A stretch of DNA of 64,000 bases from Patescibacteria group bacterium (GTDB taxonomy: Bacteria > Patescibacteriota > Minisyncoccia > Minisyncoccales > UBA10102): NCBI GenBank assembly GCA_022563395.1, contig JADFNM010000001.1, positions 398,342-462,341 of the forward strand, given 5' to 3'. The position numbers and the translations under genes are program-made. Numbering within the stretch: position 1 is the stretch's first letter; each line of letters opens with the position of its first letter. The notes beneath the pieces were generated by a model, which was given only the letters and a program-made list of their open reading frames with translations, ran no database searches and was not told the DNA's origin. This document shows positions 1 to 64,000 of the stretch, one piece after another.

Positions 1-446
1 GGGATTGAAAGCAATAATACTTTTTTCCCAAGCTCTTCAAAAATACTCCAAACAGGAGAAACCTTTTTCGCAACAGAAGAAAAGCCCCCTACTGATGGTT
101 TTGCAAGAGGATGCCCCTCCACGTGCATAGGGCCATCGGCTATTCCGTGAACAGTGGGAAAGGCACCCGTAAAAAGAGTAGCGAAATTCGTGGGTGTGTG
201 GGACGGAAATACAGGAATTGAGTATCCATATGCACCATTATCCATCATTTTTTTTATGTTGGGTAATTTCCCTTCCTGCGCCCACTTAAAGACATCAAAC
301 TCCTCGGGATCTGCCCTCATGCCATCGGGAATAAACCAGTAAAGCTTTGATGCCTGAACTTCTTGATTAAAAACTGATTGCCAGACAAATAAAATACCTC
401 CAAGCAGAACAACAATGCTAAGAAAAATAATAGAAAATTTTTTCAT
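1..446 (-). CDS. nucleotide pyrophosphatase/phosphodiesterase-like protein (alkaline phosphatase superfamily), N-terminal part; 3' end lies outside the window
   Basis: Hand translation of the minus strand from ATG 446-444 gives MKKFSIIFLSIVVLLGG (signal/TM) .. IPDGMRAD .. FPSHTPTNFATLFTGAFPTVHGI. These are the metal-binding Asp and Thr-nucleophile motifs of NPP/AP enzymes. It is absent from the ORF track because the window edge truncates it. Confidence 0.6.
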   Translation of the reverse strand, partial: MKKFSIIFLSIVVLLGGILFVWQSVFNQEVQASKLYWFIPDGMRADPEEFDVFKWAQEGKLPNIKKMMDNGAYGYSIPVFPSHTPTNFATLFTGAFPTVHGIADGPMHVEGHPLAKPSVGGFSSVAKKVSPVWSIFEELGKKVLLLSI

Positions 447-568
447 ACTAGTTTACAAATTACTATTTTTTATCAAACAATCTTAAATTTATAATACAGG
501 AGGTTTAAAGCTTGTGCAACTGTTAGGCTCTCCCCAGTGGAGAGCTCAGTTTGCTTGGGCTTTAGCCT

Positions 569-1825
569 TTATTTTTTTGCTCCTGCAAAACATTTGTTTT
601 GCCAGAATTCAGGAAGACTGCTGCACAGGCGAAAGAATTCGTCAGACCCAGGATGAAAGTTGTATGTAGAATAGAAGAGGAGTTCTTCATAGCATTGTTC
701 ACCTATCTTGAGAAGCTCGGCTTCCCTGCACAAAGCAGCTGCTCTTTTAACCAAACTCGCATCTGTTTCAATCACCCTGGAAGCCATGCTGGCAAAACAC
801 TTTGCTTTTCTTTCTTCTAACATATTAGAACAGAAGTTTACCATCTTTACTTCATCTAAACGAAAATGGGCAGCTATGACATAAAAGAGGCCGTAGTAGC
901 AGCGGTCTTGATGCAAGGAATTTGTGGGAACCGAGCAGAATTCAACCAACCCTCCTGGGGTTGCAATCTCCTTATAATACAAGGGCCAGCCCTCGCTCCA
1001 GCAAGAGTTTTGCTGCTGCAGAGAAAACTGGCTGCAAAAAGCACCCAATTCCTCTTTTTCCGGCTGCAATCCTTCTACGATGGCAAAATCTTCGGGTTCT
1101 AAGGGCTGAAAAACCTGCATGAATACACCGTCAAAACAGAGCTGGGAATAGTCTCTGCCATCTTGTTTTCTGGTAGTTGCCTCGCACAAGCCAGCAGACT
1201 TCTCAACATTTCCACCTGTAACATACATGGTGAGGTGGCCTAAGGCATGGTAGCAGGTTGCTTGTTCTAAACGAGTGGGATTCCAGTCAGCCCGTTTCTC
1301 GCAGATATTCTCCAGCTCTGGCTTTAACTCTGCAATCTCTGCATCGGGAAGAGCGTCTGCGCGAAACCGTTCTTGAAATGCCCCGTGGATACACCCATTC
1401 GAACAAATTCCACTTGGGCATCTGGCAATAACCTCCTTCCATTTGTCTGGGTCTTTTGCCGTTTCTTTTGCGCTCAGGTTATGTCCCAAGACGTGACAAT
1501 ACCAATATTCATCATCCTGTTCCTGTACAAGCCTCGTAATTTCAAACACCTCCTCAAGAGACACAACATCAAGAAACTTGGGGATCTCTCTGTCGTAGCA
1601 TGCCGGACGATATCGCTCCTCACTGCAGATCTCGACGACCTGAGCTGCGTATCGCCGGAAAGATTCTTTATTGGTCCCCACGGGGCCCTCTGAAAGAAAG
1701 GGTAGTCGTAGAAAAACCAACAGAACACCCACCAGGAAAACAATAAAAAGCAGGGGGAGGGGGGGGATGGATTCCTTGCGAAATCCTCCGAATCTTTCTT
1801 TTCTCAGAAACTCTTGTAGACGCAT
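569..1825 (-). CDS. membrane-anchored Cys/His-rich repeat protein, paralog 1 (no cupredoxin-like domain); function unknown
   Basis: 418-aa ORF with an N-terminal TM (PLLFIVFLVGVLLVFL). Motifs YCHVLGHNL, CIHGAFQERF, TCYHALGHLTMY and CFDGVFMQVF recur every ~40-50 aa. The pattern is shared with ORFs 4835-6277, 7297-8817 and 8831-10114. Confidence 0.7.
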   Translation of the reverse strand: MRLQEFLRKERFGGFRKESIPPLPLLFIVFLVGVLLVFLRLPFLSEGPVGTNKESFRRYAAQVVEICSEERYRPACYDREIPKFLDVVSLEEVFEITRLVQEQDDEYWYCHVLGHNLSAKETAKDPDKWKEVIARCPSGICSNGCIHGAFQERFRADALPDAEIAELKPELENICEKRADWNPTRLEQATCYHALGHLTMYVTGGNVEKSAGLCEATTRKQDGRDYSQLCFDGVFMQVFQPLEPEDFAIVEGLQPEKEELGAFCSQFSLQQQNSCWSEGWPLYYKEIATPGGLVEFCSVPTNSLHQDRCYYGLFYVIAAHFRLDEVKMVNFCSNMLEERKAKCFASMASRVIETDASLVKRAAALCREAELLKIGEQCYEELLFYSTYNFHPGSDEFFRLCSSLPEFWQNKCFAGAKK

Positions 1826-1910
1826 AGTAATTCTCTCTTGGGGTCGACTTTAGGGGCTCTTTTGATTCATTATAGGGTTTGCGACACTTTTATACTATAC
1901 TTCATAAAGT

Positions 1911-3563
1911 ATGAAACGATTGATAAAAAGTAAGGCGGGGGCTTCCGCCTTTGTGCGTAGGTTTCACCTCTTTGATTTTCTTCTCATCGTTGTCTTACTT
2001 AGTGTGTTTTGGATAACAATCAATGCACCTTTTGACTACCTCGCAGAAACAGACAAAGATAAGGATTACCTGGTAGCTCGTCATATAGTTCAATACAAGG
2101 AGTTTCCTTTATCTGGGCCTTGGAATAGTATATCTGGCGCTTTTACGCATAGTCCCGTATCTTATTATTTCCTTGCTCCCTTTGTGGCGATCAAAGATGA
2201 TATCGTGTTTTTAAGGTTTGTAAATATCTTGCTTCAACTCATTACGATTGTCATAATTTACCTGCTCGCAAAAAAAGCATTTGGCTCAGGAACGGCTTTC
2301 ATTGCATCACTTTTGTTTGGTCTTAGTTCTCACATCCTACTCCTATCAAGATATCCTATAGTACCTGTTCTGGCGCATCCATTTATCAACCTGAGCTATC
2401 TCTTACTCTTATTTGCTTATGTGAAAAAAAGTTACCCATTGTTACTAGGAAGTATAGTTGCTTTGTTGTTTGCTTGGGCCATACACAGCACACCAATCCT
2501 AGTAATGCCGTTGTTCCTGGCGGTTATATTCTTGATTCTAAGAAAACAAGGTGGATCTATTGTTCATTATATCGGGGCACTCGCGGTTTTCGCTGGCTCT
2601 TTTCTTTTGTTTTATTCTTCAGTACTACTTGATTTATACAAAACAGGATTCGACACTTCCTCTCATTTTCTGACGAGTCTCGTTGTTTCATCCCCGTATG
2701 AATTTTCCCAGAACTTTTTGAGCAACCTGCAATCTCTCATAGGCTTCTTCTTTTCCTCGAATCTTCTCATGACAACTCGTTCCCTGGGTGGTCTATTGTT
2801 TTTTGTTCTTCTGCTTGGGGTTCCACTCTACTTTTTTTACTTCCAAAAAGACGCTTCCAAAAAATTCTATGCATTACTCGCTCTTCTTGGAGTCCTCCAA
2901 CTATTAGTTATGCTTTCTCTCTTAAAAGCTCCTGTGTACGGCTACATGTTTATCCCCGTGTTGGGTTTATTCATAATCTTCATTGCTGAAATTCTTAATA
3001 CCATATTATCAAAATACCACATCCTTACTGTTTTCAAGATTATACTAGTTATTCTGCTTATAAAAGTATTTTCTATGAACTTCTTCTTTCTCGAAACTCA
3101 GCCTCAGGAAAATAGGTTAGACCCTATTATTACCTCTATCAAAACAGAATTGTATGAAATCAAAACGCGGGAGGATTATAATGATTTTTCTTTTTTTCAA
3201 GTGAGACTTTATCGGGAATTGCAGCCACGTTCCACTTCAGAAAAACGGAGGTGGTTTCCCTTTGCTGATGCGGTATTTTGGACGCCCCTCGAAAAAGATC
3301 TTAATACAAAGTTAACAACAACAATTGGAAAAAACTATCAATTCTACGTATATCGATATTTTGGGTCTATGCCTATTGGTAGTGACGATTACATTTTTTT
3401 AATTTGCCAAAATCAATTTTCTCGTATTTCTGACATCGAAAATGAATGTATCGACACTTTTCTTATGGAGCATCGAACTCACTCCATTGGAAGACAACTC
3501 TATTCCCAAGATTCCTTTTCTGTTTATGTTATGAAGAAAATACCTCATTCTGATACATTGTAG
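1911..3563 (+). CDS. GT-C fold glycosyltransferase (ArnT/PMT-like, family 39/83-type) - putative
   Basis: 550 aa with about a dozen hydrophobic helices, an acidic first loop (ETDKDKDY) and a soluble C-terminal domain. TATACT box at 1891-1896. The call rests on architecture, not on alignment. Confidence 0.5.
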   Translation: MKRLIKSKAGASAFVRRFHLFDFLLIVVLLSVFWITINAPFDYLAETDKDKDYLVARHIVQYKEFPLSGPWNSISGAFTHSPVSYYFLAPFVAIKDDIVFLRFVNILLQLITIVIIYLLAKKAFGSGTAFIASLLFGLSSHILLLSRYPIVPVLAHPFINLSYLLLLFAYVKKSYPLLLGSIVALLFAWAIHSTPILVMPLFLAVIFLILRKQGGSIVHYIGALAVFAGSFLLFYSSVLLDLYKTGFDTSSHFLTSLVVSSPYEFSQNFLSNLQSLIGFFFSSNLLMTTRSLGGLLFFVLLLGVPLYFFYFQKDASKKFYALLALLGVLQLLVMLSLLKAPVYGYMFIPVLGLFIIFIAEILNTILSKYHILTVFKIILVILLIKVFSMNFFFLETQPQENRLDPIITSIKTELYEIKTREDYNDFSFFQVRLYRELQPRSTSEKRRWFPFADAVFWTPLEKDLNTKLTTTIGKNYQFYVYRYFGSMPIGSDDYIFLICQNQFSRISDIENECIDTFLMEHRTHSIGRQLYSQDSFSVYVMKKIPHSDTL

Positions 3564-3569
3564 GTAAAG

Positions 3570-4832
3570 CTACTCTTTTAAAGTCCTCACAAAGAGATTC
3601 AGTCTGAGTTCAAAAAACTCAAAGCGTATTTTTCTAGAAGAAAACCCTGCTTCACATAAAATTCTCTTGATCTCTCTTTTTGCATAATGCCTCTTGTGAC
3701 TTTCGATCTCCTTGCGAGAAATAACTCCTAATCGTGCGAGAACTTGCAATGGTATCTTCAAGATGAGGACCGGAGTAGTAAGTAAAAGCACCCCTTTTGG
3801 TCTCAATACTCTAAAGCACTCTCGTATGACTTTCTCTGGATGCTCAAGGTGTTCAAATACAGCAAGCATAGTTACCACATCGATAGAAGCATCCTGAATT
3901 GGAAAGATTTTCTTAGCTTGTTGGGGATAAAGCATAAATTTTCCAAACTTCATCTCTCTTTCAAGGTAAGGATCGATCCCGATACCTTCCGTAACACGAT
4001 CGTTAAGCGTAAAGAGAAAATGGCCATCTCCACATCCAACATCAAGCATACGGACTCCTCGAGGAATAAATGGCATGACTTGCTTTTCTCGAAAAAACCG
4101 AATTACATCATCAAGCCACCAGAAATCTTTTACTTCGCTTGTCAAACGTTCCCGAATTAAAACCCATATTGCCCTAAATCCATGAGTCCACTGCAACTTT
4201 TTCCCGTCTCGCAAGGTACGTGGTCTGTATGTAATCGGAACTTCAGATATATGATGCCCTCTCTTCAGAATTTTCGCTGTTAACTCTTCGCAAAATGCAA
4301 ACCCCTGTTCTTGAAACTCAAAATCTTTTATGACTTCTCTTCGAAATGCTTTGTAGCAAGTTGGTAAATCGGTAAGATGAGAACCAAATAGAATATTTGC
4401 AACCTGTGTTATAAAACGACCACCGAGATAAAAAAGTGTGGATACTCTTGGATTTTCCAAGAGGTTCCTTGAACCATACACCACATCGGCATCCCCTAAT
4501 AAGATTGGCTGAAGCAACTTCGAATACTCCTTTGGATTATATTCGAGATCAGCATCTTGGAGAATCACAATATCTCCAGATGCATGCGCAAGACCCGTTA
4601 TAACAGCAGCGCCCTTTCCAAGATTTCTCTCGTGACAAACATATGGGAGCCCCATTAAGTCTAAAATTTCCCTTGTATGATCTGAAGAGCCATCATCAAT
4701 AACAATCACCTCCTTCTCTTGAATACCCAAACTTTTAAGGTCTACCTCTTGGATCTTTTGAAGAATCGTATCAATGGTATCTTCCTCGTTAAATATGGGA
4801 ACGATAATGGATATTTTCATATTCACCGCCAC
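3570..4832 (-). CDS. polyprenol-phosphate glycosyltransferase (GT2, GtrB/DPM1-like) fused to a class I SAM-dependent methyltransferase
   Basis: The N-terminus has [29 protein letters not shown] (GT2 DxD). The C-terminus has [27 protein letters not shown] (Rossmann MTase motifs I-III). Confidence 0.75.
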
Positions 4833-4834
4833 TT

Positions 4835-6277
4835 TTAAGAGTTACAAAGCTTCCTATACTCTTCTGGAACTGTTTGACACACCACGCCTGATTGCTCTTG
4901 AGAATACCAAACCCTCAAGCGAGACAAAATATGCTCAAAGCACACTTCTTGTTCTTTGTTAGAAAGAATGCCAGAAGAGCAGAACGCAAGGCCTTGAACA
5001 TACTCCTCGTCGGGCTTGCCGTATTTCATGTGCCCTCCAGAAAGTCCATCAATGCAAGAAAGGTGCAGAGGGGCCTTGAGCGACCGGCACAAAGTCACTG
5101 CCTCTTTTAGGGCTGCCGGTTCTGAAAGATGAAGACGGAGAAACTCGTGGAATAAACCTGACAGCACGATGTTTCGAATCTCGTAGTCTTCGTCTTGGGG
5201 AATATCCTCTTCTATTACGCTTGCTGCCTTTGCAAAATCGTTGTTCGCAATCCTCAAAATGACAGGAATCATATTGGTATAGCAAGCTTCTCGATATTTT
5301 TCTTCTTGTACGTGACACAGCGAGAAGGGATCTTTTTGAAGTTCCTCTAGTTCATACTTTGGATCAATAGACAGAATCTCAATTGCGTTAAAGATACCTG
5401 TTGCACAAAGGTACTCTTGAAAGTTCGTCTCTGCAAATGCTTGGCAAAACTCAAAGCCCGGGGCTATCATAGCATCCACATTGCCCCAGACCCTTGGATC
5501 TCCCCCGTCAACCGCTCCATGTCCTACCCCATGGTAGCAAGCGGCTGCCGCTCCAAACTTTTGGAGGTACAACTGCTCGTCTACATATTTACAGAACTCT
5601 CGCCCTTGCCCCACGTCTCCTGTGGTCAAAAGCAGAGTCTCCATGAACCCGTGGTAGAATCCGTATCCGCAAAAAGAGGTTTTGGGGCTCAGCTCTATTT
5701 CCTTGCCTGCGGCAAACAACTCATATGCCTCCTCTCCAATCTCGTGAACGTATCCGTGGCAATCCCTTGCAAACTCGAGTTCTGAATTATACAAGGATGC
5801 CACCACTTCAAAAGCATCTGCAATGCCAGTTTCTTGAAGTGTTTTCTGTATGGTTTCTTGCCAGCACTGTCGTTGCTCTCCCCCAGATGTATCACAAGAG
5901 AAAGCATACTGAACATCAAAAGTCTTCTTCCCTACGATGACCGTGCCAACAAACAAGGGAGATAGATGATTGTGGTACTTCCATACCCCCTCCTTTTCAA
6001 AAGAAAAACTCCAGTCAAGCACGGGTTCCCGGGGGTCAAACTCTGAATAGATTCCATGACTGGGATGCAAGCTGGAAGCTGGCCAAAACAATGTTCCGTT
6101 CTTTGAAACAAACTGTACGGTATCTCCTTTTTCAATGATGACTTCTTGAGGAGAAAATCCATCCTCGCGAAGTTCTACGGTGTGGACGTTTCCATCCGTA
6201 CGCCAGATAGAAAGTAGAAATAATCCACCAACAAAAACACCAAACAGAAGTATAAGGAGAATTGTCTTTGTTCGCAT
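4835..6277 (-). CDS. membrane-anchored cupredoxin-like domain + Cys/His-rich repeat protein, paralog 2; function unknown
   Basis: 480 aa with an N-terminal TM. A beta-rich domain follows ([45 protein letters not shown]), then [28 protein letters not shown] and [13 protein letters not shown]. Roughly half identical by eye to 7297-8817. Confidence 0.75.
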
Positions 6278-6331
6278 ATGCTTGTTCTAGTCTACTCAAC
6301 CTTGCCTCTCCTGTCTAACCGGTGAACATAA

Positions 6332-6340
6332 TGGTATAAT
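6332..6340 (+). promoter_or_regulatory. extended -10 box TGgTATAAT, 6 nt before the ATG (leaderless geometry)
   Basis: The sequence atggtataatgtcgccATG places TATAAT at 6335-6340 and the ATG at 6347. Confidence 0.45.
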
Positions 6341-6346
6341 GTCGCC

Positions 6347-7300
6347 ATGCGTTTTTTCTTGCTTCTCGCTTTCCTTGGACTAGGGATTGGAGTCTTCCTT
6401 GCTGTCAAGAAGTCTGTCCCCCTGTATCAACTTCCTGAACAAGAATCAGCATTACTTGCTCTTGGAAAGTCTCACTTTCGAAAAGGAAATTTTGAGGAAT
6501 CTCTTCTTGCTTTCCAGAAAGCACTTGACAAGAACCCACAGAGTGTAAGTGCACTCATGCAACTGGCAAATTTTTACCGATATGTTGGTGGGCAGTATGA
6601 CAAAGCAGAAACTATGTTCCAAAAGGCTCTTGAGATAAATCCAGAGAATAACTGGATTCTTGTTGATCTAGGGAAGCTCTACCGTAATATGGGGCGCTAT
6701 CAAGATGCCGAAGATATGTTTTTTAAGGTTCTCGCGCGCAGTCCAGATACCGTTGCGGCATACGACTACGGACTTGGATATCTCTATCTCGAGCAAGATC
6801 AGTATGAAAGAGCGGAAGCGATGTTCAAGAAAGCCCTGGAGTTAAGTCCCGAACGTGATTTTGCATACATGGGTCTGGGAGATCTGTATCGAGAGATGGG
6901 CAGATACCAGGAATCAGAAACAATGTTCCGCAGAGCACTTGCGCTCAATCCAAAGAGCGAAGCATACCTTGGACTTGGCTGGCTCTACTTGTACCAGAAA
7001 GAACACGGGAAATCAGAGGAAGCGTTTCTCTCGTATCTTGACGTCTTGAAACCAAAAAGCGAGGTATATTACGGCTTGGGCGGCATCTATCTCTTCCAAC
7101 AGCGATATGAGCAAGCGGAGGATATGTTCCAAAAATCCGTAGACTTGAACCCAAGGCTTGGAGGATATATTGGTTTAGGATCTCTCTACGAAAAACTGAA
7201 ACAATACGACAAAGCACGAGAAATGTTTGCAAAGGAGCTTCAACTCAATCCTCAAAATCAATCTGCGAAAAACCAGATTGAATATCTTGATTCTCTTTAA
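6347..7300 (+). CDS. TPR repeat protein with N-terminal membrane anchor
   Basis: 317 aa with repeated 34-aa units (..YDKAETMFQKALEINPEN.., ..YERAEAMFKKALELSPER.., ..YQESETMFRRALALNPKS..). N-terminus is FFLLLAFLGLGIGVFLAV. Confidence 0.85.
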   Translation: MRFFLLLAFLGLGIGVFLAVKKSVPLYQLPEQESALLALGKSHFRKGNFEESLLAFQKALDKNPQSVSALMQLANFYRYVGGQYDKAETMFQKALEINPENNWILVDLGKLYRNMGRYQDAEDMFFKVLARSPDTVAAYDYGLGYLYLEQDQYERAEAMFKKALELSPERDFAYMGLGDLYREMGRYQESETMFRRALALNPKSEAYLGLGWLYLYQKEHGKSEEAFLSYLDVLKPKSEVYYGLGGIYLFQQRYEQAEDMFQKSVDLNPRLGGYIGLGSLYEKLKQYDKAREMFAKELQLNPQNQSAKNQIEYLDSL

Positions 7301-8817
7301 GGGCAAAGTTTCTTGTACTGTTGTTCTACCAGGGTGCAAACCTCTTGATATTTTTCCTCGGGGAAAAGATGCGAGGTATGTCCCAAGGCAGTTTTGTAGC
7401 AAGCATGTTGTTCCTCTTCAGTAAAGATGTTCAAGCCGCAAAACTCAAGTGCTGGAACGTACTGATATCCCGGAGGACCAAACTCAAGTAGGCCCCCCAC
7501 AAATCCTGTTATGCAAATCATATGGAGACGGTCTGATAGGGAGCGGCACGTGAGAACGAGATCTGTATTCTCTGTTGGTCTGGCAGAACGAAAGCTTGCA
7601 GCGTAACTCGCCAAACCCTCCATGGCGCGTTGAGCGTAATAATCATCGGAGATACTCTCGACCAAGAGAACTGCTTCTTGAAACTCAAAATCTGCCACAG
7701 AAAGAACGAGGGTGTTCATTTCTTCATAACAAGACTTTTGAAAGTACGGCTCCTCTTGAGTTCTGCAAGTCGCATAGGGATCTTGCCTGTCAAAAGAAAG
7801 CTTGTACTGGCCACCAACATACATAATAGCAAGGGAATTAAAAACTCCAGAACCGCAAAGATATTTCTGGAACTCGTTTGCTCCTATTAATTCACACATT
7901 TCCAAGCCCGGTTGAATGACAGATTGCGCATCTCCCCATGCCCGGGGGTCGCTTCCGTCTACCGTGCCGTGGCCAATGCCGTGATAGCAGGCGTTAGAGG
8001 CACCTGCACTTTGCTTGGATAGCTGATTGTCCACATACGCACAAAATTCTCGCGCTTCTTTGATGTCTCCTTTCGTGAACACCAGGGTCTCCATAAAACC
8101 ATGATAAAACCCATACCCACAAAATGAAGTGCTAGCGCCCAAGACAATTTCTTTTCCCTCAGCATAGAGAGCATATGCTTCTTCCCCAATGAGATGAGTA
8201 TACCCGTGGCAATCAGCTGCAAAGTCAGGGTCTGTAGTATAGAAGTCTTCCAGAACATCAAAGGCCGTCCCTACACCCTGTTCCGTAAGGACTCTCAGTA
8301 TTGTGTCTTCCTTGCATTGGCGTTTTGACCAATCGCTGGAATTGTCTTCTTCGTTGCAATTGTATGTGATTGCTGTGCCCTTTTCATCAAAAACAATGAT
8401 GGTTCCGGTATAATAAGAAGCTAAATGATTATGATATTTCCATGTGCCTACTTTATCAAATTGAAAACTCCAGCTTTCCTGTGGTTCAACGGGTTCCCCG
8501 GAATCAAACTCGGAATAAATAGTATGGCTTGGGTGTATGTTAGAAGCTGGCCAAAATTCTTTATTCTTCTTTGTTATAAAACCTACAGTCTGTCCCTTTT
8601 GTATCGTTAATTCTTGAGGATAAAAACCTTCCTCACGAAGTTCTACGGTATAATCTGGTTTTTGATTGAGCTCCGCTCTTCCTTTTGGCTCAAATCCGAA
8701 CAGGTATAAAGATAAGGGAATTATAACGAGAAGAAAAAAAATGCCCCCTAAAATACTTTTTTTAAACAATGTTTTGCCTATAAAAAACTGCATTCTCGTG
8801 CTGTATAATTTGCACAA
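7297..8817 (-). CDS. membrane-anchored cupredoxin-like domain + Cys/His-rich repeat protein, paralog 3; function unknown
   Basis: 506 aa with motifs [28 protein letters not shown] and ACYHGIGHGTVDG. The N-terminal domain is VELREEGFYPQELTIQKGQTVGF..WKYHNHL. The start may be the internal MQFFIGK (8793). Confidence 0.75.
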   Translation of the reverse strand: MCKLYSTRMQFFIGKTLFKKSILGGIFFLLVIIPLSLYLFGFEPKGRAELNQKPDYTVELREEGFYPQELTIQKGQTVGFITKKNKEFWPASNIHPSHTIYSEFDSGEPVEPQESWSFQFDKVGTWKYHNHLASYYTGTIIVFDEKGTAITYNCNEEDNSSDWSKRQCKEDTILRVLTEQGVGTAFDVLEDFYTTDPDFAADCHGYTHLIGEEAYALYAEGKEIVLGASTSFCGYGFYHGFMETLVFTKGDIKEAREFCAYVDNQLSKQSAGASNACYHGIGHGTVDGSDPRAWGDAQSVIQPGLEMCELIGANEFQKYLCGSGVFNSLAIMYVGGQYKLSFDRQDPYATCRTQEEPYFQKSCYEEMNTLVLSVADFEFQEAVLLVESISDDYYAQRAMEGLASYAASFRSARPTENTDLVLTCRSLSDRLHMICITGFVGGLLEFGPPGYQYVPALEFCGLNIFTEEEQHACYKTALGHTSHLFPEEKYQEVCTLVEQQYKKLCP

Positions 8818-8830
8818 AATATTACATGTA

Positions 8831-10114
8831 TTACCTTGAAATTACTTTAAGTGTTGCGCGACATTCCTCGGAGTATGAAGACGGCAGTTCTTCACAGAAT
8901 GTTCTTCTATATATAGGATCCTGAACATAATAAGAAACTGCTCTCATTAAATTTATAAAACAGGAACCTTGATAATAGGGATCATCAATGACATTACAAA
9001 ATGCAATTGCAATACTCCGGTCATTCTCACCTCCCCAATACAGCGAGTTTGTTGCATGCACCACGCAGGCCGCAGCGCCCTCTTTCGTATTCGCAAGCAG
9101 ACACCATTCATACACACGATTTAATGCTTCGTCTGTTATCTGTTCTATTGTAGATACTCTAATATCTCGCCCCAAAGCTAATCCTATAAACTCTTTCCCA
9201 AATCCACCGTAGCATGCATCCCGACTACGAAAATCGGCAACAGGAAGCTTATCGCAGTACAAAAATGCTTGTTTGAAGTCAGCAGGCGTCGGAAATCCCG
9301 CATCTGCTCCTGCAGCGTTAAAAAGATGAGGGGTCAAATATATATAACAAAGGGAGCGCGCCTCATCGGGCATGAAATCGCTTGAACAGGGATAGAGAGG
9401 ATTCTCCTCTTTAAAATATTTTTTATGCTGTTCCTCCCAAAGCTCCTTATCGTGAACTCCATTTATAATCTCCATAATACTCCCGCTGATACACTGATGC
9501 GCTTCCTGGTTTCCGTATTGTGGGGTACCGGTTTTCTCGCAAAGGTTGATTGCCTTCTCTAGATCATACCCAGTATAAGCTAATACTCCGTGGCCTAATC
9601 CATGGAAACACATGGTATAGGCACCGGAACCGCCCGGTGCGTTCCGACAAGCTTTTGCAATCTCATCAAGAGCAGCTTCTCCTTCTTCAAAAAATAGGCC
9701 TATGACAATGGAATGGGAGCAGGCATTACGAAAATCATGGGTGCATATGGGAATACCCCCCAACCCTTCTTGCTGATAGAGAACGCCGCCCACAACATGT
9801 GCAAGCAGATGCATATCAATGTTGGGGGGAATTGATGCAGCTCGCAACACATCAAAGGCATACCCTCCCCCTTTTTTCTTTGCAAGATCTTCAAAATACC
9901 TGCCTAACTCTTGAAATGAAGACAAGTTCTGAGTTTGGAGTTCTTGGATTTCAAGATACCTATTTTCTTTTTTACCCAAAAGCGGAGAAAAAATATTGAT
10001 GTCTCCTTTCACTAAAGGAAAATAAGCCAAGAAAACTCCCCCAAGGAAAACGAGGAGAAAGAGAATAAAAAGAAGAATATTTTTTGAAAACAGGGAGAAA
10101 ATAAAGGCAACCAT
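8831..10114 (-). CDS. membrane-anchored Cys/His-rich repeat protein, paralog 4 (no cupredoxin-like domain); function unknown
   Basis: 427 aa with an N-terminal TM. Motifs are LLAHVVGGVLYQ, CSHSIVIGLFFE, MCFHGLGHGVLAY and ACYGGFGKEFIG. Confidence 0.7.
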   Translation of the reverse strand: MVAFIFSLFSKNILLFILFLLVFLGGVFLAYFPLVKGDINIFSPLLGKKENRYLEIQELQTQNLSSFQELGRYFEDLAKKKGGGYAFDVLRAASIPPNIDMHLLAHVVGGVLYQQEGLGGIPICTHDFRNACSHSIVIGLFFEEGEAALDEIAKACRNAPGGSGAYTMCFHGLGHGVLAYTGYDLEKAINLCEKTGTPQYGNQEAHQCISGSIMEIINGVHDKELWEEQHKKYFKEENPLYPCSSDFMPDEARSLCYIYLTPHLFNAAGADAGFPTPADFKQAFLYCDKLPVADFRSRDACYGGFGKEFIGLALGRDIRVSTIEQITDEALNRVYEWCLLANTKEGAAACVVHATNSLYWGGENDRSIAIAFCNVIDDPYYQGSCFINLMRAVSYYVQDPIYRRTFCEELPSSYSEECRATLKVISR

Positions 10115-10142
10115 GATATCTCAACATACCATGGTTTCTGCT

Positions 10143-10168
10143 AACAAAAAACCGAGGGTTCCTCGGTC
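10143..10168 (-). terminator. rho-independent terminator after ORF 10201-10701
   Basis: The minus strand reads GACCGAGG-AAC-CCTCGGT followed by TTTTTTGTT. Confidence 0.6.
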
Positions 10169-10200
10169 TTTTGCTGAACTCTGAGGCAAACAACAAGATC

Positions 10201-10701
10201 TTAGGGAAGAATCTGCACCTCCAGGGGGTCCACCACCTCGTCTCCCGATTTCACGGGAACGGAACTCCGCACAAACACCTGTTCCCCAACCTTCAAATCC
10301 TCAATGGTAACCTCTTCCCTGATGGGTGTAAAAGAGGTGCCGGGGGGAGGATTGGCAATGTCAAAAGGGAATATAAGACGTATGAAGTTGGTGTTCTCTC
10401 CGAGTCTCACGGTAAAACTGCGTTCGTCCGCTGCCTGGAAGATCACAAAGGAGTTTTCTGCGATCTCTATTGACGTCACCTTTCCTGCAATGCTGCGAAC
10501 TGCGGGTTGATCAATCTCTCTTTTTTGCTGTTCTTGGCCAAGCTGTTGAGACTCGCTCTCTCCTTCTTGCTGTTCTTGGCCAAGCTGCGAAAGATCTCCA
10601 GTAGAATAGAGATACACTCCCCCAACCACTGCCACCAGAACAACAATAATACCAATGGTGCTTAAACTTAATTTAGGCATAATGCTCTTTTTGTTATTCA
10701 T
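10201..10701 (-). CDS. hypothetical membrane-anchored protein
   Basis: 166-aa ORF with an N-terminal TM (LSTIGIIVVLVAVVGGVYLY), a duplicated LGQEQQ linker and a beta-rich C-terminal domain. No recognisable family. Confidence 0.6.
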   Translation of the reverse strand: MNNKKSIMPKLSLSTIGIIVVLVAVVGGVYLYSTGDLSQLGQEQQEGESESQQLGQEQQKREIDQPAVRSIAGKVTSIEIAENSFVIFQAADERSFTVRLGENTNFIRLIFPFDIANPPPGTSFTPIREEVTIEDLKVGEQVFVRSSVPVKSGDEVVDPLEVQILP

Positions 10702-10727
10702 TATTACTTATATCATATCCCATATCT

Positions 10728-10746
10728 CCTGCCTGCGGCAGGCAGG
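10728..10746. repeat. GC palindrome CCTGCCTGCgGCAGGCAGG
   Basis: Perfect 19-bp palindrome. Relatives lie at 11797-11814 and, in-frame in tsaD, at 27202-27219. Confidence 0.8.
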
Positions 10747-10780
10747 CCCTAGCAAAACTAAGGAAAAACGACTTTCTTTA

Positions 10781-11647
10781 TTATACCCCCAGCAAAGTAA
10801 AATACCAATCCACAAGGGTCTCACCCCAGAAAAAGGCAATCAAGGTCCCAAACACCAAAAAGGGGCCAAAGGGTACCTCAGAGCGCATGGTCTTTCTTTT
10901 AAAGAAGATAAGCGCCAAACCAACAATTGTTCCGGCGGCGAATGCTAAACTCATGGCAACAAAAATATTGGGCCACGAAAGAAACAATCCCATAAAGAGC
11001 GCCAGCTTCACATCACCAAACCCCATGGCCCGTCTTTTTGAGAGAAGATAAATTGCCCAAAAAAACCCGGCCGCTCCGAGTCCTGCAAGCAGAGCCTCAA
11101 GAAAACTTAACGAGGTTAAGTTTTCTGCAATCTGAAAATGCAAAAGCAATCGCCAAAGCAATACAAGGCCTATGGCAGGATATAAAATCTTGTCTGGAAT
11201 GAGGAAATGCTTAAAATCATACACAAAAATCACCACAAGGAATGAAACTATAGCCCAAAGATAGGCAACATTGAGTACCTGTAGAAAACTTAACGGGGTT
11301 AAGTTTTCTACGCCTTGTCCCAACCAAGGAATAATTAAATAGAATACTCCAACGAACAATAGGGCGGTGGCAAGCTCTACCAAAGGATACTGTATGGATA
11401 TTGGTTTCCTGCAATATCTGCATTTTCCTTGAAGCAAGGCAAAGCTCGCCAGAGGAATCAAGTCATACCAAGCCAGCGTATGCGAACACGAAGGACAAAA
11501 CGATCTTCCGCGCATCACCGTTACGCCCGTTTTCCTGCGATCGTGAGGAATTGGGCGCAATTTCTGCCGAACTTCCAAGCGGTAGATAAAAGCGTTGAGA
11601 AAGCTTCCCACTGCCAACCCAAAGAAAAACACCACAAAAAAGATCAT
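10781..11647 (-). CDS. pilD: prepilin peptidase (A24 family) / N-methyltransferase
   Basis: 288 aa. It has the CPSCSHTLAWYDLIPLASFALLQGKCRYCRKPISIQYPLVE zinc-knuckle region and a polytopic core with GFGDVKL. Confidence 0.9.
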   Translation of the reverse strand: MIFFVVFFFGLAVGSFLNAFIYRLEVRQKLRPIPHDRRKTGVTVMRGRSFCPSCSHTLAWYDLIPLASFALLQGKCRYCRKPISIQYPLVELATALLFVGVFYLIIPWLGQGVENLTPLSFLQVLNVAYLWAIVSFLVVIFVYDFKHFLIPDKILYPAIGLVLLWRLLLHFQIAENLTSLSFLEALLAGLGAAGFFWAIYLLSKRRAMGFGDVKLALFMGLFLSWPNIFVAMSLAFAAGTIVGLALIFFKRKTMRSEVPFGPFLVFGTLIAFFWGETLVDWYFTLLGV

Positions 11648-11681
11648 TGTTACATTATATCTTATCTTGCCCCTGTGGAAA

Positions 11682-11814
11682 ACTAAACGAGATTTAGGTG
11701 GGGATAACTAAATGAGATTTAAGCAAAACTAAATCGATCCGCCTCAGGCGGACCGATTTAGGAAATAACTGTATTGTTCCTTAATTTACATTAAGGCCTG
11801 CCTGCGCAGGCAGG
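11682..11814. repeat. pile-up of six short palindromic mini-repeats (AT-type CTAAA/CTTAA..TTTAG/TTAAG and GC-type)
   Basis: The six are aCTAAACGAGATTTAGg; aaCTAAATGAGATTTAAg; CTAAATCGATCCGCCTCAGGCGGACCGATTTAG (a GC hairpin nested in an AT palindrome); CCTTAATTTACATTAAGG (11779-11796); and CCTGCCTGCGCAGGCAGG (11797-11814). Confidence 0.85.
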
Positions 11815-11831
11815 AATCATCCACTCAGAAA

Positions 11832-12344
11832 TTATTCACAAACAGCAAGGGTAACAGTTCCTGCGTCAGGTACGCTGTTTCCATCAGCATCTGCTACTTC
11901 CTTTTCAGTCACTCCTCCAGGACCCGTGGCTATAATGGCTACTTGTCCTGCGGTTGCGGCCCGCTCAAGAATGGCATAGGCGCAGTAGTCCTGGTCTGTA
12001 GCTGAGTTGTCAATCCAGGTGTAGGCAGGATTCCCAGAACCCGGATCTGTGGGAACTTTCAGGTACGTTCCAACTGCAGATGGAATGGGAGGAACCTGAG
12101 AAAGATACGCCTCGTTTGCGTTGCAGGTAGAATCGTCATAGCACAGTTCCATTGCGGTGTTAAACTGCCTCATGTCAGATTGTCTGCGTGCGTCTCTCGC
12201 ATTGGCCCGTGCTCCTCCAAGAGATACCAGCACAATACCTGCCAGAATCCCAATAATCGCGATGACCACCAAGAGTTCAATTAAAGTAAACCCGCCTAAG
12301 TTTTTCTTAGAAAAATTTTGGCGGATAAATCCTTTTTGTTTCAT
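11832..12344 (-). CDS. type IV pilin (long leader peptide)
   Basis: [18 protein letters not shown]|[19 protein letters not shown] shows the class III signal with G-1, F+1 and E+5. Confidence 0.85.
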
Positions 12345-12376
12345 TGTTGCGTTCTTGTTACTATAAAAACAGATAT

Positions 12377-12390
12377 CTCGACCTTTCTGT
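12377..12390 (-). promoter_or_regulatory. 14-nt motif ACAGAAAGGTCGAG, 32 nt upstream of the pilin ATG
   Basis: An identical 14-mer at the identical 32-nt distance precedes mini-pilin gene 33639-33995 (34028-34041). Confidence 0.4.
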
Positions 12391-12426
12391 CAAATCCGGT
12401 TCGGGTCGGACAGACACTCTACTAAT

Positions 12427-12484
12427 GTAAATCCTTTTTGTTTCACTGTTGTGTTCTTGTTCTTTAAATGCACAAGCATCAACC
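12427..12484 (-). pseudogene. orphan pilin 5' fragment (leader + first ~7 codons, ATG->GTG)
   Basis: gtaaatcctttttgtttcac tgttgtgttcttgttctttaaatgcacaagcatcaacc is nearly identical to 12961-13020, the start and leader of pilin 12486-12980. No downstream ORF follows. Confidence 0.6.
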
Positions 12485-12485
12485 C

Positions 12486-12980
12486 CTAGAGAGTACAATC
12501 ATTGGTAAACACTCCATTGGTCTCAATTGAATGTAACCCCTCTGCCAGGCTCCCGGCTCCACTCTCCAGCCAGAAACAAATCTGGTAGTCTCCCGTGGTT
12601 GCACCGAGACTTCCGTCAGCCTGACTAATAGAATACTGACAGGTGGCACTAGTACCATTGGCACAGGCTGTCCCTCCGGTTCCAACTGATGGGTCAGCAA
12701 AGTTCACAAATCCTACAATGCTATTATTGCTTGGGCATCCGCTGCACCCCGTACAGGTATTTACCTTGGCATCAGCCAAGACGCATCCTGTCAGTGCCTC
12801 TGGATTGTCTGAGGCCTCAACTTCCAAGGCAGTGGACATTTGCCGTACGTCCGTCACGCGTCTGGCGTCTCTTGCCTTGGCACGAGCAGGACCCAGGGAT
12901 ATAAGAACAATGGAAGCAAGCAAGCCAATAATCGCTATCACGATGAGCAGCTCAATTAAGGTAAATCCTTTTTGTTTCAT
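12486..12980 (-). CDS. type IV pilin, tandem paralog 1
   Basis: MKQKG|FTLIELLIVIAIIG. The start is placed at the internal Met (12980) of the 182-aa track ORF. The C-terminus reads TTGDYQICFWLESGAGSL..IETNGVFT. Confidence 0.85.
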   Translation of the reverse strand: MKQKGFTLIELLIVIAIIGLLASIVLISLGPARAKARDARRVTDVRQMSTALEVEASDNPEALTGCVLADAKVNTCTGCSGCPSNNSIVGFVNFADPSVGTGGTACANGTSATCQYSISQADGSLGATTGDYQICFWLESGAGSLAEGLHSIETNGVFTNDCTL

Positions 12981-13040
12981 TGTTGTGTTTTTGTTCTTTA
13001 AATGCACAAGCATCAACCTTTCAATCGTATTCAAAACAAC

Positions 13041-13526
13041 CTATTCTTCGCATGTGGTAAACACCCCATTGGTTTCAATGGCGTTTAAACCAGATGACAG
13101 GCTCCCGGCTCCACTCTCCAGCCAGAAACAAATCTGGTAGTCGCCCGTGGTTGCAACGGCACTTCCGTCATCCTGGCTAATGGAGTACTGGCAGGGGGCG
13201 GTGGACGGACTTACACTTTGCTGGCAGGCTGCTCCTGCGGTTCCTACTGTGGGGTCGGCAAAGTTCACAAACCCTGCTACTGCTCCGGGGCCCGTGCACA
13301 AATCCACCTTGTGGTCGGCCGAGGTACAGGTTTCTACGGCTTCTGGATTGTCTGAGGCCTCAACTTCCAAGGCAGTAGACATTTGCCGTACGTCCGTCAC
13401 GCGTCTGGCGTCTCTTGCCTTGGCACGGGCAGGACCCAGGGATATAAGAACAATGGAAGCAAGCAAGCCAATGACTGCGATAACAACTAACAGTTCAATT
13501 AATGTAAATCCTTTTTGCTTTTTCAT
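13041..13526 (-). CDS. type IV pilin, tandem paralog 2
   Basis: MKKQKG|[14 protein letters not shown]. The N-terminal ~60 aa and C-terminal ~35 aa are conserved with its neighbours, and the centre is variable. Confidence 0.9.
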   Translation of the reverse strand: MKKQKGFTLIELLVVIAVIGLLASIVLISLGPARAKARDARRVTDVRQMSTALEVEASDNPEAVETCTSADHKVDLCTGPGAVAGFVNFADPTVGTAGAACQQSVSPSTAPCQYSISQDDGSAVATTGDYQICFWLESGAGSLSSGLNAIETNGVFTTCEE

Positions 13527-13584
13527 ACAATCAATGTAAAAAATGATTTTGGCTTTTTTGCCGTTCTGTCAAATCCAAACTGGC

Positions 13585-14058
13585 CTACTGACACGTGGTA
13601 AACACCCCGTTGGTTTCAATGGCGTGCAATAGTGGGCCTCCCAAGCTCCCGGCTCCACTCTCCAGCCAGAAACAAATCTGGTAGTCGCCCGTGGTTGCAT
13701 CGGCCGTCCCGTCTGCCCTACTGATAGAATACTGGCAGGTACTGCCGGAAGCTGACGTACAGGGAGTTCCAGGCGCAGTAGATGAAGGGTCAAGAAAGTT
13801 GCCAAAACCAGCAACCGCACCAGGTCCTGTGCAATCACGCACATTATCATCCAACCCCAGACAACCTTCAATATCTTCCGGATTGTCTGAGGCCTCAACT
13901 TCCAAGGCAGTGGACATTTGCCGTACGTCAGCTACGCGCCTTGCGTCTCTTGCCTTGGCACGGGCAGGACCCAAAGCTACCAATACAATGGAAGCTAACA
14001 TCCCAATGACTGCGATAACAACTAGCAGTTCAATTAATGTAAATCCTTTTTGTTTCAT
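13585..14058 (-). CDS. type IV pilin, tandem paralog 3
   Basis: MKQKG|[14 protein letters not shown], with the same conserved ends as 12486-12980 and 13041-13526. Confidence 0.9.
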   Translation of the reverse strand: MKQKGFTLIELLVVIAVIGMLASIVLVALGPARAKARDARRVADVRQMSTALEVEASDNPEDIEGCLGLDDNVRDCTGPGAVAGFGNFLDPSSTAPGTPCTSASGSTCQYSISRADGTADATTGDYQICFWLESGAGSLGGPLLHAIETNGVFTTCQ

Positions 14059-14124
14059 AGAATATAAATAATATCGACTTTTTTACCGTTTCCTTAATGT
14101 TGAACAAAGTAAAACATCAAGGTT

Positions 14125-14144
14125 CTGAGGGGTTTACCCCTCAG
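14125..14144 (-). terminator. hairpin CTGAGGGG-TTTA-CCCCTCAG after pilin 14170-14661 (weak T tail)
   Basis: 8-bp GC-rich stem 25 nt past the stop. The minus-strand tail is AACCTTGATGTTTTAC. Confidence 0.4.
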
Positions 14145-14152
14145 GTTCTTAT

Positions 14153-14344
14153 TATACTTGACTCAAAGCTTACCAACAAGGGCATTGTCCACCGTTGGGG
14201 CTTCCTGGCAGTCCCGGGTTGTAATCCAGCTTGAGGGAACCTTTTTGTGAACCCGCAAACCAGTCCCCTTCTTCAAGCTGTATGTACACGCAATACAACT
14301 GGCTTGAACAATTGGTAGTCAATGTATTCACGTTGTCTATCCAG
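14153..14344. repeat. 192-bp segment identical to 53586-53777 (pilin 3' end + 17 nt downstream)
   Basis: Base-by-base comparison by eye found no mismatch. Identity stops abruptly at 14345/53778. Confidence 0.9.
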
Positions 14345-14661
14345 AGGTAGGTACTCCCTTGAGGGTCTTTTGGGGTTGGGTCTAAGTACTTGCCGTCATC
14401 TACACCATTGCAGGCTGGGGGATTGATGCAGGGAATCTTTGAAGGAAGAGAGGATCCTGCAATCTGGGAGTACAGCTCATCATCCGAATAATCCAGCTCC
14501 ATTGCAAGCGTTATCTGTCGAATGTCAGACTGGCGCCTAGCATCCCTGGCCTTTGCCCGTGCTCCCCCCAGGGACACTAAAATACTGGAAGACAAAATGC
14601 CAATGATAGCTATTACCACCAAGAGCTCAATTAAGGTGAATCCTTTCTGCTTTTGAGACAT
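14170..14661 (-). CDS. type IV pilin (candidate major pilin)
   Basis: MSQKQKG|[18 protein letters not shown]. It is the first pilin after pilC, is followed by a hairpin, and ends in Cys-rich ..GGQCPCW. Confidence 0.9.
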   Translation of the reverse strand: MSQKQKGFTLIELLVVIAIIGILSSSILVSLGGARAKARDARRQSDIRQITLAMELDYSDDELYSQIAGSSLPSKIPCINPPACNGVDDGKYLDPTPKDPQGSTYLWIDNVNTLTTNCSSQLYCVYIQLEEGDWFAGSQKGSLKLDYNPGLPGSPNGGQCPCW

Positions 14662-14673
14662 TGGTTTAGTATA

Positions 14674-15912
14674 TCAAAGAGAGCCTAGTTGATACAGGGG
14701 CAGCAGGACCGAAGCCAACAATCCCCCCACAATCAATCCTAAAAACACAATAAGGGCTGGCTCAATGATGCTGAGGAATGCTTCCACGGTGCGATCAACC
14801 TCTTTTTGGTAAAAGGAAACAATGTTGGACAGGGTTTTGTCTAGGCTCCCTGATTTTTCTCCCACAAACACCATTTGGGTGAATACGGGAGGAAACTCTG
14901 CGGGGTACTTTTGCAGCACGGTGCTTATTTGGTTTCCCTTTTGTACCTCACTCTTTGCCTCCTCAATAATTTCTGTATACACCGAGCTTCCCACAATACG
15001 CCCGGTGATATCCAGGGCCTGGACAATGGGAAGGCCTCCTGAAATTAAGGTGGAAAGGTTTTCTGCAAAGCGTGAAAGATAAATCATTCGCAAAAAGGAA
15101 TTCAAAAGCGGGACCTTAAGATAAAACCTGCTCAACAACCGTGTTCCCTCAGGAGTGCTTTTCCAGCGAAGGAAAAAGAATACAGCTCCCCCCGTCAATA
15201 AGAGAAAGACCCACCAGAACGCTCGAAACAAAGTGGCTAAAGTAAGAACAAACTGGGTGACGGCAGGAAGTTCCTGGCCCGTTTGCTCCAATACTTTGGT
15301 TAAGTTGGGAATAACAAAAAACATGAGCAAGGCTAACACCGTAAAGGACAGAAACACAATAAAGGCAGGATACACCAAGGCAGAACGAATCTTTGAAACT
15401 AAGTGGTACTCTCGCTCCATGTGGTCAGCTAAATACTCCAGCACAGAAGACAGGGTTCCTGATGCCTCCCCTGACTTTACCATGTTAACGTAGAAGGGGG
15501 AGAAAATATCAGGGTACTTTGATAGGGCTTTTGAAAACAGAGTTCCGCCTTTCACCTCTTCTGACAGGCGAAAGATTTTTTCTTTAAATGTTCTACTCTT
15601 GGTTTGGGAAGCTAGGGTCTGCAAGGCCTCTACCAAAGGTACGCGAGAAACAAACATGACAGATAACTGTCTGGAAAACATCATAATATCTCTCATGGAA
15701 ACCCGCTCAAAAAACCGGATGTTCCGTTCAAAGAGTGGGCGTGCCTCTGCTGCCTCAAGAAACGTGACAAACAGATTATGGGCCGCCAAGAGCGACAAGG
15801 CAGCTTCCCTGGAGGAAGCCTCAATCACGCCAGACTGCGTTTTGCCTTTGTTGTCTTTGCCCTGGTAGTTGAATTTCATCCCGTTAGAGATAAGAAATGT
15901 TCTGCGGAACAT
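14674..15912 (-). CDS. pilC: type IV pilus platform protein (GspF/PilC family)
   Basis: 412 aa with two GspF-type repeats and three TM segments. The likely true start is MKFNYQGKD at 15879. Confidence 0.9.
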   Translation of the reverse strand: MFRRTFLISNGMKFNYQGKDNKGKTQSGVIEASSREAALSLLAAHNLFVTFLEAAEARPLFERNIRFFERVSMRDIMMFSRQLSVMFVSRVPLVEALQTLASQTKSRTFKEKIFRLSEEVKGGTLFSKALSKYPDIFSPFYVNMVKSGEASGTLSSVLEYLADHMEREYHLVSKIRSALVYPAFIVFLSFTVLALLMFFVIPNLTKVLEQTGQELPAVTQFVLTLATLFRAFWWVFLLLTGGAVFFFLRWKSTPEGTRLLSRFYLKVPLLNSFLRMIYLSRFAENLSTLISGGLPIVQALDITGRIVGSSVYTEIIEEAKSEVQKGNQISTVLQKYPAEFPPVFTQMVFVGEKSGSLDKTLSNIVSFYQKEVDRTVEAFLSIIEPALIVFLGLIVGGLLASVLLPLYQLGSL

Positions 15913-16013
15913 TTCTGTAATTCATTGATGCAACCATAGAACCCTTGGTGCTTTTCTTTGTGTGAATAATAAAGTTTGCAAACATAGATATAATAATCTC
16001 TAACGGGATTCAT

Positions 16014-17078
16014 TTAGTTTCTTGCCAGAGTTCTGAGTTCTGTTGGGTTCAAGGAGTAGGCAAGGGCATTTTCTAGGGTGATGGTCTTTGAACGAACCAA
16101 GTTTGCCAAGGCCCGGTTCAAAGAAATCATGCCAATTTCAGCAGACGTCTCAATCACCAGGGGAAGCTCGTGAATCTTGTTTTCTCGAATGAGGTTGGCT
16201 ACCGCAGGGTTGGACATCATGATTTCAGCTGCGGGAACCAACCCGCCCCGCACGCTGGGAACCAAGCGCTGAGATACCACGCCCAACAAAGAACCTGACA
16301 GCTGCGCCCTGACCTGAACCTGCTGCGCTGGAGGAAAAGAGTCCACAATGCGGTGAATGGTTTGGGCGGCAGAGTTGGTGTGCAGTGTGGCAAATACCAG
16401 GTGTCCGGTTTCAGCTGCGGTGATGGCGGTGGCTATGGTTTCTGAGTCTCGCATTTCCCCTACCATGATACAGTCTGGGTCTTGGCGGAAAGTGGCGCGC
16501 AAGGCCTTTTCAAAACTCTGGGTGTCCTGATACACCTCTCGCTGGTCAATAATCGACTTGTCGTCTTCAAACACGTACTCGATGGGGTCTTCAATAGTAA
16601 TGATGTGGTCGGCTCTTGTGTGGTTAATCTCGTCAATCAAGGCAGCTAGGGTGGTGGATTTCCCATGGCTGGAAGGACCGGTAATCAATACAAAACCCTG
16701 GCGTGCAGTGGCAAACTTATGAAGTATGGGAGGAAGGTTCAATTCTTCCAGCGTCTTTATCTGCTTTGGGATAAGGCGCAAGGCAGCAGACAAAGAACCC
16801 TGCTGGTAAAACACGTTTATTCGGAACCTGGCCTTATCCTCCATGTTGTACGAAAAGTCCACCTCTTTTTCCTGTTCCAAGCGTACTTTTTGTTCTTCGG
16901 TCATCAAGGAGGTGGCGAGTTCTCTAACGAGGTCTTGTGTCATGGGTCTCTTTTTGACCAAGGGAACCAAGCTCCCTGCAATTCGAAGGGTCGGAGGATG
17001 CCCCAAAGACAAATGTAAATCAGAAGCCGCTTCTTTTACAGTCAGTTCTAATAATTCCTGCATTTGTGTGGTTGGCAT
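16014..17078 (-). CDS. pilT: twitching-motility retraction ATPase
   Basis: 354 aa with Walker A (GPSSHGKSTT), the Asp box, Walker B (DPDCIMVGEMRD) and the His box (GHLVFATLHTNSA). Confidence 0.9.
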   Translation of the reverse strand: MPTTQMQELLELTVKEAASDLHLSLGHPPTLRIAGSLVPLVKKRPMTQDLVRELATSLMTEEQKVRLEQEKEVDFSYNMEDKARFRINVFYQQGSLSAALRLIPKQIKTLEELNLPPILHKFATARQGFVLITGPSSHGKSTTLAALIDEINHTRADHIITIEDPIEYVFEDDKSIIDQREVYQDTQSFEKALRATFRQDPDCIMVGEMRDSETIATAITAAETGHLVFATLHTNSAAQTIHRIVDSFPPAQQVQVRAQLSGSLLGVVSQRLVPSVRGGLVPAAEIMMSNPAVANLIRENKIHELPLVIETSAEIGMISLNRALANLVRSKTITLENALAYSLNPTELRTLARN

Positions 17079-17130
17079 ACAGTTACATTGTTAAATTGTT
17101 ATATGGCTAAATGGCTAACAATTAAACAAT

Positions 17131-17508
17131 TTAACCATTTAACAATTCTTTTACCTCCTCTACTACCTGGGTGGGGGTAAAGTGAGCTTTAATCAGGTAG
17201 CGGTCAGCGCCAAGAGAAATTCCTTTTTCAATCTCTTCTTTTTGCCCAAGGTTAGAGAGTACTACAATCTTTGTGTTCCGCAAGTTTTCTTGTTTTTGAG
17301 CGGCTAGAAGCAATTCCCAGCCGTCCACATGAGGAAGCACAATGTCCATGACAATGACCGAAGGGCTCAGCTTAGAAAACAAGGAAAGCGCCCTTTCTCC
17401 AGAATCTGCCACCTGCACCTTAAATCCAGCTTCTGTAAACTTTGTGGTGTAAATATCAATCAGCAAGGGGTCGTCTTCAACGAGTAAGATAGTATCTTTG
17501 GGGGACAT
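17131..17508 (-). CDS. stand-alone response-regulator receiver (CheY/PilH-like)
   Basis: 125 aa with ILLVEDDPLL, VIVMDIVLPHVDG and VVLSNLG. No output domain, and no histidine kinase in the window. Confidence 0.85.
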   Translation of the reverse strand: MSPKDTILLVEDDPLLIDIYTTKFTEAGFKVQVADSGERALSLFSKLSPSVIVMDIVLPHVDGWELLLAAQKQENLRNTKIVVLSNLGQKEEIEKGISLGADRYLIKAHFTPTQVVEEVKELLNG

Positions 17509-17509
17509 A

Positions 17510-19240
17510 TCAGTCTTCGGTCACGCGAATAACCTCCTCTATTGTTGTTATACCATCAATTGCCTTTAACACGCCATCCTGACGAAGCGTGACCATGCCC
17601 TGGCGCACTGCTTCTTTTGCAATGTTTGCTTCAGACGGAGTTTGAAGAACAATGTCTGAAAGCTCGTCGGTCATTGTAAGCACCTCAAAGAGACCAATCC
17701 TACCACTGTATCCTGCGGCTCCACATTCTTTGCATCCTTTGGCAACAAACAAACTCAGGTCTTTTCCTTTGGTTGCCAGGTGCACGCTCACGGATTTTTC
17801 TTTGGCAGCAGGAATCTTTCTGAGTTCTTGCAAGATGAGCTCTTTCATTTCCGTTTTTGGCTTGATGCGTTCCTTGCAATTATCGCACAAGCGTCTCACC
17901 AAACGTTGGGAAAGGGCAATGTTAAGCGTGGTTGGAACCAGGTACTTGTCCACTCCCATGTCCAAGAGACGAGGGATGACGCCAGAAGCATTGTTCGTAT
18001 GCAAGGTGGAAAGCACAATGTGCCCTGTTAAAGCAGCGTGCACAACAAGGGAGGCCGTCTCTTCGTCTCTAACCTCACCTACCATGATAACGTCTGGGTC
18101 TTGGCGCAGAACCTGGCGTAACCCTTGGGCAAAATCGTATTGAATATCGGGCCTAACCTGGGACTGGTTCACGCCTTCCAAAAGATACTCCACGGGGTCT
18201 TCCAAACTCACAATGTTCAAGGATTCCTTGTTAATACTCTGGAGCATGGCATACAGGGTGGTGGTTTTTCCAGAGCCCGTGGGCCCAGTCACCAAAATCA
18301 ACCCAAAGGGGCGTTTCAAAGCCGCTTGTGCTTTCTCTAAACTGGAACCTCCCAAACCAAGCTCGCCAAAACCCTTTAACCCCACTTCAGGGTCTAAAAC
18401 ACGTATGGCAACCTTTTCTCCTAGGGCAGTGGGAAAAGTGGAAACACGAAAGTCTATAGAGCGCTCTCCAATGTTTGCAGAAAATCTCCCATCCTGTGGT
18501 ACTCGCTGCTCATCAATCTTTAAGTTGGAAAGAATCTTAATGTGCGACACCACGGCTTGGTGAACCCGTTTTGGCAAGAATAAAGAGGAGTACAGGTCCC
18601 CCAGCATGCGAAACCTTACTCTGAGTTTGTCTTTGGTGGGTTCAATGTGAATGTCAGAGGCCTTCCCTTCAACCGCGTTTCTCAAGATGACTGCCACCAT
18701 CTTGGTGACCGGGGCCTCCTCCACCAAACGAGCGAGTTTTTGAGCTTGGTCCTTGCCCTTTTCTTCCTTCATCTCTTCTTGGAGTTCTCCTAAGGCCTGG
18801 CTCATATCGTTCTTTTGGTTTTGATAATGGCGCATGACTGCAGCAAACTGAGAAACAGAGATGAGCTGTATCTGAAACGAAAACCCTCCCTGGCGAGACA
18901 GGAAGTTCAGCGCCTCCTTTGCTTTTACGTCCTCCGGGGCTACCATACCAACCTCAACCACTCCTGCCCGCTTAGACAAGGGAACCATGCGATAGTGAGA
19001 TGCCGCATCCTCGGGGATAAGCTCAAGAATCTTTAAGGGAATGTCTTTGGGCTCAACAGATCTCAAAGGAACCTGCAGTCCCTCTGATTTAACGCTAAAC
19101 AAGAGCTCTTCTTCCACAAGCTTCTTTTCCAAGAGTACTTCCTCAACCAACTTTTGGGACCGAGTTGCCTCCTCTTGGACTTGGGTTGCGGCCTCGCTTA
19201 AAAGAAGATTTCTCTGAACAAGGGTTTGAAGAATGTTCAT
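17510..19240 (-). CDS. pilB: type IV pilus assembly ATPase (GspE/PilB family)
   Basis: 576 aa with an N-terminal T2SSE_N-like domain, Walker A (GPTGSGKTTT) and the CxxC..CxxC tetracysteine motif (CDNCK..CKECG). Confidence 0.9.
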   Translation of the reverse strand: MNILQTLVQRNLLLSEAATQVQEEATRSQKLVEEVLLEKKLVEEELLFSVKSEGLQVPLRSVEPKDIPLKILELIPEDAASHYRMVPLSKRAGVVEVGMVAPEDVKAKEALNFLSRQGGFSFQIQLISVSQFAAVMRHYQNQKNDMSQALGELQEEMKEEKGKDQAQKLARLVEEAPVTKMVAVILRNAVEGKASDIHIEPTKDKLRVRFRMLGDLYSSLFLPKRVHQAVVSHIKILSNLKIDEQRVPQDGRFSANIGERSIDFRVSTFPTALGEKVAIRVLDPEVGLKGFGELGLGGSSLEKAQAALKRPFGLILVTGPTGSGKTTTLYAMLQSINKESLNIVSLEDPVEYLLEGVNQSQVRPDIQYDFAQGLRQVLRQDPDVIMVGEVRDEETASLVVHAALTGHIVLSTLHTNNASGVIPRLLDMGVDKYLVPTTLNIALSQRLVRRLCDNCKERIKPKTEMKELILQELRKIPAAKEKSVSVHLATKGKDLSLFVAKGCKECGAAGYSGRIGLFEVLTMTDELSDIVLQTPSEANIAKEAVRQGMVTLRQDGVLKAIDGITTIEEVIRVTED

Positions 19241-19512
19241 TATAGGGGGGGGAGCAATGGGTTGTCTCGACCAACATCCTGGGGAATTTGCGCTTTTGCC
19301 TCTGCCTCATCTAGTTTTTGGAGTATTGGATGGGAGAGAATGGAGGTATCCACCTCAACCCTGAGGGGCTGGAGAAGGATGTCGCCTGTGGGGAAAGGGG
19401 CTGTCACAAAGAATCCCCACCAGATGACAACTGCGGTAATAAAGACCACTACCCCAAGCGCGAGAATGAGGAGGCGTTGAATCTTCTTTTTCTGGAGAAA
19501 CGTTACTGCCAT
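19240..19512 (-). CDS. small membrane protein of the pilus locus (unknown)
   Basis: 90-aa ORF with a single TM (LLILALGVVVFITAVVIWWGFFV). Its stop overlaps the pilB start. Confidence 0.5.
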   Translation of the reverse strand: MAVTFLQKKKIQRLLILALGVVVFITAVVIWWGFFVTAPFPTGDILLQPLRVEVDTSILSHPILQKLDEAEAKAQIPQDVGRDNPLLPPL

Positions 19513-19530
19513 ATGTGGTTCATATGTTAG

Positions 19531-20046
19531 CTAGTAGAAATAGGTATGAAGCTGCAAAGTTACATTGAACCTTTCGGTCTCTTGGCTCCCAGAAAGGTTC
19601 AGGGATTGAAGAGAAACCATACGAGAAGCGATATTCAAACGTCCCGTCAGTTCTTTTAAAGCACTCCAGGAACCTACAAGCTCAAGTGTCACAGGAATGG
19701 TGCGTAGCTCTAAGGATTGAGCTTGGCTCTCCACTGCAGCTGAAATGTTGCGCAAGGACATTCCAGAAAGTGCGGAGCTCCGCTGCAAAAAGTCGTAGAG
19801 CGAGGGAAGCTGGGGGCCTAAGGGAAGGGCGGCCTCAACCTTTAAAAGCCCTTCTGCAAACTCCGCAAGGCTTGCCTTAACCTTTATCAAATCTGCAAAG
19901 TAGGTTTCCCGGTTTTCCAGCTCTTGCTGGCGGCCTTTAAGTTCAGACCTCAGCTGCTGGAAGGTCTGATAGTTGGGCCAGGTTAAGAAGATGCCTACGG
20001 CAACTCCTATAAAGAGCAGGATTCCAATGAGAAGGGTGCGGTTCAT
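19531..20046 (-). CDS. pilO: PilO-like pilus assembly protein
   Basis: The start is placed at the internal MNRTLLIGILLFIGVAV (20046), which abuts the pilN stop. TM plus coiled coil (QQLRSELKGRQQELENRETYF). Confidence 0.65.
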   Translation of the reverse strand: MNRTLLIGILLFIGVAVGIFLTWPNYQTFQQLRSELKGRQQELENRETYFADLIKVKASLAEFAEGLLKVEAALPLGPQLPSLYDFLQRSSALSGMSLRNISAAVESQAQSLELRTIPVTLELVGSWSALKELTGRLNIASRMVSLQSLNLSGSQETERFNVTLQLHTYFY

Positions 20047-20047
20047 A

Positions 20048-20572
20048 TTATTGAAAGAATGCGGCTGAAAATTGTATTTCCATTTGAAAGTCAACCCCGC
20101 CCTGTCCCCCAAGCTTAAGATTCGTCAGGGAAATGGAGCCTGGTTCTGACCGTGCTTCAAGCACCACAAGCTGTTCATCTAGGGCAGAGAAGGATTCTGC
20201 AGTTCCCCTAAGCTGCACAGTGTGGCTTTGCACATCAACATTCATTGAAAGAAAGGTGACCTCGGGATGTACCACGTTCTCCAAGAAAGAGAATGCGGGA
20301 AGCACGTCCTTTCGAAGCTCTACCAGTGTTGCAAAATCTTTAAGCCTGGTTCGTGCAACAAACATGTCTTGCTCCAGCTGTGCCTGCTCTGGGGTCTTTT
20401 CTGTTCTCAAGAGTATTTCTGCCTCTTTAATCTTGGTTTGAGTTCTTGATTCCAAGAAAAACAAGAGTACAAATCCTCCCACCGAAAGCACAAAGACACC
20501 AATGGACAAGGCAAAGAACACCCTCATGAACAAAGAGGAAGTTTGAGGCACTTTGGGAATGATTTCTACCAT
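20048..20572 (-). CDS. pilN: PilN-like pilus assembly protein
   Basis: 174 aa with a short cytoplasmic N-terminus, one TM and a periplasmic domain. It sits between pilM and pilO. Confidence 0.6.
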   Translation of the reverse strand: MVEIIPKVPQTSSLFMRVFFALSIGVFVLSVGGFVLLFFLESRTQTKIKEAEILLRTEKTPEQAQLEQDMFVARTRLKDFATLVELRKDVLPAFSFLENVVHPEVTFLSMNVDVQSHTVQLRGTAESFSALDEQLVVLEARSEPGSISLTNLKLGGQGGVDFQMEIQFSAAFFQ

Positions 20573-20578
20573 ATATAT

Positions 20579-21631
20579 TTACTCCAGTCCTCGTAATGCC
20601 ATTCCTACTGCGACGCAGTACGAGGGCCCCATCTCTTTTATTGTATCTTCCAACACAGGAGGATAAAAGACAGAACGAAAAGGATCAACGAATTCTATCT
20701 CTTTCTTCAGGCTCTCTTTTAAGTATTCTCTGAGCCCCGGTAGCATTGCGGACCCTCCTCCGAGAACCACCCGTTGAATTTCCTTTTCTCTGAATTCTTG
20801 GATTGCTCTTTGGATTTCCGTCACCACGGTGTCTATCAGAGGACCTAATATAGTCTTGAGTTCTTTTGACAAAAGTCCTTCGGCTATTTTCTTCTCTTCT
20901 GCTTCTTTTCGGCCAATAGACAAGGATTGCGCAATGCGTTCTGAAAGGTTTCCCCCACCAATATCAATAGACCGTGAAGACTGCAGCACTCCTTTTTTAA
21001 CCACATTAATAGTTGTGGTTTGGGCTCCCATGTCCAGCACCACAAGGGAACCTTCTCCATTTTTCAAAGAAGAGCGGATAAGACCAAAAACTTCTGCCTC
21101 TAGAGTTTGAAGCCGCAGCTTGGCCAACTTTGCTATCTCTTGATACTGATTGATTAGCTCGTTGGGGACTGCCACCATTAAAATCTTAATAGGTTCCTTT
21201 GGCAGACCAAGGCGCTTCTTGTTTAAAATCTGCCAGTCAAAGGTCACTTCAGAAAAGGGAATGGGGATGTGTTTTCTCGCCTCGTACTGAACTGCTTCTG
21301 GCAACTCCTCTTTGGTCATCGGAGGAAGCTCAAAGTGTGTGAAAAAGGAAGAGAAGTCCGGAATGGAGAATACCGCGTTCTTGGTCTCAATCTTTGCTTC
21401 CTGCAAAATGCCGCGAAGGGATCTTGCAATGTCTTTTGAAGAAAGGAGCAGGGAACTCTTTTCTGCTGTTCGAAACGGTTTGTCATACAGCATTTCAGAC
21501 CGCATCTCTCCATAGTTCTTCAAGCTTTTTTTTGCGCCCCACCGAGAAAGCTCCACCACCTTAATGGTTGAAGTTCCGATGTCAATGCCAAGAAAGCTTT
21601 TGGGAATAAATTTGAAAGAACCAAGCTTCAT
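20579..21631 (-). CDS. pilM: PilM, actin-like ATPase of the pilus inner-membrane complex
   Basis: 350 aa with LGIDIGTSTIKVVEL, LDMGAQTTTINVV and VLGGGSAMLPGL (ASKHA fold motifs). Confidence 0.85.
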   Translation of the reverse strand: MKLGSFKFIPKSFLGIDIGTSTIKVVELSRWGAKKSLKNYGEMRSEMLYDKPFRTAEKSSLLLSSKDIARSLRGILQEAKIETKNAVFSIPDFSSFFTHFELPPMTKEELPEAVQYEARKHIPIPFSEVTFDWQILNKKRLGLPKEPIKILMVAVPNELINQYQEIAKLAKLRLQTLEAEVFGLIRSSLKNGEGSLVVLDMGAQTTTINVVKKGVLQSSRSIDIGGGNLSERIAQSLSIGRKEAEEKKIAEGLLSKELKTILGPLIDTVVTEIQRAIQEFREKEIQRVVLGGGSAMLPGLREYLKESLKKEIEFVDPFRSVFYPPVLEDTIKEMGPSYCVAVGMALRGLE

Positions 21632-21802
21632 ATATACTCGCTACAGCTCGTTATTCCTTCTGGAATATACTCCCTGCAACTCGTTATTCCTTCTGGAATA
21701 TACTCCCTGCAACTCGTTATTCCTTCTGGAATATACTCCCTGCAACTCGTTATTCCTTCTGGAATATACTCCCTGCAACTCGTTATTCCTTCTGGAATAT
21801 AG
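21632..21802. repeat. 33-bp tandem repeat x5 (CTCGTTATTCCTTCTGGAATATACTCCCTGCAA) abutting the pilM start codon
   Basis: Unit starts are at 21647, 21680, 21713, 21746 and 21779, with degenerate partial copies at both ends. Each unit contains the inverted repeat TATTCC-TTCT-GGAATA. Confidence 0.95.
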
Positions 21803-21853
21803 TATATCATAAAAAATGCAAACAATCCTGTTATTTCCTGTATTATATAGTAT

Positions 21854-22501
21854 ATGCAAAGAAAACCCAAGTATTATAGGGGGCTATTTCTCTCCTCATG
21901 GCTTCCCCTGGTGTATGATTTTTGGGTGTGGCTTGCCGTGTTGGGAAACACAAAAAAACTCAGAGAAAGCATCTTAGAGTTTGTGCCGCAAAATCCAAAC
22001 GTTCTTATTGATCTTGCAACGGGAACAGGAGAGAACGCCCTGCTTCTTAAACAAAGATTTCCTTACTCCAAGGTTCTTGCCTCAGACCTGTCTCAAGGAA
22101 TGCTCAAGGTGGCAAAAGAAAAAGCAACAAGGCAGGCACGGGAAATTGAGTTCTCTTTTGAAGATGCGACAAAAACTAATTATCCATCAGAAATTGCGGA
22201 CTTTGTTGCAATCTCTTTTGCCTTACACGACCTTCCCGGAGAAAAGAGGGTAGAAGTGATGAAAGAAGCTTTGCGCCTGTTAAAGCCTGGCGGGATATTC
22301 GTAATCTATGAGTACCACCTTCCCAAGAACTTGCTTGTCCGTATTCCCCTCATCATTCAGTTCCTATTAGTAGAAAACCTGGATGCCTGGCGCATGCTAA
22401 AAGAAAACCTTACAGAAAAACTGAAAGAAGCTGGGTTCAAAAACACAAAAAAGAAAACCTATTACAAAGGGTTAGCCCAGATTGTAGTTGGGTCAAAGTA
22501 A
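21854..22501 (+). CDS. class I SAM-dependent methyltransferase (UbiE/COQ5-like)
   Basis: 215 aa with IDLATGTGENA (motif I), ISFALHDLP and LKPGGIFVIYE. Confidence 0.75.
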   Translation: MQRKPKYYRGLFLSSWLPLVYDFWVWLAVLGNTKKLRESILEFVPQNPNVLIDLATGTGENALLLKQRFPYSKVLASDLSQGMLKVAKEKATRQAREIEFSFEDATKTNYPSEIADFVAISFALHDLPGEKRVEVMKEALRLLKPGGIFVIYEYHLPKNLLVRIPLIIQFLLVENLDAWRMLKENLTEKLKEAGFKNTKKKTYYKGLAQIVVGSK

Positions 22502-22566
22502 ACTGCTTTACTTTGACGGACGATTTAGCGAGGCGTCCCTGCCGAGCGTTAAAAATCGTACCGGGC

Positions 22567-22597
22567 CCGCCGAAGGCGGATACCTTATTGTTTATTT
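22567..22597 (+). terminator. hairpin CCGCC-GAA-GGCGG + T-rich tail
   Basis: It lies downstream of the methyltransferase stop. The tail is ATACCTTATTGTTTATTT. Confidence 0.4.
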
Positions 22598-22665
22598 GGC
22601 GGAGGGGGTGAGATTCGCCATATCATTCGATATGGCGCCCTGTCGAATGACAGGGCGAACCTCAC
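22597..22665 (-). ncRNA. twin-hairpin element, copy 1 (candidate structured RNA; T-arm/acceptor-CCA-like flanks)
   Basis: The minus strand reads GTGAGGTTCGCC[CTGTC-ATTC-GACAG]GGCGCC[ATATC-GAAT-GATAT]GGCGAATCTCAC-CCCCTCCG-CCA. A second copy at 31969-32038 has compensatory stem changes. Confidence 0.4.
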
Positions 22666-22910
22666 TTTAATACGTCTCGATATTGCTGTCGAAATAATCT
22701 CTTTCCCTCGGTCGTCTTCAAGAATCGCTCTCTTCTCTGTGCATCGCTCTTCAGGAGGTATGCTTCATATCCTATCAGCTTAAGTGGTCGCAGTGATGTC
22801 GTTGCTCGCACATTTCCGATTTCGTGTTCCTTTGTTCGTCTACGCAAATCGTTCGTAGAACCAGTATAAATCCTCCTATTTCTGAGGCGAAGAAAATATA
22901 CATAGTACAT
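22662..22910 (-). CDS. small GIY-YIG nuclease family protein
   Basis: MYYVYFLRLRNRRIYTGSTNDLRRRTKEH.. carries GIY-YIG, Arg and Glu motifs. The start is trimmed to 22910 because the longer track ORF reads through tRNA-Ser. Confidence 0.8.
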   Translation of the reverse strand: MYYVYFLRLRNRRIYTGSTNDLRRRTKEHEIGNVRATTSLRPLKLIGYEAYLLKSDAQRRERFLKTTEGKRLFRQQYRDVLK

Positions 22911-22913
22911 GTG

Positions 22914-23000
22914 CGGCGGGAGAGGGATTCGAACCCCCGATACCCTTTCAAGTATAGCAGTTTTCAAGACTGCCCCATTCATCCGCTCTGGCATCCCGCC
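22914..23000 (-). tRNA. tRNA-Ser(TGA)
   Basis: Hand fold: acceptor GGCGGGA/TCCCGCC, anticodon arm GCAGT-CTTGAAA-ACTGC, long variable arm, T-loop TTCGAAT. No encoded CCA. Confidence 0.9.
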
Positions 23001-23011
23001 TATACAATAAA

Positions 23012-23101
23012 TTAAAGCTGGTGGCGGTGGGGGTGGGATTCGAACCCACGAGAGGATTTCTCCCCTAGCACATTAGCAGTGTGCTGCTTTCAACCGCTCA
23101 G
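23012..23101 (-). tRNA. tRNA-Ser(GCT)
   Basis: Acceptor GGTGGGG/CCCCACC, anticodon arm GCACA-CTGCTAA-TGTGC, long variable arm, CCA encoded. Confidence 0.9.
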
Positions 23102-23219
23102 CCACCCCACCTAACTCTTTCTATTCTATCTTATTTCCCGAATATTTCAACCTTTGAATTTCTTCTCGGATTCTGGTATATTCAAAGCGCATATCTCCTT
23201 AAGAAGACTGAGGAGCCAT

Positions 23220-23291
23220 GCTCCCGTAGTTTAACGGACAGAATGAGGGATTGCGGATCCCTTGATACAGGTTCGATTCCTGTCGGGAGCA
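23220..23291 (+). tRNA. tRNA-Arg(GCG)
   Basis: Acceptor GCTCCCG/CGGGAGC, anticodon arm AGGGA-TTGCGGA-TCCCT, T arm ACAGG-TTCGATT-CCTGT. Confidence 0.8.
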
Positions 23292-23292
23292 C

Positions 23293-25377
23293 ATGCAGCT
23301 AACCACTCCTCTCTCTGAAGTTCCACGCATTGGGCCGGTCTACCAGAAGCGACTGAAAACAATGGGGATCACAACTTGCCGTGATCTTCTTTTTCATTTC
23401 CCCAGAATGTATCACGACCTCTCTACCATCACTCCCATTGGAAAAGCAAAGGAGGGTTTTGAATACTGCTTTCAAGGAACCTTGGGAGAGCTTCAAGAAA
23501 TGAGAACATACAGGAAAAGAATATCTGTTGTAGAGGGGGTACTAAGCGACAAAACAGGGAGCATAAAGGTGGTGTGGTTTAACCAGCCCTATCTCAAAGA
23601 CACCCTGTCTTTAAGACAGGAGGTGTTTCTTGCGGGAAAGGTGGTTCGCGACCAAAATGGTATCCATCTTCAAAGCCCAGCGTATGAGAAAATGAGTAGA
23701 AACCCCATTCACATGGCAAGACTCGTTCCCGTGTACCAAGAAACCAGGGGGGTATCTTCAAAGTGGTTGCGCTTTGTCATTCATATGGTTTTAGACTCTC
23801 TTAAAAACATTCAAGACACACTTCCTTCATCCCTACTAAAAGAACGGGGGTTTCCTTCACTCAAGGATGCCTTGTTTTCTATCCACTTCCCAAACAATCC
23901 AAAAGACGCACAGCTCGCAAGGAAACGCTTTTCCTTTGAAGAACTCTTCTTCATTTCTTTGTTTGTCTTAACAGAACGAAAGAAACTTTCTGAAGTAAAG
24001 GCCCCGGTGGTTGCTTATGCCCCAGATATCATGAAGCGCTTCACCTCAAAACTCTCTTTTGAGTTGACCGACGCACAAAAGAAAGCTGCCTGGCACATCT
24101 TGAAAGATATGGAAAAGCCAAGACCAATGAACAGAATCTTGCAAGGGGATGTGGGTTCTGGGAAAACCGTGGTAGCTGCCATGGCCTCTTTGGCTGCAGT
24201 AAAGGCGGGGTATCAGGCTGTACTTATGGCTCCAACAGAGGTTTTAGCCCAGCAGCACTTCAAGACCGTGGGGGAATCACTGGCACTCTTTCGCATAACC
24301 ATTGGCCTTTTAACCGGAAAGACAGACCGATTCATTTCTCCTAAACTTCCCAATGATTCCATTGAGATCTCACGAAAGAAGCTTTTAAAAAGAGTCAAAG
24401 AAGGAACCGTTGACGTTCTCATCGGCACCCACGCCTTAATTCAAGACAAGGTAAAGTTCAACAACCTTGCCTTGGTTATTATTGACGAACAACACCGCTT
24501 TGGCGTACAGCAAAGAAAAAAGCTTCAACACAGATCACAGCTCATTCCTCACTTTCTTTCCATGACCGCAACCCCCATTCCAAGAACGTTGGCAATGAGC
24601 GTGTATGGGGATTTAGACCCCACGATTATTGACGAGCTTCCCAAGGGAAGAAAGAGGATTGAAACCAAGATTGTGGCGCCAGAAGAACGGGCAAAGGCAT
24701 ACAAGTTCATTGCAAAAGAAGTGAAAAAGGGAAGACAGGTGTTTGTGATTTGTCCTCGCATTGAGAAAGTAGAAGAAGGAGAGAAATCAGAATTGAAGAC
24801 CGTAAAAGAGGAGTATGAAAAGCTCTCAAGGGATGTATTCCCTGGCTTTGAAGTTGCAATGCTCCATGGGAAAATGGGGGCGCCAGAAAAAGAACAAATC
24901 ATGCGGCGCTTTAAAAGAGGGAAAACAGACATTCTTGTTTCAACATCGGTTGTAGAGGTGGGGGTGGATATTCCCAATGCCTCCGTCATGATGATTGAGG
25001 GCGCAGACAGGTTTGGGTTGGCCCAACTCCACCAGTTTCGAGGAAGAGTGGGGAGGTCTCGCTATCAATCATACTGCCTCTTGTTTTCAGAATCCAAAAG
25101 CGCCGCAACAAAACAACGCTTAAAAGCTTTACTTGAATCTGAGAACGGATTTCAACTAGCAGAGAGAGACTTAGAGCTCCGCGGCCCGGGAGACTTTTCT
25201 GGAAACAAGCAATGGGGGCTGCCTGACTTTGCCATGAAAAACTTGGCAAACCTTCCCTTGGTTCAAGAAACTAGGGAGGCAGCAGAAAAGCTTTTAGAAC
25301 AAGACATCTCTCTAAAAAACCACCCCTTACTTAAGAAACGAGTAGAAGAGCTCCGAGAGAAGCTGCACTTGGAGTAA
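23293..25377 (+). CDS. recG: ATP-dependent DNA helicase RecG
   Basis: 694 aa with a wedge domain followed by helicase motifs GDVGSGKT, DEQHRFG and SATPIPRT, then QLHQFRGRVGR. Confidence 0.9.
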   Translation: MQLTTPLSEVPRIGPVYQKRLKTMGITTCRDLLFHFPRMYHDLSTITPIGKAKEGFEYCFQGTLGELQEMRTYRKRISVVEGVLSDKTGSIKVVWFNQPYLKDTLSLRQEVFLAGKVVRDQNGIHLQSPAYEKMSRNPIHMARLVPVYQETRGVSSKWLRFVIHMVLDSLKNIQDTLPSSLLKERGFPSLKDALFSIHFPNNPKDAQLARKRFSFEELFFISLFVLTERKKLSEVKAPVVAYAPDIMKRFTSKLSFELTDAQKKAAWHILKDMEKPRPMNRILQGDVGSGKTVVAAMASLAAVKAGYQAVLMAPTEVLAQQHFKTVGESLALFRITIGLLTGKTDRFISPKLPNDSIEISRKKLLKRVKEGTVDVLIGTHALIQDKVKFNNLALVIIDEQHRFGVQQRKKLQHRSQLIPHFLSMTATPIPRTLAMSVYGDLDPTIIDELPKGRKRIETKIVAPEERAKAYKFIAKEVKKGRQVFVICPRIEKVEEGEKSELKTVKEEYEKLSRDVFPGFEVAMLHGKMGAPEKEQIMRRFKRGKTDILVSTSVVEVGVDIPNASVMMIEGADRFGLAQLHQFRGRVGRSRYQSYCLLFSESKSAATKQRLKALLESENGFQLAERDLELRGPGDFSGNKQWGLPDFAMKNLANLPLVQETREAAEKLLEQDISLKNHPLLKKRVEELREKLHLE

Positions 25378-25387
25378 TCTTTGTCTG

Positions 25388-25425
25388 CTTAAATTTCATT
25401 TAGGAGTTCCTAAATGGAATTTACG
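25388..25425. repeat. paired AT-type palindromes CTTAAATTTCATTTAGG-agtt-CCTAAATGGAATTTACG
   Basis: Same family as 30579-30617, 48523-48559 and others. Confidence 0.8.
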
Positions 25426-25433
25426 CTAAGGCC

Positions 25434-26993
25434 TCAACTTCTGTGTTTTGGAGTTACCCAAAAACCAAGGTATTTTCCCAACATCCATCTGGTTTGTGCT
25501 TCCAAAGCAGGGAGCGCCATGAGAAAAATCATGGACAGGGGAAGCAAGATCCACTGGGCAACAAACCAAAAGGCTTTCATCTTGCCAAAGCTCGGCTTTC
25601 GCTTTGGCAGCAGGTACAAGCTCAAGACTCCAGTTCCAATCAGTCCAAGCATGGAAAAGGTGAGCATATTGCTCACAAACCGGGGGAGGTTGTAAGAAAG
25701 TAGAGTTTCAGAAAAAGCGTCTCCTCCCAGCATCAAGGGCAACCAGCCTAAGACAAAGATGAGAAGGGGGGCTGTTGCCCAAGTCCAGTGGCTTTCCAGC
25801 AGCTCAACTCCCAGGGTCAGCTTTCTTCCCAGGGGGATGGTTTTGTCTTTTAAAAACCCAAAAAACACGTATGCTATTTCTCCTACTCCATAGGCCCATC
25901 TTCGGTGCTGCAGATAGATGTTTTTTAGCGTAGTCCACAAACTTTTTGCTGCATTGGCATCCATGGACACAGGGTAATACAAAGACTGCACCTTGTAGTT
26001 TCCCTGATACCTAAAAAAACACTGCCAAAAGATATGTGAGTCGTCATTCACCACGTTGGGGGCACGGAAGTTCACATCCACCAGTGCCTGAAATGACATT
26101 GCATGGGAAGAAAAGGTAATGAGTTTTTCTGGACGCTGTTGGTTCATGGTGTGCCAGAAGGTAGAAGAAAAGGCAAATACTCTTGAAATGGGGGGCGCCT
26201 GCCAAATGTTGTTTAAGTACAAAGGGATTGGCTGAAAGCTGGTGCGGGTTGCATCCGGGGTCGTCAAGTAATACCAAGAAAGGCAGGAGAAATACTGAGG
26301 GTACACCACGGTGTCAGCATCTAAGGAAGAAATGATGATATTTTGATAGGAAATCTTTAATTCGTCAAAATACTCTCTTGCCTTTTTTGCAGCAAACGAT
26401 TCGTTGGAACCTTTTCCGGCTATCTCTCCTTCAATGTTGTCTGGGTGCTCGGTAACCAAAAACTTTGAAAACACACCCCCAAACTCCATCTCAAGAATCG
26501 CTGCCTTCTCTTTTGCGACCTCTCCTTCTCTTTGTTCAATGCCGAGTATCACAACCATTCTGTCTTTTGGATACGAACTGTCTTTCAATGCTTGAAAGGT
26601 AGAACGCAGCACCTCTAAGGGTTCCTTGTATGTTGAAACAACAACAAGGTGCCACAGGTCTTTGAAGGAAGAAACGGGAAGCTGGTACTCTGCCTTTTGC
26701 AAGTTCTTAAGTTCCACAATCCAGTCTTTCTTCTCATTTACTCGCATATGTTGATACCCGGTCCACAAATGAAAGGCGAAGTACAGAGTACGAAGCAAGA
26801 GATAGATTACGAACGCAATCATAAAGAAAGCCACCCAGACTGGCTGCAGCCAGGAAAAGAGAATGGCAAGCGCAAAGGTTCCCCAAGCAAGAATACCCGG
26901 GAGCATTTCTAAGAACCGGTAGAGTCGCCGCTCCACTGTGTTCTTAAGGTCGCCTGCCCTGCCTACATGGGAATAGTTTTCTGGAAGAGACAT
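25434..26993 (-). CDS. processive family-2 glycosyltransferase, membrane-embedded (CesA/Chs-like D,D,D,QxxRW)
   Basis: SLDADT and LQHRRWAYG (QxxRW) with flanking TM helices. The start is trimmed to MSLPENY (26993) because the upstream part of the track ORF is tRNA-Glu. Confidence 0.65.
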   Translation of the reverse strand: MSLPENYSHVGRAGDLKNTVERRLYRFLEMLPGILAWGTFALAILFSWLQPVWVAFFMIAFVIYLLLRTLYFAFHLWTGYQHMRVNEKKDWIVELKNLQKAEYQLPVSSFKDLWHLVVVSTYKEPLEVLRSTFQALKDSSYPKDRMVVILGIEQREGEVAKEKAAILEMEFGGVFSKFLVTEHPDNIEGEIAGKGSNESFAAKKAREYFDELKISYQNIIISSLDADTVVYPQYFSCLSWYYLTTPDATRTSFQPIPLYLNNIWQAPPISRVFAFSSTFWHTMNQQRPEKLITFSSHAMSFQALVDVNFRAPNVVNDDSHIFWQCFFRYQGNYKVQSLYYPVSMDANAAKSLWTTLKNIYLQHRRWAYGVGEIAYVFFGFLKDKTIPLGRKLTLGVELLESHWTWATAPLLIFVLGWLPLMLGGDAFSETLLSYNLPRFVSNMLTFSMLGLIGTGVLSLYLLPKRKPSFGKMKAFWFVAQWILLPLSMIFLMALPALEAQTRWMLGKYLGFWVTPKHRS

Positions 26994-27002
26994 AAAATAA
27001 GG

Positions 27003-27074
27003 TGGCCCCAACGGGAATCGAACCCGTGTTACCACATTGAAAGCGTGGTGTCCTAGCCGTTAGACGATGGGGCC
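27003..27074 (-). tRNA. tRNA-Glu(TTC)
   Basis: GGCCCCATCGTCTAACGG.., anticodon arm CCACG-CTTTCAA-TGTGG, T-loop TTCGATT. Confidence 0.9.
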
Positions 27075-27136
27075 AAATCGGGTTAATATTACCTTAAAAA
27101 TTGCAAAAAATCAACCCTCTGTTATGCTTTCAATGT

Positions 27137-28249
27137 ATGACTATTCTCGGCATTGAAACCTCGTGCGACGACACAGGCATTGCAATAGTTGAAGGCAAGG
27201 GCCTGCCCGCGCAGGCAGGAAAAACCTGGCCCCGCTTTCGTATTCTTTCTAACGTTGTTGCCTCTCAAATAGAGGTACACAAAAAGTATGGAGGAGTGTA
27301 TCCCAACCTGGCAAAACGCGAGCATATCGTGAATCTTCCCGTTGTTCTCAAAGCAGCGTTGAGAAAAGCAAAGCTCCAAAAAAAGAATCTCAAGATTGAT
27401 GCTGTGGCTGTAACCTACGGCCCGGGCCTTTCTCCTTGCTTGTGGACTGGTATTAACTTTGCAAAAGAACTGGCTAAAAAATATAGCGTTCCTTTAATCC
27501 CCGTTGACCATATGGAAGGGCATCTCTTGGTTGGTCTATTCACCGGTTTGCCTAAACGAGATTTAGGCAAGATCTTTCCTGCTGTCGTTCTCTTGGTGTC
27601 GGGAGGACACACTCAGCTCTTGCTCATGAAAGGAATGGGGAAATATGAGCTGTTGGGAGAAACCAGGGATGATGCAGCAGGAGAGGCCTTTGACAAGACC
27701 GCAAGAATTCTCGGGCTTCCTTACCCCGGCGGACCCGCCGTCGCCGCTGCAGCGGCTCTGGCGGGCAAGCCCGCCATTGCAAAACTCGCAGCCATGCCTA
27801 AATCTCGTTTAGGCATTAACCTCCCAAGGCCAATGATATACACCAAGGATCTTGACTTTAGCTTTTCTGGCTTGAAAACCGCGGTACTATATGACTATCA
27901 GAAAAGAACAAAGAAAGTGCGGGAGTCCAAAGAATATGTACGCAAAATGGCACAAGAAATTCAGCAGGCAATCATTGATGTCTTGCTCAAAAAAACACTG
28001 AGGGCTGCAAAGCAATACAACGCAAAGAGTATTATCCTGGGGGGAGGAGTTTCTGCAAATGAAGAGTTACGAAAACAGCTTAAAGAAGCGGCAGGCAAAG
28101 AAAAGATAGCGCTCTTCCTTCCAAAGAAATCATTGGCAACGGACAATGGGGTGATGCCGGCTTTTGTGGGATACTTTCTCCTTGTCAAAAAGAGGTATAC
28201 AAAAGACCCCGAGTCTATTGCCGCAGACCCCAATCTGCGCTTACAATAG
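27137..28249 (+). CDS. tsaD: tRNA N6-adenosine threonylcarbamoyltransferase TsaD (Kae1/Qri7 family)
   Basis: ILGIETSCDDTGIAIV, HMEGHL, LLVSGGHTQL and DDAAGEAFDKTARILGLPYPGGP. The ATG at 27137 is preferred over the TTG at 27101. Confidence 0.9.
   Translation: MTILGIETSCDDTGIAIVEGKGLPAQAGKTWPRFRILSNVVASQIEVHKKYGGVYPNLAKREHIVNLPVVLKAALRKAKLQKKNLKIDAVAVTYGPGLSPCLWTGINFAKELAKKYSVPLIPVDHMEGHLLVGLFTGLPKRDLGKIFPAVVLLVSGGHTQLLLMKGMGKYELLGETRDDAAGEAFDKTARILGLPYPGGPAVAAAAALAGKPAIAKLAAMPKSRLGINLPRPMIYTKDLDFSFSGLKTAVLYDYQKRTKKVRESKEYVRKMAQEIQQAIIDVLLKKTLRAAKQYNAKSIILGGGVSANEELRKQLKEAAGKEKIALFLPKKSLATDNGVMPAFVGYFLLVKKRYTKDPESIAADPNLRLQ
27202..27219. repeat. GC palindrome CCTGCCCGCGCAGGCAGG inside tsaD (encodes LPAQAG)
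   Basis: One mismatch from the intergenic copies at 10728 and 11797. It lies in a segment absent from E. coli TsaD as I recall that sequence. Confidence 0.75.
27550..27568. repeat. AT palindrome GCCTAAACGAGATTTAGGC inside tsaD (encodes LPKRDLG)
   Basis: The core is identical to the intergenic copies at 30601-30617 and 11682-11699. Confidence 0.8.
27728..27814. repeat. train of four palindromes inside tsaD (GGCGGACCCGCC; GCCGCTGCAGCGGC; GGCGGGCAAGCCCGCC; GCCTAAATCTCGTTTAGGC)
   Basis: It encodes GGPAVAAAAALAGKPAIAKLAAMPKSRLG, a loop about 13 aa longer than in E. coli TsaD. Confidence 0.75.
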
Positions 28250-28258
28250 ATGAATAGT

Positions 28259-28295
28259 TCCTTAGTCTAGCTAAGGAATTTTTAGCTAGACTAAG
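28259..28295. repeat. paired palindromes CCTTAGTCTAGCTAAGG-aattt-TTAGCTAGACTAAGG
   Basis: Variant of the AT-type family, between tsaD and valS. Confidence 0.75.
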
Positions 28296-28312
28296 GATGT
28301 ACAAGGATAACT

Positions 28313-30580
28313 ATGAACGAGTTGCCAAAAGCATACAACCCCCAAAAGACGGAAGACAAAATCTATCAACTCTGGGAAAAGAGCGGCTTTTTTAATCCAG
28401 ATGTTCTTACCAAAAAGAGGGTGGCAAAGAAAACTGCCAAACCATTTTCCATTGTTCTTCCTCCTCCAAACGTGACGGGAACCCTGCACATGGGGCACGC
28501 TGCCATGCTGGCGGTGGAAGATATCCTTATTCGCTACCACCGAATGAAAGGGGAGAAGACGCTTTGGCTGCCCGGAACCGACCATGCTGCCATTGCAACA
28601 GAATCCAAGGTAGAACAAACCCTTTTGAAAAAAGAAGGAAAGACCAAACACGACCTAGGCAGGGAAAAGTTTCTCAAGCTTGTGTATCAGTTTGCAAAAG
28701 AAAGCCACGACGCCATTGTACACCAGGTAAAAAAGATGGGGGCTTCTTTGGACTGGAGCCGTGAGGCCTATACCCTGGACGAAAAGCGGAGCCTGGCTGT
28801 GAGAACTGCCTTTGAGAGAATGTATAAAGAAGGTTTAATCTATCGCGGTGAGCGCATTGTGAACTGGGATCCCAAGATGCAGACCACCGTGTCAGATGAT
28901 GAGATTGAGTGGAAAGAAGAACAAGCCCCCTTTTACTACTTGAAATACGGGCCCTTTACCATTGGTACTGCCCGTCCTGAAACCAAGTTTGGAGACAAGT
29001 ATGTGGTCATGCACCCAAAAGACAAGAGGTACAAAAAGTACAAACAGAGAGACAAAATTGAGCTTGAGTGGATACGGGGGAAAATTACTGCAACCATCAT
29101 CAAAGATAGCTCCATTGACATGAACTTTGGAACCGGAGTCATGACCATTACTCCCTGGCACGACAGAGCCGACTTTGAGATAGCTCTGCGTCACAACCTA
29201 GACAAAGAACAAATCATTGATCTGAAGGGAAAACTCCTGCCTATTGCGGGGGAATTTACAGGCCAGCACATTACAAAAGCCCGTCCCTTGATTGTAGAGA
29301 AGCTCCAAAAGAAAGGGCTCTTAGAAAAAGTGGATAAGAATTACACCCACCGCATTGCAACCAATTCCAGGGGGGGAGGCATTATTGAACCCCAAATTAT
29401 GCGCCAGTGGTTTGTGGATGTAAAGAAAGAGTTTCCGTTTCCGCATGCAGGACTTAAGGGAATAAAGAAGGGACAGAATACCACGTTAAAGAAGCTCATG
29501 CTTCATGTGGTGAAAACAAAACAAATTGAGATTCTTCCCAAACGCTTTGAGAAAATCTACTTTCACTGGATTGAAAACCTCCGCGACTGGTGTATTTCCC
29601 GCCAGATATGGTTTGGGCATCAGATCCCAGTCTGGTACAAGGGTAAAGAAACCTATGTGGGAATACAGGCTCCCAGAGGGAAGGGCCCCGCCTTCGCCAA
29701 TGCTACGGCAGGCACGTGGAAGCAGGATCCCGACACCTTAGATACCTGGTTTTCCTCTGGTCTGTGGACGTTCTCTACCTTGGGCTGGCCCCACTTCGCG
29801 CAAAGCGCTACGCGGGGCAAGCCCGGACCAGAAAACGACCTTGCTAATTATCATCCTACTTCGGTTCTGGAAACAGGGTATGACATCTTGTTTTTCTGGG
29901 TAGCAAGAATGATTTTAATGAGCACCTACCTCGTGGGCAAAGTTCCTTTTCGCACCGTATACCTGCACGGTTTGGTAAGAGATGAAAAAGGTAGAAAGAT
30001 GTCAAAGTCGCTGGGCAACGTCATTGATCCTTTAACCATGGTAGAAAAGTACGGGGCTGACGCAACCAGACTGTCTTTGATTATTGGAGCTGGTCCCGGA
30101 AACGATATCAAGCTGTCTGAAGACCGCGTTAAAGGATACCGCAACTTTGCAAACAAACTTTGGAACATTGCAAGGTTCGTTCAAATCAACACCAAAGACT
30201 ACCCTTTAACTTCGCTCGGGGCAGGCAAAGGAAAGGCAAAACCTAAACTCTCAGCCAAAGATAGAAAGATTCTCTCTGACTTTGAGAAAACCAAAAAGCA
30301 GGTGACTAAACTTATTGAGGAATACCGCCTTTCGCAAGCCGCGGAAACCTTGTATCACTATGCCTGGCACACGTTTGCTGACAAGGTGCTGGAGGATTCA
30401 AAGAAGGTGCTGGCGCAAAAGAACCAAAGGGCTGGAAGACAAAGAGTGCTGCTTTCCATTCTCCGAGAGCTCTTGTCTCTTCTCCATCCCTTCACTCCTT
30501 TTGTCACAGAAGAACTGTATCAGCAGCTTCCCTTAAAAGATAAAAAGAAAACTTTGCTGATAGAGCAATGGCCTGTGTAA
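28313..30580 (+). CDS. valS: valine--tRNA ligase (short form)
   Basis: PPPNVTGTLHMGHA (HIGH), KMSKSLGN (KMSKS), an editing domain and the WCISRQ motif. Confidence 0.9.
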   Translation: MNELPKAYNPQKTEDKIYQLWEKSGFFNPDVLTKKRVAKKTAKPFSIVLPPPNVTGTLHMGHAAMLAVEDILIRYHRMKGEKTLWLPGTDHAAIATESKVEQTLLKKEGKTKHDLGREKFLKLVYQFAKESHDAIVHQVKKMGASLDWSREAYTLDEKRSLAVRTAFERMYKEGLIYRGERIVNWDPKMQTTVSDDEIEWKEEQAPFYYLKYGPFTIGTARPETKFGDKYVVMHPKDKRYKKYKQRDKIELEWIRGKITATIIKDSSIDMNFGTGVMTITPWHDRADFEIALRHNLDKEQIIDLKGKLLPIAGEFTGQHITKARPLIVEKLQKKGLLEKVDKNYTHRIATNSRGGGIIEPQIMRQWFVDVKKEFPFPHAGLKGIKKGQNTTLKKLMLHVVKTKQIEILPKRFEKIYFHWIENLRDWCISRQIWFGHQIPVWYKGKETYVGIQAPRGKGPAFANATAGTWKQDPDTLDTWFSSGLWTFSTLGWPHFAQSATRGKPGPENDLANYHPTSVLETGYDILFFWVARMILMSTYLVGKVPFRTVYLHGLVRDEKGRKMSKSLGNVIDPLTMVEKYGADATRLSLIIGAGPGNDIKLSEDRVKGYRNFANKLWNIARFVQINTKDYPLTSLGAGKGKAKPKLSAKDRKILSDFEKTKKQVTKLIEEYRLSQAAETLYHYAWHTFADKVLEDSKKVLAQKNQRAGRQRVLLSILRELLSLLHPFTPFVTEELYQQLPLKDKKKTLLIEQWPV
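29685..29714. repeat. GC-rich element CCGCCTTCGCCAATGCTACGGCAGGC inside valS (encodes PAFANATAG)
   Basis: It shares CCTTCGCC..A(A/T)GCTACGGC with the tRNA-flanking elements at 48302-48401 and 57732-57790. Confidence 0.7.
29789..29826. repeat. GC-rich element ..CTTCGCGCAAAGCGCTACGCGGGGCAAGCCCGG inside valS (encodes HFAQSATRGKPG)
   Basis: Same word structure (CTTCGC..AAAGC..CTACG). It sits in the loop before the YHPTSVLETGYDILFFW core. Confidence 0.65.
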
Positions 30581-30617
30581 CTAAATCTCGTTTAGGAGCT
30601 CCTAAACGAGATTTAAG
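30579..30617. repeat. paired AT palindromes CTAAATCTCGTTTAGG-agct-CCTAAACGAGATTTAAG (itself a 37-bp palindrome)
   Basis: It begins at the valS stop codon. Confidence 0.85.
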
Positions 30618-30623
30618 CGGACT

Positions 30624-31328
30624 ATGAATTATCCGCTGTTTCTCTTCTTTGGTTTTGTTCCCAGTATAATCTGGCTTGCCTTTTATTTGAGAAAAGATTC
30701 CCACCCAGAGCCCAATTCCGTTATTCGAAAGGTGTTTTTCTGGGGAATGCTGGCAACGCTTCCTGCCATTGCCCTGGAACTTACCTTGCGCTCCTTATTC
30801 TCATTTCTTCCTTTCTCAGAAGGAGTCATCCTGATTTTGTACATCTTCTTGGGAGTGGCCTTGGTAGAAGAAGTGCTTAAGTTCCTGGTGGTGCGCTTTT
30901 CTGTGTATGCAAACCCAGCTTTAGACGAACCCGTGGACGTCATGCTCTACATGATAATAGCTGCTCTTGGGTTTGCTGCCTTTGAAAACATCTTAATCTT
31001 GTTTGGATTGGGGCCTACGTCCCCTGTCTCCAACATTGTGGCCTTAACCTTGGTACGCCTGGTGGGAGCCACTTTTCTGCATGCCTTGACTTCTGGAACC
31101 TTTGGATACTTTCTCGCCCGTTCCTTCTTTGACCAAAAAAGGAAGTATTGGTACGTGGCAGCTGGCCTCTTTTTGGCAACCCTCTTGCATGGCTTCTTCA
31201 ACTTCTATATACTAGAGGCAGATGGGATTCAAAAGCTCCTCTTCCCAGCCATTATCTTGCTGGGATTGGCAGTTTTTGTATCATTGGCTTTTCGACAGCT
31301 AAAAAAGATAACGAAACTACAAATGTAA
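30624..31328 (+). CDS. prsW: PrsW-family intramembrane protease
   Basis: 234 aa and polytopic, with EEVLKF (EExxK), FENIL and HALTSGTFGYF motifs. Confidence 0.75.
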   Translation: MNYPLFLFFGFVPSIIWLAFYLRKDSHPEPNSVIRKVFFWGMLATLPAIALELTLRSLFSFLPFSEGVILILYIFLGVALVEEVLKFLVVRFSVYANPALDEPVDVMLYMIIAALGFAAFENILILFGLGPTSPVSNIVALTLVRLVGATFLHALTSGTFGYFLARSFFDQKRKYWYVAAGLFLATLLHGFFNFYILEADGIQKLLFPAIILLGLAVFVSLAFRQLKKITKLQM

Positions 31329-31329
31329 C

Positions 31330-31917
31330 ATGCCTTCGTTTTTTGAAAAGTTAAGAAACAGCATGGGCATTGAAGAGAAAGAATTGGACGAGAAGGAGCT
31401 TAAGGAAGAAGAGCGGCCCAAGCAGAAGTCGCCTCAACAGCAATCCGCCGGCGAGGAGGAAAAGAAAAAGGATACTGAAGAAAAGAAGATACAGGTGAAA
31501 TCCTCAAAGTCCTCCGGAGGCGGACCCGCCTCTGGCGGGAAAGAAGATGTGGCTCCCTCAAAAGAGGAAGCCCCTGACTGGTTTGAGCCAGAAGGTGAGT
31601 TGGCTGTTGATGTATACCAGACGGATGATGAAATCGTTATTCAGTCAACCATTGCAGGGGTGAAGCCAGAGGATCTGGACATTTCCATTGAAAACGACAC
31701 CGTTAGCATTTCAGGGGAGCGAAGGAACGTTGTTGAAGACAAAGGTAAGAACTACTTTTACCAAGAGTGCTTCTGGGGAGCTTTTTTAAGGGAGATTATC
31801 CTGCCAGAAGAGGTAGACGGAGAAAGGGCAGAAGCTGTCATGAAAGACGGGGTATTTACCCTGCGCATTCCAAAGATTGAACGCCAGAAAGTAAAAAAGG
31901 TGAAGGTGAGAGGATAA
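31330..31917 (+). CDS. Hsp20/alpha-crystallin small heat-shock protein with low-complexity N-terminal extension
   Basis: The C-terminus reads LAVDVYQTDDEIVIQSTIAGVKPEDLDISIENDTVSISGER..DGVFTLRIPK. The N-terminal K/E-rich region includes palindromes CCTCCGGAGG and CCCGCCTCTGGCGGG (31511-31539). Confidence 0.85.
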   Translation: MPSFFEKLRNSMGIEEKELDEKELKEEERPKQKSPQQQSAGEEEKKKDTEEKKIQVKSSKSSGGGPASGGKEDVAPSKEEAPDWFEPEGELAVDVYQTDDEIVIQSTIAGVKPEDLDISIENDTVSISGERRNVVEDKGKNYFYQECFWGAFLREIILPEEVDGERAEAVMKDGVFTLRIPKIERQKVKKVKVRG

Positions 31918-31918
31918 A

Positions 31919-31952
31919 GCAAAAGGGGGGTCTGACCCCCCTTTTGCTTTGT
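31919..31952. terminator. bidirectional terminator GCAAAAGGGGGGTC-tga-CCCCCCTTTTGC
   Basis: A perfect long stem directly after the hsp20 stop, with T runs on both strands. Confidence 0.75.
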
Positions 31953-31968
31953 GACCCCCCTTTTGCTT

Positions 31969-32038
31969 TGGTGCGCCCGGGAGGATTCGCCCTATGATAA
32001 ACATAGGGCGCCCCGTGTTCATCACGGGGCGAACCTCA
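31969..32038 (-). ncRNA. twin-hairpin element, copy 2 (candidate structured RNA), 8 nt after tRNA-Leu(TAG)
   Basis: The minus strand reads GAGGTTCGCC[CCGTG-ATGAA-CACGG]GGCGCC[CTATG-TTTAT-CATAG]GGCGAATCCTC-CCGGGCGC-ACCA. Confidence 0.4.
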
Positions 32039-32045
32039 TGTGATG

Positions 32046-32127
32046 TGGGCAGGGTGGGAGTTGAACCCACAAGCCTTGCGGCGCTAGCTCCTAAAGCTAG
32101 TGCGTTTGCCAGTTTCGCCACCTGCCC
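32046..32127 (-). tRNA. tRNA-Leu(TAG)
   Basis: Acceptor GGGCAGG/CCTGCCC, anticodon arm CTAGC-TTTAGGA-GCTAG, long variable arm. Confidence 0.9.
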
Positions 32128-32149
32128 AGCGCTTTGAATATAGCTGAAA

Positions 32150-32187
32150 ATTGAGAGAAAAACAATACAGCGAGGGAATTCCCTCGC
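32150..32187 (-). terminator. terminator GCGAGGGAATTCCCTCGC + T-rich tail after the mini-pilin cluster
   Basis: 18-bp perfect palindrome at 32170-32187. The minus-strand tail is TGTATTGTTTTTCTCTC. Confidence 0.7.
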
Positions 32188-32218
32188 CATATTGTACTCC
32201 TTGTCTTAAAAAGAATAT

Positions 32219-32743
32219 TTACGTTACAATGCTCCGCAAGATAGCGGGGAATCCTGCTGCCATCAAAGCAATGGCAATGCCAATTAAGGCATAGATGAGC
32301 TTTTGTCTTGCACCCGAAACTTGTGCAGGATCCCCTCCTCCAGTCACAAACTGGAAGGCAGCCAAGACAATGTAGATTAAAGATATTGCCAGAAACACGG
32401 CAAAGACCCAGTTGGCAATGATTTGAATACGAGCAAGTATTGCGCCACCAGATTGTGGCACTTCACTCTCTGTTCCAAGACGGAAATTAGCTGGGGGAAT
32501 TTCGCCCGTACCTGAATTACAATCAGCCTTTGTTGCGTACACGGCACTCTTTGAAGCTTTGCAATAATCGCCTGCTTTTGCAGCAACACCTCCACATTCG
32601 CAGTCCGCTGTAACCGCTGCCTCACAATTACCTCCACCTACTGTGCTACACTCCGCCGCAGCAAAAACTGTGGCTGGAGCCAATAAGATCAGTAAGAAAA
32701 CTGCAAGAAAGAAAGTGAGGCCAATAGTTTGTATTCTTTTCAT
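32219..32743 (-). CDS. TrbC/VirB2-like mini-pilin paralog 5 (signal peptide, Cys-rich ectodomain, two C-terminal TM helices)
   Basis: 174 aa. The C-terminus reads ANWVFAVFLAISLIYIVLAAFQFVTGGGDPAQVSGARQKLIYALIGIAIALMAAGFPAILRSIVT. Confidence 0.75.
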   Translation of the reverse strand: MKRIQTIGLTFFLAVFLLILLAPATVFAAAECSTVGGGNCEAAVTADCECGGVAAKAGDYCKASKSAVYATKADCNSGTGEIPPANFRLGTESEVPQSGGAILARIQIIANWVFAVFLAISLIYIVLAAFQFVTGGGDPAQVSGARQKLIYALIGIAIALMAAGFPAILRSIVT

Positions 32744-32747
32744 AGCT

Positions 32748-33179
32748 TTACGTCACAATGCTTCGGAGAATCGCAGGGAAACCGGCAGCCATTAAGGCAA
32801 TGGCAATTCCTATGAGAGCGTAGATTAACTTTTGGCGAGCTCCTGACACCTGGGCAGGATCCCCTCCTCCAGTCACAAACTGGAAGGCAGCCAAGAGAAT
32901 GTAGATTAAAGATATTGCCAGGAATATGGCAAAGACCCAGTTTGCGATAAGACCGATACGGCCAAGAATTTCTGAACCTGAACTAGGTGCCTCTTCGGTG
33001 GTTCCAAGGCGAAAGCTGGTATCTGGTAGTTTGCTCTCATTAACACAAAGTCCGCCGCTACAAATGAAGCCAGTGCCGCACTCAGCGTTTGTGGTGCAAC
33101 TGTCTCCCTCTACAGCAAACACAGCAACTGGAGAGAAAATGAGCACAAAAAGGAAGATTATTCCCAAAAGTATTTTCAT
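32748..33179 (-). CDS. TrbC/VirB2-like mini-pilin paralog 4
   Basis: 143 aa. The last 47 aa are identical to paralog 5, but the codons differ. Confidence 0.75.
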   Translation of the reverse strand: MKILLGIIFLFVLIFSPVAVFAVEGDSCTTNAECGTGFICSGGLCVNESKLPDTSFRLGTTEEAPSSGSEILGRIGLIANWVFAIFLAISLIYILLAAFQFVTGGGDPAQVSGARQKLIYALIGIAIALMAAGFPAILRSIVT

Positions 33180-33212
33180 ACTATTGCCAAATATGCGTTC
33201 AAACTCGGCCTC

Positions 33213-33632
33213 TTAGGTTAATATACTTCTTAGCACATCATCTACCCCGTTGGCAAGGAGGGCAAGCCCAATGCCAATAATGGCATAGAGGAGACGCCTC
33301 TTGGCAGAAGAGACCTTTTCTGGGTTTCCCTCACCTGTTACGAACTCAAACGCCCCCCAAACGAGAAAGATAATAGAAATTGCAAGAAAGATGGCAAAAA
33401 CCCATTCTCCAACCCGTTGAATAATCTGTAGGACAGCTCCTGCCGTCTGGGGACCCTCTGGTAATTCTGCCAAGCACTCATTACTTATACTGCATGTCAA
33501 TCCAGAGTTACACGTTCCTCCGGGTCCGCACGGCTCTCCGAGTCCCTGTGCAAACACAGACCCTCCTGCCAGTACAAAAATAAGGAGGGCTGTTCCAATC
33601 CCAAAAAGTAAAATATACCTTGCGGGTTTCAT
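33213..33632 (-). CDS. TrbC/VirB2-like mini-pilin paralog 3
   Basis: 139 aa with GEWVFAIFLAISIIFLVWGAFEFVTGEGNPEKVSSAKRRLLYAIIGIGLALL. Confidence 0.7.
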   Translation of the reverse strand: MKPARYILLFGIGTALLIFVLAGGSVFAQGLGEPCGPGGTCNSGLTCSISNECLAELPEGPQTAGAVLQIIQRVGEWVFAIFLAISIIFLVWGAFEFVTGEGNPEKVSSAKRRLLYAIIGIGLALLANGVDDVLRSILT

Positions 33633-33638
33633 TAAGCT

Positions 33639-33995
33639 TTATCCTACCAGAATATTCCTCAAAATATCGTCAAAACCTGCAGCCAAGAGAGCAATGGCAA
33701 TTCCTACTGCAGCATAAATGAGCTTTTGGCGCGCCGCAGTCACCTGGGCCGGGTCACCACCACCGGTCACAAACTGGAAGGCAGCCAAAATAATATAGAT
33801 GATTGACATTGCCAGGAAAATGGCAAAGACCCAATTGCCAATTAAGGCAATGCGGTCAAGCAGGTCAGCTCCCGTTTGTGGGCCTTCAGGAAGCCCATTG
33901 GTAGGGTGTTCTCCTCCATGAACAGCCATTGCTACCGGGGCTCCCACCATGACCAGCAGACTCACCGCTAGCATAATACCAAATACTATTTTCAT
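33639..33995 (-). CDS. TrbC/VirB2-like mini-pilin paralog 2 (no Cys-rich region)
   Basis: 118 aa with GNWVFAIFLAMSIIYIILAAFQFVTGGGDPAQVTAARQKLIYAAVGIAIALL. Confidence 0.7.
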   Translation of the reverse strand: MKIVFGIMLAVSLLVMVGAPVAMAVHGGEHPTNGLPEGPQTGADLLDRIALIGNWVFAIFLAMSIIYIILAAFQFVTGGGDPAQVTAARQKLIYAAVGIAIALLAAGFDDILRNILVG

Positions 33996-34027
33996 TCTTT
34001 TTGTTTATTGCTTCAATTATGTGAAAC

Positions 34028-34041
34028 CTCGACCTTTCTGT
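34028..34041 (-). promoter_or_regulatory. 14-nt motif ACAGAAAGGTCGAG, 32 nt upstream of the mini-pilin ATG
   Basis: It matches 12377-12390 exactly in sequence and in distance to the start codon. Confidence 0.4.
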
Positions 34042-34064
34042 ATCATAGCACCAAATGGGAATTG

Positions 34065-34502
34065 TTAAAACCCTATGATAGCCCGCAAGACCACAATCAG
34101 TCCTTTAGCCAGCAAGATAATCACAAATCCTACCGCAGTCCATAAAAGAATACGCTTGGCAGTAGAGATGCGCTCTGGGCTTCCTCCTGCCGTTACAAAC
34201 ATAATACCTGCCACCACTATCATAAGAGGGGTTAACAGCAAGGCAAAGTTAAAGAGAATGTCAAGAATGTTGTTTACAATACCAGTGAAGTTCTCGGTTT
34301 GAAGAGGATTGCAGATTTGAATCGTATCTTTTTCTTGGCACAGTCCCTGTGCTCCCTCCACAGCTCCCTGACAGACCAGATCTCCATCACAATTTGCATC
34401 CGTCTCACAAGCACCACACACCGGAGCAGCGTCTATTCTTTCAACAAAGCTTCCTCCAAACAAGAAAGCTATAAACACAACCAAAATCAGGGCCTTTTTC
34501 AT
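34065..34502 (-). CDS. TrbC/VirB2-like mini-pilin paralog 1 (most divergent)
   Basis: 145 aa with a signal peptide, a Cys-rich region (CGACETDANCDGDLVC) and LLLTPLMIVVAGIMFVTAGGSPERISTAKRILLWTAVGFVIILL. Confidence 0.65.
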   Translation of the reverse strand: MKKALILVVFIAFLFGGSFVERIDAAPVCGACETDANCDGDLVCQGAVEGAQGLCQEKDTIQICNPLQTENFTGIVNNILDILFNFALLLTPLMIVVAGIMFVTAGGSPERISTAKRILLWTAVGFVIILLAKGLIVVLRAIIGF

Positions 34503-34646
34503 ATTAGGTCATTGTACTTGGGAGGATAAGGTATAGCAACAGGGTTATCCACAATCCCAAAAACCTCCCGGCACCATTGACATATTGACGAATTATGATA
34601 TATTTCTGCACATAGAGAAAGAACAGAGAAAGAGGGGTGCAGCACA

Positions 34647-35645
34647 ATGAGGAGACACATGGGACTGATGGTTTTCTTGCTTGCCACTGTCTTCTTGATA
34701 GCGGCATGCGTAGAGGACCCGCAAGGACCCAAGGAAGACACCGGAGGAACAGACTCACGAGGACTGCAAGGAGAACCAGGGCCTCAAGGCATACAAGGAG
34801 AACCAGGAACTCAAGGAGTCCAAGGAGAACCAGGGCCTCAGGGCATACAAGGAGAACCAGGAACTCAAGGAGTCCAAGGAGAACCAGGGCCTCAGGGCAT
34901 ACAAGGAGAAGGAGGGGAGCCGGGGCCAAGGGGAGATAAAGGAGACAAAGGAGAGTCTCCAAGCGAAGATGAGCTCATTAAGCTCCTCAACCAGATAGTG
35001 AATCCTCCTATTCCAACCCCAGAACCCTTGGAGGGCTCCTATCAAGCTCCCAATCCTCGTTTCGTGTTTAGCTACACGACAAAAGATGACGAGGAGGAGA
35101 TAGGCGGATTAGACATCTACCTCATCTCAGACCCGGTCTTTGACCACCCTGGATGCCCTGCGCAAGCCGAAGTATTCGGCCAAAGTGCGAGAGGAGATAG
35201 CGTTCGATGCAGGTTTAATCCTTTACTCCTGCTTACGTGGGTCAAAGAATTCTCTCTGGCAAGCGAGCTTCCTGAAGAAGGTATGGAGTGGGGCGTATAC
35301 GCCACTCTCACGCCCTACCAGGAACCGTGGCCTGTGCCAGAAGAAGCACAAGGACCCAAACCCAGATTCCTCGTACAGCTTGAAGCGTTTGGGCAGGAAC
35401 ATTCAGGAAACATCCTGCTCACCGTATTCCCGAAAGGCAAAGAACCCACTCCTCGGTGTCCTGACCAGGCAGATAAAGGGAACATAATAACTGAGGGAGA
35501 AACTGAGTACTATCGTTGTATCGCGTCTCCTGTGGCCACGCTTGCGTGGCTCCAGAAGTTCTCCCTTGTTAAAGATCTCCCCCCTCGCGAGGAATGGGAG
35601 GAGACCTATGCCATCTTCCCTGCGATCTTCCCCTGGGAGACGTAA
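34647..35645 (+). CDS. collagen-triple-helix-repeat lipoprotein with duplicated C-terminal domain
   Basis: Lipobox FLIAAC, about 21 G-X-Y triplets (GLQGEPGPQGIQGEPGTQGVQ..), then two homologous ~95-aa modules (PNPRFVFSY..EPWPVPEE and PKPRFLVQL..IFPWE). Confidence 0.8.
   Translation: MRRHMGLMVFLLATVFLIAACVEDPQGPKEDTGGTDSRGLQGEPGPQGIQGEPGTQGVQGEPGPQGIQGEPGTQGVQGEPGPQGIQGEGGEPGPRGDKGDKGESPSEDELIKLLNQIVNPPIPTPEPLEGSYQAPNPRFVFSYTTKDDEEEIGGLDIYLISDPVFDHPGCPAQAEVFGQSARGDSVRCRFNPLLLLTWVKEFSLASELPEEGMEWGVYATLTPYQEPWPVPEEAQGPKPRFLVQLEAFGQEHSGNILLTVFPKGKEPTPRCPDQADKGNIITEGETEYYRCIASPVATLAWLQKFSLVKDLPPREEWEETYAIFPAIFPWET
34761..34952 (+). repeat. collagen-like G-X-Y coding repeat (54-bp unit x ~3)
   Basis: caaggagaaccagggcctcagggcatacaaggagaaccaggaactcaaggagtc is reiterated. 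Confidence 0.9.
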
Positions 35646-35659
35646 AAGAAGGCAACGCA

Positions 35660-35700
35660 AAAGGGGAGGCGTGCTACAGCATGCCTCCCCTTTCCTTTTC
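35660..35700. terminator. bidirectional terminator between the collagen-like gene and gyrA
   Basis: AAAGGGGAGGC-gtgctacagcat-GCCTCCCCTTTCCTTTTC. Confidence 0.7.
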
Positions 35701-38208
35701 CTACAAACTTGCGGCTGAGGCCACCTTGTCTTTCTCGTCAAGCCTCATGATTCTGACCCCTTGCGTAGAGCGGCTTATCTTTGCAATGTCTGCAATGGCA
35801 GTACGGATAACCTGGCCCTTTCTTGAAATAACAATAAGGTCTTCTTCCTCGCCAGAAAGCGCCTTGGCATACACCAGGTTTCCTGTTTTTGCGGTAATGT
35901 TTGCGGTTTTAATGCCAGACCCCCCTCTGGTTTGTACCCGGTATTCTTTTAAGGAAGTGCGCTTGCCATACCCATTTTCCGTGAGAATCAAAAGATAATC
36001 ACCCTCTTTTGGAAGCTTAGCTTCCAAGTCCTTGGAAGCTAAGCTTCCATTATTCCCAGCAATAACATCCATGCCAACCACCTCATCTCCCTTTTTTAAG
36101 CGAATGGCCCGGGTTCCGGCCGCGGTTCTGCCCATAGCCCGTGCATCTTTTTCCTTAAACCGAATAGACTGACCCTTTTTGGTAGTGACAATAATCTGGT
36201 CTTGTCCCGTACTCTTTCTCACAATTCTCAGTTCATCCCCTTTTTTTAAGGAAATTGCAATAAGGCCGGACTTTCTCACGTTCTTAAAATCTTCCAGCGG
36301 CGTCTTTTTGACAAGCCCGTCCTTGGTAGTCATAACCATATACTTTATGCCTTGCTCAGTATCCTTTTTCCCAAGGGCAAAGAGGTTAAGAACCTTGTCA
36401 TTTGAGCTCAGCTCAACAAAGTTTAACAGGCCACGGCCTTTTGCCACCCTGGTTCCTTCTGGAATCTCGTACACGGGCAGCTGAAACACCTTTCCAGAAT
36501 CGGTAAAGACCATTAAAGAATCGTGGGTATTGCAGTACAAAAAGTGCTCTACAATGTCGTCTGACACGGTCTTCATGCCAATAATGCCCTTGCCCCCTCT
36601 TTTTTGGAGCTTGTAGGTGGCAGGGTTGATGCGCTTTATATACCCACCCTGGGTTAAGGTAATAATGGTTTCTTCTTTTGCAACCAAATCTTCTTCTGCA
36701 ATCTCCCCCACCCCAGCAACTTGTACCCTGGTTCTCCGTTCATCCCCAAAGGTTTCTTTAGCGGCCGCAAACTCTTTTTTGATGACCTCATCTATTTTCT
36801 TTGAAGATGCCAAGGTGACAGTGAGTTCTTTAATCTTTACCCTCATTTCTTTTAACTCGTCTTCAATCTTTTTGCGCTCCAGCTTTGCCAGCTGGGCTAA
36901 TCTCATATCCAGAATGGCGTTTGCTTGAAGTTCCGAAAGCCTAAAGGCTTTTTGCAATTTGATCTTTGCGTCGTCGCGGTGTTGAGCTGCCCGAATAAGC
37001 TTAATAACTTTATCAATGTTTGCCAAACACTTGTGCAAACCTTCCAAAATGTGTGCTCGGTCCTTTGCCTGAGTCAGGTCATACCGGAGGCGGCGCTGCA
37101 CCACCTGACGCCGGTGCTCTATAAAATACTGGAGAATCTCAACCAAAGAAAGAACCTTGGGCTGAATGCCGTCTACCAAAGCTAAAAGGTTTACGTGAAA
37201 GGTCTTTTGAAAGTCAGAGAACTTGTACAGACGGTTTAAAATCTTTTGGGGGTAAGCATCTCTTTGCAGATCAAAAACAATTCTCATGCCGTCCTTGTCT
37301 GACTCATCTCGAATGTCGCGGATTCCGTCAATCTTTTTTTCCTGGACCAGCTTTGCAAACTGCTTTACCAAAGATGCCTTGTTCACCTGAAAAGGAATCT
37401 CGGTAATGATAATCTGGGGTTTCTTTTGGTCTTCTGTAATCTCTGCCTTTCCTCTCATTACAATTGGTCCCTTGCCCTGAGAATAGACAGCAATGATTTC
37501 TCGTTTATTGAAAATGGTGCCTCCGGTTGGAAAGTCTGGCCCTTTGATAAAAGAAAAGAGGTCTTCGGTGGTGGCTTTTTGGTGTTCAATTAAGAAGTTT
37601 AAGGCATCAATCAGTTCCCGTAAGTTATGGGGTGGGATATTGGTTGCCATGCCCACTGCAATTCCCAGGGTTCCGTTCAAAAGCAGCTGAGGCACGGGGG
37701 AGGGAAGCACCACGGGTTCTTTTCTGGTGCCGTCGTAGTTATCAACAAAATCCACCGTATCCTTGCCAATATCACGGAGCAGCTCTTCTCCTATCTTGGA
37801 CATTCTGGCTTCTGAGTAGCGCATGGCAGCCGCACTGTCCCCATCTATAGATCCAAAGTTTCCCTGCCCATCAATTAGAGGGTATCTTAATTCAAAATTC
37901 TGGGCCATGCGAACCAAAGAATCATAGACCGCGGTGTCTCCGTGCGGGTGATAGCGTCCCAAAGTACTTCCCACTACCGTAGCTGATTTTCGGTATTTTG
38001 CAGTATGTGTTAAACCGTCCTCGTGCATGGCAAACAAGATTCTGCGGTGCACAGGTTTTAAGCCGTCTCTCACATCGGGCAGGGCGCGAGCCACAATAAC
38101 AGACATTGCATAGTCCAAGTAGGACTCGCGCATCTCTTCCACGATTTCTCGGGGCTGAACCACACCTATTGCTGCCTTTTCTTCACTATTGTCCTTGGCT
38201 TTGGCCAT
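35701..38208 (-). CDS. gyrA: DNA gyrase subunit A
   Basis: 835 aa with [15 protein letters not shown], the active-site region [10 protein letters not shown] and C-terminal beta-pinwheel repeats. Confidence 0.95.
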
Positions 38209-38452
38209 ATTCTTGTAGTTCTTTAAAAACCTCTTCTGGAATCTCTATCTCTTCAAATGCTGGGAATGTGAATTCTTCTTGCGTACGCTGTAGACTTTCT
38301 TTAAGCTCTTTTGGAACTTTGGGAAGAGAAACATTCTCTAGGGTTTCTTTAACATTCCTTCCCCACCAAAAAAAGAGCATGATTCCCAGCACCGCAACCA
38401 CCGCCCACAGAATCACTTTGCGCTGCTTTACTGGGAGCTCTTGAATCTTCAT
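38186..38452 (-). CDS. small membrane protein (unknown)
   Basis: 88-aa ORF with one TM ([18 protein letters not shown]). It overlaps the gyrA start by 23 nt and the stop of the upstream gene by 4 nt. Confidence 0.45.
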
Positions 38453-39111
38453 TGCGGCTTTAAGACCACAATCTCTGCTTCTTCTTTTTCTCCTGCAACA
38501 TCCTTTGCTTTCAAGCTAAGCTTTCCTTGGGGTTCAAGTCCCTTTTTGCCCATTGCGCGCAAAAACTCTTCTACCGGGGCCAACTTTACCTTAAGTTTTG
38601 GCAAAGCGTAGTGCATGGGAATGATAATGTTGGGTTCAATTTGCGAAATGATTTTTCCTGCGTCCTTGCCGTTGATAGTATACGTGCCCCCAACCGGAAT
38701 CAGTAACACGTTAACCTGCCCGATCCTTTCTACCTGCTCTGGGGTCAGTTCCTTTTGCCCAAAATCACCCATATGACACAAGGTAATACCTTCTGCAGAA
38801 ATGGTGTATACCGTGTTTGAGCCACGTTCTTTTCCCTCAACATCGTCATGAAAGGTTGCAATTCCCTGCACAAACACTGATTTTGCCTCGTACTCTCCTG
38901 GAGAATCAATAACAAAGGGATCTCCTTTTGCAACCTTCACATTGTTATGGTCAAAGTGGCCGTGCGTGACCAGTACAATATCTGCCTCCTGGGGAGGCAG
39001 TTTCAATCCGAGGGAATCTTCAAAGGGATCAATGAGAATCTTTATCTGCTCCTGCTTCCCTCGCGAGGTGGTAATGTGAAAGCAGGCCTGGCCTTTCCAC
39101 ACGATCTGCAT
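38449..39111 (-). CDS. MBL-fold metal-dependent hydrolase (UPF0173-like)
   Basis: MQIVWKGQACFHI.. and VLVTHGHFDHNN (HxHxDH). The start is placed at the internal Met 39111. Confidence 0.8.
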   Translation of the reverse strand: MQIVWKGQACFHITTSRGKQEQIKILIDPFEDSLGLKLPPQEADIVLVTHGHFDHNNVKVAKGDPFVIDSPGEYEAKSVFVQGIATFHDDVEGKERGSNTVYTISAEGITLCHMGDFGQKELTPEQVERIGQVNVLLIPVGGTYTINGKDAGKIISQIEPNIIIPMHYALPKLKVKLAPVEEFLRAMGKKGLEPQGKLSLKAKDVAGEKEEAEIVVLKPQ

Positions 39112-39305
39112 AATATGTCTATTATGTGCCGGCTGGCACAAATGATACTTACCTTAAATATCTAATCTACAAGTACCATTATAACAAAATTAAGTATTTT
39201 TGCAAACTAAGAAGCATTGGCCCAGCATCACTTTTAGAAGAAATTCATGGAGTAAAGGTGATGCTGGATTGACAAAATTGATGATAATAGTGTAAAGTGT
39301 AGGAC

Positions 39306-40427
39306 ATGCAAACTATGCAAGGAAGAACACCAGAAAAGCTGGAGATGCTGCGTCCGTTTCGAGTAGGAGACATTGTAGAGGGCATTGTCATTGGCATTGG
39401 AAGATCGTCTGTGTACTTAAACTTGGGCCCTCGGGGGACCGGCATTATCTTCGGCCGGGAGTTTTTGGAAGAAAAAGATCAGCTCAAAGGCGTGAAGAAA
39501 GAAGACACGGTTACCGCCAAAATCGTAGAGTTGGAAAACGAGGATGGATACATTGAGCTCTCCTTGCGGGAAGCAGGCCGAGAACTCGCCTGGCAAAAAC
39601 TCAAGGAACAAAAAGCGACAGAAGAACTCCTGAAGGTGAAAATCATAGGGGCAAACAAAGGAGGCCTTTTAGCTGATGTCTTTGGTATGCAGGCTTTTCT
39701 GCCTGTATCCCAACTTTCCCAAGAGCACTACCCAAAGGTGGAAGACGGGGACTCCATAAAAATCCTCCAGGCCTTGCAAGCTTTCATGGGAGAAGAGCTT
39801 GAGGTTGAAATCTTTGACCTGGATCCCAAGGAAGGAAAAGTCATACTTTCAGAACGCTCAAAGGAACGAAGAAAGGTAAGAGAAATCCTATCTCAGTACA
39901 AGGTAGGAGACGTGGTGGAGGGTGAGATTACCGGCGTGGTTGATTTTGGGGCTTTTGTGAAGTTTGGGGCCAAGGGAGAGGAGATTGAGGGATTGATTCA
40001 CATTTCAGAGATTGACTGGCAAATCATTGAAGACCCTTCCTTGTTTTTAAAGGTTGGGGACCGGGTGAAGGCTCAAATCATTGACATTTCAAACGGCAGG
40101 GCATCCCTTTCCTTAAAGACCTTAAAAGAAGACCCTTGGAAAGAGGCGGCCAAAAAGTACCAGAAAGGAGACGAGGTACAAGGCACGGTAACCAAGCTCA
40201 ACCCCTTTGGTACCTTTGTGGAAATCGAACCCAAGATCCAGGGGTTGTGTCACATCTCAGAGTTTGGAACAAGAAAGGCAATGGAAAAAGCACTGGGCGT
40301 GGGAGCTACCTTAAAGTTTCAAATCTTGGAGATTAATCCTGAAGAACACCGAATGTCTCTCAGGCTCGCCGGGCAAGAACCCGTCGCAGCAGCAGAATCA
40401 AAAGAGCAGACGAAAGAGCCAAGCTAA
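39306..40427 (+). CDS. rpsA: 30S ribosomal protein S1 (four S1 domains)
   Basis: Repeated S1 OB-fold units (GDIVEGIVIGI.., GDVVEGEITGVVDFGAFVKF.., GDRVKAQIIDIS.., GDEVQGTVTKLNPFGTFVEI..). Confidence 0.85.
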   Translation: MQTMQGRTPEKLEMLRPFRVGDIVEGIVIGIGRSSVYLNLGPRGTGIIFGREFLEEKDQLKGVKKEDTVTAKIVELENEDGYIELSLREAGRELAWQKLKEQKATEELLKVKIIGANKGGLLADVFGMQAFLPVSQLSQEHYPKVEDGDSIKILQALQAFMGEELEVEIFDLDPKEGKVILSERSKERRKVREILSQYKVGDVVEGEITGVVDFGAFVKFGAKGEEIEGLIHISEIDWQIIEDPSLFLKVGDRVKAQIIDISNGRASLSLKTLKEDPWKEAAKKYQKGDEVQGTVTKLNPFGTFVEIEPKIQGLCHISEFGTRKAMEKALGVGATLKFQILEINPEEHRMSLRLAGQEPVAAAESKEQTKEPS

Positions 40428-41076
40428 AAGCAAGAAACGCAGGAGGACTAAACACCGATTCTTTAGAGAAAGATCCAGCTGGGTCTTTTTTGTTTGCAAA
40501 AGAAGAAAGATTGGCAACTAATTCTTTAAACCCTTCACTGTTCTGACTTTTTGGAGTTCCACCCACTTTTGCGCTCGTCTGCCAGGCCTCCGCTAAAGTT
40601 TCGGCCTGCAAAACACCCGTCCGCTCCATGGTGCGTTTGGTTTCATTGTTTCCAGCTGGCCAGCCGTCCTGCGCGTCAATTTCATCGATAATGTTCCCAA
40701 CCCCGTCTTTCAACGCCACCCTCATACCATTATTCAAAAACTTCCCTCCAAGGTTTGCATAGTTCACATCAGCATTTGGAATCTTGTCATGAGCCGCAAC
40801 CAGAAAATATCCACCTTGAAAAATGGTGCCGGCAAGAGGAATCACGAAATACAATTCATCTTGCCGATACAGCTCAACATTCCATCCATCCAACAAAAAT
40901 GGAACATCCTTTGTATTGTGCAGTTCCAACCATTCGTAGCGCCAATACTGGTTTGCATCCACCCCGTCCACAGATGAACCCATCCATGCTATCTCGTTTA
41001 TGAGAACCGAAGAATCCTGCTGAGCAAGCACAACGCTGGGTAAAAATAGCAAGACAAGGAGAATCATAAATGCCAT
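40360..41076 (-). CDS. lamin-tail-domain (LTD) protein with C-terminal membrane anchor
   Basis: Signal peptide, VLINEIAWMGS..YEWLELHN..V.L.GW.L, and a C-terminal TM. The 3' end overlaps the rpsA 3' end by 68 nt. Confidence 0.7.
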   Translation of the reverse strand: MAFMILLVLLFLPSVVLAQQDSSVLINEIAWMGSSVDGVDANQYWRYEWLELHNTKDVPFLLDGWNVELYRQDELYFVIPLAGTIFQGGYFLVAAHDKIPNADVNYANLGGKFLNNGMRVALKDGVGNIIDEIDAQDGWPAGNNETKRTMERTGVLQAETLAEAWQTSAKVGGTPKSQNSEGFKELVANLSSFANKKDPAGSFSKESVFSPPAFLAFSLALSSALLILLLRRVLARRA

Positions 41077-41089
41077 ATCTGCATTATAT

Positions 41090-41131
41090 CCTTAATCTCG
41101 TTAAGTTATCCACACCTAAATTTCATTTAGG
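41090..41131. repeat. AT-type palindromes CCTTAATCTCGTTAAG .. CCTAAATTTCATTTAGG
   Basis: Same family. A further imperfect copy, CCTTAATTTCATTAGG, lies at 41184-41199. Confidence 0.8.
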
Positions 41132-41219
41132 CACACAGCGATAGGTTTAATTGTATTGCCTAAGCTTAGCTTGGTTTTCCACTCCTTAATTTCATTAGGG
41201 ATATATGCGGAGCGAGAGC

Positions 41220-41248
41220 TTGACAAATATAGAATAAAATGGTATAAA
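41220..41248 (+). promoter_or_regulatory. sigma70-type promoter TTGACA-17 nt-TATAAA (TG-extended)
   Basis: TTGACA at 41220-41225, a 17-nt spacer ending ..aTGg, and TATAAA at 41243-41248. An AGGAGG (41291-41296) and GTG (41303) follow. Confidence 0.6.
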
Positions 41249-41302
41249 TACACCCAGTACGAGGGTCCAAACTTAGCCCTCGACAAGGTAGGAGGTGCTC
41301 CA

Positions 41303-42124
41303 GTGGATGCATTTGGAGTGGCTGTCCTGACAAAAGGACAACAGGGAAGAGTCTTCGGCGGTCCCGGGTACAGAGGATGTTCGCTGAGTGTCGCTGGACG
41401 CCCCGATGTCATCGACATCAGGGTCCGGGCCAAGGGCAATGGGATCACCCCCATCGCCATCTACGGAGGCCAGCCCTTCGAGTACGCAGAGGACATGGAG
41501 TTCCTGCTCCAGGTCCCTGTGCAGTGGAAGCAGCAAGGAAACGTCTGGGTCCCTCACACGCGAGAGCGTGGGAAGGACAATGTGGACATCATCCTGCTGG
41601 ACTCCAACCTGCGCTTCAAGGATGTGCAGGTATCCCTGCTCTCTCGCAAGGGCCGCTTCTACGTCGTGGTCCAGGAGGTCTATGCAGGGTGGATACGGGT
41701 TGTGGAAGACGAGGTCCGCTTCGTCCCCAGCAACCCGATCTACGCCTACCCGGACGCAGACTACCGGGAAACCTGGAGAGGCATGGGCAACGTCCTCGCC
41801 ACCATGGCTAGGGTCGTCAACGGAGTCCTCGACACGATGGGGGGGACGCCGCTGGAAGAGCCCACGCCGGCGGTGTGGGAACCCAAGGAGGTCCCCAACC
41901 AGGATGGGTGGAAGAGGGGCCATGTGCTCTTCTTCAACCCAATCACGAACACGGGACGCTTGCTCGGAGAGGACGGTATCACATACCACCTCTTCGGCAA
42001 CGACCTCGTGGGTGTGCAGGGCGAGGTACACATGGTGGCTGCCATGGCCGCCGTGTACTTCCGTCCCGGGGAGCAGAAGGAGGGACAGGGCTACCCGCCG
42101 GTCCGTTCCTGTAAGCCAGCCTAG
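41303..42124 (+). CDS. GC-rich gene of unknown function (possible C-terminal cold-shock/OB-like module)
   Basis: The start is set at GTG 41303, 7 nt after AGGAGG, because the track ORF start at 41156 lies upstream of the predicted promoter. The C-terminus RGHVLFFNPITNTGRLLGEDGITYHLFGNDL loosely follows the CspA pattern G.V..FN....G.I...DG...F.H. Confidence 0.6.
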   Translation: MDAFGVAVLTKGQQGRVFGGPGYRGCSLSVAGRPDVIDIRVRAKGNGITPIAIYGGQPFEYAEDMEFLLQVPVQWKQQGNVWVPHTRERGKDNVDIILLDSNLRFKDVQVSLLSRKGRFYVVVQEVYAGWIRVVEDEVRFVPSNPIYAYPDADYRETWRGMGNVLATMARVVNGVLDTMGGTPLEEPTPAVWEPKEVPNQDGWKRGHVLFFNPITNTGRLLGEDGITYHLFGNDLVGVQGEVHMVAAMAAVYFRPGEQKEGQGYPPVRSCKPA

Positions 42125-42138
42125 GCCGCGAAGCGCAA

Positions 42139-42196
42139 GGGGTCCGGGGAGCGATTCTCTCGTAGAATCGTCTGTCCCCGGACCCTTCTTTGTTTT
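42139..42196 (+). terminator. strong rho-independent terminator
   Basis: GGGGTCCGGGGA..(nested GATTCT-ctcgt-AGAATC)..TCCCCGGACCC followed by TTCTTTGTTTTC. Confidence 0.8.
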
Positions 42197-42228
42197 CATA
42201 AACCCCTCATTTCCTCTATACTAACCAA

Positions 42229-43704
42229 ATGAACCAAGCCTTTATGCAATCTTGGGAGAAGACAGTTCCCCGGCTAAAAGAAATTCTCCAAAAGATGCAG
42301 GAAAAAACGATTATCGCTCTGGGTATTGCTCCCTACCCACGCATCGTTCCCGCGTTGTTCTTAAAGAACTACCAAATCTATGTCGTAAAAGATACTGCAG
42401 ACCTTGATGTTCTACGGAATTACGCTTCTATTTTCTGTCTGGAAGAAAAGTTTCCCAAGGTTGCACCAAAAATTCACTCTACGAACTACTTATTGGGGAA
42501 TTATGCGTTCCAGGCATTTTTGAAATCACGGCGGCGGCCCTTCCGTCTCATGTTCTATCAAACCACCCCTCCGATTATAAAGAAGTTGGAAGAACAGGGT
42601 CTTGATTGGATAGGAAACCGCCCAGAGGCTTTTGAAAACATGCTGCTCAAACGGGATTTTCGCGATGTGGTGCAGAGTCTTGATTTGGCGCATCTTAAAG
42701 AACTAAGAGGGGCAAAAGAAACATTTCTCTCCAAATCTTTTCAAGAAATCTTTGCTCGCTGGGACAAACCCTTTGTGGTTCAACGGGGCGACTTTGACGT
42801 AGCAGGAGAACAGGGCACCTTTTTCGTTCGCAACGAGAAAGAATGGCAGATCATGCATGATATCCTTTCTGTCGATGAACGATTCAAAGAGATTCAGGTG
42901 TCCCCGCTCGTGGAAGGCCACTCTACTTCCATAGTTGGGTGCATAACGCATCTGGGAGTACTCACCTCTCCTCTCCAGCTTCAACTCATTGACGTACCAG
43001 AAGCTTTACACAATCAGCTTCCAACCGGGGTATTTCTTGGACACGACTGGAGTTTTCGCTCATGGCCAGAACGGGTAGAGCGCGATGCGCAGACCATGAT
43101 GGAGCGAATCGGAGCCTTTCTTGCTAATCAAGGATTTCGAGGAATTTTTGGCGTTGACTTTATTTACGACACAGTAAAAGAAGAAATCTTCCCCCTAGAA
43201 TGCAACCCCCGCTTTACGGGAGCACTTCCCATGTATTCTTTAATGGTCATGGCTCAAAACCAGGTTCCCCCCATGGAGTTCTTCCACCTCATGGCACACC
43301 TCAACATCCAAGAACCCTTTGACTTTGAAAAAGTAAATGAGCAGCTCAAAAACAGACTTCCCATTGCGCACATATCCCTTGCCCCCAAGGGCGTATATGA
43401 AATGAAGCTGCCTTTGGGAAGCGGCATCTACTCTTGGTCCCCCGAAACCAAAGAGCTCACGTTTGAACGCCAGGGAGCTTTTCCCTGGGAGCTCAAGAGC
43501 GACTCTGAGTTTATCATGATAGATTCAGTTCCACGCATGGGTGGGCGCATCATTCAAAACGTTCCTCGCTTGTACAAACTCATCTTTGCCCGCCCCATCG
43601 CAACCTCTTCTTTCTCGGTACAAAAAGATATTGCAAGTCTTTTGCAGAATCTCTCTGGAGCTTTGCGAAAAGACCAGTCCGAGCCGAAAGAGGAAACAGC
43701 ATGA
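42229..43704 (+). CDS. ATP-grasp domain protein (substrate unknown)
   Basis: 491 aa with GIFGVDFIYD..EIFPLECNPRFTG (the Mg-ATP binding C-terminal subdomain of the ATP-grasp fold). TATACT lies 6 nt before the ATG. Confidence 0.7.
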   Translation: MNQAFMQSWEKTVPRLKEILQKMQEKTIIALGIAPYPRIVPALFLKNYQIYVVKDTADLDVLRNYASIFCLEEKFPKVAPKIHSTNYLLGNYAFQAFLKSRRRPFRLMFYQTTPPIIKKLEEQGLDWIGNRPEAFENMLLKRDFRDVVQSLDLAHLKELRGAKETFLSKSFQEIFARWDKPFVVQRGDFDVAGEQGTFFVRNEKEWQIMHDILSVDERFKEIQVSPLVEGHSTSIVGCITHLGVLTSPLQLQLIDVPEALHNQLPTGVFLGHDWSFRSWPERVERDAQTMMERIGAFLANQGFRGIFGVDFIYDTVKEEIFPLECNPRFTGALPMYSLMVMAQNQVPPMEFFHLMAHLNIQEPFDFEKVNEQLKNRLPIAHISLAPKGVYEMKLPLGSGIYSWSPETKELTFERQGAFPWELKSDSEFIMIDSVPRMGGRIIQNVPRLYKLIFARPIATSSFSVQKDIASLLQNLSGALRKDQSEPKEETA

Positions 43705-43812
43705 GAAGGCAAACAAGAGTTTTAGGATAACGCATACATGAACTACTTGACGAAACTTATAAAGTATGGTAAGAACTTGGTAGCGAAGCTCGGCAACACC
43801 AAGGAGGAAGAC

Positions 43813-44259
43813 ATGCCGCGTACCTTTGTATTCGGATACGGGAGTCTTCTCAGCGAGAATAATCTCCAGGGCACTCTTCCCGGCAAGAAGCACGCTGGAT
43901 GGGCAGACCTCCAGGACTACCAACGAGTCTTCAACAAGGCCGGCCTCGAGCACGCCTACCTCAACATCAGAAAAGAGGAGGGCAGCGTGGTCCGTGGGGT
44001 GCTCGTGGAGGTGAACCCATCGGAGCTGGCACGCCTCGCACAGCGGGAACAAGGATATGAGCTGGTCGACGTGACCGACTACATTTCCCCAGTCCCCGAG
44101 GACGCCCAGGTACTTACCTTCATCGCGCCAGGCTTGGAGTCCATGCCGGTGCGGGGCAGCTACCTCAAGCGTGTGCTGGAAGGAGTACCCAAGGAGGAGC
44201 ACGACCGATGGATAGCGGAAACCGACTTTCAGGGTCGTAAAATCGACGAGAGTTCCTAA
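43813..44259 (+). CDS. gamma-glutamylcyclotransferase-like (GGCT/AIG2 family) protein, GC-rich
   Basis: MPRTFVFGYGSLL (the YGSL motif at the N-terminus). The start is set at ATG 43813, 5 nt after AAGGAGGA. The AT-rich 25 codons upstream in the track ORF are probably not coding. Confidence 0.65.
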   Translation: MPRTFVFGYGSLLSENNLQGTLPGKKHAGWADLQDYQRVFNKAGLEHAYLNIRKEEGSVVRGVLVEVNPSELARLAQREQGYELVDVTDYISPVPEDAQVLTFIAPGLESMPVRGSYLKRVLEGVPKEEHDRWIAETDFQGRKIDESS

Positions 44260-44267
44260 GCCGCCAG

Positions 44268-44320
44268 AACCCCCATACACCTTTGCCGTGGCGCGAATGG
44301 GTACGGGGGTTATTCTTTTC
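44268..44320 (+). terminator. rho-independent terminator after the GGCT-like gene
   Basis: AACCCCCATAC..GTACGGGGGTT followed by ATTCTTTTC. Confidence 0.65.
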
Positions 44321-44322
44321 CC

Positions 44323-44350
44323 TTGAAATTCAACCCTATTTTGATATACT
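44323..44350 (+). promoter_or_regulatory. putative ftsH promoter TTGAAA-16 nt-TGaTATACT
   Basis: Extended -10 TG at 44342-44343 and TATACT at 44345-44350. The word TATACTAACC recurs at 42217-42226. Confidence 0.45.
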
Positions 44351-44365
44351 AACCCCACGGTCACA

Positions 44366-44434
44366 CAGTTTCCCCCGACCCCCCTTCTTTTCAAAACCCT
44401 CGGTTTTGAATAATTTCCTACACGGGGGAAACTG
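44366..44434 (+). promoter_or_regulatory. 69-nt stem-loop in the ftsH 5' leader
   Basis: CAGTTTCCCCCG (44366-44377) pairs perfectly with CGGGGGAAACTG (44423-44434). An inner small hairpin is AAAACC-ctc-GGTTTT. Confidence 0.35.
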
Positions 44435-44458
44435 AAATTTCACACAATAAAATTTACG

Positions 44459-46297
44459 ATGAAAAACCTAGGCAAAAACCTTTTCTTTGTCATCCTGATC
44501 TTCTTAGCAATCTCGGTTTTGTTTGCTGCGTTTGCTAAACCCTTTGAGCAAAAGGACGTCATTTCCTTGACGCAACTGGTCGCAGATATTGAGGCAGGAA
44601 GCATAGAAAAGGTAAGCGTTACAACAGGTGAACTGAACATTACCTATAAAGAAGAGGGAGTTGAGAAAACCTCAATGAAAGAGCAGGACGCAGCTCTTAG
44701 CGAAACCCTGCTTAACCTTGGCCTTTCAAGGGAAGCCCTGGCAGGGGTAGAAATTGAGACCAAAAAAGAGACCGGCATTTTAATCTGGCTGGCTCCTTTA
44801 TCTTTTATCCTTCTTCCCCTTCTATTGTTTGCTTTCTTCTTCTTCTTTATCTTCCGTCAAGCAAAAGCAGGATTGGGCCAGGCCTTTGACTTTACCAGGG
44901 CAAAAGCGCGGCTGTTTGGCGCTGAAGGAACGAGCAAGGAACGCATCACCTTCAAAGATGTTGCGGGGTTAAAAGAAGCAAAAGAAGAACTCAATGAAGT
45001 TGTGGACTTTTTAAAAAACCCTAGAAAGTACCTGCAGATGGGGGCTAAAATCCCACGAGGTGTTCTCTTGATTGGTCCCCCGGGCACAGGAAAAACCTTG
45101 CTGGCAAGAGCCGTGGCAAACGAGGCCGGCGTTCCCTTCTTTTCTGCTTCTGGGTCTGAGTTCATTGAAATGTTTGTGGGAGTTGGTTCCTCGAGAGTAA
45201 GAGATCTTTTCTCCACAGCAAAAAAGGCAGGACGCAGCATTATCTTTATTGACGAGCTGGACGCCATTGGCAGGCAGCGGGGATTCGGGTTTGGGGGAGG
45301 ACATGACGAACGAGAACAAACCTTAAACCAGATTTTAGTGGAGATGGACGGTTTTGAAAGGGATTCCACCACCATTGTGATTGCTGCCACCAACAGGCCA
45401 GACGTGCTGGACCCGGCTTTGTTGCGTCCCGGAAGGTTTGACCGGAGAATCATGCTTGACTTGCCAGATATTAATGACCGGGAGGCAATCTTGAAAATTC
45501 ACGGCAGGGGAAAGCCTTTGGCTCAAAACACCAACTTAAGAGAGGTAGCTGAACGCACTCCAGGGTTTGCGGGAGCCGATTTGGAAAACTTAATGAATGA
45601 GGCTGCCATCTTTGCTGCACGCAGAAACAAACTGCAAATTAGCCAGGAAGAACTGCTGGAATCCATTGACAAGGTGCTCTTGGGCCCCGAACGAAAGAGC
45701 CATGTCTTGAGCAAAAAAGAAAAGGAGATTACCGCCTTTCATGAAGCAGGCCATGCTTTGGTAGCTTCCTTAGTTCCTCATGGAGATCCGGTACGCAAGG
45801 TTTCCATTATTTCCCGGGGAAGAGCAGGAGGATATACTTTAAAACTTCCAAGCGAGGAGAAACACTTAAAAACCAAGGCAGAGTTTCTCTCAGACTTAGC
45901 GGTGCTGCTCGGTGGGTATGCAGCAGAACGACTCAAGTTTAAAGAAATTACCACCGGGTCCTCCAATGATTTGGAAAAGGCAACTGAAATTGCGCGCTCT
46001 CTGATAAAACAGTTCGGCATGTCAGAAAAGCTCGGCCCTGTCACCTTTGGGGAGCGCGACGATACAATAATGTTTCTGGGAAGAAGGGGGCCCGAAACCC
46101 AGAACTATTCAGAAAAGGTAGCAGAGGAGATAGACAAAGAAGTGGCAAAACTCTTAGAAAATGCCAGAAAGACTGCAGAAAAAATCCTGAGAAAAAAGAA
46201 AGCAACCCTTGAAAAGATAGCCAGGATTCTGATAGAAAAGGAGACGATAGAACGGGAAGAGTTTGAGAAAATAGTAGGCAAGAAACAAAGGAAATAA
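44459..46297 (+). CDS. ftsH: ATP-dependent zinc metalloprotease FtsH
   Basis: 612 aa with two N-terminal TMs, the AAA+ Walker A (GPPGTGKT), SRH, and the HEAGHA zinc site. Confidence 0.95.
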
Positions 46298-46306
46298 CGG
46301 ATATTC

Positions 46307-46323
46307 CCTTAATGAAATTAAGG
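46307..46323. repeat. AT palindrome CCTTAATGAAATTAAGG
   Basis: It lies between the ftsH stop and tRNA-Ile. Identical copies occur at 58651-58667. Confidence 0.85.
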
Positions 46324-46327
46324 ATGA

Positions 46328-46400
46328 GGGCACGTAGCTCAATGGTTAGAGCACCAAGCTTATACCTTGGCGGTTCCTGGTTCGAGTCCAGGCGTGCCCA
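46328..46400 (+). tRNA. tRNA-Ile(TAT)
   Basis: Acceptor GGGCACG/CGTGCCC, anticodon arm CCAAG-CTTATAC-CTTGG (anticodon UAU), T-loop TTCGAGT. Confidence 0.85.
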
Positions 46401-46413
46401 CTAGTATAATCCT

Positions 46414-46490
46414 GGGCGGTTAGCTCATTTGGTTAGAGCGTCACATTGACATTGTGAAGGTGACAGGTTCGATCCCTGTACCGCCCACCA
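46414..46490 (+). tRNA. tRNA-Val(GAC)
   Basis: Acceptor GGGCGGT/ACCGCCC, anticodon arm TCACA-TTGACAT-TGTGA, CCA encoded. Confidence 0.9.
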
Positions 46491-47131
46491 TGAGCTTGAA
46501 TATTCTCTTTGAAAATGCTACACTCCAGGTTGTAGACAAACCTGCTGGCATTGATATTGAGGGAATACAGAAACTCTTGCCAGAAGGTTTTTCTCCAGCG
46601 CACCGCTTAGACAAAGACACATCGGGAGTACTCTTGGTGGCAAAAACAAGAGATGCTCTCGAGTACTTTAGAGGACAGTTCCAAACAAGAAAGATACAAA
46701 AAACCTACCTTTGTTTAGTACAAGGCAATGTAAGAAAAGAACAAGGAGAGATTGAAGCACTGTTGGGGAGATCCCCAAACGACCGCAGAAAACAAAAAGT
46801 GTTCTTGCCGGGGGAACCTGGGGCTGAAGGAAAACGGGAAGCCAGCAGCAAATACCGGGTACTCAAACAATATCAAGGATATGCCTTCTTAGAGGTAAAA
46901 CCCAAGACAGGGAGAAAGCATCAGATCAGGATACATCTCAGCCACCTTGGCCATCCCATTGCAGGAGATAGGCTCTATGGATTTAAAGGCCAACAGGTTC
47001 CAAAAGGACTCAACAGACAATTCCTTCATGCGCACTCATTGCAGCTCACCATGCCAGATGGGACTACCAAAGAATTCACGTCAGAATTATCAGAGGATTT
47101 ACAAGAAGTTCTCATGAAACTTAAAACATGA
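46490..47131 (+). CDS. RluA-family pseudouridine synthase (no S4 domain)
   Basis: [16 protein letters not shown] and [24 protein letters not shown]. The ATG at 46490 shares its A with the CCA end of tRNA-Val. Confidence 0.85.
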
Positions 47132-47186
47132 AACGCGAAACCTTATTTTTATGTTTCACGCTTCACGTTGCATGCTTCAAGACATT

Positions 47187-47630
47187 ATGACCACAAAGCT
47201 AGAAGCAGTAGCGAATATGACACTAAAACAAAACGTGCCCGACGTTCGACCAGGCGACGTGATTCGGGTACACCAAAAAATCAAGGAAGGGGGCAAAGAA
47301 AGAATCCAGGTATTTGAGGGTATAGTGCTTGCCAAAAAGCATGGCAAGGGAATCACGAGCACCGTTACCGTAAGAAAGATAACCCAGGGCGTTGGGGTTG
47401 AGCGAATCTTCCCTTTGCACTCACCCTTGATTGACAAAATTGAGATTGTACGAAGGTCTAAGGTAAGAAGAGCAAAGCTTTATTACCTACGGGAAGCTAA
47501 AGGAAGAAAGGCGCGGCTCAAAGCAAAAGCTTTCAATCTGGAAGTCCCAGAAAAGGAACCCCAGAAAGAAGTGCCAGCACCAAAAGAACCTGTCGAGGAA
47601 CAATCTGCTGAAGAAGAGAAAGCTGCTTAA
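47187..47630 (+). CDS. rplS: 50S ribosomal protein L19 with acidic C-terminal extension
   Basis: [59 protein letters not shown]. The start is uncertain (47151-47187). Confidence 0.9.
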
Positions 47631-47635
47631 CATTT

Positions 47636-47723
47636 GCGGACGTGGTGGAATTGGCGAGACACGCAAGCTTGAGGGGCTTGTGGGAGCAATCCCGTGGAGG
47701 TTCGAGTCCTCTCGTCCGCACCA
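47636..47723 (+). tRNA. tRNA-Leu(GAG)
   Basis: Acceptor GCGGACG/CGTCCGC, anticodon arm CAAGC-TTGAGGG-GCTTG, long variable arm, CCA encoded. Confidence 0.9.
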
Positions 47724-47731
47724 TTTCGAAG

Positions 47732-47806
47732 GGGCAGCTAGCTCAACGGTAGAGCATCGCGTTTACATCGCGGGGGTTACGGGTTCAAATCCTGTGCTGC
47801 CCACCA
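47732..47806 (+). tRNA. tRNA-Val(TAC)
   Basis: Acceptor GGGCAGC/GCTGCCC, anticodon arm TCGCG-TTTACAT-CGCGG, CCA encoded. Confidence 0.9.
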
Positions 47807-47811
47807 AAAGC

Positions 47812-48225
47812 ATGGGACAAAACGATCAAATCTTCTACGTCGGCTTGAAAGCTTTTATTGCCGATGGAGAAAAACTTCTCATCGTCCAGGACCAAGATGG
47901 ACAGTGGGAGTTGCCGGGTGGTAAAGTTCAGATTGAGGAAGATGTAGCAGCTGCATTAAGCCGAGAAGTAAGAGAGGAGATTGGAGAGAGTGCAGACATT
48001 GAAATCGGCTCTGCGTTTCATGCGTGGATACGACAACCACACCCGGACCTAAAGTTCCTTCTGTTTTTGGTAGGTTTCCGTTGTTTCTGGAAAAGAGGTG
48101 AAATCTCGATAAGCCCTGAACACAAGAACTTTCGCTGGATTACCAAAGAAGAAGTTGATAGCATAGGCTTTGAAAATACGTATAAAGATGCTATAAAGTA
48201 TTATTTCCAGAGCCTTGAAAAATAA
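47812..48225 (+). CDS. NUDIX hydrolase
   Basis: Nudix box GGKVQIEEDVAAALSREVREEIGE. The start is trimmed to ATG 47812 because the upstream part of the track ORF is two tRNAs. Confidence 0.85.
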   Translation: MGQNDQIFYVGLKAFIADGEKLLIVQDQDGQWELPGGKVQIEEDVAAALSREVREEIGESADIEIGSAFHAWIRQPHPDLKFLLFLVGFRCFWKRGEISISPEHKNFRWITKEEVDSIGFENTYKDAIKYYFQSLEK

Positions 48226-48229
48226 ATAT

Positions 48230-48301
48230 GCCGCGGTAGCTCAGTGGTAGAGCAGTGGCTTGAAGAGCCTCGTGTCGAGTGTTCAATTCACTCCCGCGGC
48301 A
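48230..48301 (+). tRNA. tRNA-Phe(GAA)
   Basis: Acceptor GCCGCGG/CCGCGGC, anticodon loop TTGAAGA (one T-T mismatch in the stem), T arm GAGTG-TTCAATT-CACTC. Confidence 0.85.
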
Positions 48302-48399
48302 CAAAGTCCAGCCTTCGCTGTCTTCTTTGCGGGTCTTGCCCGCGCGCCGTCGCCAAAGCTATGGCGGCGTGCGACCGAAGCCAGCTACGGCTGGCGAAG
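48302..48399 (+). repeat. GC-rich multi-hairpin spacer between tRNA-Phe and tRNA-Gly
   Basis: The closing stem GCCTTCGC (48311-18)/GCGAAGGC (48394-401) encloses hairpins GCGGG-tcttg-CCCGC, CGCCG..CGGCG and GCCAGC-tacg-GCTGGC. It is homologous to 57732-57790. Confidence 0.7.
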
Positions 48400-48474
48400 G
48401 CGGGCGTGGTATAGTGGCTATTATGAGTCGTTGCCAACGACTAGACGGCAGTTCGATTCTGCTCGCCCGCTCCA
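48400..48474 (+). tRNA. tRNA-Gly(GCC)
   Basis: Acceptor GCGGGCG/CGCCCGC, anticodon arm AGTCG-TTGCCAA-CGACT, CCA encoded. Confidence 0.9.
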
Positions 48475-48484
48475 AAAGCAAAAT

Positions 48485-48510
48485 CGCCCCAGAAGGGGCG
48501 GTTTTGTGTT
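48485..48510 (+). terminator. rho-independent terminator after the tRNA cluster
   Basis: CGCCCC-agaa-GGGGCG followed by GTTTTGTGTT. Confidence 0.7.
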
Positions 48511-48513
48511 CCT

Positions 48514-49080
48514 TCAATATCTCCTTAATGAGATTAAGGATTCCTTAATTTCATTAAGGAAAAATTGCTTTCTATGCAACACCGCAAGGGCAAGTTCGTA
48601 TGCTCCAACAAACACTCCGACAAAGAAGAGGTCTCCCAGTAGAGTATATTTCAAGAAGGGGAGACCCATTGTATAAGAAAGCATAAGACCTTCTAGGGTT
48701 GGGGCGTACAAAGGAGAAAAAGCCCACACGGCAAAGTTGGTGAAGAGATAAAAGAGAAACGATCCTGCCAGGGTTGCCAGTGTTATGGTTCCAAGGTTCT
48801 TTCTGCCTTTGATAAGCAGGCCAAAGATACCATAGAACAGAAAGCTTCCGTACACCACAAGCATTAACTTTACATCATAAAACCCAATGACAAGGTCAGC
48901 CAAAAACATCACGGCCAATGGGAGGACAAGGGCCCACCTGCTTTTTCTGGCAAGATATATGCCGGCAAACAAAGCCAAAGCACCTACCGGAGTAAAGTTT
49001 GGGGGGTGAGGAATCAGGCGCCCTGCCAAAGCAATTCCTAGGGCAGCCAACAAAAATCCAATAAGAAGATGCCGCTTCAT
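48514..49080 (-). CDS. polytopic membrane protein, DUF6580-like putative transporter (family assignment from memory)
   Basis: 188 aa with 5-6 TMs and N-terminal LIPHPPNFTPVGALALFAGIY. The last ~15 codons read through AT palindromes at 48523-48559. Confidence 0.55.
   Translation of the reverse strand: MKRHLLIGFLLAALGIALAGRLIPHPPNFTPVGALALFAGIYLARKSRWALVLPLAVMFLADLVIGFYDVKLMLVVYGSFLFYGIFGLLIKGRKNLGTITLATLAGSFLFYLFTNFAVWAFSPLYAPTLEGLMLSYTMGLPFLKYTLLGDLFFVGVFVGAYELALAVLHRKQFFLNEIKESLISLRRY
48523..48559. repeat. paired AT palindromes CCTTAATGAGATTAAGG-att-CCTTAATTTCATTAAGG
   Basis: They overlap the 3' coding end of ORF 48514-49080. Confidence 0.85.
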
Positions 49081-49082
49081 TG

Positions 49083-49622
49083 CTATTTGTATGTTGGTTT
49101 CTTTTCTCTGATTTTACCTTCTGAAATCTCAAGTCTCGCTAAAGCATACAGGTAGCTGGAGAGCCGGTTCAGGTAAGTTATAAGCTCTTGTGGAAGTTTG
49201 TGTTTTTTGTTGAGCTTTACTGCTGATCTCTCTGCGCGGCGTGCTACCGCCCTGGCATAGTCCAGCCACGAGGCCTGCTCATTTTCTCCTGGAATGATGA
49301 ACCCACGTTCTGGCTTTATCTTCTTCTCCATCCCGTCAATCTCTTGTTCCATCTTTCGAATCTTACCTTTTGTCATCTGAGGACTTTCAAACTTTTTAAA
49401 CATCAACCAGGCTATTCTTGCCTGGATAATAAACAGGTTTTCCTGTACCAAAAAAAGCTTTTTTTGCAATTCTTTCTTTGCGGTGCTGCGAATAAGCCCC
49501 AGTAGAGAGTTTAACTCATCTAAATCACCCAGCACTTCTAAGATGGGAGAATCCTTGGGATATTTCTTTTTTCCAACAAGAGACGAACCTTTGTCTCCCT
49601 TTCCGGTATAAAATAATGCCAT
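49083..49622 (-). CDS. ATP:cob(I)alamin adenosyltransferase, PduO/MMAB type
   Basis: YTGKGDKGSS, GDLDELNSLLG and a four-helix-bundle length of 179 aa. Confidence 0.85.
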   Translation of the reverse strand: MALFYTGKGDKGSSLVGKKKYPKDSPILEVLGDLDELNSLLGLIRSTAKKELQKKLFLVQENLFIIQARIAWLMFKKFESPQMTKGKIRKMEQEIDGMEKKIKPERGFIIPGENEQASWLDYARAVARRAERSAVKLNKKHKLPQELITYLNRLSSYLYALARLEISEGKIREKKPTYK

Positions 49623-49637
49623 ATCTTAAAAGAGCGA

Positions 49638-49770
49638 GGCAACAAATTAACAAAATAGCTCTCGGAGGCAGTTTTGCATGGTCCGTTAACGAGGCGGAAA
49701 ACTGCCGAGAGCGCAGATTGCCCCGCCGTACTGGAGGCGGGGACAATCGATATTTTGGAACTTTGTTGCC
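49638..49770 (-). promoter_or_regulatory. 133-nt closed multi-helix structure filling the nrdJ-adenosyltransferase spacer (candidate cis-regulatory RNA or complex terminator)
   Basis: In minus-strand sense, outer stem GGCAACAAA/TTTGTTGCC encloses CCCCGCC-tccagtac-GGCGGGG and the long stem CTCTCGGCAGTTTT..AAAACTGCC(tc)CGAGAG. It ends about 15 nt before the ATG. Confidence 0.35.
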
Positions 49771-49775
49771 AAGCC

Positions 49776-52202
49776 TTAAGTACACCTACTAAACCCACAC
49801 ATCTTGCAGGAAATGCATCCTTCCTGCATTAAAAGTTGAGCTCCGCAATCCGGGCATCCTGGCATAAATCCAAAATCCGCCATTTCCATCTTTGCCGTAG
49901 AGTCTCCAGCAAAGGGCAGCACTTCTTGCTTTTCTGGGCGGGAGATAACTTCTTGAACTGTTCCTGTGGCTGTCACGTGCTGCTCTAAAATTTTACCCAA
50001 GGCGTCTGGCAAAGAAAGAATGGTTCCTTTGTCGGTGAATACGGGCATTGGTCCCCGAATACCTTTCAGGTGCTTCACAATCTCATCTGCTGCGACCCCC
50101 GCCCTCAAAGAAATGGAAATGAGTTTACAGATTGCTTCTGACTGTTCTTGAAAGAATCCTCCTGACTTGCCAATGGTGGCAAACACTTCAAAGGGTTTTC
50201 CCTTCTCGTCGTTATTCACGGTGACATAGAGATTACCATACCCTGTCTTGACGCGGTACGTGTTTCCCGACATGACCTCGGGTCTCTGCCTGAGCTTACC
50301 CTGTTCTGCACTAATACTCAGGGCTTTTGTACGATTTTCCAGCGCCTCGGTGGGAGCAATGATGTTGTCTCCTAAGCCCACGTTGAGAATCTGTATAACC
50401 CGGCTGCCGTCTCGATACACGGTACACGCCTTACATCCCATCTTCCAGGCCTGCACAAAAGTATCTGCAACTTCCTCTCTGGTTGCCTCGTTGGGAAAGT
50501 TTACGGTCTTTGAAATGGAGTTATCCACGTTACGCTGAAAAGCAGCCTGCATTCTCATGTGGTCCAAACCCGGAATATCCATTGCAACCACAAACGTATC
50601 TCTAAATGCTTTTGGTAAATCCTCCAAATGCTGAATAGTTCCCTTCTCAATGACTTCTTTTAAAATCTTGTCCTGTTCTTTTGCAGAAAACTTATAGCGC
50701 TCCAGAGCTTTCTTGAAATGCTGGTTGAAGTACTGGTACTGCTGGCCGTCCTTATCTTGTTTGATGTAGGCTAAGGCAAAGTTGGGCTCAATGCCAGAGG
50801 AAGCATCAAACATCATAGAGATGGAGCCCGTAGGAGCCACTGTGGTCAGGGCAACATTTCTCATCTTCTTTCCCATGCCCCACTTTTGGGCTGCAGCATG
50901 CTGAACCTTCTTTTTTCCAAAGATGGATTTCTTGTAGTTTGCGAATTTGCCCTTCTCCTTTGCCAGAACTTGGGACATAAGATACGCCTCTTTATTAACG
51001 AACCCCATCACCTTTTCTGCGGCGGCGAATCCCTGCTTTGAGTGGTACCTTATCCCCAATTGGTAGAGCATGTCTGCAAATCCCATAATACCCAAACCAA
51101 TCCTGCGGTTCTTTTGTGCAAGTTCAGTTACGTCCTTTACGGGAAAATCAAACTTGTCAATGACATTATCCATTAAACGCACTGCGGTCCTCGTTGCAAA
51201 GCGCAATCTCTTAAAATCTACCTTCTTTTGCTTCACAAAGGTTGCTAAGTTCAGGGACCCAAGGTTGCAGTTGTCATAAGCGTGCAGAAACTGCTCACCG
51301 CAGGGATTAGAGGCCTGAAGAGGGCCCATGTCAGGCAAGGGATTGGTGCGGTTGACGGTATCGATGAAAGCAATACCGGGTTCCCCGTTCAGCCAGGCGT
51401 GCTCCACCAGCAGGTCAAAGAGTTCTTTTGCGGTAATGTCTGTCTCTTCTGCCTTGAAGACCGAGCCGTTGGGGTGGCGAAACACCTTGTGAGGCTTTGT
51501 TTTCTTTCCCTTAAAGATACAGTACCATTGTTTGTCTGGGTTCTTTTCTAACTGTTCCATGAACTCGTCGGTCATGGTTACAGAAATGTTGAAGTTTCGA
51601 ATATCGCCTTCGGTTTCCTTGCAAGAAATGAAGTCTAGAACATCGGGGTGGTCTATTCGCATCATTGCCATGTTTGCCCCGTGTCGTCCTTGCTGCTTGA
51701 TGGTTCCAAAGGCAGCATCATACACCTTTAAGAAGGAAACAGGACCCGATGCCTTGCCGCGGGATTTCTTGGTGGGGAAGTCTGCCGGGCGCATTTCAGA
51801 CAAATCAAAACCAAGGCCAGAGCCTGCCTGCTGCAAGAGGGCGGCATCTTTCAAGGTTTGAAAGATGCTCTCCATAGAGTCATGGATGGGGAGCACAATG
51901 CAGTTTGCAATGAGGGGAGTTTCAGACCCTCCATTGGTGAGTGTTCGACCAGCCGGGGTGTATTCTTTGCTGGCCATGATGGAGAGAAAATCCTTTGCAA
52001 TCTTGTCGGTAAACTTTTCGTTTCTTCCGTACTTTTTTTCTTGCTGCGCCAAGTCGTTTGCCACCCGCAGAAACATGTCAGCTGGGGTTTCTTGCGTTCC
52101 ATCATCTCGCGGAATAAGGTATCGTTTCTTCATCATCTTTAAAGCATTCTCTGAGAATCGAGCGTTGATGACATTCTTTTCTTTCTTGGTGAGCTGCAGC
52201 AT
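49776..52202 (-). CDS. nrdJ: adenosylcobalamin-dependent ribonucleotide reductase, class II
   Basis: 808 aa with the SNPCGEQ active-site loop and the C-terminal zinc ribbon CPDCG..CISCKMCG typical of NrdJ. Confidence 0.9.
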   Translation of the reverse strand: MLQLTKKEKNVINARFSENALKMMKKRYLIPRDDGTQETPADMFLRVANDLAQQEKKYGRNEKFTDKIAKDFLSIMASKEYTPAGRTLTNGGSETPLIANCIVLPIHDSMESIFQTLKDAALLQQAGSGLGFDLSEMRPADFPTKKSRGKASGPVSFLKVYDAAFGTIKQQGRHGANMAMMRIDHPDVLDFISCKETEGDIRNFNISVTMTDEFMEQLEKNPDKQWYCIFKGKKTKPHKVFRHPNGSVFKAEETDITAKELFDLLVEHAWLNGEPGIAFIDTVNRTNPLPDMGPLQASNPCGEQFLHAYDNCNLGSLNLATFVKQKKVDFKRLRFATRTAVRLMDNVIDKFDFPVKDVTELAQKNRRIGLGIMGFADMLYQLGIRYHSKQGFAAAEKVMGFVNKEAYLMSQVLAKEKGKFANYKKSIFGKKKVQHAAAQKWGMGKKMRNVALTTVAPTGSISMMFDASSGIEPNFALAYIKQDKDGQQYQYFNQHFKKALERYKFSAKEQDKILKEVIEKGTIQHLEDLPKAFRDTFVVAMDIPGLDHMRMQAAFQRNVDNSISKTVNFPNEATREEVADTFVQAWKMGCKACTVYRDGSRVIQILNVGLGDNIIAPTEALENRTKALSISAEQGKLRQRPEVMSGNTYRVKTGYGNLYVTVNNDEKGKPFEVFATIGKSGGFFQEQSEAICKLISISLRAGVAADEIVKHLKGIRGPMPVFTDKGTILSLPDALGKILEQHVTATGTVQEVISRPEKQEVLPFAGDSTAKMEMADFGFMPGCPDCGAQLLMQEGCISCKMCGFSRCT

Positions 52203-52206
52203 AGAG

Positions 52207-52656
52207 TTATTTTTTTTCTAATTTTTTGATTTCCTTTTCAAAGGCCTTCGTGCTCTTAAAGTTTCGGTGCACAGAGACAAATCTTATGTAGGCAACCTTG
52301 TCTAATATTCTGAGGTGCGAAAGAACGATTTGCCCTATCTCTTCTGAACGAACAGTCTCTTTTTCCAAGTTAAAGATGTCGTTTTCAACCGCAGAAACCA
52401 GCTTCTGGAACTGTTCTTCTGACACCGGGCGCTTTTCCAAGGCCTTTCTCAATCCAAGCTCTAGCTTGTGACGCAAGTAGGGTTGTTTTTCCCCGCTTCG
52501 CTTTACCACCTGGAGCCCAAAAAGCTCGATGCGTTCGTACGTAGTAAAACGCCGGTTGCACTCCAGGCAAACCCGGCGACGCTTCACCGCTCTCCCATGG
52601 TCAGCTGATCTTGAATTGCTAACCTGAGTAGAGTTTTGACAGACAGGGCATTTCAT
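52207..52656 (-). CDS. nrdR: transcriptional repressor NrdR
   Basis: MKCPVCQNSTQVSNSR..CLECNRRFTTYERIE (zinc ribbon) plus an ATP-cone. Confidence 0.95.
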   Translation of the reverse strand: MKCPVCQNSTQVSNSRSADHGRAVKRRRVCLECNRRFTTYERIELFGLQVVKRSGEKQPYLRHKLELGLRKALEKRPVSEEQFQKLVSAVENDIFNLEKETVRSEEIGQIVLSHLRILDKVAYIRFVSVHRNFKSTKAFEKEIKKLEKK

Positions 52657-52662
52657 TCCCTA

Positions 52663-52691
52663 ATTAGTCAACATATTGTATAGAATGTCAA
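52663..52691 (-). promoter_or_regulatory. putative nrdR promoter TTGACA-17 nt-ACTAAT, -10 box 6 nt from the ATG
   Basis: The minus strand reads CCCTTGACATTCTATACAATATGTTGACTAATTAGGGAATG. Confidence 0.4.
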
Positions 52692-52823
52692 GGGTACTGT
52701 ACTATGAAATATTTAGCAGTGCACTTCACATTGTAAAAGGCCAGGGGGTTGGTGTCAAACTGCAGACTGTGGAGAAATGCAAAGACTCCATACCAGAGAT
52801 TGATTTTGCAGGGTTCTCAGGTC

Positions 52824-52852
52824 TTGACTTTCCCTCATTTCTGGTATATACT
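52824..52852 (+). promoter_or_regulatory. putative promoter TTGACT-17 nt-TATACT for the 3D-domain gene
   Basis: gtcTTGACTttccctcatttctggtaTATACT, 29 nt before ATG 52882. Confidence 0.5.
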
Positions 52853-52881
52853 TTTTGCATACCCCGTGAAGGGGGTTTTCT

Positions 52882-53367
52882 ATGAAACAAACAATTGCAA
52901 GAACAATTTTTGCCTCCCTTGCGGCATTTGGAATGGCTATTATCCCTATTTTTGGGGAAAAAATAGATAAGGGACCTATCTTTTTAGAAGAACCCCCGGC
53001 ATTGATGGGAGAACTATCTTTCTCGCAGGCAAACGCTCTCCTTCCTATCCCATCGCCTACTCCAGAAAAGGTGGTTAAAACAATTCGTGTGGTGGTAACC
53101 GCCTACTCTTCCACCCCAGAGCAAACCGATGATACCCCCTTTATCACAGCATCTGGAACCAAAGTGCGAGAAGGTATTGTGGCAGCAAACTTTTTGCCCA
53201 TTGGAACCAAGATTAAGCTTCCTGACATTTACGGAGACAAGATTTTTGTGGTGGAAGACCGCATGCACCCTAGGAAAAAATACATGGTAGACATTTGGTT
53301 TGCCAGCTTTCAAGAAGCAAAAGCATTTGGAGCAAAGCTCACCTACGTTGAAGTTTTAGAGGGGTGA
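52882..53367 (+). CDS. 3D-domain protein (MltA/RlpA-like double-psi barrel)
   Basis: N-terminal anchor, then VVVTAYSSTPEQTDDTPFITASGTKVREGIVAAN..IGTKIKLP..VVEDRM..VDIWF. Confidence 0.8.
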   Translation: MKQTIARTIFASLAAFGMAIIPIFGEKIDKGPIFLEEPPALMGELSFSQANALLPIPSPTPEKVVKTIRVVVTAYSSTPEQTDDTPFITASGTKVREGIVAANFLPIGTKIKLPDIYGDKIFVVEDRMHPRKKYMVDIWFASFQEAKAFGAKLTYVEVLEG

Positions 53368-53585
53368 AGTTTCAACTGCTTGAAACTTCACGGATTTGCG
53401 CGCCCCGAGTCCCCGAGGGGCAATAATGCAAATCCTGGTCCTGCTTTGGAAAACTGCTGAAAGCAAATCGTTTTTCAAAGCAGGTACCAAAAAAAACAAA
53501 AAATAGCTCAGACATGAAGCTGTTTTTTGTTAGTGCCCAGGGTGTACTATTAGACCTCCGAAGTCTAACACTCCTACGCCTTATT

Positions 53586-53777
53586 TATACTTGACTCAAA
53601 GCTTACCAACAAGGGCATTGTCCACCGTTGGGGCTTCCTGGCAGTCCCGGGTTGTAATCCAGCTTGAGGGAACCTTTTTGTGAACCCGCAAACCAGTCCC
53701 CTTCTTCAAGCTGTATGTACACGCAATACAACTGGCTTGAACAATTGGTAGTCAATGTATTCACGTTGTCTATCCAG
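53586..53777. repeat. 192-bp segment identical to 14153-14344
   Basis: See 14153-14344. It covers the last 58 codons plus stop of ORF 53603-55081 and 17 nt downstream. Confidence 0.9.
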
Positions 53778-55081
53778 GCATACGAACCTCCCCCTTGAGG
53801 ATCTGTGGGGACGGGATCTAAATACTTGCCATCACCTATACCATTGCAGGATGGAGGATTGGTACAGGGAATCTTTGAAGGAAGAGAGGATCCTGCAACC
53901 TGGGAATACATCTGATCATCCGAATAATCCAGCTCCATTGCAAGGGTAATTTGACGAATGTCAGCCTGACGCCTGGCATCGCGTGTCGTTTCTCTTGCCA
54001 AATTGAGACTCAAATCAGATTGGCTGCGTGCGTCGCGCGTCGTTTCTCCTGCCGAATTGAGACTCCAAAAAAGGGTTGAAAGAATTATGGCAAGGATAAT
54101 CAAAATTCCAAGAATTCCAAGAATTCCAAGAATTCCGATAATAATAAAAGTTGCCTTCTTTCTTCTGGTTGGCGTAAAAACAACCTCTCCTTTTACGGCT
54201 TTTAGATTGCTATACACTAAAAACGCATAAGTCATTGTCAATGGGGTCAAAAACAATCCAATAACAATACGACTAATTTCCTCCCCGAAAGGAATCTTCA
54301 GAAAGCTAAAAATAAGAATTGGAACTAAAGAAATTATAAAAGATATTACGCCGATAAAAAAGAAACGCCAAAATACACTACCCCATTTACCTTTTACATA
54401 CTCACGACTCTTTAATAGAGCGTTCATTCCTTTTAGGTCTTCTGCAATTAAAACAAACACTGCCAAACTAAACCAGACAGCAAAAATAATTCCGGGCACA
54501 ATCAAAAGAAAAAATCCACCAAGAGTAATAAATCCTACTAACAAAGAAACCCACCAGTAGGAAAATATTTTGTGCCATCCCCGCCGATACGACTCCATTA
54601 CTCCAATCCTCTCTTGACTATCTTTCACAGCATACAGTAACGCTATTTGCCCCCATACTTGGCTAATAAAAGTAATTACAAAAAATAAAATAGCCAAAAG
54701 AATAAGCAAGCCAATGCCACCAGCAGCAAATTTTGAAAAAAGTAGACTAGTACCCAAAAGTCCACCGCCGGCAGAAATAGCGAGGACCGCTATTGATACT
54801 AACATCGGAATTACCATCACACCCAAAAATGTGCCAAGCCTTTGTTTATATATAGTCCATGCTTGGCCAAAAATCGCTGTAGCACCCGGTAAAGAAGAAA
54901 TGGTTTGCGCTGGCGGCGGGGCTGGTTGCGATTGGTTAGTAGGATTTTCTATAAGAGAAAAAGCCTCATCAATATCTTGCATCTGCCAACCATTAGCCAT
55001 TAGAGAACTTTTAATTTGTTCTTTGTTCGCTCCTTGTTGTAGCTGTTGCTTGATATAATCAAGCAATTGTTGATTAATCAT
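53603..55081 (-). CDS. chimeric polytopic membrane protein with C-terminal type IV pilin head domain (no prepilin cleavage site)
   Basis: 492 aa. The order is an N-terminal helical domain (MINQQLLDYIKQQLQQGANKEQIKSSLMANGW), about 7 TMs, duplicated ETTRDAR(S/R)Q linkers, then a ~125-aa domain colinear with pilin 14170-14661. Confidence 0.8.
   Translation of the reverse strand: MINQQLLDYIKQQLQQGANKEQIKSSLMANGWQMQDIDEAFSLIENPTNQSQPAPPPAQTISSLPGATAIFGQAWTIYKQRLGTFLGVMVIPMLVSIAVLAISAGGGLLGTSLLFSKFAAGGIGLLILLAILFFVITFISQVWGQIALLYAVKDSQERIGVMESYRRGWHKIFSYWWVSLLVGFITLGGFFLLIVPGIIFAVWFSLAVFVLIAEDLKGMNALLKSREYVKGKWGSVFWRFFFIGVISFIISLVPILIFSFLKIPFGEEISRIVIGLFLTPLTMTYAFLVYSNLKAVKGEVVFTPTRRKKATFIIIGILGILGILGILIILAIILSTLFWSLNSAGETTRDARSQSDLSLNLARETTRDARRQADIRQITLAMELDYSDDQMYSQVAGSSLPSKIPCTNPPSCNGIGDGKYLDPVPTDPQGGGSYAWIDNVNTLTTNCSSQLYCVYIQLEEGDWFAGSQKGSLKLDYNPGLPGSPNGGQCPCW
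54104..54139. repeat. 9-bp tandem repeat AATTCCAAG x3 (+1 partial) encoding (GIL)n in the last TM helix
   Basis: aattccaag aattccaag aattccaag aattccgat. Any length change would stay in frame. Confidence 0.85.
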
Positions 55082-55261
55082 ATTTTCACTTAAAAAATTA
55101 GTTAATTATTTTTTTGACTCCACCATTACTTATAGCTTACCCTTACCGACACCTTTTGCAACAATCGTTTAGTTATCTTGTTAATACTTACCTTAAGAGC
55201 TTTCGCAATTTTCTTGAGTGTATCAAATGTTGGGCTCTGATTTTTACCAGCTTCAATTTAG

Positions 55262-55343
55262 TGCCGAGGGAGAGATTCGAACTCTCACGCCATTGCTGGC
55301 AGGGATTTTAAGTCCCCCGTGTATACCGTTCCACCACCCCGGC
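55262..55343 (-). tRNA. tRNA-Leu(TAA)
   Basis: Acceptor GCCGGGG/CCCTCGGC region, anticodon arm GGGGA-CTTAAAA-TCCCT, long variable arm. Confidence 0.9.
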
Positions 55344-55363
55344 AAACTTAATCTCGTTAAGTT
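55344..55363. repeat. AT palindrome AAACTTAATCTCGTTAAGTTT filling the whole 20-nt gap between two tRNAs
   Basis: It runs from the 5' end of tRNA-Leu to the CCA end of tRNA-Cys. Confidence 0.85.
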
Positions 55364-55438
55364 TGGAGGCACAGGCGAGAATCGAACCCGCTCATAGGAG
55401 TTTTGCAGACTCCTGGCTTCCCATTTGCCTACTGTGCC
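55364..55438 (-). tRNA. tRNA-Cys(GCA)
   Basis: Acceptor GGCACAG/CTGTGCC, anticodon arm GGAGT-CTGCAAA-ACTCC, CCA encoded. Confidence 0.9.
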
Positions 55439-55439
55439 A

Positions 55440-55781
55440 TTATTCTTCTTTCTTGATTTTATCTAAAATCTCATCAATCTCTTGTGCCTCTGCGGTCTTT
55501 TCTTCCAAGACCCACTCAATGCGGGGAACAGGGCGCATGTTGAGACGCTTGTTTAAAAGCTGCTGCATTGCATACACCTCCTTTTTAAGAAGCTGTAACA
55601 CCTCTTTTGCCTTTTCTTCTGGCATTACACTAATATATATCTTGGCCTGCTGCAAGTTGGGAGCTGTATCTACCCTGGTTAAGGTCACAAGGGTATTTTC
55701 TGGCACATCAAACTCACGAAGTAAGATTGTTCCCAGCTCTTGCTGCAAAAGCTCGTTGACCTGTGGGACGCGCTCGGTCAC
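55440..55781 (-). CDS. rbfA: ribosome-binding factor A
   Basis: 113 aa with RVPQVNELLQQELGTILLREF..VTLTRVDTAPNLQQAKIYISV. It is 4-nt coupled to infB. Confidence 0.9.
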   Translation of the reverse strand: MTERVPQVNELLQQELGTILLREFDVPENTLVTLTRVDTAPNLQQAKIYISVMPEEKAKEVLQLLKKEVYAMQQLLNKRLNMRPVPRIEWVLEEKTAEAQEIDEILDKIKKEE

Positions 55782-57307
55782 AAGGCAACTTGCTGTGTTT
55801 CTTGGATAAAGGATTTCAAGAAATCTCCCTCCTGGACGCGCTCTGACCCTTCATACATTAACCCACATTCTTCTCCAGTTTTGGCAGACCCCACATCCTT
55901 TTTGTTTTTCTGGAGATTCACAATTTTCCCTGTTCCAATAAAATCTTCTCCCCGAAACACCTCCACCTTACTGCCCTTTCGAATCTCGCCAGCCACAACC
56001 TTTCCTCCCAGAATCTGTCGATTCTTGTTGGTCAAAAACACTGCCAACACTTTTAAAGAACCGAGTTCTGTCTTTACCGATTCTGGCTCAATGCTCTTTT
56101 CCATTAAGGTGCGTACTCGCTGGATTAACTCGTAGATAACATCAAAAGTTTCAATCCTTACGTGTTCACGTTCAGCCAAATCAGCTGCCGTGCTTTGGAC
56201 TTTGGTACGAAAACCAATAATCCTTGCTTTGGTCCCAATTGCTGTTTTCACATCTTTCTCGGTAATCTCCCCGACCCTGGCATCCACAAAGCGCAAGGCA
56301 ACCTTTTCTTGTGGGATTAAAAAGAGGGCCTGCTCCAATACTTCCAGAGAACCTACCACATCGGTCTTCAAGATAACGTCTAGGGTGGGAAGGCCAGCTT
56401 TAAGCTCGCGGGGTGGCCGAGTCTGACTCGGTTGTGGCAAAGAAATGTTGGCTGGCGCAAGAAATGCCTTCGCTTCTTCTGCGCTGTCAAATACCTTAAA
56501 CTCCTCTCCCACCCGGGGAGGACTTTCAAACCCAATGACAAGGCAGGGAAAGGAGGGGGGGACCTTGTCCATTGCCTTGCCCTGGAAATCTTCTACAATG
56601 CGCGCCTTGCCAAAAGAAGATCTGGTGCCCACAAAAGATCCTGGGGTCAAAGTTCCTTCTTTCACCAACAGGGTTGCTGCTGGTCCTCGTCTTGAATCCA
56701 GATAGGATTCAATAACAATGCCTTGTGCTGGTTTTCCTGCGTTGGCCTTTAAATCCTCAATATCTGCCACTAAAAGAATGGTTTCTAAAAGCTCTTGTAT
56801 ACCTTGTTTCAAAACCGCAGAAGTTGCAACCTCTGGCACCTTTCCTCCGTATGACTCCACCACAATGCCCTCTGAGGAAAGCTGCTGCTTTACCTTCTCC
56901 AAGTTGATTTCCGGCTTGTCTATTTTATTGAAAGCAACCACCACGGGGATTCCAGCTTTCTTTGCCTGCTCAATTGCTTCTTTGGTCTGGGGTTTTACTC
57001 CCTCGTCTGCTGCCACCACCAAAACTGCAAGATCTGCTACCTTAGCTCCCCGGGACCTAACTGCAGAAAAGACCTCATGGCCCGGGGTATCAATAAAGGT
57101 AATAGGCCTGCCTTCAAACTCTGCAACGTAGGCCCCGATATGTTGCGTGATGCCTCCAGACTCTTTTGCAATAATCTTGAAATCCTCTCGAATTGCTTCC
57201 AATAAAGAGGATTTACCGTGATCAACATGACCCAGTATTACGACAACCGGGGGGCGTATAACCATAGTTGTATCATTATTCAAATGTGTGATGTTTGGTG
57301 TCGCCAT
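55778..57307 (-). CDS. infB: translation initiation factor IF-2 (short N-terminus)
   Basis: 509 aa with the G domain VVVILGHVDHGKSSLLEAIR, DTPGH and NKID, followed by domains II-IV. Confidence 0.95.
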   Translation of the reverse strand: MATPNITHLNNDTTMVIRPPVVVILGHVDHGKSSLLEAIREDFKIIAKESGGITQHIGAYVAEFEGRPITFIDTPGHEVFSAVRSRGAKVADLAVLVVAADEGVKPQTKEAIEQAKKAGIPVVVAFNKIDKPEINLEKVKQQLSSEGIVVESYGGKVPEVATSAVLKQGIQELLETILLVADIEDLKANAGKPAQGIVIESYLDSRRGPAATLLVKEGTLTPGSFVGTRSSFGKARIVEDFQGKAMDKVPPSFPCLVIGFESPPRVGEEFKVFDSAEEAKAFLAPANISLPQPSQTRPPRELKAGLPTLDVILKTDVVGSLEVLEQALFLIPQEKVALRFVDARVGEITEKDVKTAIGTKARIIGFRTKVQSTAADLAEREHVRIETFDVIYELIQRVRTLMEKSIEPESVKTELGSLKVLAVFLTNKNRQILGGKVVAGEIRKGSKVEVFRGEDFIGTGKIVNLQKNKKDVGSAKTGEECGLMYEGSERVQEGDFLKSFIQETQQVAL

Positions 57308-57363
57308 GTTACTTGTATCTAGTATGAAAAACTTGAAATATACAAAATACTATATACTCACTA

Positions 57364-57720
57364 CTAGCTTCGTGCCTTCTTGATTGCCTCCTCTTCCTCC
57401 ATAGACAAGGAATGTTCGGACTTTCCCTCTTTGATTGGCTTGGCATATATTCTTTGTATATCCTTTCCGTAATGGGAGGTAATAACAACTCCTGAATCTT
57501 TACTGTCTAGTAAGGCTATGGAAAAACTCTGGTCTCCTCCTATCTCGCCAAAGGGATTAAACCTCACCATACCAACCTTAGTGACTGCTTTCTCGTGGGC
57601 CTTTTGTAAAAGAGCAAGCTCTTTTGCGGTTTTTTCCAAGCGTTCTTCCAAGGACTTTACCTCTTTTACTAATTCCTTTGTAGTGGTTGCCTGCTTTTTC
57701 TTTTTTCCAAAGTTGAACAT
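57364..57720 (-). CDS. DUF4446-like protein (family from memory)
   Basis: Coiled coil followed by VGMVRFNPFGEIGGDQSFSIALLDSKDSGVVITS. The start is trimmed to MFNFGKKKK (57720) because the upstream codons lie in the GC-rich repeat. Confidence 0.65.
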   Translation of the reverse strand: MFNFGKKKKQATTTKELVKEVKSLEERLEKTAKELALLQKAHEKAVTKVGMVRFNPFGEIGGDQSFSIALLDSKDSGVVITSHYGKDIQRIYAKPIKEGKSEHSLSMEEEEAIKKARS

Positions 57721-57731
57721 ATATTCTCGAC

Positions 57732-57790
57732 CCACCTTCGCGGTCTGGCGGACTTTGTCCGCCAAAGCTCGCTACGGCGGGCGAAGGCGG
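57732..57790. repeat. GC-rich hairpin element abutting the 3' end of tRNA-Ser(CGA)
   Basis: CCACCTTCGC..GGCGGAC-ttt-GTCCGCC-AAAGCT..CTACGGCGGGCGAAGGCGG. The words are shared with 48302-48401 and with the valS inserts. Confidence 0.7.
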
Positions 57791-57870
57791 AGGGTGCAGG
57801 ATTCGAACCTGCAAGGGATTGCTCCCAATGGTTTTCGGGACCATCGCAATAGCCGTTCTGCCAACCCTCC
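57788..57870 (-). tRNA. tRNA-Ser(CGA) (putative; C at position 33)
   Basis: Acceptor GGAGGGT/ACCCTCC, anticodon arm ATGGT-CCCGAAA-ACCAT, long variable arm, T-loop TTCGAAT. Confidence 0.75.
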
Positions 57871-57875
57871 TTTTG

Positions 57876-57948
57876 TGGACCGTACCGGGCTCGAACCGGT
57901 GACCTCCTCGATGCCATCGAGGCACGCTACCAACTGCGCCAACGGCCC
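57876..57948 (-). tRNA. tRNA-Ala(GGC)
   Basis: G3:U70 in the acceptor (GGGCCGT/ACGGTCC). Anticodon arm CCTCG-ATGGCAT-CGAGG. Confidence 0.9.
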
Positions 57949-57961
57949 ATACTCTTTTGTG

Positions 57962-58033
57962 TGCCCCCGGGAGGAATCGAACCTCCATCGGCTCGTTAGG
58001 AGTGAGCTACTCTATCCGTTGAGCTACGGGGGC
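57962..58033 (-). tRNA. tRNA-Arg(CCT)
   Basis: Acceptor GCCCCCG/CGGGGGC, anticodon loop CTCCTAA, T arm GGAGG-TTCGATT-CCTCC. Confidence 0.85.
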
Positions 58034-58238
58034 CAAAAGCAGCAATAATGCAAATCCCGAGCCTACCTTAATTTTACCCTTAAAATATAGCACAAAATGC
58101 TCTCTTTTACAACCTTTGCTCTCCTGTGCAAAACCTCAGTTGACAGAGTTTTTAGGGCAGATAATAATGATATTTATAATAAAGAAAAGGTCGGAAAAGA
58201 ACACTTTTCTTGTCTTAAAATTCATTTCTACACAAAGT

Positions 58239-58415
58239 ATGTTAATAGACCAAAAACTCAACAATCAATTCCCTTCGTTTGAAGATAACGAAAACACGGA
58301 GATCCCCTTGGAAGAACCGGGGAGCGGTTCTTTTGAAGATGTAGATGACGAGGAAGAGGATGACGATGACGATGACGATGACGACGTAGAAGACGACTCG
58401 GAAAAAAAGGAGTAA
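58239..58415 (+). CDS. small hyper-acidic protein (hypothetical)
   Basis: From the internal ATG: MLIDQKLNNQFPSFEDNENTEIPLEEPGSGSFEDVDDEEEDDDDDDDDDVEDDSEKKE (58 aa). Confidence 0.35.
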   Translation: MLIDQKLNNQFPSFEDNENTEIPLEEPGSGSFEDVDDEEEDDDDDDDDDVEDDSEKKE

Positions 58416-58641
58416 AAAAAACGGTTCTGCAATCCTTTCAAGAGAATATTGGTTTCATGGTCTTGTTCAATGAGCTAACCTTTTGTATCAACCACCTTTT
58501 GCAAGGTTGTAATCATATCATTTTTCGCAGAGAGCAAATCTGAGGATTCTTCCTTCTCTTCGTGGTCATGCTCTCATGGAAGTTCCTTTTTGGAGGAGCT
58601 TCCTTTTTCTTATTATATCTGCCTAAAAACACATAAAAGTC

Positions 58642-58860
58642 CGCATATCGCCTTAATGAAATTAAGGATTCCTTAATTTCATTTAGGAACTATTCGAGTG
58701 TTTGAACTGGGGTCCCACTCCACAGCTTATTATAACCTTAGAGGACTGGAAATATATGTCTATTATGCGAGAAAAACTCCTGGAAATCAAAGCGTTGTGC
58801 CCAACCTAACTCCCCAGTCCAAAGCTTATTATACTTTTAGAAGATACAGAATATATGGCT
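58642..58860 (+). repeat. 219-bp direct repeat, left copy (AT palindromes + two promoter/RBS/micro-ORF units)
   Basis: It aligns without indels to 60042-60260 at a constant 1400-bp offset, and is roughly nine-tenths identical by eye. Confidence 0.9.
58756..58809 (+). CDS. micro-ORF L1, MSIMREKLLEIKALCPT
   Basis: Preceded by TATAAC..AGAGGA-N10-ATG. Compared with R1 there are 5 synonymous and 0 nonsynonymous differences across REKLLEIK. Confidence 0.45.
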   Translation: MSIMREKLLEIKALCPT

Positions 58861-58893
58861 GGTTTAAAGCAGAATTTATTGCAATTGACTTAA
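58855..58893 (+). CDS. micro-ORF L2, MAGLKQNLLQLT
   Basis: Same upstream unit (TATACT..AGAAGA..ATG). The body lies outside the repeat. Confidence 0.25.
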   Translation: MAGLKQNLLQLT

Positions 58894-58926
58894 CCTCGGA
58901 ATCCACCCTCCCATAGAAGACATAAA

Positions 58927-59955
58927 TTACGTAAAGAAATCACGCTTGGTTTCGTCTGAATTAAACCCCGAAAAACCACCTTCTTTGATAGAAAACATTT
59001 CCCCATGTGTCGATATGCTCTTTTTCACTTTTCTAACGACTTTCTCAGCGTTCTCTGCTGTATCTGCTACAACCAATGCCTTATACCCCATTTTGGGTAA
59101 ATTATTCTTTAAGATTTCCAGCAACAGTGGATCGCCAGCACTCCACCCGATAATCAGGACTCTATCTATGTTTGGAAGAACACGCTCAAGTGTTTGGATA
59201 TGACTTAACGGACATATATAATCATCTTTCTCGTTCAATGGAAGTGCAAGAGCAGGAAATTTAAGGAATTCTCGACTGCCAGTATTTTTACGAGCAAATT
59301 CTTGTTTATGGTAGGGCGCTATCTTTTCTTTCCGCAGATTCTCAAGAAGTCCGGGATTTTCAAGATACAACTGAAAATTGGTTTTTCGTTCTTCGCTACT
59401 AGATGCAAAACTATCCCTTGGTAAGGCATATATCCAATCATGAGAACCATGCAATTTAATCACTTTCAGATCACCCTCTACATAGTCTTTCATCGCTTGG
59501 GGTGGCCCGCCCGGAATATTGCGTTCAAATAACGTATCGTAGTTAAATGTCACTATACATGCCTTGCCGTCCGCATAAGTATCTATGCTATTAATAAGGT
59601 CTCTATAATTATTTATACTATGCATTCTTTTTTTTCTAGGAACACCAGCGTCAACTGAAATAGTCTCAAATAATACCTGTAGATAAAATTCTAATGCGGC
59701 AAAATGAGAACGCATCCGAGAGGAATGACTTGATTGTTTTTTTAACTCAGTTAGTACTTCTTCAAAGCTACGCTTCTTCCCCTTTACCTGTTGAATAACA
59801 CTAGAAAGCAAAGACCCAGCCCCAGGATACCTATCTAAAAGTTCAGGGTTAAGAAACTCATCATCAGTTAAATGTATGGTCAAAGGACCAACTTTCCCCA
59901 GAGGAGAGTAATCATATGATGCACCTGCACCGAAAATAATAAGTGGATACGCCAT
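58927..59955 (-). CDS. stand-alone SIR2-like (SIR2_2-type) domain protein, predicted NAD-consuming enzyme
   Basis: MAYPLIIFGAGASYDY, VTFNYDTLFE, VIKLHGSHDW and VLIIGWSAGDP. The start is trimmed to ATG 59955 because the longer track ORF reads through hairpin 59967-59998. Confidence 0.75.
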   Translation of the reverse strand: MAYPLIIFGAGASYDYSPLGKVGPLTIHLTDDEFLNPELLDRYPGAGSLLSSVIQQVKGKKRSFEEVLTELKKQSSHSSRMRSHFAALEFYLQVLFETISVDAGVPRKKRMHSINNYRDLINSIDTYADGKACIVTFNYDTLFERNIPGGPPQAMKDYVEGDLKVIKLHGSHDWIYALPRDSFASSSEERKTNFQLYLENPGLLENLRKEKIAPYHKQEFARKNTGSREFLKFPALALPLNEKDDYICPLSHIQTLERVLPNIDRVLIIGWSAGDPLLLEILKNNLPKMGYKALVVADTAENAEKVVRKVKKSISTHGEMFSIKEGGFSGFNSDETKRDFFT

Positions 59956-59966
59956 GTCAGATAGTC

Positions 59967-59998
59967 TACCAAAAAACCGCCTCAAAGGCGATTCTTTG
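59967..59998. repeat. conserved hairpin junction element, copy 1 (TACCAAAAAACCGCC-tcaaa-GGCGATTCTTTG)
   Basis: Its flanks are nearly identical to those at 61836-61867 and 62577-62607, and the loops differ. Confidence 0.8.
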
Positions 59999-60009
59999 AT
60001 TGAACATAT

Positions 60010-60026
60010 CCTAAATCTCGTTTAGG
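60010..60026. repeat. AT palindrome CCTAAATCTCGTTTAGG
   Basis: Same word as at 30581-30596 and 27797-27813. Confidence 0.85.
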
Positions 60027-60041
60027 AACTAATGATTCTGA

Positions 60042-60260
60042 CGCATATCGCCTAAATGAAATTAAGGAATCCTTAATTTCATTTAGGAACTATTCGAGTG
60101 TTTGAACTGGGGTCCCAGTCCAAAGCTTATTATAACTTTAGAGGACTGGAAATATATGGCTGGCATGAGAGAGAAACTCTTGGAGATTAAAGTGTTGTGC
60201 CCAAGATAGCTCCCCAGTCCAAGGCTTATTATACTTTTAGAGGATGCGGAGTATATGGCT
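60042..60260 (+). repeat. 219-bp direct repeat, right copy
   Basis: See 58642-58860. Confidence 0.9.
60156..60209 (+). CDS. micro-ORF R1, MAGMREKLLEIKVLCPR
   Basis: Same frame and length as L1. The stop is TAG versus TAA. Confidence 0.45.
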   Translation: MAGMREKLLEIKVLCPR

Positions 60261-60299
60261 AGTATCAGGGAAAAGCTTCAATATGTTGCTAGTTTTTAG
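60255..60299 (+). CDS. micro-ORF R2, MASIREKLQYVASF
   Basis: It shares M-x-x-[MI]-R-E-K-L with L1 and R1, and ends 81 nt before the methyltransferase ATG. Confidence 0.3.
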   Translation: MASIREKLQYVASF

Positions 60300-60380
60300 C
60301 CTTAGAACTTAAAGGAAAACAGGTATTCTGCTCAGAAGTATCCGCAAGAAAGCGAAATAGCAATATGCTACAATAAATCA

Positions 60381-61217
60381 ATGAATAAGAAGTTTGAAGA
60401 GATAAAAAAGAAAGTTGGGATTCCTTATTTTGAGGATGAAAACTTTTTACTGTTCAACCAAGATGCCATTGCATCCTTAGAAAAACTAACCTCTCGGATA
60501 TTTGATCTAACTGTAACAAGTCCTCCTTATAATATAGGTAAAGAGTATGAGAAGATTAGGGGGCTAAAAAACTATATAGCTTGGTCTCATCAATGGATAA
60601 AAGCTGTCTATGAATGTACTAAACCCCAGGGGTCTTTCTGGCTTAATCTTGGATACCTTGATATGAATAATAAGGCAAAAGCTATCCCCATTATATATCT
60701 TTTGTGGGAGCACATTCCTTTCTACTTAATTCAAGAAGTCATCTGGCACTATGAAGCAGGGGTTACTGCAAAAAAGTTCCTTGCTCCAAGGAATGAAAAA
60801 TTCCTCTGGTACGTAAAAGACGCCAGATCCTATACTTTCAATCTTGATAATATTAGAGATCCAAACGTTAAATATCCCAACCAAAAAAAGAATGGGAAAT
60901 TACGATGTAATCCGTTTGGAAAAAATCCTGGAGACGTTTGGGATTTTCCAAAAGTTACTTCTGGAGACAAGCGTAGTTCCAAAGAACGCACAAAACATCC
61001 TGCTCAATTCCCAATCGCAATTATAGACCGTATCCTTAAAGCATCTTCTAACAAAGGGGATTTTGTACTAGATCCCTTTATTGGTTCAGGTACTACCGCT
61101 GAATGTGCGTTAAGAAACGGACGAAAAGTGGTTGGTTTTGAAATAAAAAAAAGCTATTGCGATATCGCTATAGATAGATATAAGTCTGCAAAAGATAAGC
61201 TCAAAAAAACTATCTAG
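60381..61217 (+). CDS. DNA methyltransferase, beta-class N4-cytosine/N6-adenine (SPPY)
   Basis: DLTVTSPPYNIGKEY (motif IV) precedes FVLDPFIGSGTTAECA (motif I). Confidence 0.85.
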   Translation: MNKKFEEIKKKVGIPYFEDENFLLFNQDAIASLEKLTSRIFDLTVTSPPYNIGKEYEKIRGLKNYIAWSHQWIKAVYECTKPQGSFWLNLGYLDMNNKAKAIPIIYLLWEHIPFYLIQEVIWHYEAGVTAKKFLAPRNEKFLWYVKDARSYTFNLDNIRDPNVKYPNQKKNGKLRCNPFGKNPGDVWDFPKVTSGDKRSSKERTKHPAQFPIAIIDRILKASSNKGDFVLDPFIGSGTTAECALRNGRKVVGFEIKKSYCDIAIDRYKSAKDKLKKTI

Positions 61218-61792
61218 AGTAAGTTTAAAAGCTTAAACTTCATAGCTTCTACGCTGAGCCTAGATTGCTGCCCTGTAGGGGCTTTTTGTGCTATCCAATC
61301 AGAATGCTCAATCCATCCAAATCTTATCTTCGTTATTTGAGGTAACTCTTGCTGTACTTTCTTGTCAAAATTTATGACGAGATAATATCCTTCTTTGGAC
61401 TTTTGAGTACCTTCTGTTGCCTCTTGACCATAACTCCGGTTTCCATACACTCCACTATTACTTGAAGATGTCTTAATCTCAAAAGAATAATCATCATTAG
61501 AAAAATATACCATATCCTTTTCCTTTTTAGATTTTCCAATTCGCCAAGCACTAGGATCTTTTTTTTGCAAATTATAGGCAATAAGAATATGCAAAAAATT
61601 GCCTATCATCTGAGGAGTAAGATTAATGTCCTTCCCTATCTGAAGAACTCCTCCTATCTTGCTCTTAAAAATCTGCTCCCACGATTTAAGACAAACTTCA
61701 AGAATGCCTTCCTTATCTAAAGGATGCTCTTCAACTAATTTTTCAGTAATAGCTAACCAATCCTTTGGCTGTTTTTTAGTATATGGATTCAC
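61214..61792 (-). CDS. putative type II restriction endonuclease (PD-(D/E)XK-like)
   Basis: 192 aa, convergent with the MTase and overlapping it by 4 nt. It carries a candidate D..E-x-K motif (DDYSFEIKTS). No family name assigned. Confidence 0.5.
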   Translation of the reverse strand: MNPYTKKQPKDWLAITEKLVEEHPLDKEGILEVCLKSWEQIFKSKIGGVLQIGKDINLTPQMIGNFLHILIAYNLQKKDPSAWRIGKSKKEKDMVYFSNDDYSFEIKTSSSNSGVYGNRSYGQEATEGTQKSKEGYYLVINFDKKVQQELPQITKIRFGWIEHSDWIAQKAPTGQQSRLSVEAMKFKLLNLL

Positions 61793-61835
61793 TCAAACAC
61801 AATTATACTCTAATTCCTTCAACATGACTCAAGTA

Positions 61836-61867
61836 TACCAAAAAACCGCCTATATGGCGATTCTTTG
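61836..61867 (-). terminator. conserved hairpin junction element, copy 2 (terminator-like)
   Basis: The minus strand reads CAAAGAATCGCC-atata-GGCGGTTTTTTGGTA, 9 nt after the stop of ORF 61876-62061. Confidence 0.6.
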
Positions 61868-61875
61868 GTTTAAAA

Positions 61876-62061
61876 CTAACTTTTTAATTCTTCTAGCTCT
61901 AAATTGAAGTTGCAGTAAAATTTCTTGGAGCACTTATTGCATACAAAACACCTATCTGGCTCTGTAACCATTAAGATTCCGCCACATGCATAGTTTTCGT
62001 CTTCAGAATTTCCGCTACCAGGACACTGAGTAGCTCCGTATTTTTTAATCCACTCATCCAT
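61876..62061 (-). CDS. small zinc-ribbon protein (hypothetical)
   Basis: 61 aa with CPGSG..CGG..CFVCNKC (four Cys in two knuckles). Confidence 0.5.
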   Translation of the reverse strand: MDEWIKKYGATQCPGSGNSEDENYACGGILMVTEPDRCFVCNKCSKKFYCNFNLELEELKS

Positions 62062-62068
62062 AATAATT

Positions 62069-62566
62069 TTACTTACAAGTCCCGTGCGATACTAAGGTAT
62101 CCAAACCAAATCCAACTGTCTCAATATACTTGTTATCAAGTGATAACTTTATCGAAAAGGCTCTTGCCTCTATTGGTTCTAAAATAGTAAACAACCCGCT
62201 TTCATTGCTTACAACATTATAACTATCACACGGCTTATTGTCGCACCTGTATACTATACTATTGTTCTCGTCATATAAAATAAACACCGTTGGCTTTACT
62301 GGCTTGCAACCTGTCTCACTACATTGTTGCTTTGTCTCTGGCAAACATATTTTAGTATAAAGCGGTAGTTGATAAGAGAGAGCAGATACATCAATATCAA
62401 ATGTTAAACCACCTTTAACCCCACCTAAAAACTCATCAACTTCTTCGTTGACCCCTTCTTTTCCTGTTTGTGGCTGGCTCTGTTGTGATGTATACCAATA
62501 AAAACCAACTCCTAAAACTACCAAACCGATACCGATGATATATTTGTATTCCTTGAGTTTTTCCAT
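62069..62566 (-). CDS. membrane-anchored hypothetical protein
   Basis: 165 aa with TM IIGIGLVVLGVGFYWY and a Cys-containing ectodomain. Confidence 0.55.
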   Translation of the reverse strand: MEKLKEYKYIIGIGLVVLGVGFYWYTSQQSQPQTGKEGVNEEVDEFLGGVKGGLTFDIDVSALSYQLPLYTKICLPETKQQCSETGCKPVKPTVFILYDENNSIVYRCDNKPCDSYNVVSNESGLFTILEPIEARAFSIKLSLDNKYIETVGFGLDTLVSHGTCK

Positions 62567-62576
62567 ATCCCAATTC

Positions 62577-62607
62577 TACCAAAAAACCGCCTGTCTGGCA
62601 ATTCTTT
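62577..62607 (-). terminator. conserved hairpin junction element, copy 3
   Basis: The minus strand reads AAAGAATTGCC-agaca-GGCGGTTTTTTGGTA, 10 nt upstream of ATG 62566. Confidence 0.5.
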
Positions 62608-62719
62608 AAAAAGTATAATAAGGCCAATCACTTCCCCCTATGGGACACGTTTAGAACTTTAGATTGGAAACAAATTATACAGGAATTACTGAGTTAGAAT
62701 ATGACCATTACCTCAAAAT

Positions 62720-63274
62720 TCAGTTGATTATTTTTACTTGCCTTAACCTTGCCCCTTGCATATGAGGTATATCAAGTGATGCATTAAGATCTTCAACGTC
62801 TTCTTTTTTTAACGAGAAGCTGACTTTCTTACATATGTTACTATCTTCTCCCATCCCCTTATTAGACCATCCTGAGATACTGAAATCATATCTTCCCTCA
62901 ACCCATTTAAATGTATCTGATGAAATAAATTCTATACCCTGAAAGGCGCTACTTTTAGCTAATACAGCTATTGATGTTGGAAGCTGTTCAAGCTCACTGC
63001 TTACAGCTTTTAATCTATAGAAAACATTCCACACATACGTATACTGCTTATTACCAGGAATATCTAAAGTAGCCGCAAGTTTATTTACTACTAACAGTTT
63101 ATTCGTAGAATTAGTAAAATTAAAATTAATCTGTATTTTATTTCTCGCTGCATAAACTATCTGTAAACTATCACCGACAAAGATCTTAAGCTTCGCTGGT
63201 AAAATATAATCTTTCAGGAGAATAAATCCAGAGATAAGTAATGCGGCTAATGATATGATTATAGATATGTCCAT
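62720..63274 (-). CDS. membrane-anchored hypothetical protein
   Basis: 184 aa with N-terminal TM ISIIISLAALLISGFILL and a beta-rich remainder. Confidence 0.55.
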   Translation of the reverse strand: MDISIIISLAALLISGFILLKDYILPAKLKIFVGDSLQIVYAARNKIQINFNFTNSTNKLLVVNKLAATLDIPGNKQYTYVWNVFYRLKAVSSELEQLPTSIAVLAKSSAFQGIEFISSDTFKWVEGRYDFSISGWSNKGMGEDSNICKKVSFSLKKEDVEDLNASLDIPHMQGARLRQVKIIN

Positions 63275-63342
63275 TTGTATAGATAGAAGAGATTTTTACT
63301 GGTTAGCTCTATCTTAGACGGTGTTAAACGCATGTTTAACTA

Positions 63343-63984
63343 CTACGTAACTTTTATGGAATCGTGGGGAATCGCAATTAGACAATCTGAGTCGGGCATT
63401 GGGTTATTGTCTTTTACTACAGCAATATGTAAACGCCTCAACTCCTGCTCTGGAAATTGAACAAGGTATTGCTTACCAACTCGAGCATTCACAATCGTGT
63501 CCATAATAGGTTTCATTTCCCCCTCTTCAGTTTTTCCTTCAAAAGAAAAAACTATCGCTACCTGATCCTTTAATTCTGGGTGGTCAATAATAATATCCTC
63601 ATTTGAAGGTTTGATAGATTTTAAAGATTCTTGATTTCTTATTATAACAGTAAATAAATTCCTAGTAATAGGCATCTCGACAAGATAAAAACTCCGGTCT
63701 ATTGATCCATCTTTGATTTCTCTCTTAAGCTCTATTTTGTTATCCTTAAATTTAAAAGAAATCTCTATACTTTCCCCATCTTCAACTTTTTTCACAGTAT
63801 GTGGCTGTTCAAAATCTAATTTCTCTAGACCACCATAATGTTTTTTCCATGTCCTTACCGGACTTATTTTGTTTTTAAAGGAACACTTAAAACTATATCT
63901 TCCTTGGGAATCAATAAGATATAATAAATCGGCTAGATGCAAATTTTTATTTAAGATTATTCGTTTCTTAAAAAGTGGCTTCAT
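63343..63984 (-). CDS. hypothetical protein
   Basis: 213-aa ORF, AT-rich, with no recognisable motif. Confidence 0.5.
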   Translation of the reverse strand: MKPLFKKRIILNKNLHLADLLYLIDSQGRYSFKCSFKNKISPVRTWKKHYGGLEKLDFEQPHTVKKVEDGESIEISFKFKDNKIELKREIKDGSIDRSFYLVEMPITRNLFTVIIRNQESLKSIKPSNEDIIIDHPELKDQVAIVFSFEGKTEEGEMKPIMDTIVNARVGKQYLVQFPEQELRRLHIAVVKDNNPMPDSDCLIAIPHDSIKVT

Positions 63985-64000
63985 ACTCTTTAATTCCTAT

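Follow-up and report, generated by a model that had tools for sequence, protein, structure and literature searches.

The window, by which we mean the whole 64-kb stretch of DNA analyzed here, belongs to a cellular genome of CPR/Patescibacteria, specifically of the Paceibacteria type. Its genes include those for FtsH, ribosomal protein L19, a short IF-2 (509 aa), and a class II RNR as well as 16 tRNA genes, and the closest named relatives of its IF-2 are found in Wildermuthbacteria and Nealsonbacteria (55 to 60% identity). A phage origin was ruled out by the FtsH, L19, IF-2, and RNR genes and by a viral scan with the element pattern described below, which returned no matches. The window contains two copies of a GC-rich multi-hairpin element, both at tRNA gene ends (Table 1). 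Copy 1 fills the 97-nt spacer between tRNA-Phe and tRNA-Gly(GCC), the latter being followed by a canonical terminator at positions 48485 to 48500, and copy 2 lies between tRNA-Ser(CGA) and a DUF4446 gene. Both copies have the same plus-strand orientation, and only copy 1 lies on the strand of its tRNA. Promoter-like sites upstream of tRNA-Phe and tRNA-Arg indicate that copy 1 is transcribed in the sense direction and copy 2 as its complement.

Table 1. Coordinates of the two element copies and of the adjoining tRNA genes in the window.
Feature	Position	Strand	Basis or remark
tRNA-Phe(GAA)	48230..48302	+	Left neighbor of copy 1; conserved in relatives
Copy 1, three-hairpin variant	48308..48404	+	5′ arm to 3′ arm; final 5 nt are tRNA-Gly bases
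Copy 1, 5′ arm CCAGCCTTCGC	48308..48318	+	Pairs with 48394-48404 (fold)
Copy 1, hairpin A (GCGGGU-CUU-GCCCGC)	48329..48343	+	Fold; family homologue shows GC<->AU compensatory changes
Copy 1, extra hairpin (GCGCCGUCGCC-AAAGCUAU-GGCGGCGUGC)	48344..48372	+	Fold; missing from canonical copies
Copy 1, hairpin B (CCAGC-UACG-GCUGG)	48381..48394	+	Fold; shared 20-mer analysis
Copy 1, 3′ arm CGAAGGCGGG	48395..48404	+	48400-48404 are G1-G5 of tRNA-Gly
tRNA-Gly(GCC)	48400..48474	+	Right neighbor of copy 1; foreign allele, arrived with copy 1
Copy 2, insertion block, 58 nt	57728..57785	+	Missing from the otherwise identical L162 site, also L165, L163 (alignment A4)
Copy 2, 5′ arm CCACCTTCGC	57732..57741	+	Fold, covariance model
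Copy 2, hairpin A (GGCGGAC-UUU-GUCCGCC)	57747..57763	+	Fold, covariance model
Copy 2, hairpin B (CUCGC-UACG-GCGGG, one U.G pair)	57768..57781	+	Fold, covariance model
Copy 2, 3′ arm CGAAGGCGG	57782..57790	+	Sequence, alignment A4
tRNA-Ser(CGA)	57786..57870	-	3′ end abutted by copy 2

The initial annotation had described copy 1 as three hairpins enclosed by an 8-bp stem whose 3′ strand runs into tRNA-Gly, and this description held. GCCTTCGC (48312 to 48319) is complementary to GCGAAGGC (48394 to 48401), the 3′ strand enters tRNA-Gly by 2 nt, or by up to 5 nt when the outer pairs are included, and folding returned all three inner hairpins. The predicted fold had an MFE of -56.6 kcal/mol (z = -3.6), and none of 200 shuffled sequences folded as well. 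The cloverleaf-like outline that had been noted proved to be no more than a multibranch junction, with no match to a tRNA or any other Rfam model. At the gathering threshold, Rfam 15 returned only tRNAs for the window; positions 48200 to 48500 gave only chance-level matches at E <= 10, and the relatives behaved likewise. An intrinsic (Rho-independent) terminator was discarded as a candidate, neither copy containing a terminator-like site or U-tract.

Copy 2 extends from 57728 to 57790 and also folds better than its shuffles. As annotated, it carries the same arms (57732 to 57790), the 3′ arm overlapping the 3′ end of the opposite-strand tRNA-Ser(CGA) gene. It had been credited with only one inner hairpin; we found two. 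The word AAAGCT, listed earlier as common to both copies, proved to be a coincidence, falling in the loop of the extra hairpin in copy 1 and across the junction and the start of hairpin B in copy 2. The copies have in common the 20-mer GCTACGGCNGGCGAAGGCGG, which occurs exactly twice in the window (none expected from shuffles), and their hairpins B differ by pair-preserving changes, from C-G to U.G and from A-U to C-G. Covariance model R1 matched copy 1 with 34.5 bits (E = 6e-6) and copy 2, at 57726 to 57790, with 73.4 bits (E = 3e-15). A third candidate in the window, at 27735 to 27801 on the minus strand (E = 0.02), was treated as a false positive because it lies inside a 382-aa open reading frame (ORF).

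A search pattern with 20 specified bases was derived from the shared 3′ half, for which we estimated about one chance match in 596 Gb. It identified 40 loci among the GTDB species representatives, and approximately 20 of these hold the same ~60-nt CPR-type element, in Saccharibacteria, Andersenbacteria, Paceibacterota, Wolfebacteria, Sungiibacteriota, Magasanikiibacteriota, unclassified Patescibacteria, and others. A looser pattern applied to metagenomes yielded at least dozens of further copies once matches to coding motifs had been removed; metagenome matches of the form AAGCACATTACGACCGGCGAAGGCGG encode a conserved K-H-I-T-T-G-E-G-G motif, presumably of an aminotransferase, and were discarded. 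The same 23-mer core was also seen within an inverted-repeat element of an alphaproteobacterium and in "Zipacnadia" genomes, where it forms part of REP-like arrays. Together, the scans over public genomes and metagenomes recovered at least 47 distinct copies, distributed over at least 7 CPR lineages. Both window copies belong to one family of ~60- to 100-nt GC-rich multi-hairpin palindromic insertions, which is widespread but patchy in the ultra-small bacteria of the CPR/Patescibacteria. The family is apparently undescribed so far, and the literature on CPR MITEs, tRNA-linked palindromes, and YhbQ with GIY-YIG contained no description of such a CPR family.

Most copies are found at tRNA ends, with a constant junction. 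Among the matches listed, 33 of 47 copies abut a tRNA end within -3 to +1 nt (ARAGORN), where the density of tRNA ends predicts ~0.05; the abutted tRNAs are, among the same matches, Gly (16), Ser (12), Pro (4), and Asp (1). About six further copies of the 47 listed abut masked, split, or degenerate tRNA fragments. The 3′ arm always meets the tRNA gene as GCGAAGG|CGG, the CGG being supplied by that gene. In one arrangement, CGG is part of the 5′ end of a tRNA-Gly (TCC, GCC, CCC) or tRNA-Pro (CGG, GGG) located downstream of the element on the same strand; in the other, the tRNA is an opposite-strand tRNA-Ser (all four anticodons) or tRNA-Asp, and CGG is the complement of C71-C72-G73. Where the junction was left unforced, 7 of 7 copies keep GCGAAGG|CGG (both window copies, L062-2, L082-2, L083-1, the L026 Pro copy, and L133-2). 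Read on the opposite strand, the element therefore always follows CCG(CC), which represents either the acceptor end, discriminator, and CC of tRNA-Ser/Asp or the complement of the tRNA-Gly/Pro 5′ end. Whether or not it is on the strand of the tRNA, the element keeps one DNA orientation toward the tRNA end.

From left to right, the element comprises a left end (A)AATC-CNNCCTTCGC, a variable U/C-rich joiner, hairpin A, CGAAG, hairpin B (with a loop that is usually UACG), CGAAGG, and the flanking CGG. The extra hairpin of copy 1 recurs in L092 (first unit of a two-unit tandem). The hairpins are kept by compensatory changes. Alignment A2 holds 32 distinct canonical copies. Under a model that combines a closing stem of 9 bp with hairpins A and B of 6 and 5 bp, respectively, 93.9% of its cells were paired, compared with 38 to 50% in slid-partner controls. 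Changes on both sides of a pair affected 30 cells versus 9.6 in shuffles, and none of 500 shuffles attained the observed value. Double changes exchanged G-C and A-U in hairpin A (13 sequences) and involved C-G/U-A/G-C and C-G/A-U in hairpin B, whose stem variants across the family are CC/GG, CA/UG, UC/GA, GC/GC, and GG/CC. Copies found with the covariance model had very different yet complementary hairpin B stems (GUCCCGCC-AAG-GCGGGAC and GGUUCGC-UUCG-GCGAACC). The search patterns prescribed both the UACG loop and the 3′ arm, so that ascertainment accounts for part of their conservation, of the closing-stem statistics, and of the one-sided variation seen in that stem.

CNNCCTTCGC and GCGAAGGNGG form a terminal inverted repeat of 9 to 10 bp (91% of cells paired), which reaches 15 bp when the tRNA-Gly bases GGGATTT are counted. 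GCGAAG+GCGGGATTT, when reverse complemented, gives exactly the canonical left end AAATCCCGCCTTCGC, and the inverted repeat therefore extends into the 5′ end of tRNA-Gly. At all sites, the left arm is complementary to the GGCGG flank, which is compatible with recognition of the flank by pairing; at copy 2, this GGCGG (57786 to 57790) is already present in the empty sites and complements C71-C72-G73-C74-C75 of tRNA-Ser. G.T wobble pairs outnumber A.C pairs by 17:6 in Gly/Pro-side and by 6:2 in Ser/Asp-side copies, a preference of about 3:1 on the same DNA strand that we regard as weak evidence, confounded by a C->T bias. A per-copy MFE comparison of the two strands was uninformative because many alternative GC pairings exist.

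We then compared both sites with loci taken from IF-2 homologues at 99, 86, 84, 82, 79, and 77% identity, five of which share the gene order of the window. The spacer from tRNA-Ser(CGA) to DUF4446 measures 66 nt in the window and in the 99% strain L167 and 9 nt in L162, L163, and L165 (...CCG CCA AAACAT ATG and similar). The tRNA-Ser(CGA) of L162 is 98.8% identical to the window allele, and copy 2 is therefore a clean 58-nt indel. On the tRNA strand, this indel falls between C75 and A76 of the encoded CCA, with a 2-nt CC ambiguity. There is no target duplication: the window reads CCGCC[58 nt]AGAATAT, L162 and L165 read CCGCCAGAACAT, and no word is duplicated. L164 (86%) retains a distal 19-nt remnant (AGGCCGCGAAGGCGGGTTG), the missing part of which ends at a CCGCC microhomology, and L161 carries an unrelated AT-rich two-hairpin element at this site. 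The Phe-to-Gly spacer measures 6 nt in L165, 16 nt in L163, 97 nt in the window, 110 nt in L161 (an insert of the same AT-rich family, with the junction TTACGTT|GCGG), and 153 nt in L162 (where the insert is again multi-hairpin but of a third kind). At a further locus, the tRNA-Ser(GGA)-to-ddl interval holds the element and a GIY-YIG ORF in L003 and measures 21 nt in L170. These filled and empty spacers, the L164 remnant, and the unrelated inserts in L161 and L162 show that the element is an insertion relative to close relatives and decays by deletion and that these tRNA boundaries act as hot spots, receiving hairpin elements of several unrelated kinds. The suggestion in the initial annotation of a mobile palindromic element that targets tRNA ends is supported by the polymorphic presence of the element at both sites, its decayed remnant in L164, the abutment of tRNA ends in 33 of the 47 listed copies, and the patchy distribution across CPR lineages.

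The same annotation had also proposed that pairing sequesters a tRNA terminus and so modulates RNase P or RNase Z processing, a reading that our results do not support. Predicted folds of the full Phe-spacer-Gly and Ser-trailer precursors keep all acceptor stems, and the element appears in them as a self-contained domain beside intact tRNAs. Close relatives with the same flanking genes have spacers of 6 to 16 nt or 9 nt without the element, which is therefore dispensable; because these relatives lack it, it is an inserted, probably selfish element and no required tRNA-processing signal. More broadly, the element could be a cis-acting RNA with a host function, serving as a 5′ leader (Gly/Pro) or 3′ trailer (Ser/Asp) that tunes RNase P/RNase Z, protects the transcript, or masks the Shine-Dalgarno-like GAAGG(A/U/C)GG of a downstream gene (GIY-YIG, DUF4446). 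The element does lie within transcription units, with the promoter-like sites before tRNA-Phe and tRNA-Arg, and -10-like boxes occur 10 to 40 nt upstream of many Gly copies. Its hairpins covary and often have UNCG-type loops (UACG, UUCG), and in L003 the far arm on the tRNA strand is GCGAAGGAGG, 10 nt before the GIY-YIG start. A host function could likewise underlie the strong conservation that both sequence and structure show across CPR classes. Nevertheless, we consider such a role improbable. Besides being dispensable and yielding to the tRNA cloverleaves in the precursor folds, the element is substituted by unrelated AT-rich elements at the same sites. The transcribed strand differs by context, whereas the DNA orientation and the wobble-favored DNA strand (17:6 and 6:2) are the same whether or not the element is on the strand of the tRNA. 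Masking of the Shine-Dalgarno-like word was rejected because its spacing to the start codon is too irregular (6 to 21 nt or more). Any effect on tRNA maturation or on a downstream gene would be secondary.

The tRNA genes next to the element have themselves been exchanged. The window tRNA-Gly(GCC) is only 65 to 66% identical to the L163 and L165 alleles, which are 98.6% identical to each other, and 93% identical to the tRNA-Gly of a distant element-bearing locus, L064. Since the flanks of the Phe/Gly site (the NUDIX end, tRNA-Phe, the terminator, and the DUF6580 end) are orthologous while tRNA-Gly is foreign, copy 1 and this tRNA-Gly arrived as one block; the element can travel with a foreign tRNA gene. 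At the other site, two ~62%-identical alleles of tRNA-Ser(CGA) are distributed incongruently with IF-2 identity. Element subtypes follow the tRNA context: all 9 Ser/Asp-side copies have A-U in hairpin A, and 14 of the 17 on the Gly/Pro side have G-C there (p = 3e-6), and each window copy resembles same-context copies of other genomes more than it resembles the other window copy. This clustering by tRNA context, not by genome, fits long co-inheritance better than recent transposition bursts and argues for a long association with particular tRNA genes, spread by recombination, plus rarer de novo insertions.

These observations raise the alternative that the element is an old, nonmobile appendage of tRNA lineages, gained and lost when CPR bacteria replace tRNA genes and their flanks by recombination. 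In such a scenario, DNA would be taken up from relatives, with the conserved tRNA serving as the homology anchor. The joint replacement of copy 1 and the entire tRNA-Gly(GCC) between orthologous neighbors is what it predicts, and ordinary recombination could be sufficient to account for that event, which counts against mobility proper. The incongruent tRNA-Ser(CGA) alleles, the correlation of subtype with tRNA context, and the end of the L164 remnant at a CCGCC microhomology also speak for it. We nonetheless judge this scenario unlikely, although it deserves to be taken seriously. The same tRNA-Ser allele occurs with the element in the window and without it in L162, a clean indel that is independent of tRNA replacement. 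The occurrence of the element at 4 tRNA identities, at least 10 anticodons, and in two orientations requires de novo insertions at nonhomologous sites. Finally, the maintenance of two hairpins by compensatory change across CPR classes is not expected of a mere passenger.

Approximately half of the Ser/Asp-side copies have a small GIY-YIG nuclease gene just past the element. An ORF of this kind begins 10 to 17 nt beyond the element, on the strand of the tRNA, in L003, L046, L055, L089, L110, L154, and L082. The ORFs encode 77 to 81 aa (MW/YYVYIL...YIGCT...) and correspond to the GIY-YIG catalytic domain (Pfam PF01541, E = 4e-11), of the UPF0213 type (PDB 1zg2, E = 7e-8). The conserved word AATGTAAACATAMCACAT upstream of the Ser-side copies was considered as a promoter and rejected, since its opposite strand encodes the GIY-YIG start MW/YYVYIL. 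In the window, the GIY-YIG gene at 22662 to 22910 adjoins neither copy; it begins 3 nt after tRNA-Ser(TGA), with no element between them, and is followed by a tRNA-Ser 3′ remnant at 22598 to 22621. A second copy in L154 likewise follows tRNA-Ser directly. Because GIY-YIG genes can follow tRNA-Ser without the element, and none of 20 Gly/Pro-side copies has such a neighbor, the association is suggestive but not obligatory.

One could read the pair as a homing cassette: a free-standing endonuclease gene would home to the 3′ ends of tRNA-Ser/Asp, and the element would be its boundary or its structured 5′ UTR. Consistent with this, the ORF is contiguous with the element in at least 7 distinct loci, element and ORF were inserted together in L003 relative to the corresponding L170 site, which lacks both, and L046 and L055 carry the same module (94% identical GIY-YIG proteins, same element subtype) at two different tRNA-Ser isoacceptor genes. 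However, tRNA-Ser is directly followed by GIY-YIG without the element at two places (window position 22910 and the second L154 copy), and the Gly/Pro side is devoid of such neighbors. Neither window copy has a contiguous GIY-YIG ORF, and copy 2 is a 58-nt indel without an ORF remnant. We therefore find a homing cassette very improbable, and the same holds for its corollary that solo copies, including both window copies, would be what remains after loss of the ORF.

On balance, we lean toward a mobile or recombinationally spread palindromic element, selfish, recognized as folded DNA, and lodged at tRNA ends, and we put forward its route of movement as a proposal. The hairpins of this selfish DNA would be recognized in folded single-stranded or cruciform DNA. 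The element may be placed next to CCG(CC) at tRNA gene ends without target duplication, and its later spread, both inside a CPR lineage and from one to another, would rely mainly on recombination that uses the conserved tRNA genes as anchors. The small GIY-YIG (UPF0213) nuclease, of a structure-specific type, would be the best candidate for a trans-acting enzyme because its gene is so often beside the element. No transposase or other mobilizing enzyme was identified, and a crude regex scan for IS200-type TnpA (HUH/Y) in 1.17 Mb of loci found nothing. A bolder version, which we regard as a long shot, is that the element and the UPF0213-type GIY-YIG nuclease constitute a new CPR mobile system. 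Here, a structure-specific nuclease lacking a DNA-binding domain would act on extruded multi-hairpin DNA, pairing of the left arm (CCNCC) with the GGCGG/CCGCC tRNA terminus (acceptor end plus CCA) would pick the insertion point, and the system would carry hairpin elements, and occasionally an entire tRNA gene, from one genome to another.

The genomes of CPR/Patescibacteria are generally seen as streamlined, with little mobile DNA. A hairpin family shared across CPR classes and placed at tRNA termini to the exact nucleotide shows that they do carry small, probably selfish repeats. Their tRNA loci also emerge from the data as hot spots where elements insert and decay and where tRNA genes are replaced xenologously. 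Together, the invariant junction (CCG|CC, at the encoded CCA) and the small GIY-YIG gene that recurs beside the element offer a testable lead to the insertion mechanism; the link between nuclease and hairpins would matter most if it proves true as a mechanism. In practical terms, such elements may mislead the annotation of tRNA boundaries or pass for regulatory RNAs.

Among known systems, REP/BIME sequences (RAYT/HUH) share with the element the form of short, GC-rich, extragenic, noncoding imperfect palindromes with compensatory changes, as well as a strand asymmetry, G.T being tolerated on one strand; they are thought to act as folded single-stranded DNA. In contrast, the GTAG/CTAC at the foot of REP palindromes is not found in the element, where CTAC lies in the hairpin B loop (GC-UACG-GC). 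REP/BIME is also a single palindrome of 20 to 40 nt with tens to hundreds of copies per genome and a RAYT gene, whereas the element is a 60- to 100-nt three- or four-way junction with a closing stem, occurs in few copies (two in 64 kb, both at tRNA ends) that are almost all placed exactly at tRNA gene ends, and had no RAYT gene in the sampled loci.

IS200/IS605-derived PATEs and Nezha-type MITEs resemble the element in having hairpins near both ends, and the element follows the IS200/IS605 rule of a fixed tetra- or pentanucleotide flank, being placed 3′ of CCG(CC) in one orientation without target duplication. The complementarity of left arm and flank is reminiscent of the "guide" pairing of IS608 with its flank. 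The element differs in its 9- to 15-bp terminal inverted repeat; the crude scan detected no TnpA/TnpB near it, and no autonomous IS with these ends was seen. Restriction to tRNA ends is not known from this PATE/MITE family. Like a classical MITE, the element has a terminal inverted repeat, but it lacks the target-site duplication. Integron attC sites are also imperfect palindromes (57 to 141 nt) with a conserved fold and a variable center. They are recognized in folded, single-stranded form, and a short cassette travels with them, as a tRNA gene sometimes does with the element. The element has no R/L box consensus, integrase, or cassette array, and the likeness is one of logic only.

The GIY-YIG neighbor recalls SegB of phage T4, a free-standing homing endonuclease gene in a tRNA cluster (PMC2330249). 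In both cases, a GIY-YIG gene lies between or beside tRNA genes, and for SegB the flanking DNA is coconverted. However, the CPR proteins (77 to 95 aa) are catalytic domains of the UPF0213 type that lack a DNA-binding domain, T4 has nothing equivalent to the hairpin element, and the window copies have no adjacent GIY-YIG gene. Repetitive hairpin-forming elements, including GC clusters and double-hairpin elements, are known from yeast, chytrid, and sponge mitochondria (PMC4478555, PMC2800124). They too are GC-rich hairpin modules in an AT-richer compact genome, show presence/absence polymorphism between close relatives, and comprise several unrelated families in the same intergenic spots, with a mobilizing mechanism that is likewise unknown. 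The element differs in being bacterial (CPR), in its precise abutment of tRNA termini, and in its fixed junction, and there is no sequence similarity. In its behavior, the element resembles both bacterial repeats of the REP/PATE type and mitochondrial GC clusters and double-hairpin elements.

In L161, a locus from a close relative of the window's genome, both tRNA boundaries filled in the window by the GC element (a GC-rich multi-hairpin insertion abutting tRNA ends) carry an unrelated AT-rich two-hairpin element. This element comprises GGAACGT..ACGTTCC and AACGTAAAATTT..AAATTTTACGTT, and its junction reads TTACGTT followed by GCGG. An insert of a third kind, 153 nt long, was found in the Phe-to-Gly spacer of another relative, where a 12-bp closing stem (AAATTTCCCCCG/CGGGGGAAATTT) encloses inner hairpins.

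The tRNA genes at these loci also differ deeply between closely related genomes: comparison of the window with relatives' loci (L161-L167) revealed alleles only 65% identical for tRNA-Gly(GCC) and 62% identical for tRNA-Ser(CGA). Such divergent alleles at the same loci imply that xenologous replacement of tRNA genes is frequent. Separately, one Andersenbacteria relative has a tRNA-Arg(GCG)/tRNA-Ser(GGA) pair that, with ~13 nt of trailer, is inverted relative to ddl.

Elsewhere in the window, two short hairpins and a tRNA-Ser 3' remnant come after a GIY-YIG open reading frame (ORF); the arrangement resembles a small cassette whose insertion site was at, or within, a tRNA-Ser gene. We also noted a locus in which the GC element, a tRNA-Gly 5' half, a 95-amino-acid GIY-YIG ORF and an intact tRNA-Gly succeed one another, and a tRNA-Pro(CGG) with a 38-nt hairpin apparently inserted in its D-loop region.

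The AT-rich palindrome CCTTAAT-NNN-ATTAAGG, including the variant CTAAATCTCGTTTAGG, occurs at least eight times in the window; one palindrome of this type lies immediately upstream of tRNA-Ile(TAT) and one downstream of the tRNA-Gly terminator. The palindrome may serve as an operator or a processing hairpin, or represent a second repeat family in this genome. The window further contains a 193-nt duplication whose copies, 39 kb apart, are 100% identical; the next 207 nt match at 84% identity. Tandem repeats of ~540 nt, apparently coding, are present as well.

Coordinates of the features described (window positions unless a locus is named)
Feature	Location	Strand	Remark
AT-rich two-hairpin element	L161 9411-9499, 17468-17577; L095		in L095, upstream of tRNA-Gly(GCC) at 12714
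Third insert	L162 21155-21307		
tRNA-Gly(GCC)	48400-48474		
tRNA-Ser(CGA)	57786-57870		
Inversion comparison	L169 2765-2935 vs L170 2810-2979 and L003 1458-1632		
Putative cassette	22598-22910	-	
GIY-YIG ORF	22662-22910	-	UPF0213-type, 82 aa; start 3 nt past tRNA-Ser(TGA)
tRNA-Ser 3' remnant	22598-22621	-	~24 nt
GC element/GIY-YIG locus	L066 7532-8000		
tRNA-Pro(CGG)	L035 130-292		
Palindrome	46306-46322, 48521-48561, 58649-58690, 60049-60091, 41115-41207, 25389-25408, 27798-27817, 30581-30600		
193-nt duplication	14152-14344, 53585-53777		
Tandem repeats	12190-14652		
Core-like motif	L109 ~692-760	-	
Core, Alphaproteobacteria	L007, L010, L013, L027, L031, L040		
Core, 'Zipacnadia'	L012, L014, L017, L019, L020, L032, L033, L038		

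At one locus, a motif (AAGCAAGCTACGGCCCGCGAAGGCGG) resembling the core of the GC element immediately precedes, on its 5' side, sequence that bears the RNase P RNA signature GAGGAAAGTCCGG. Outside CPR copies, the same 23-nt core (CCTTCGCG-AAGCCCGCTACGGCGGGCGAAGG) was found in several alphaproteobacterial metagenome-assembled genomes (MAGs) inside a ~90-nt inverted-repeat element with the ends GAGCATGATC...GATCATGCTC, and in two 'Zipacnadia' MAGs within REP-like arrays (GCGTAG...CTACGC).

Follow-up and report, generated by a model that had tools for sequence, protein, structure and literature searches.

Detached 3′ ends of a large serine recombinase gene as the probable origin of micro-ORFs at cassette joints in Patescibacteria

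The micro-ORFs found in direct repeats on either side of a SIR2-like gene, in a 64,000-nucleotide stretch of Patescibacteria DNA (the window), are probably the distal part of a 40–45-codon module that is itself the detached 3′ end of a large serine recombinase (LSR) gene, left at a recombination site and marking the joints of a cassette array. We give this reading a probability of roughly two in three. The module is homologous to LSR C-termini, its boundary lies at the centre of a dyad, its frame is under purifying selection, and several of the loci that carry it have the anatomy of arrays. We infer that the cassettes owe their movement to an LSR working in trans, and that the tail on each cassette keeps the recombinase gene intact after insertion, a logic like that of integrons.

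In the proposed mechanism, the recombinase gene would contain the recombination site within its 3′ end, with the module beginning a few bases from the centre of the site. Recombination at the central dinucleotide would part the tail from the body, and the outcome would be arrays in which 'core + tail' modules, with two or more types of tail, alternate with cargo cassettes, the genes of which run on the other strand from promoters of their own. The 58.6–64 kb part of the window would be such an array. One of its cassettes would consist of the SIR2-like gene with its promoter, acquired through recombination in or beside the core of module 'a', and its insertion would have given two repeat copies with tails that diverged to the right of the core.

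Repeats and modules around the SIR2-like gene

The two repeat copies (58642–58874 and 60042–60274, both + strand) are 233 nt each and align without indels at an offset of 1400 nt, with 88% identity. The 219-nt pair given in the initial annotation, with the same offset and no indels, is real and represents the best-conserved part of these 233 nt. Each copy consists of a palindrome, a junction module (1a or 2a) and the start of a second module (1b or 2b); the AT palindromes and the two box/ATG units per copy that had been described were present in both. The nested AT-rich palindrome CCTTAATGAAATTAAGGAWTCCTTAATTTCATTTAGG (58655–58691 in copy 1 and 60055–60091 in copy 2, neither assigned to a strand) has a third copy in the window at 48527–48555. 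In the syntenic locus L006, its counterpart forms the region upstream of an HTH-like gene (156 aa), which is intact there (1583–2053) and is represented in the window by a 3′ remnant (58420–58627, − strand).

Divergence between the repeat copies is a mosaic that breaks at the core, with mismatches at 2 of 69 positions on the left side of the junction core and 27 of 164 on the right (Fisher p = 0.004). Since the repeat extends 69 nt leftward of the core, the crossover point alone does not set its limits, and homologous recombination may have had a part in it.

The sequence CCCAGTCCAAAGCTTATTATA occurs twice per repeat copy, giving four matches in the window at up to three mismatches, compared with none expected (100 shuffles). 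The ORFs previously placed at 58756–58809, 60156–60209 and 60255–60299 have those coordinates, and there is a fourth, MAGLKQNLLQLT, at 58855–58893. We also confirmed the five nucleotide differences that had been counted over the shared REKLLEIK codons (CGA/AGA, GAA/GAG, CTG/TTG, GAA/GAG and ATC/ATT), all of which are synonymous; over the whole first ORF, copies 1 and 2 differ at 13 of 54 nt, and four codons are nonsynonymous.

The frame upstream of each of the window ATGs is open from 45–69 nt before. Module 1a (58687–58809, +) includes the ORF at 58756–58809 and has the open frame ELFECLNW, then GPTPQLIITLEDWKYMSIMREKLLEIKALCPT, then a stop; it is a detached LSR tail that retains about eight codons of the recombinase body. 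Module 1b (58810–58893, +; LPSPKLIILLEDTEYMAGLKQNLLQLT and a stop) begins precisely at CTCCCC, the core, in frame right behind the stop of module 1a, and is degenerate in its distal part. Module 2a (60087–60209, +) has the open frame ELFECLNW, then GPSPKLIITLEDWKYMAGMREKLLEIKVLCPR, then a stop, and is followed by module 2b (60210–60299, +; LPSPRLIILLEDAEYMASIREKLQYVASF and a stop), which includes the third ORF. The nearest relative of module 2a is the single module of L006 (86% DNA identity), to which it is closer than to module 1a. Four further loci (L001–L004) come from the same strain as the window, making comparison with them uninformative.

Homology of the module to LSR C-termini and the dyad at its boundary

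The module is 40–45 codons in length, with the pattern LPSPKLIIT.ED..YM..MKEKLLEIK..., and has more than 100 relatives in metagenomes of Patescibacteria and Planctomycetes. A profile search of 5.8e9 proteins returned 51 matches, and an exhaustive HMM search of 1.84e9 representatives returned 129. The library matches all carry LPS[PS]KLII.LENRDY.A.MKEKL.EIK, and the sequence before it is unrelated. In some members the module is in frame with recognisable LSR domains. P0357 has a PF13408 Zn_ribbon_recom match (E = 5.7e-9) that runs in frame through ...VIISSNW into LPSS...KEKLNIIKE, and P0319 aligns to residues 393–488 of the intact 588-aa LSR of locus L021 (42% identity, E = 5e-22) and then continues as LLPSPKLIITLEDWNYMSMMKEKLLEIK. 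The same LSR C-terminal region was found in P0302, P0313, P0325 and P0347 and upstream of the L010 copy. Because the module continues directly from the LSR zinc-ribbon/coiled-coil region (in P0357, P0319, P0302 and P0313), it is the C-terminal tail of an LSR.

The short junction sites share with the modules both the GCTCC at which they start and the reading frame. Their long form, the type-2 tail, matches residues 556–581 of the 588-residue L021 LSR (54% identity over 26 aa, E = 7e-7), so that this second tail type (LDDVRT / DAFRTVDWK) also matches the tail of an intact LSR. Homology between the two tail types was not significant in a profile comparison (hhalign probability 1%).

Neither protein library contained a full-length LSR with the canonical module, the carriers being 5′-truncated LSR fragments of at most 296 aa only. 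LSR genes are present in loci L010, L021 and L025. No recombinase gene was found in the 64-kb window (ORFs of at least 160 aa inspected at 1–44 kb, and of at least 70 aa at 44–54 kb), no ORF of 58–64 kb had a recombinase Pfam match, and 12–20-kb views of the L007/L014, L032, L034 and L035 arrays contained no recombinase gene. Both results, for the libraries and for the window and arrays, speak against the detached-tail reading. An origin of the module in the 3′ end of some long host gene other than a recombinase was rejected, as no long parent protein occurs in either library. The exact window peptides were absent from a 15-billion protein collection, and a literature search that included the exact motif strings found no description of these motifs.

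The boundary of the module coincides with a dyad. In the window, the dyad TTTGAACTGGG-gt-CCCAGTCCAAA (60101–60124, no strand assigned; the same dyad is at 58701–58724 in copy 1) is centred on the homology boundary and has 11-nt arms around 'gt'. L010 has perfect 17-nt arms with a 25-nt spacer, L015 has 12-nt arms with a 25-nt spacer, and L021 has 10-nt arms with a 26-nt spacer, located inside the intact LSR gene. In all four, the homology boundary is within ~3 nt of the dyad centre. The sites measure 24–59 bp, the 24 bp of the window representing the inner arms only, and LSR attachment sites are about 40–60 bp with exchange at the centre. A boundary at the dyad centre is as expected for crossover by a serine recombinase, and we propose that the window dyad at 60101–60124 is the crossover centre of a serine-recombinase site. 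With the module beginning within a few bases of the dyad centre in the recombinase 3′ end, its invariant 25-nt box would serve at once as coding sequence (LPSPKLII) and as the right half of the site. Against this, an LSR as a rule joins two full sites that differ from each other; the detached modules keep one conserved half-site only.

Selection on the module frame

The frame is open from the core through the box and spacer into the micro-ORF in 15 of 15 copies. Among the 11 copies from other genomes the module frame is open in every one, compared with stops in 8–9 of 11 for the other two frames, and mean pS is 0.90 versus a pN of 0.27. Over codons 16–28 (15 copies), pS is 0.85 versus a pN of 0.28, with tail synonymous sites saturated and pN low, and in the module head (box and spacer) synonymous sites are constrained too (pS 0.37). 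A constrained head with a synonymously saturated tail fits a binding site embedded in coding sequence. Module 2a and its syntenic counterpart in L006, both detached, differ at 5.5 of 10.2 synonymous sites versus 4.5 of 40.8 nonsynonymous sites (p = 0.004). The suggestion in the initial annotation that the peptide, and not just the DNA, is under selection is thus borne out by frame and by pS/pN over 11 and 15 copies, and the selection is purifying. The strong conservation of detached copies suggests that they have a function of their own.

Such a function could be to encode a free peptide. In this alternative, the detached modules function as genes, or have turned into genes, for a micropeptide of 17–29 aa that starts from the internal ATG, the purine-rich spacer serving as SD and the box TATAAT/TATAAC as −10; proposed roles include a recombination directionality factor, a regulatory factor or a cassette-addiction peptide. 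It is compatible with an origin of the modules as LSR tails, and we regard it as possible but rather doubtful. Most copies keep Y-ATG, with a purine-rich stretch 8–14 nt and a TATAAY hexamer ~21 nt upstream, and canonical modules are strongly conserved while detached and in both protein libraries never stand on a full-length LSR. The purifying selection seen between module 2a and L006 also acts on detached copies. Furthermore, many CPR copies have a stop 1–10 codons before the core and no start codon between the two, so these copies, if translated, must start internally. However, the coding signature does not begin at the ATG. It reaches back across both the would-be SD and the −10 box and ends sharply at GCTCC, and indels in the supposedly 'non-coding' part all preserve the frame (+1 codon in the Planctomycetes copies and in P0287, +4 codons in L032). 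Ile takes the place of the presumed start Met in about 11 of 51 relatives (about a fifth), and Leu does so in L005, and the spacer of the Planctomycetes copies is without an SD-like run. The earlier picture of self-contained micro-ORFs, each with its own −10, SD and ATG, is not supported, given this upstream extension and unconserved start. The micropeptide is further disfavoured by the lack of any Pfam or NCBIfam family for the module peptides and by its hydrophilic character, unlike that of type I toxins.

Appreciably less probable is that the modules are inert scars, decaying recombinase 3′ fragments with no present function, and that the window repeat is a segmental duplication or a product of homologous recombination. 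Some copies are indeed degenerate, with early stops or loss of the ATG (modules 1b and 2b, L005 and L009), the left repeat boundaries do not coincide with the core, and there is no recombinase nearby in the window or in the views of L032, L034 and L035. Against decay, the first ~28 codons are intact in more than 100 cluster representatives in which synonymous sites are saturated, and every copy has the same boundary, an outcome not to be had from random decay. Planctomycetes and Patescibacteria also share the 25-nt box as a nucleotide sequence, in a scan that required an exact match and is biased to that extent.

Cassette arrays and comparison with known systems

The cargo between the repeat copies, the SIR2-like gene (58927–59955, −), encodes 342 aa from the gene callers' ATG. 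Its product matches SIR2_2 (PF13289) at 26.6 bits versus a cut-off of 24.5, making it by domain a SIR2-type effector and a predicted NADase, and matches the PADLOC SIR2 models weakly (E = 1.5e-5). Directly upstream is the putative cassette promoter 'motif B' (59963–60004, −), a hairpin with a TG-extended −10 that was picked out by a consensus promoter scan and has further copies at 61832–61873 and 62573–62614. Beyond the second repeat copy are an N6/N4 DNA methyltransferase (60381–61217, +) and a restriction endonuclease (61214–61792, −), forming a ScaI-like R-M pair. A type-2 detached LSR tail, FPLWDTFRTLDWKQIIQELLS and a stop (62632–62697, +), converges on a 184-aa gene and resembles the L021 LSR tail LLDEFRTVDWKQIKTEL, and a degenerate short junction site, GTTTAACACCGTCTAAGATAGAGCTAA (63300–63330, −), identified by eye against the site consensus, lies between this gene and a 213-aa gene.

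Modules alternate with opposite-strand cargo in the window and in L007/L014, L032, L034 and L035, and the syntenic L006 holds different cassettes from the window. Assemblies break at the modules. The cargo beside modules is unrelated in function (2TM DUF5676, LigT, HD/AAA, helicase, methyltransferases). The next gene converges on the module in 8 of 11 other loci, and in two of these loci lies 0–33 nt from the micro-ORF stop.

This convergence, together with the −10-like hexamer within the box and the direction of copy 2 into the methylase gene and of copy 1 into the SIR2 3′ end, could be taken to mean that the units are portable promoter/leader modules, which drive the methylase in sense or silence a converging toxic SIR2 by antisense. 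We consider this very unlikely. No promoter of the sigma-70 type came up for the units in the consensus scan, a TACAAT of the methylase's own stands 7 nt ahead of its ATG, the neighbouring cargo is functionally unrelated, and the units have no conserved RNA structure (RNAalifold on 12 units gave no pairs) and no Rfam family match. Rfam searches found only tRNAs (E ≤ 1 in the window; E ≤ 0.1 in nine loci), and a structured RNA was rejected. Three SIR2 homologues elsewhere had no module in the loci inspected, so linkage of the module to SIR2 was rejected, as was linkage to the 246-aa protein beside the L010 copy (no module in five homologous loci). The leader, regulator or toxin-like role that the initial annotation had assigned to the peptides, in the service of SIR2 or the R-M pair, is not upheld by a module that is the tail of LSR fragments, stands beside unrelated cargo and is missing from three of three SIR2 homologues.

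Leader peptides, uORFs and type I toxins share with the modules short ORFs preceded by SD-like and −10-like sequences. Unlike a leader peptide or uORF, the module has a coding signature that continues upstream of the ATG, its start codon and ribosome-binding site are not conserved, and the next gene is usually convergent. A type I toxin-antitoxin, which would pair a small hydrophobic membrane toxin with an overlapping antisense RNA, is not supported either, with a charged, amphipathic peptide (MxxMKEKLLEIKR...) and no Rfam match; read by eye, the opposite strand of the units has no open frame.

With the detached-LSR-tail reading, comparison shifts to site-specific recombination. LSRs such as those of Bxb1 and phiC31 use short, imperfectly dyad-symmetric attachment sites with exchange at a central dinucleotide. 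The present sites are likewise short dyads of about 46–59 bp, with the module boundary within ~3 nt of the centre and the module contiguous with Zn-ribbon/coiled-coil LSR sequence (P0357, P0319), but they lie inside the recombinase's own 3′ coding region, such that the last ~15–45 codons are swapped, and the resulting half-site + tail modules pile up in arrays without a nearby recombinase body. Composite SCCmec islands hold tandem cassettes at one locus through Ccr serine recombinases, many without a recombinase. There, as here, tandem cassettes are parted by direct repeats that are copies of a gene 3′ end. However, SCC repeats come from a housekeeping target, rlmH, and are ~15–27 bp, whereas the present repeats come from the tail of the recombinase gene itself and reach 45 conserved codons, with cassettes of 1–3 genes and with Patescibacteria and Planctomycetes as hosts.

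Like integrons and CALINs, the arrays have small accessory or defence cassettes separated by a conserved site, site ends that are conserved around a centre whose length varies (5, 29, about 45 or about 100 nt), and clusters of sites without an adjacent recombinase. Unlike them, the linked recombinase is a serine recombinase, and the cassette genes have their own promoters and are on the strand opposite to the reading frame of the site. An integron attC site was rejected, since DNA folds of the units and short sites were no stabler than shuffles (z −0.76 to +2.19); RNAalifold gave 0 pairs for an attC-type R''/R' and L''/L' fold, and no IntI tyrosine integrase was found among the inspected window ORFs or Pfam-scanned array genes. 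In mycobacteriophage integration-dependent immunity, attP lies inside the repressor gene. As here, a recombination site in a coding region changes the C-terminus, but this is a one-off switch of a repressor gene by a tyrosine integrase, with no cassette array.

A wider, tentative reading, which we rate as conceivable and somewhat against the odds, is that of an integron-like capture system in Patescibacteria and Planctomycetes. An LSR would have its att site in the 3′ end of its own gene, cassettes would carry a half-site and a replacement tail, and defence or accessory arrays would result. Insertion would keep the recombinase intact and shift the older tail downstream, and alternative tails (LPSPKLII...EKLLEIK versus LDDVRT / DAFRTVDWK) could alter enzyme properties or be freed as micropeptides. 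If the array model is true, the integron problem of capturing and shuffling single-gene cassettes has been solved a second time by an unrelated mechanism, working in very small CPR genomes, in which defence islands and gene flux are poorly understood. The 25-nt box and its dyad partners offer concrete att-site candidates for a new serine-integrase clade; such enzymes are in demand for genome engineering. What looks like an unusually well-conserved 'micro-ORF', complete with promoter-like and SD-like sequences, can also be a detached gene end that starts at a crossover, and such ends are a trap for small-protein discovery.

A phage or plasmid origin was rejected: two DNA patterns gave 0 IMG/VR matches, the back-translated peptide pattern gave four there, all unrelated, and distant blastn against phages and plasmids gave chance matches only. 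A tRNA-derived att site came into consideration because the arrays abut tRNA genes, but the sites resemble a T-arm/acceptor end only weakly, and the LSR-tail match took its place.

A conserved reading frame in the repeats

The window contains two direct repeats (58642-58874 and 60042-60274) that are 88% identical without indels and lie exactly 1400 nt apart. A SIR2_2-like gene (58927-59955, minus strand) lies between them together with its own promoter, and the second copy is followed 3' by an N6/N4 methyltransferase and then a ScaI-like endonuclease. Each copy comprises one nested AT-rich palindrome and two 99-nt sub-units (1a and 1b, 2a and 2b), which consist of the box CCCAGTCCAAAGCTTATTATA, a spacer of ~21 nt, an ATG and a short ORF. 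The box matches at four places in the window, with none expected from shuffles. The coordinates, peptides and five synonymous differences reported in the initial annotation were all correct. In public contigs of the same strain, the assembly breaks at the repeat. A third copy of the palindrome (48527-48555) lies just past a tRNA-Gly terminator and overlaps the final codons of a minus-strand membrane ORF of 188 aa (48514-49080); its only metagenome match is at the orthologous position in a relative (L016, 1160-1182).

With one genome taken for each species, an exact-match scan for the 21-nt box gave 11 loci. Their MAGs are labelled Patescibacteria/Saccharibacteria or Planctomycetes/Pirellulales, apart from one Methanosarcinales bin, which is probably misbinned because it carries a bacterial-type cassette promoter. 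At all 11, M..M.EKL.EIK... follows the box at a constant distance of 21 or 24 nt. This frame was open in every copy, the other two frames contained stops in 8-9 copies, and mean pS was 0.90 against a pN of 0.27, indicating that the peptide frame is selected. The earlier proposal of selection on the peptides is thus supported, but not its extension to a defence-specific leader, regulator or toxin. The units showed no conserved RNA structure, Rfam family, or phage or plasmid match.

The frame does not begin at the ATG. In 15 of 15 copies, a frame reading CTC CCC AGT CCA AAG CTT ATT ATA (LPSPKLII) crosses the supposed −10 box and Shine-Dalgarno sequence into the micro-ORF. Variation in the spacer is protein-like (x-E/Q-D/N-x-x-Y), and its indels comprise whole codons (+1 in Planctomycetes, +4 in locus L032, +1 in database protein P0287). 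A profile of the 45-aa module matched 51 small called ORFs (5.8 billion proteins searched) and 129 cluster representatives (1.84 billion searched). All of these relatives begin to resemble one another at LPS and are unrelated upstream of it, and the supposed start Met is Ile in about a fifth of them and Leu in L005. Synonymous sites are also constrained in the module head (codons 1-15), where pS was 0.37, a low value owed partly to the exact-match scan; in the tail (codons 16-28) pS was saturated at 0.85, with a pN of 0.28. The low head pS reflects a DNA-level constraint added to the coding constraint.

Probable detached recombinase tails

We consider the units to be detached serine-recombinase tail and half-site modules at cassette joints (probability about 0.68). 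The 296-aa protein P0357 contains the zinc-ribbon domain of large serine recombinases (LSRs; E=5.7e-9), and its sequence closes with ...EKVIISSNW followed directly by LPSSAGIITLLEDVDYLSTLKEKLNIIKE. The intact LSR of locus L021 (588 aa) aligned with P0319 over its residues 393-488 (42% identity, E=5e-22), after which P0319 continues as ...LLPSPKLIITLEDWNYMSMMKEKLLEIK, close to the window's sequence. The module likewise runs on from recombinase sequence in P0302, P0313, P0325 and P0347, and in L010 the module is preceded by 40 open codons (LFWDKSLVQDKKIVRAVPTQLVRILLQEKQVIIRSDW) that encode the same LSR C-terminal region as P0313. Since the module is joined to recombinase sequence in several database proteins, we take it to be the C-terminal tail of a clade of LSRs.

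No recombinase gene was found in the window or in 12-20-kb views of the arrays, neither protein library yielded a full-length LSR with the canonical tail, and the detached copies are strikingly well conserved. Given these three observations, the tails may be kept through periodic rejoining to a recombinase, an integron-like tail replacement, or may serve a second role as free micropeptides, with translation starting at the internal ATG.

Proposed recombination boundary and cassette arrays

The homology boundary, a GCTCC core, falls within about 3 nt of inverted-repeat centres. The arms are perfect and 17 nt long around a 25-nt spacer in L010, 12 nt around 25 nt in L015, 10 nt around 26 nt within the intact L021 LSR gene, and 11 nt, TTTGAACTGGG-gt-CCCAGTCCAAA, in both 'a' units of the window. 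Serine-recombinase sites undergo strand exchange at a central dinucleotide. A boundary at the dyad centre has the same geometry and is the predicted recombination centre; the sites do not fold in the manner of integron attC. The Planctomycetes copies (L010 2120-2330, L015 6590-6790) also have a conserved opposite-strand ORF of ~45-50 aa (MKEKSKKVRYKRFQERIEHVAEQIANILLECWLWQDK...), preceded by the short-site-like GGTTCCAACATCAAATGCCGGAGC, which converges on the module end and overlaps the module.

A second, short site, GTTCTAACATCGTCCAG-n5-GGAGC, lies 3' of genes on the cargo strand in L005-L007, L011-L014, L032, L034, L035 and the window. On the module's strand it shares the module's initial GCTCC and its frame, and encodes L[RP]xLDDVRTC... 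or a 29-39-aa tail such as LPLQDAFRTVDWKEVKEELEKLRIVLG..., each ending in a stop; the long form matches the L021 LSR tail (E=7e-7). The window has one such type-2 tail, FPLWDTFRTLDWKQIIQELLS plus stop (62632-62697), and a degenerate short site near 63300-63330. The site centre varies from 5 nt to a 29-nt hairpin (L005), about 45 nt (L032) or the ~100-nt module.

In the arrays, modules alternate with 1-3 cargo genes on the opposite strand (methyltransferases, LigT, nucleoside deoxyribosyltransferase, HAD, MazG, R-M, SIR2). A conserved promoter with a TG-extended −10, motif B (AAAGAATCGCC-loop-GGCGGTTTTTTGGTAKAMT), is present in each cassette; a small hairpin occupies the spacer between its TCGCCA/TTGCCA −35 and the −10. 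Motif B occurs in the window on the minus strand (59963-60004, 61832-61873, 62573-62614) and in L005, L011, L012, L014, L032 and L035, and ends 7-30 nt upstream of the start codon, implying very short or no leaders. Literature searches, exact motifs included, returned no description of such arrays.

A 165-aa membrane-anchored protein (62069-62566, minus strand) starts MEKLKEYK and is preceded by GGCCTTATTATACTTTTTAAAGA (62603-62627), a partial box copy that has the same orientation as the gene and is split by motif B (nhmmer E about 1); the match may be coincidental, or may reflect fusion of a module to a longer gene. A leader of ~170 nt is common to the Saccharibacteria-type cassettes (L014 3400-3570, 4050-4227, 5500-5677, 6530-6709; L007 810-997); its TTGACT...TATAAT promoter is accompanied by a ATATCCTGTAATAGGATAT palindrome and by a long hairpin (CTATCTGCTATATAAC...GTTATATAGCAGATAG), suggesting common regulation. 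Directly 5' of the first L014 cassette, a tRNA gene is apparently interrupted by an intron with a 105-aa HNH-like ORF (2063-2660; ARAGORN made no call).

Origin of the window repeats

L006, from a related species, is syntenic with the window (IF-2, three tRNAs and an acidic ORF in common), and has a single module and another set of cassettes. In L006 the palindrome forms the region upstream of a 156-aa HTH-like gene (1583-2053), of which the window retains only a 3' remnant (58420-58627, minus strand). The two window copies differ at 2/69 positions left of the core and 27/164 right of it (p=0.004), and copy 2a is nearer to the L006 module (86%) than to copy 1a (80%). This pattern is consistent with a segment (tails 1a/1b, SIR2, promoter and palindrome) having been inserted through exchange at the 'a' core or close to it. 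Homologous recombination is a possible alternative source of the repeat, because the left flank is near-identical over 69 nt.

The N-terminus of the 156-aa protein resembles an excisionase/MerR-type HTH (FITIGEAAQLL...), with no Pfam match to the intact L006 protein. A small, extremely acidic ORF (...DDEEEDDDDDDDDVEDDSEKKE; 58239-58415) between the tRNA cluster and the island is conserved in L006 in position and partly in sequence. Elsewhere, SIR2-like homologues adjoin an intact LSR, a helicase and a type III R-M methylase (L021 1233-8267), or lie directly 3' of an AAA_15/AAA_21 ATPase gene (L025 4433-7029), a possible two-gene defence system. Separately, the ~110-aa C-terminal domain of a 492-aa membrane protein (53603-55081) recurs almost unchanged in the C-terminal part of a 163-aa type IV pilin-like protein encoded at a distance of 40 kb (14170-14661), with ...ITLAMELDYSDD..YSQ.AGSSLPSKIPC...GGQCPCW in common.

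Follow-up and report, generated by a model that had tools for sequence, protein, structure and literature searches.

A stand-alone SIR2_2/SIRim-type gene in a variable region of a Patescibacteria-type genome, probably coding for a single-gene phage-defence enzyme

A published phylogeny separates the non-immune sirtuins from the SIRim clade, to which the single proteins AbiH and PD-T7-2 belong and for which a 12-fold enrichment near defence systems is given (bioRxiv 10.1101/2024.09.18.613514). AbiH of Lactococcus lactis is a sirtuin-like abortive-infection protein encoded by a single gene (PMC13064643; bioRxiv 10.1101/2024.09.18.613514). FAM118B is likewise a stand-alone SIR2_2 protein, and NAD processing by FAM118B/FAM118A is gated by the formation of filaments or hetero-oligomers (PMC12700824). 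SIRim proteins are recognized by a central sheet of at least seven strands and by the lack of a Zn-binding Cys4 module (bioRxiv 10.1101/2024.09.18.613514; PMC12700824). The gene described here lies in a 64-kb stretch of DNA, referred to as the window. Its product probably acts against phages as a single-gene defence and belongs to a very large, uncharacterised family; it does not represent a new kind of system.

The features of the locus are collected in the table below. Translation of the SIR2-like gene is taken to start at the ATG at 59955, in agreement with the homologues; a TTG start would extend the frame to 58927-59985 on the minus strand (352 aa). All four motif strings from which the first-pass annotation had deduced a defence-associated SIR2 fold are found in the frame: IIFGAGAS (residues 6-13), TFNYDTLFE (136-144), KLHGSHDW (167-174), and LIIGWSAGDP (267-276). 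The AF2 model (pLDDT 94.7, pTM 0.93) comprises a single SIR2 domain spanning residues 4 to 341, with strands at 4-8, 132-136, 163-167, 170-179, 230-236, 265-269, 292-296, and 321-324, a central sheet of at least seven strands, and no zinc module. The family alignment also lacks a Cys4 zinc-binding module, C248 being the sole conserved cysteine. Invariant in this alignment are GAGAS (9-13), F137-N138-Y139, K167, G170, and W174, all retained in the window protein; at least 90% of the members also share D140 and H169, and the catalytic set of GAGAS, N138/D140, and H169 is intact.

Pfam SIR2_2 (PF13289) matches the protein partially but above its gathering score (26.7 bits, cut-off 24.5). The PADLOC defence-SIR2 models match weakly (22 bits), with the Aga_SIR2 models aligning via the SIR2 core alone. 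NCBIfam yielded no family, the PHROGs scan nothing for this protein or the other scanned island genes, and a search of PDB sequences with the single protein noise only; the family profile retrieved the SIR2 of SIR2-HerA (8w9l, E 2e-6). The best Foldseek matches in the PDB are again the SIR2 subunits of SIR2-HerA/Nezha (8sub, 8uae, 8j4u; E 5e-7 to 2e-6, TM ~0.5), at an identity of only 13-16%, and against viral structures Foldseek returned canonical sirtuins only. The fold is thus confidently predicted to be SIR2, and the Rossmann fold with GAGxS, Asn/Asp, and His, the SIR2_2 match, the sheet, and the missing zinc module assign the model to the non-canonical SIR2_2/SIRim type, which bears out the earlier assignment; neither a canonical SIR2 profile nor a zinc ribbon was found. 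The profile search proposed in the first-pass annotation as a check for a housekeeping sirtuin points the same way: of 113 family members, 110 match SIR2_2, and the 11 Pfam families matched include no canonical sirtuin family.

Homologues of the protein are numerous. A first search gave 613 matches, the best 120 of which are mostly ~330-370 aa long, and clustering at 50% identity yielded 2,003 representatives at E<=1e-30; among the best 150 of these, nearly all are full-length proteins of 320-370 aa. The PADLOC SIR2 and Aga_SIR2 models match 50-88 of the 113 members, the AbiH model of Pfam three (weakly, E ~1e-3), and the Dsr2 model three, also weakly. None of Pfam, NCBIfam, and PADLOC has a dedicated model for this ~340-aa family. 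Across ~80 homologue loci no conserved neighbour was found: no family among the first 25 Pfam and first 25 PADLOC families listed matches more than one of 50 close same-strand neighbours, HerA does not occur among the families listed for these operonic neighbours, and an all-against-all BLAST of the neighbours revealed no recurring partner. Because the best 150 representatives are full-length at ~320-370 aa and no neighbour is conserved at ~80 loci, a solitary protein of ~340 aa is, judged by sequence, the standard architecture of the family, and the bare SIR2 domain its normal state.

The surroundings of the homologues are diverse. A type III R-M system and a serine recombinase adjoin one homologue (L088), a PemK toxin another (L103), and serine recombinases lie within 8 kb of the homologue in three contigs (L001, L004, L088). 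Such neighbours speak for an accessory, defence-related role. On the other side, further neighbours include plain housekeeping genes (LepA, CoA-transferase, SDR), in four of ten Patescibacteria contexts examined no recognisable defence or mobile gene is close by, the matches to defence SIR2 models are weak, and tblastn detected no homologue on plasmids or phages.

The locus itself belongs to a hot spot of variation in a genome of Patescibacteria type, bordered by a tRNA cluster on either side; in L092 and L093 the hot spot is closed by a tRNA-His/tRNA-Arg(tct) pair. The GC content drops from ~0.43-0.49 in the preceding core to 0.32-0.40 beyond 58000, and the syntenic contig L093 carries other cargo at the same site, among it an intact copy of the HTH/excisionase-like gene (with a weak excisionase PHROG match) of which the window retains a remnant lacking any ORF of at least 40 aa. 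The stretch is foreign-looking in composition, and the SIR2 gene shows presence/absence polymorphism. As the first-pass annotation had stated, the SIR2 gene runs opposite to its neighbours, being divergent from the methylase gene and convergent with an acidic-protein gene (58116-58415), and it adjoins an R-M system, identified as an N6_N4_Mtase and an RE_ScaI pair. Avoidance of the ScaI site AGTACT, looked for as a sign of R-M activity, is not seen (12 sites, 8.5 expected), which has no bearing on whether the pair is active. The absence of a partner domain or gene also held up: AF2 gives one SIR2 domain, the flanking repeats enclose the SIR2 gene and nothing else, and no further defence system was found among the other 55 window proteins. 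A promoter scan detected no convincing promoter of the SIR2 gene, the counts equalling those in shuffled sequence.

Table. Features of the SIR2 locus (window coordinates)
Feature	Position	Strand	Evidence or remark
tRNA-Ser/Ala/Arg cluster	57786..58033	-	left edge of variable low-GC region
Remnant of 156-aa HTH/excisionase-like gene	58480..58627	-	blastn 76% over 151 nt to L093:4939-5085
Direct repeat (233 nt), left copy	58642..58874	+	palindrome, unit 1L, and start of unit 2L
Terminator-like palindromic hairpin, left	58642..58696	.	27-nt arms
Micro-ORF 1L	58756..58809	+	MSIMREKLLEIKALCPT
Micro-ORF 2L	58855..58893	+	MAGLKQNLLQLT; degenerate copy; points into SIR2 gene 3' end
Stand-alone SIR2_2/SIRim-type gene (342 aa)	58927..59955	-	ORF listing, Pfam, AF2, Foldseek, family alignment
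Direct repeat (233 nt), right copy	60042..60274	+	88% identical to left copy
Palindromic hairpin, right copy	60042..60096	.	
Micro-ORF 1R	60156..60209	+	MAGMREKLLEIKVLCPR
Micro-ORF 2R	60255..60299	+	MASIREKLQYVASF; methylase start 81 nt downstream
Type II DNA methyltransferase (N6_N4_Mtase)	60381..61217	+	Pfam E 2.3e-60; PADLOC MTase_II E 4e-65
ScaI-family type II restriction endonuclease	61214..61792	-	Pfam RE_ScaI E 7.4e-68; PADLOC REase_II E 6.6e-68

The direct repeats around the gene, also reported in the first-pass annotation, were recovered as a well-preserved pair spaced by 1400 nt. Each combines a terminator-like palindrome that occurs genome-wide with a conserved promoter/micro-ORF unit in duplicate; units 2L and 2R are the degenerate copies. 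A further partial hairpin copy lies at 60008-60031, related palindromes are present at 48517-48561, 46298-46325, and 41183-41209, and the repeat unit has a 27-nt core of which the window contains four copies (0.00 expected). An invariant block, AAGCTTATTATAAC.TTAGAGGA, stands before micro-ORF 1L, and the unit of micro-ORF 1R shares 86-88% identity with units of L092 and L093.

The unit is found in seven other contigs, all without the SIR2 gene, and is single-copy in related genomes that lack this gene. The conserved micro-ORF has 12-25 codons and stands tail-to-tail with the next gene in all seven of these contigs; the unit is a small curiosity of its own. Four further matches of a pattern scan (L091, L094, L101, L102) are chance 21-mers with no extended similarity. 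An RNA structure was rejected for the unit (consensus energy -1.25 kcal/mol, essentially no covariation), as was an extension of the micro-ORF protein into the conserved region on its 5' side, several copies having a stop directly before this region and no upstream start codon. The one Rfam match in 58000-60500, P9, is below threshold (21.5 bits against 43, E 0.12) and is taken as chance.

Comparable flanking repeats are missing at all eight other homologue loci examined, one of which merely shows a 40-nt terminator-like hairpin on either side. The flanking repeats are therefore a duplicated resident chromosomal element and do not characterize the SIR2 family. The idea that they are the att sites by which a cassette with the SIR2 gene moves was rejected as a general property, since the unit occurs without the gene and the eight loci lack the repeats: att-type repeats recurring with the gene were not found, nor was a recombinase in the window part of the island, which runs past the window end at 64000. 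Because the repeats are resident, the eight other loci are devoid of them, and the window holds no recombinase, the cassette reading of the first-pass annotation is confined to this locus, where it is plausible but not demonstrated. The SIR2 gene most likely arrived by recombination involving the resident palindrome and micro-ORF element, copies of which now flank the gene on either side.

The reading favoured here, with a probability of roughly 0.55, is that of a self-contained SIR2_2/SIRim NAD-processing enzyme, most likely an NADase, that acts as a single-gene defence of the abortive-infection type and resembles AbiH in architecture. The enzyme would be held inactive in uninfected cells and turned on by a phage cue, probably via a change of its oligomeric state. 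Such a switch is proposed because ThsA, Avs5, the SIR2 of SIR2-HerA, and FAM118B are activated in this way. Sensing may be accomplished by parts specific to the family, i.e. a helical insertion (37-127), a second insertion (180-229), and a conserved FPALA-P..K....CP..H loop (233-252); the active enzyme would then consume NAD+ and halt the infected cell. The fold, the intact catalytic residues, the solitary architecture throughout the family, the foreign composition, the presence/absence polymorphism, and the adjacency to an R-M system are observed, and NADase activity, the role in defence, the trigger, and the mode of activation are what this reading would add to them. An extended version is improbable: in it, the ~340-aa family would be an autonomous sensor-plus-effector NADase and the smallest known SIR2 immune module, distributed widely among soil phyla and ultra-small Patescibacteria, and kept in check at this locus by cis-antisense transcription into its 3' end from the duplicated, strongly conserved, and undescribed promoter/micro-ORF unit.

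The protein might instead be a non-immune NAD-dependent enzyme, such as an ADP-ribosyltransferase acting on a protein or small molecule, a deacylase, or a factor of NAD salvage or regulation, next to which the R-M system would stand by coincidence, the gene having simply landed in a variable region. Canonical sirtuins (SIRT2, Sir2Af, CobB) rank next in the Foldseek search with significant E values of ~2e-5 to 1e-4, the catalytic residues are common to deacylases, and several homologue loci have just housekeeping or metal-resistance neighbours. This possibility is unlikely, though not negligible, in view of the missing Cys4 module and canonical Pfam families among the 113 members and of the separate clade in which the published phylogeny puts non-immune sirtuins (bioRxiv 10.1101/2024.09.18.613514). 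The family is moreover rare and taxonomically scattered, with at least 96 confirmed relatives in a scan of 185,579 species (one genome each), and the syntenic contig L093 lacks the gene. Low GC and variable flanks also make a core function less likely.

The gene could also supply only the effector of a system with several components, whose partner is encoded elsewhere, or code for a toxin with an unrecognised antitoxin, the partner being e.g. an ABC/SMC-type ATPase and the brake e.g. antisense or micro-ORF peptides or a coupling to the R-M system. The closest solved relatives indeed require HerA, and at L004/L006 a 521-aa AriA/PtuA-like ABC ATPase ends 2 nt upstream of a SIR2 homologue that is 49% identical to the window protein. 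This pairing, however, is seen in one of ~80 loci, and neither such an ATPase (AAA_15/AAA_21 type) nor HerA, TIR/ThsB, or Argonaute was found in the window. The two left-hand promoter/micro-ORF units do face the SIR2 gene at its 3' end, and the intervening 33 nt contain no terminator, but the unit is found in seven contigs lacking the gene and at no other SIR2 locus, and adjacency to an R-M system is not conserved across the homologue loci either, so that a two-part arrangement is unlikely. That the gene is a decaying, non-functional passenger of a recombination-scrambled region is highly improbable: the region does hold the gene remnant and the degenerate units 2L and 2R, yet the frame is full length (100% homologue coverage), retains every invariant residue of the family, and recurs at 100% identity in assemblies made from other samples.

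Patescibacteria have a small known immune repertoire, to which a defence other than R-M would be added if the proposed role is true. If the family defends alone, it would offer a very compact model for the switching of SIR2 NADases without a separate sensor, a question that equally concerns AbiH and the human FAM118 proteins. As the family is large (~2,000 clusters) and has no model of its own in the three collections searched, its annotation would name many "hypothetical proteins".

Among the described systems, ThsA, DSR1/DSR2, SPARSA, and Avs5, all NAD+-depleting abortive defences, share with the window protein the SIR2_2/SIRim catalytic domain and its GAGxS, N/D, and H residues. They differ in their sensors (SLOG plus ThsB, a large C-terminal domain, pAgo, and a STAND NTPase, respectively), whereas the window protein is SIR2 throughout. 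With 342 aa and one domain, it has no SLOG fusion as in type I Thoeris, and it falls short of the ~1000 aa and the C-terminal sensor of DSR1/DSR2; no TIR/ThsB accompanies it in the window, nor does the APAZ and short pAgo combination of SPARSA/SIR2-pAgo. An adjacent AAA_15/AAA_21 ATPase like that of PARIS, Septu, or AbiL occurs at L004/L006 only. SIR2-HerA (Nezha/Gao_Her; 8sub, 8uae, 8j4u, 8w9l) provides the closest solved structures and PDB sequences, and its SIR2, an NADase effector of 380-415 aa, is also single-domain and free of a zinc module. That SIR2 is, however, a dodecamer bound and activated by the HerA ATPase encoded next door, and HerA is missing from the window and the scanned neighbours of the homologues. 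Vertebrate FAM118B/FAM118A (SIRanc/SIRal) are similar as stand-alone SIR2_2 proteins without a zinc module, but they form a eukaryotic, vertebrate-specific clade outside the best 50 fold matches of the window protein. AbiH (PF14253; 346 aa) corresponds in its single gene without a partner, its similar size, its sirtuin-like/SIRim fold, and its location in mobile or variable DNA. It belongs to a separate sequence family, with no Pfam or PADLOC AbiH match to the window protein at E<=0.1, and is presumed to be an NAD-depleting Abi protein (PMC13064643; bioRxiv 10.1101/2024.09.18.613514). The suggestion in the first-pass annotation that a bare SIR2 is an undescribed configuration was thus overstated, since AbiH, human FAM118, and the single-gene candidates of PADLOC precede it and the family is itself solitary.

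The SIR2-like gene of the window encodes a protein of the SIR2_2 or 'SIRim' type, the latter being a published clade name for non-canonical SIR2 proteins, and not a sirtuin, as judged by the published criteria of at least seven strands and no zinc site (bioRxiv 10.1101/2024.09.18.613514; PMC12700824). The start that yields 342 aa matches the equivalent start position in the family alignment, and the four strings quoted in the first-pass annotation are all present (IIFGAGAS at residues 6-13, TFNYDTLFE at 136-144, KLHGSHDW at 167-174, and LIIGWSAGDP at 267-276). The SIR2-like fold proposed there is borne out: Pfam gives a partial SIR2_2 match (26.7 bits, cut-off 24.5), PADLOC weak generic SIR2 and Aga_SIR2 matches only, and NCBIfam nothing, while an AlphaFold2 model with 113 homologues as input (pLDDT 94.7, pTM 0.93) consists of a single domain with a Rossmann sheet (strands 4-8, 132-136, 163-167, 170-179, 230-236, 265-269, 292-296, and 321-324), a helical insertion at 37-127, and a second insertion at 180-229. 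Foldseek against the PDB ranks the SIR2 subunits of E. coli SIR2-HerA/Nezha at the top (8sub, 8uae, 8j4u; E 5e-7 to 2e-6, TM ~0.5, identity 13-16%), followed by canonical sirtuins, and the family profile matches the SIR2 of a further SIR2-HerA system (8w9l, E 2e-6). GAGAS, F137-N138-Y139, K167, G170, and W174 are invariant in the family alignment, and D140 and H169 are kept in at least 90% of members; GAGAS and the N138/D140/H169 region are the predicted NAD-binding loop and Asn/Asp/His catalytic set. Since only one Cys is conserved in the family, the protein has no zinc module.

An initial search gave 613 relatives, mostly of 330-370 aa among the 120 listed, and an exhaustive profile search widened this to 6,153 cluster representatives with E<=1e-3, of which 2,003 have E<=1e-30. 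Almost all of the top 150 are proteins of 320-370 aa matched over their full length; a solitary SIR2 is thus the normal architecture of the family, found across thousands of lineages. Placement in a housekeeping sirtuin clade, raised at the outset as the case against a defence role, is contradicted by the profiles, as SIR2_2 is matched by 110 of the 113 members and the Pfam families recovered for them include no canonical sirtuin family. Members stem from Patescibacteria (the closest among the matches listed, 40-55% identity), Acidobacteriota, Chloroflexota, Actinomycetota, Bacteroidota, Nitrospira, and others. No homologue was found by tblastn on sequenced plasmids and phages, and viral structure libraries gave canonical sirtuins only. 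A Bacteroidota branch has an additional N-terminal region of ~100 aa, which may serve in sensing or localisation. AT-rich members of this type are encoded at homologue loci L013, L024, L042, L061, L065, L068, L069, L072, L075, L084, and L085 (e.g. ...YEFRFYYGE.KYGILAED...); the Patescibacteria proteins are without this region.

The gene lies in an island of foreign composition, with a GC content of 0.32-0.40 from ~58000 to the window end versus ~0.43-0.49 in the core region before. The R-M neighbour noticed earlier is a type II methyltransferase with a ScaI-family endonuclease, immediately to the right. No other defence system was detected in the 64-kb window, the remainder of which is core Patescibacteria-type content. 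Side observations on the window are included in the table; tRNA-Ile(UAU) is uncommon in bacteria, where AUA is usually read by a lysidine-modified CAU tRNA.

Features of the window and positions of the unit on other contigs
Feature	Position	Strand	Remarks
Type IV pilin-like genes	11832-14661		five in tandem; common N-terminal start, shared AR(A/D)ARR..D(I/V)RQ motif
PilB/PilT/PilC-like genes	14674-19240		adjoin the pilin-like genes
Small signal-peptide proteins	32219-34502	-	five, 118-174 aa; at least four cysteine-rich
tRNA-Ile	46328-46401		anticodon TAT (UAU)
Membrane protein, 492 aa	53603-55081	-	repeated ARETTRDAR(S/R)Q segment, pilin-like C-terminal part; region 53364-55257 is an insertion versus syntenic L093, where a 3D-domain gene adjoins tRNA-Leu
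tRNA-Ser/Ala/Arg cluster	57786-58033		GC drop starts right after
Small acidic protein	58116-58415	+	extremely acidic poly-D/E C-terminal tail; same position kept in L093:4598-4741
HTH-gene fragment	58480-58627		76% identity over 151 nt; intact in L093:4790-5260
Direct repeat, 233 nt	58642-58874; 60042-60274		copies 88% identical, 1400 nt apart
Palindrome, ~55 nt (AATGAAATTAAGGAWTCCTTAATTTCATT core)	25392-25421; 41088-41134; 41183-41209; 46298-46325; 48517-48561; 58642-58696; 60042-60096		dispersed
Unit stretches	58706-58905; 60106-60300		
SIR2-like ORF	58927-59985	-	352 aa from TTG; 342 aa from ATG at 59955
Type II methyltransferase	60381-61217	+	N6_N4_Mtase, E 2e-60; directly right of the repeat-flanked SIR2 gene
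ScaI-family endonuclease	61214-61792	-	E 7e-68
Four further island genes	61876-63984	-	61 aa (Cys-rich, zinc-ribbon-like), 165, 184, and 213 aa; last three without Pfam or PADLOC match, all four without PHROG match
Unit on other contigs	L092:850-951; L093:6172-6272; L098:1621-1700; L095; L097; L099; L100		

The direct repeats reported around the gene are real. Each copy comprises a palindrome with 27-nt arms and two tandem ~99-nt units, each a promoter-like block followed by a micro-ORF. The palindrome recurs in the window, typically where genes or tRNAs end, and is probably a generic bidirectional terminator or REP-like hairpin of this genome. The invariant block of the unit, AAGCTTATTATAA(C/T)TTTAGA(G/A)GA (also written AAGCTTATTATAAyTTTAGArGA), combines a -10-like with a Shine-Dalgarno-like sequence, their spacing to the ATG of the micro-ORF being constant; the four window micro-ORFs are MSIMREKLLEIKALCPT, MAGLKQNLLQLT, MAGMREKLLEIKVLCPR, and MASIREKLQYVASF. 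A metagenome scan with the 21-nt core yielded 8 contigs (7 distinct loci) with extended similarity of ~71-88% over ~70-100 nt; several of the metagenomic contigs carrying the unit are unrelated. The micro-ORFs span 12-25 codons, each of those on metagenome contigs starting with MxxM(R/K)EKL(L/I/V)EI(K/R) and ending in a variable tail. Pairwise differences in codons 4-12 of nine unit copies number 81/42/138 at codon positions 1/2/3, codon differences are synonymous in 118 cases versus 71 non-synonymous, and codon 8 is represented by five different Leu codons. Given these coding-like substitutions and no predicted conserved RNA structure (-1.25 kcal/mol), the unit looks, on sequence grounds, like a small expressed gene, and its interpretation as an RNA or att site was set aside. 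All seven other unit loci are tail-to-tail with the next gene, a few tens of nt from its stop.

One of these loci, L093/L096, is syntenic with the window, sharing IF2, DUF4446, the tRNA cluster, and the acidic protein. Its cargo at the SIR2 site differs, with a 156-aa HTH/excisionase-like gene, the palindrome, genes of 108 and 76 aa, and one unit only. On L092, the same tRNA-Ala and tRNA-Arg(cct) are directly followed by one unit and ham1. From this comparison, the interval between tRNA-Ser/Ala/Arg and tRNA-His/Arg(tct) is a variable hot spot in the lineage, the unit being its resident and the SIR2-like gene beside the R-M genes being present or absent. The HTH-gene fragment left in the window marks earlier cargo turnover. 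In the window genome, the palindrome-unit-unit block is doubled and encloses the SIR2 gene. The earlier proposal of insertion by recombination is plausible for this locus only: the block is duplicated around the gene, but no recombinase is visible within the window (the island extends beyond its end at 64000), the repeats are not linked to the family, and the copies are 12% divergent, which disfavours a recent duplication. Among other SIR2 loci, the repeat is matched only by other-sample contigs with the identical gene arrangement; eight other homologue loci have no comparable flanking repeats, one of them showing no more than a terminator-like hairpin of 40 nt to either side. Recombination involving the resident element would plausibly explain the arrival of the gene. 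Two independent assemblies with an identical SIR2 gene end ~120 nt past the stop, within the left repeat, where repeated DNA would be expected to break an assembly.

No conserved partner emerged from ORF calling at 80 genome loci and all-against-all BLAST of three genes on each side, or from Pfam and PADLOC scans of 50 close same-strand neighbours, where each family listed matches one neighbour at most. These neighbours are mixed, with a NERD nuclease, a PDC-S56 candidate, and R-M components (type I, type IIG) as well as housekeeping genes (LepA, CoA-transferase, SDR). Ten Patescibacteria contexts, the window included, hint at a link with defence or mobile genes, without amounting to a statistical test. 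R-M genes are adjacent in the window and at L088 (type III, beside a serine recombinase), a PemK toxin adjoins at L103, a serine recombinase lies at most 8 kb away at L001, L004, and L088, and a prophage-like run of small genes is present at L106; L104, L105, L107, and L108 show no recognisable feature. In one Paceibacterota genome (L004/L006), an AriA/PtuA-like ABC ATPase of 521 aa (6433-7998; AAA_15/AAA_21/SMC_N; PADLOC AriAB E 2e-35, PtuA E 7e-26) ends 2 nt before a 49% identical SIR2-like gene (8001-9029), and the pair may be a two-gene ATPase-SIR2 system.

The best-supported reading, with a probability of roughly 55%, is a single-gene NAD+-consuming defence enzyme of the SIRim type. Going by ThsA, Avs5, the SIR2 of SIR2-HerA, and FAM118B (PMC12700824), and by the 12-fold enrichment of the SIRim clade in defence neighbourhoods (bioRxiv 10.1101/2024.09.18.613514), the protein would be an NADase, activated through oligomerisation upon a phage cue, and NAD+ consumption would lead to abortive infection. 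That the protein is a non-immune NAD-dependent enzyme is unlikely. The single ATPase-coupled homologue and the left-hand micro-ORF promoters, which face the 3' end of the SIR2 gene, speak for an effector or toxin that requires a partner or brake encoded elsewhere, a quite unlikely alternative. The active site is intact, and a decaying passenger is very improbable.

The closest known system by architecture is AbiH, with a protein of similar size (346 aa). Like the window protein, AbiH is a sirtuin-like single gene, and it is located on mobile DNA (PMC13064643). The premise of the first-pass annotation that every described SIR2 defence has a sensor or partner is therefore incorrect, and the bare SIR2, taken there for a different configuration, is not new. 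AbiH profiles, however, give no match, and the window protein falls outside the AbiH group. The SIR2 subunits of SIR2-HerA are closest in both structure and sequence; the protein is not a member of that system, since no HerA is encoded in the window or is among the families listed for homologue neighbours. It likewise lacks the defining partners or domains of Thoeris, DSR1/2, SPARSA, and Avs5. What is new is a very large, uncharacterised family of minimal SIR2 proteins, of which the window supplies a clear case from Patescibacteria, in defence-type surroundings.
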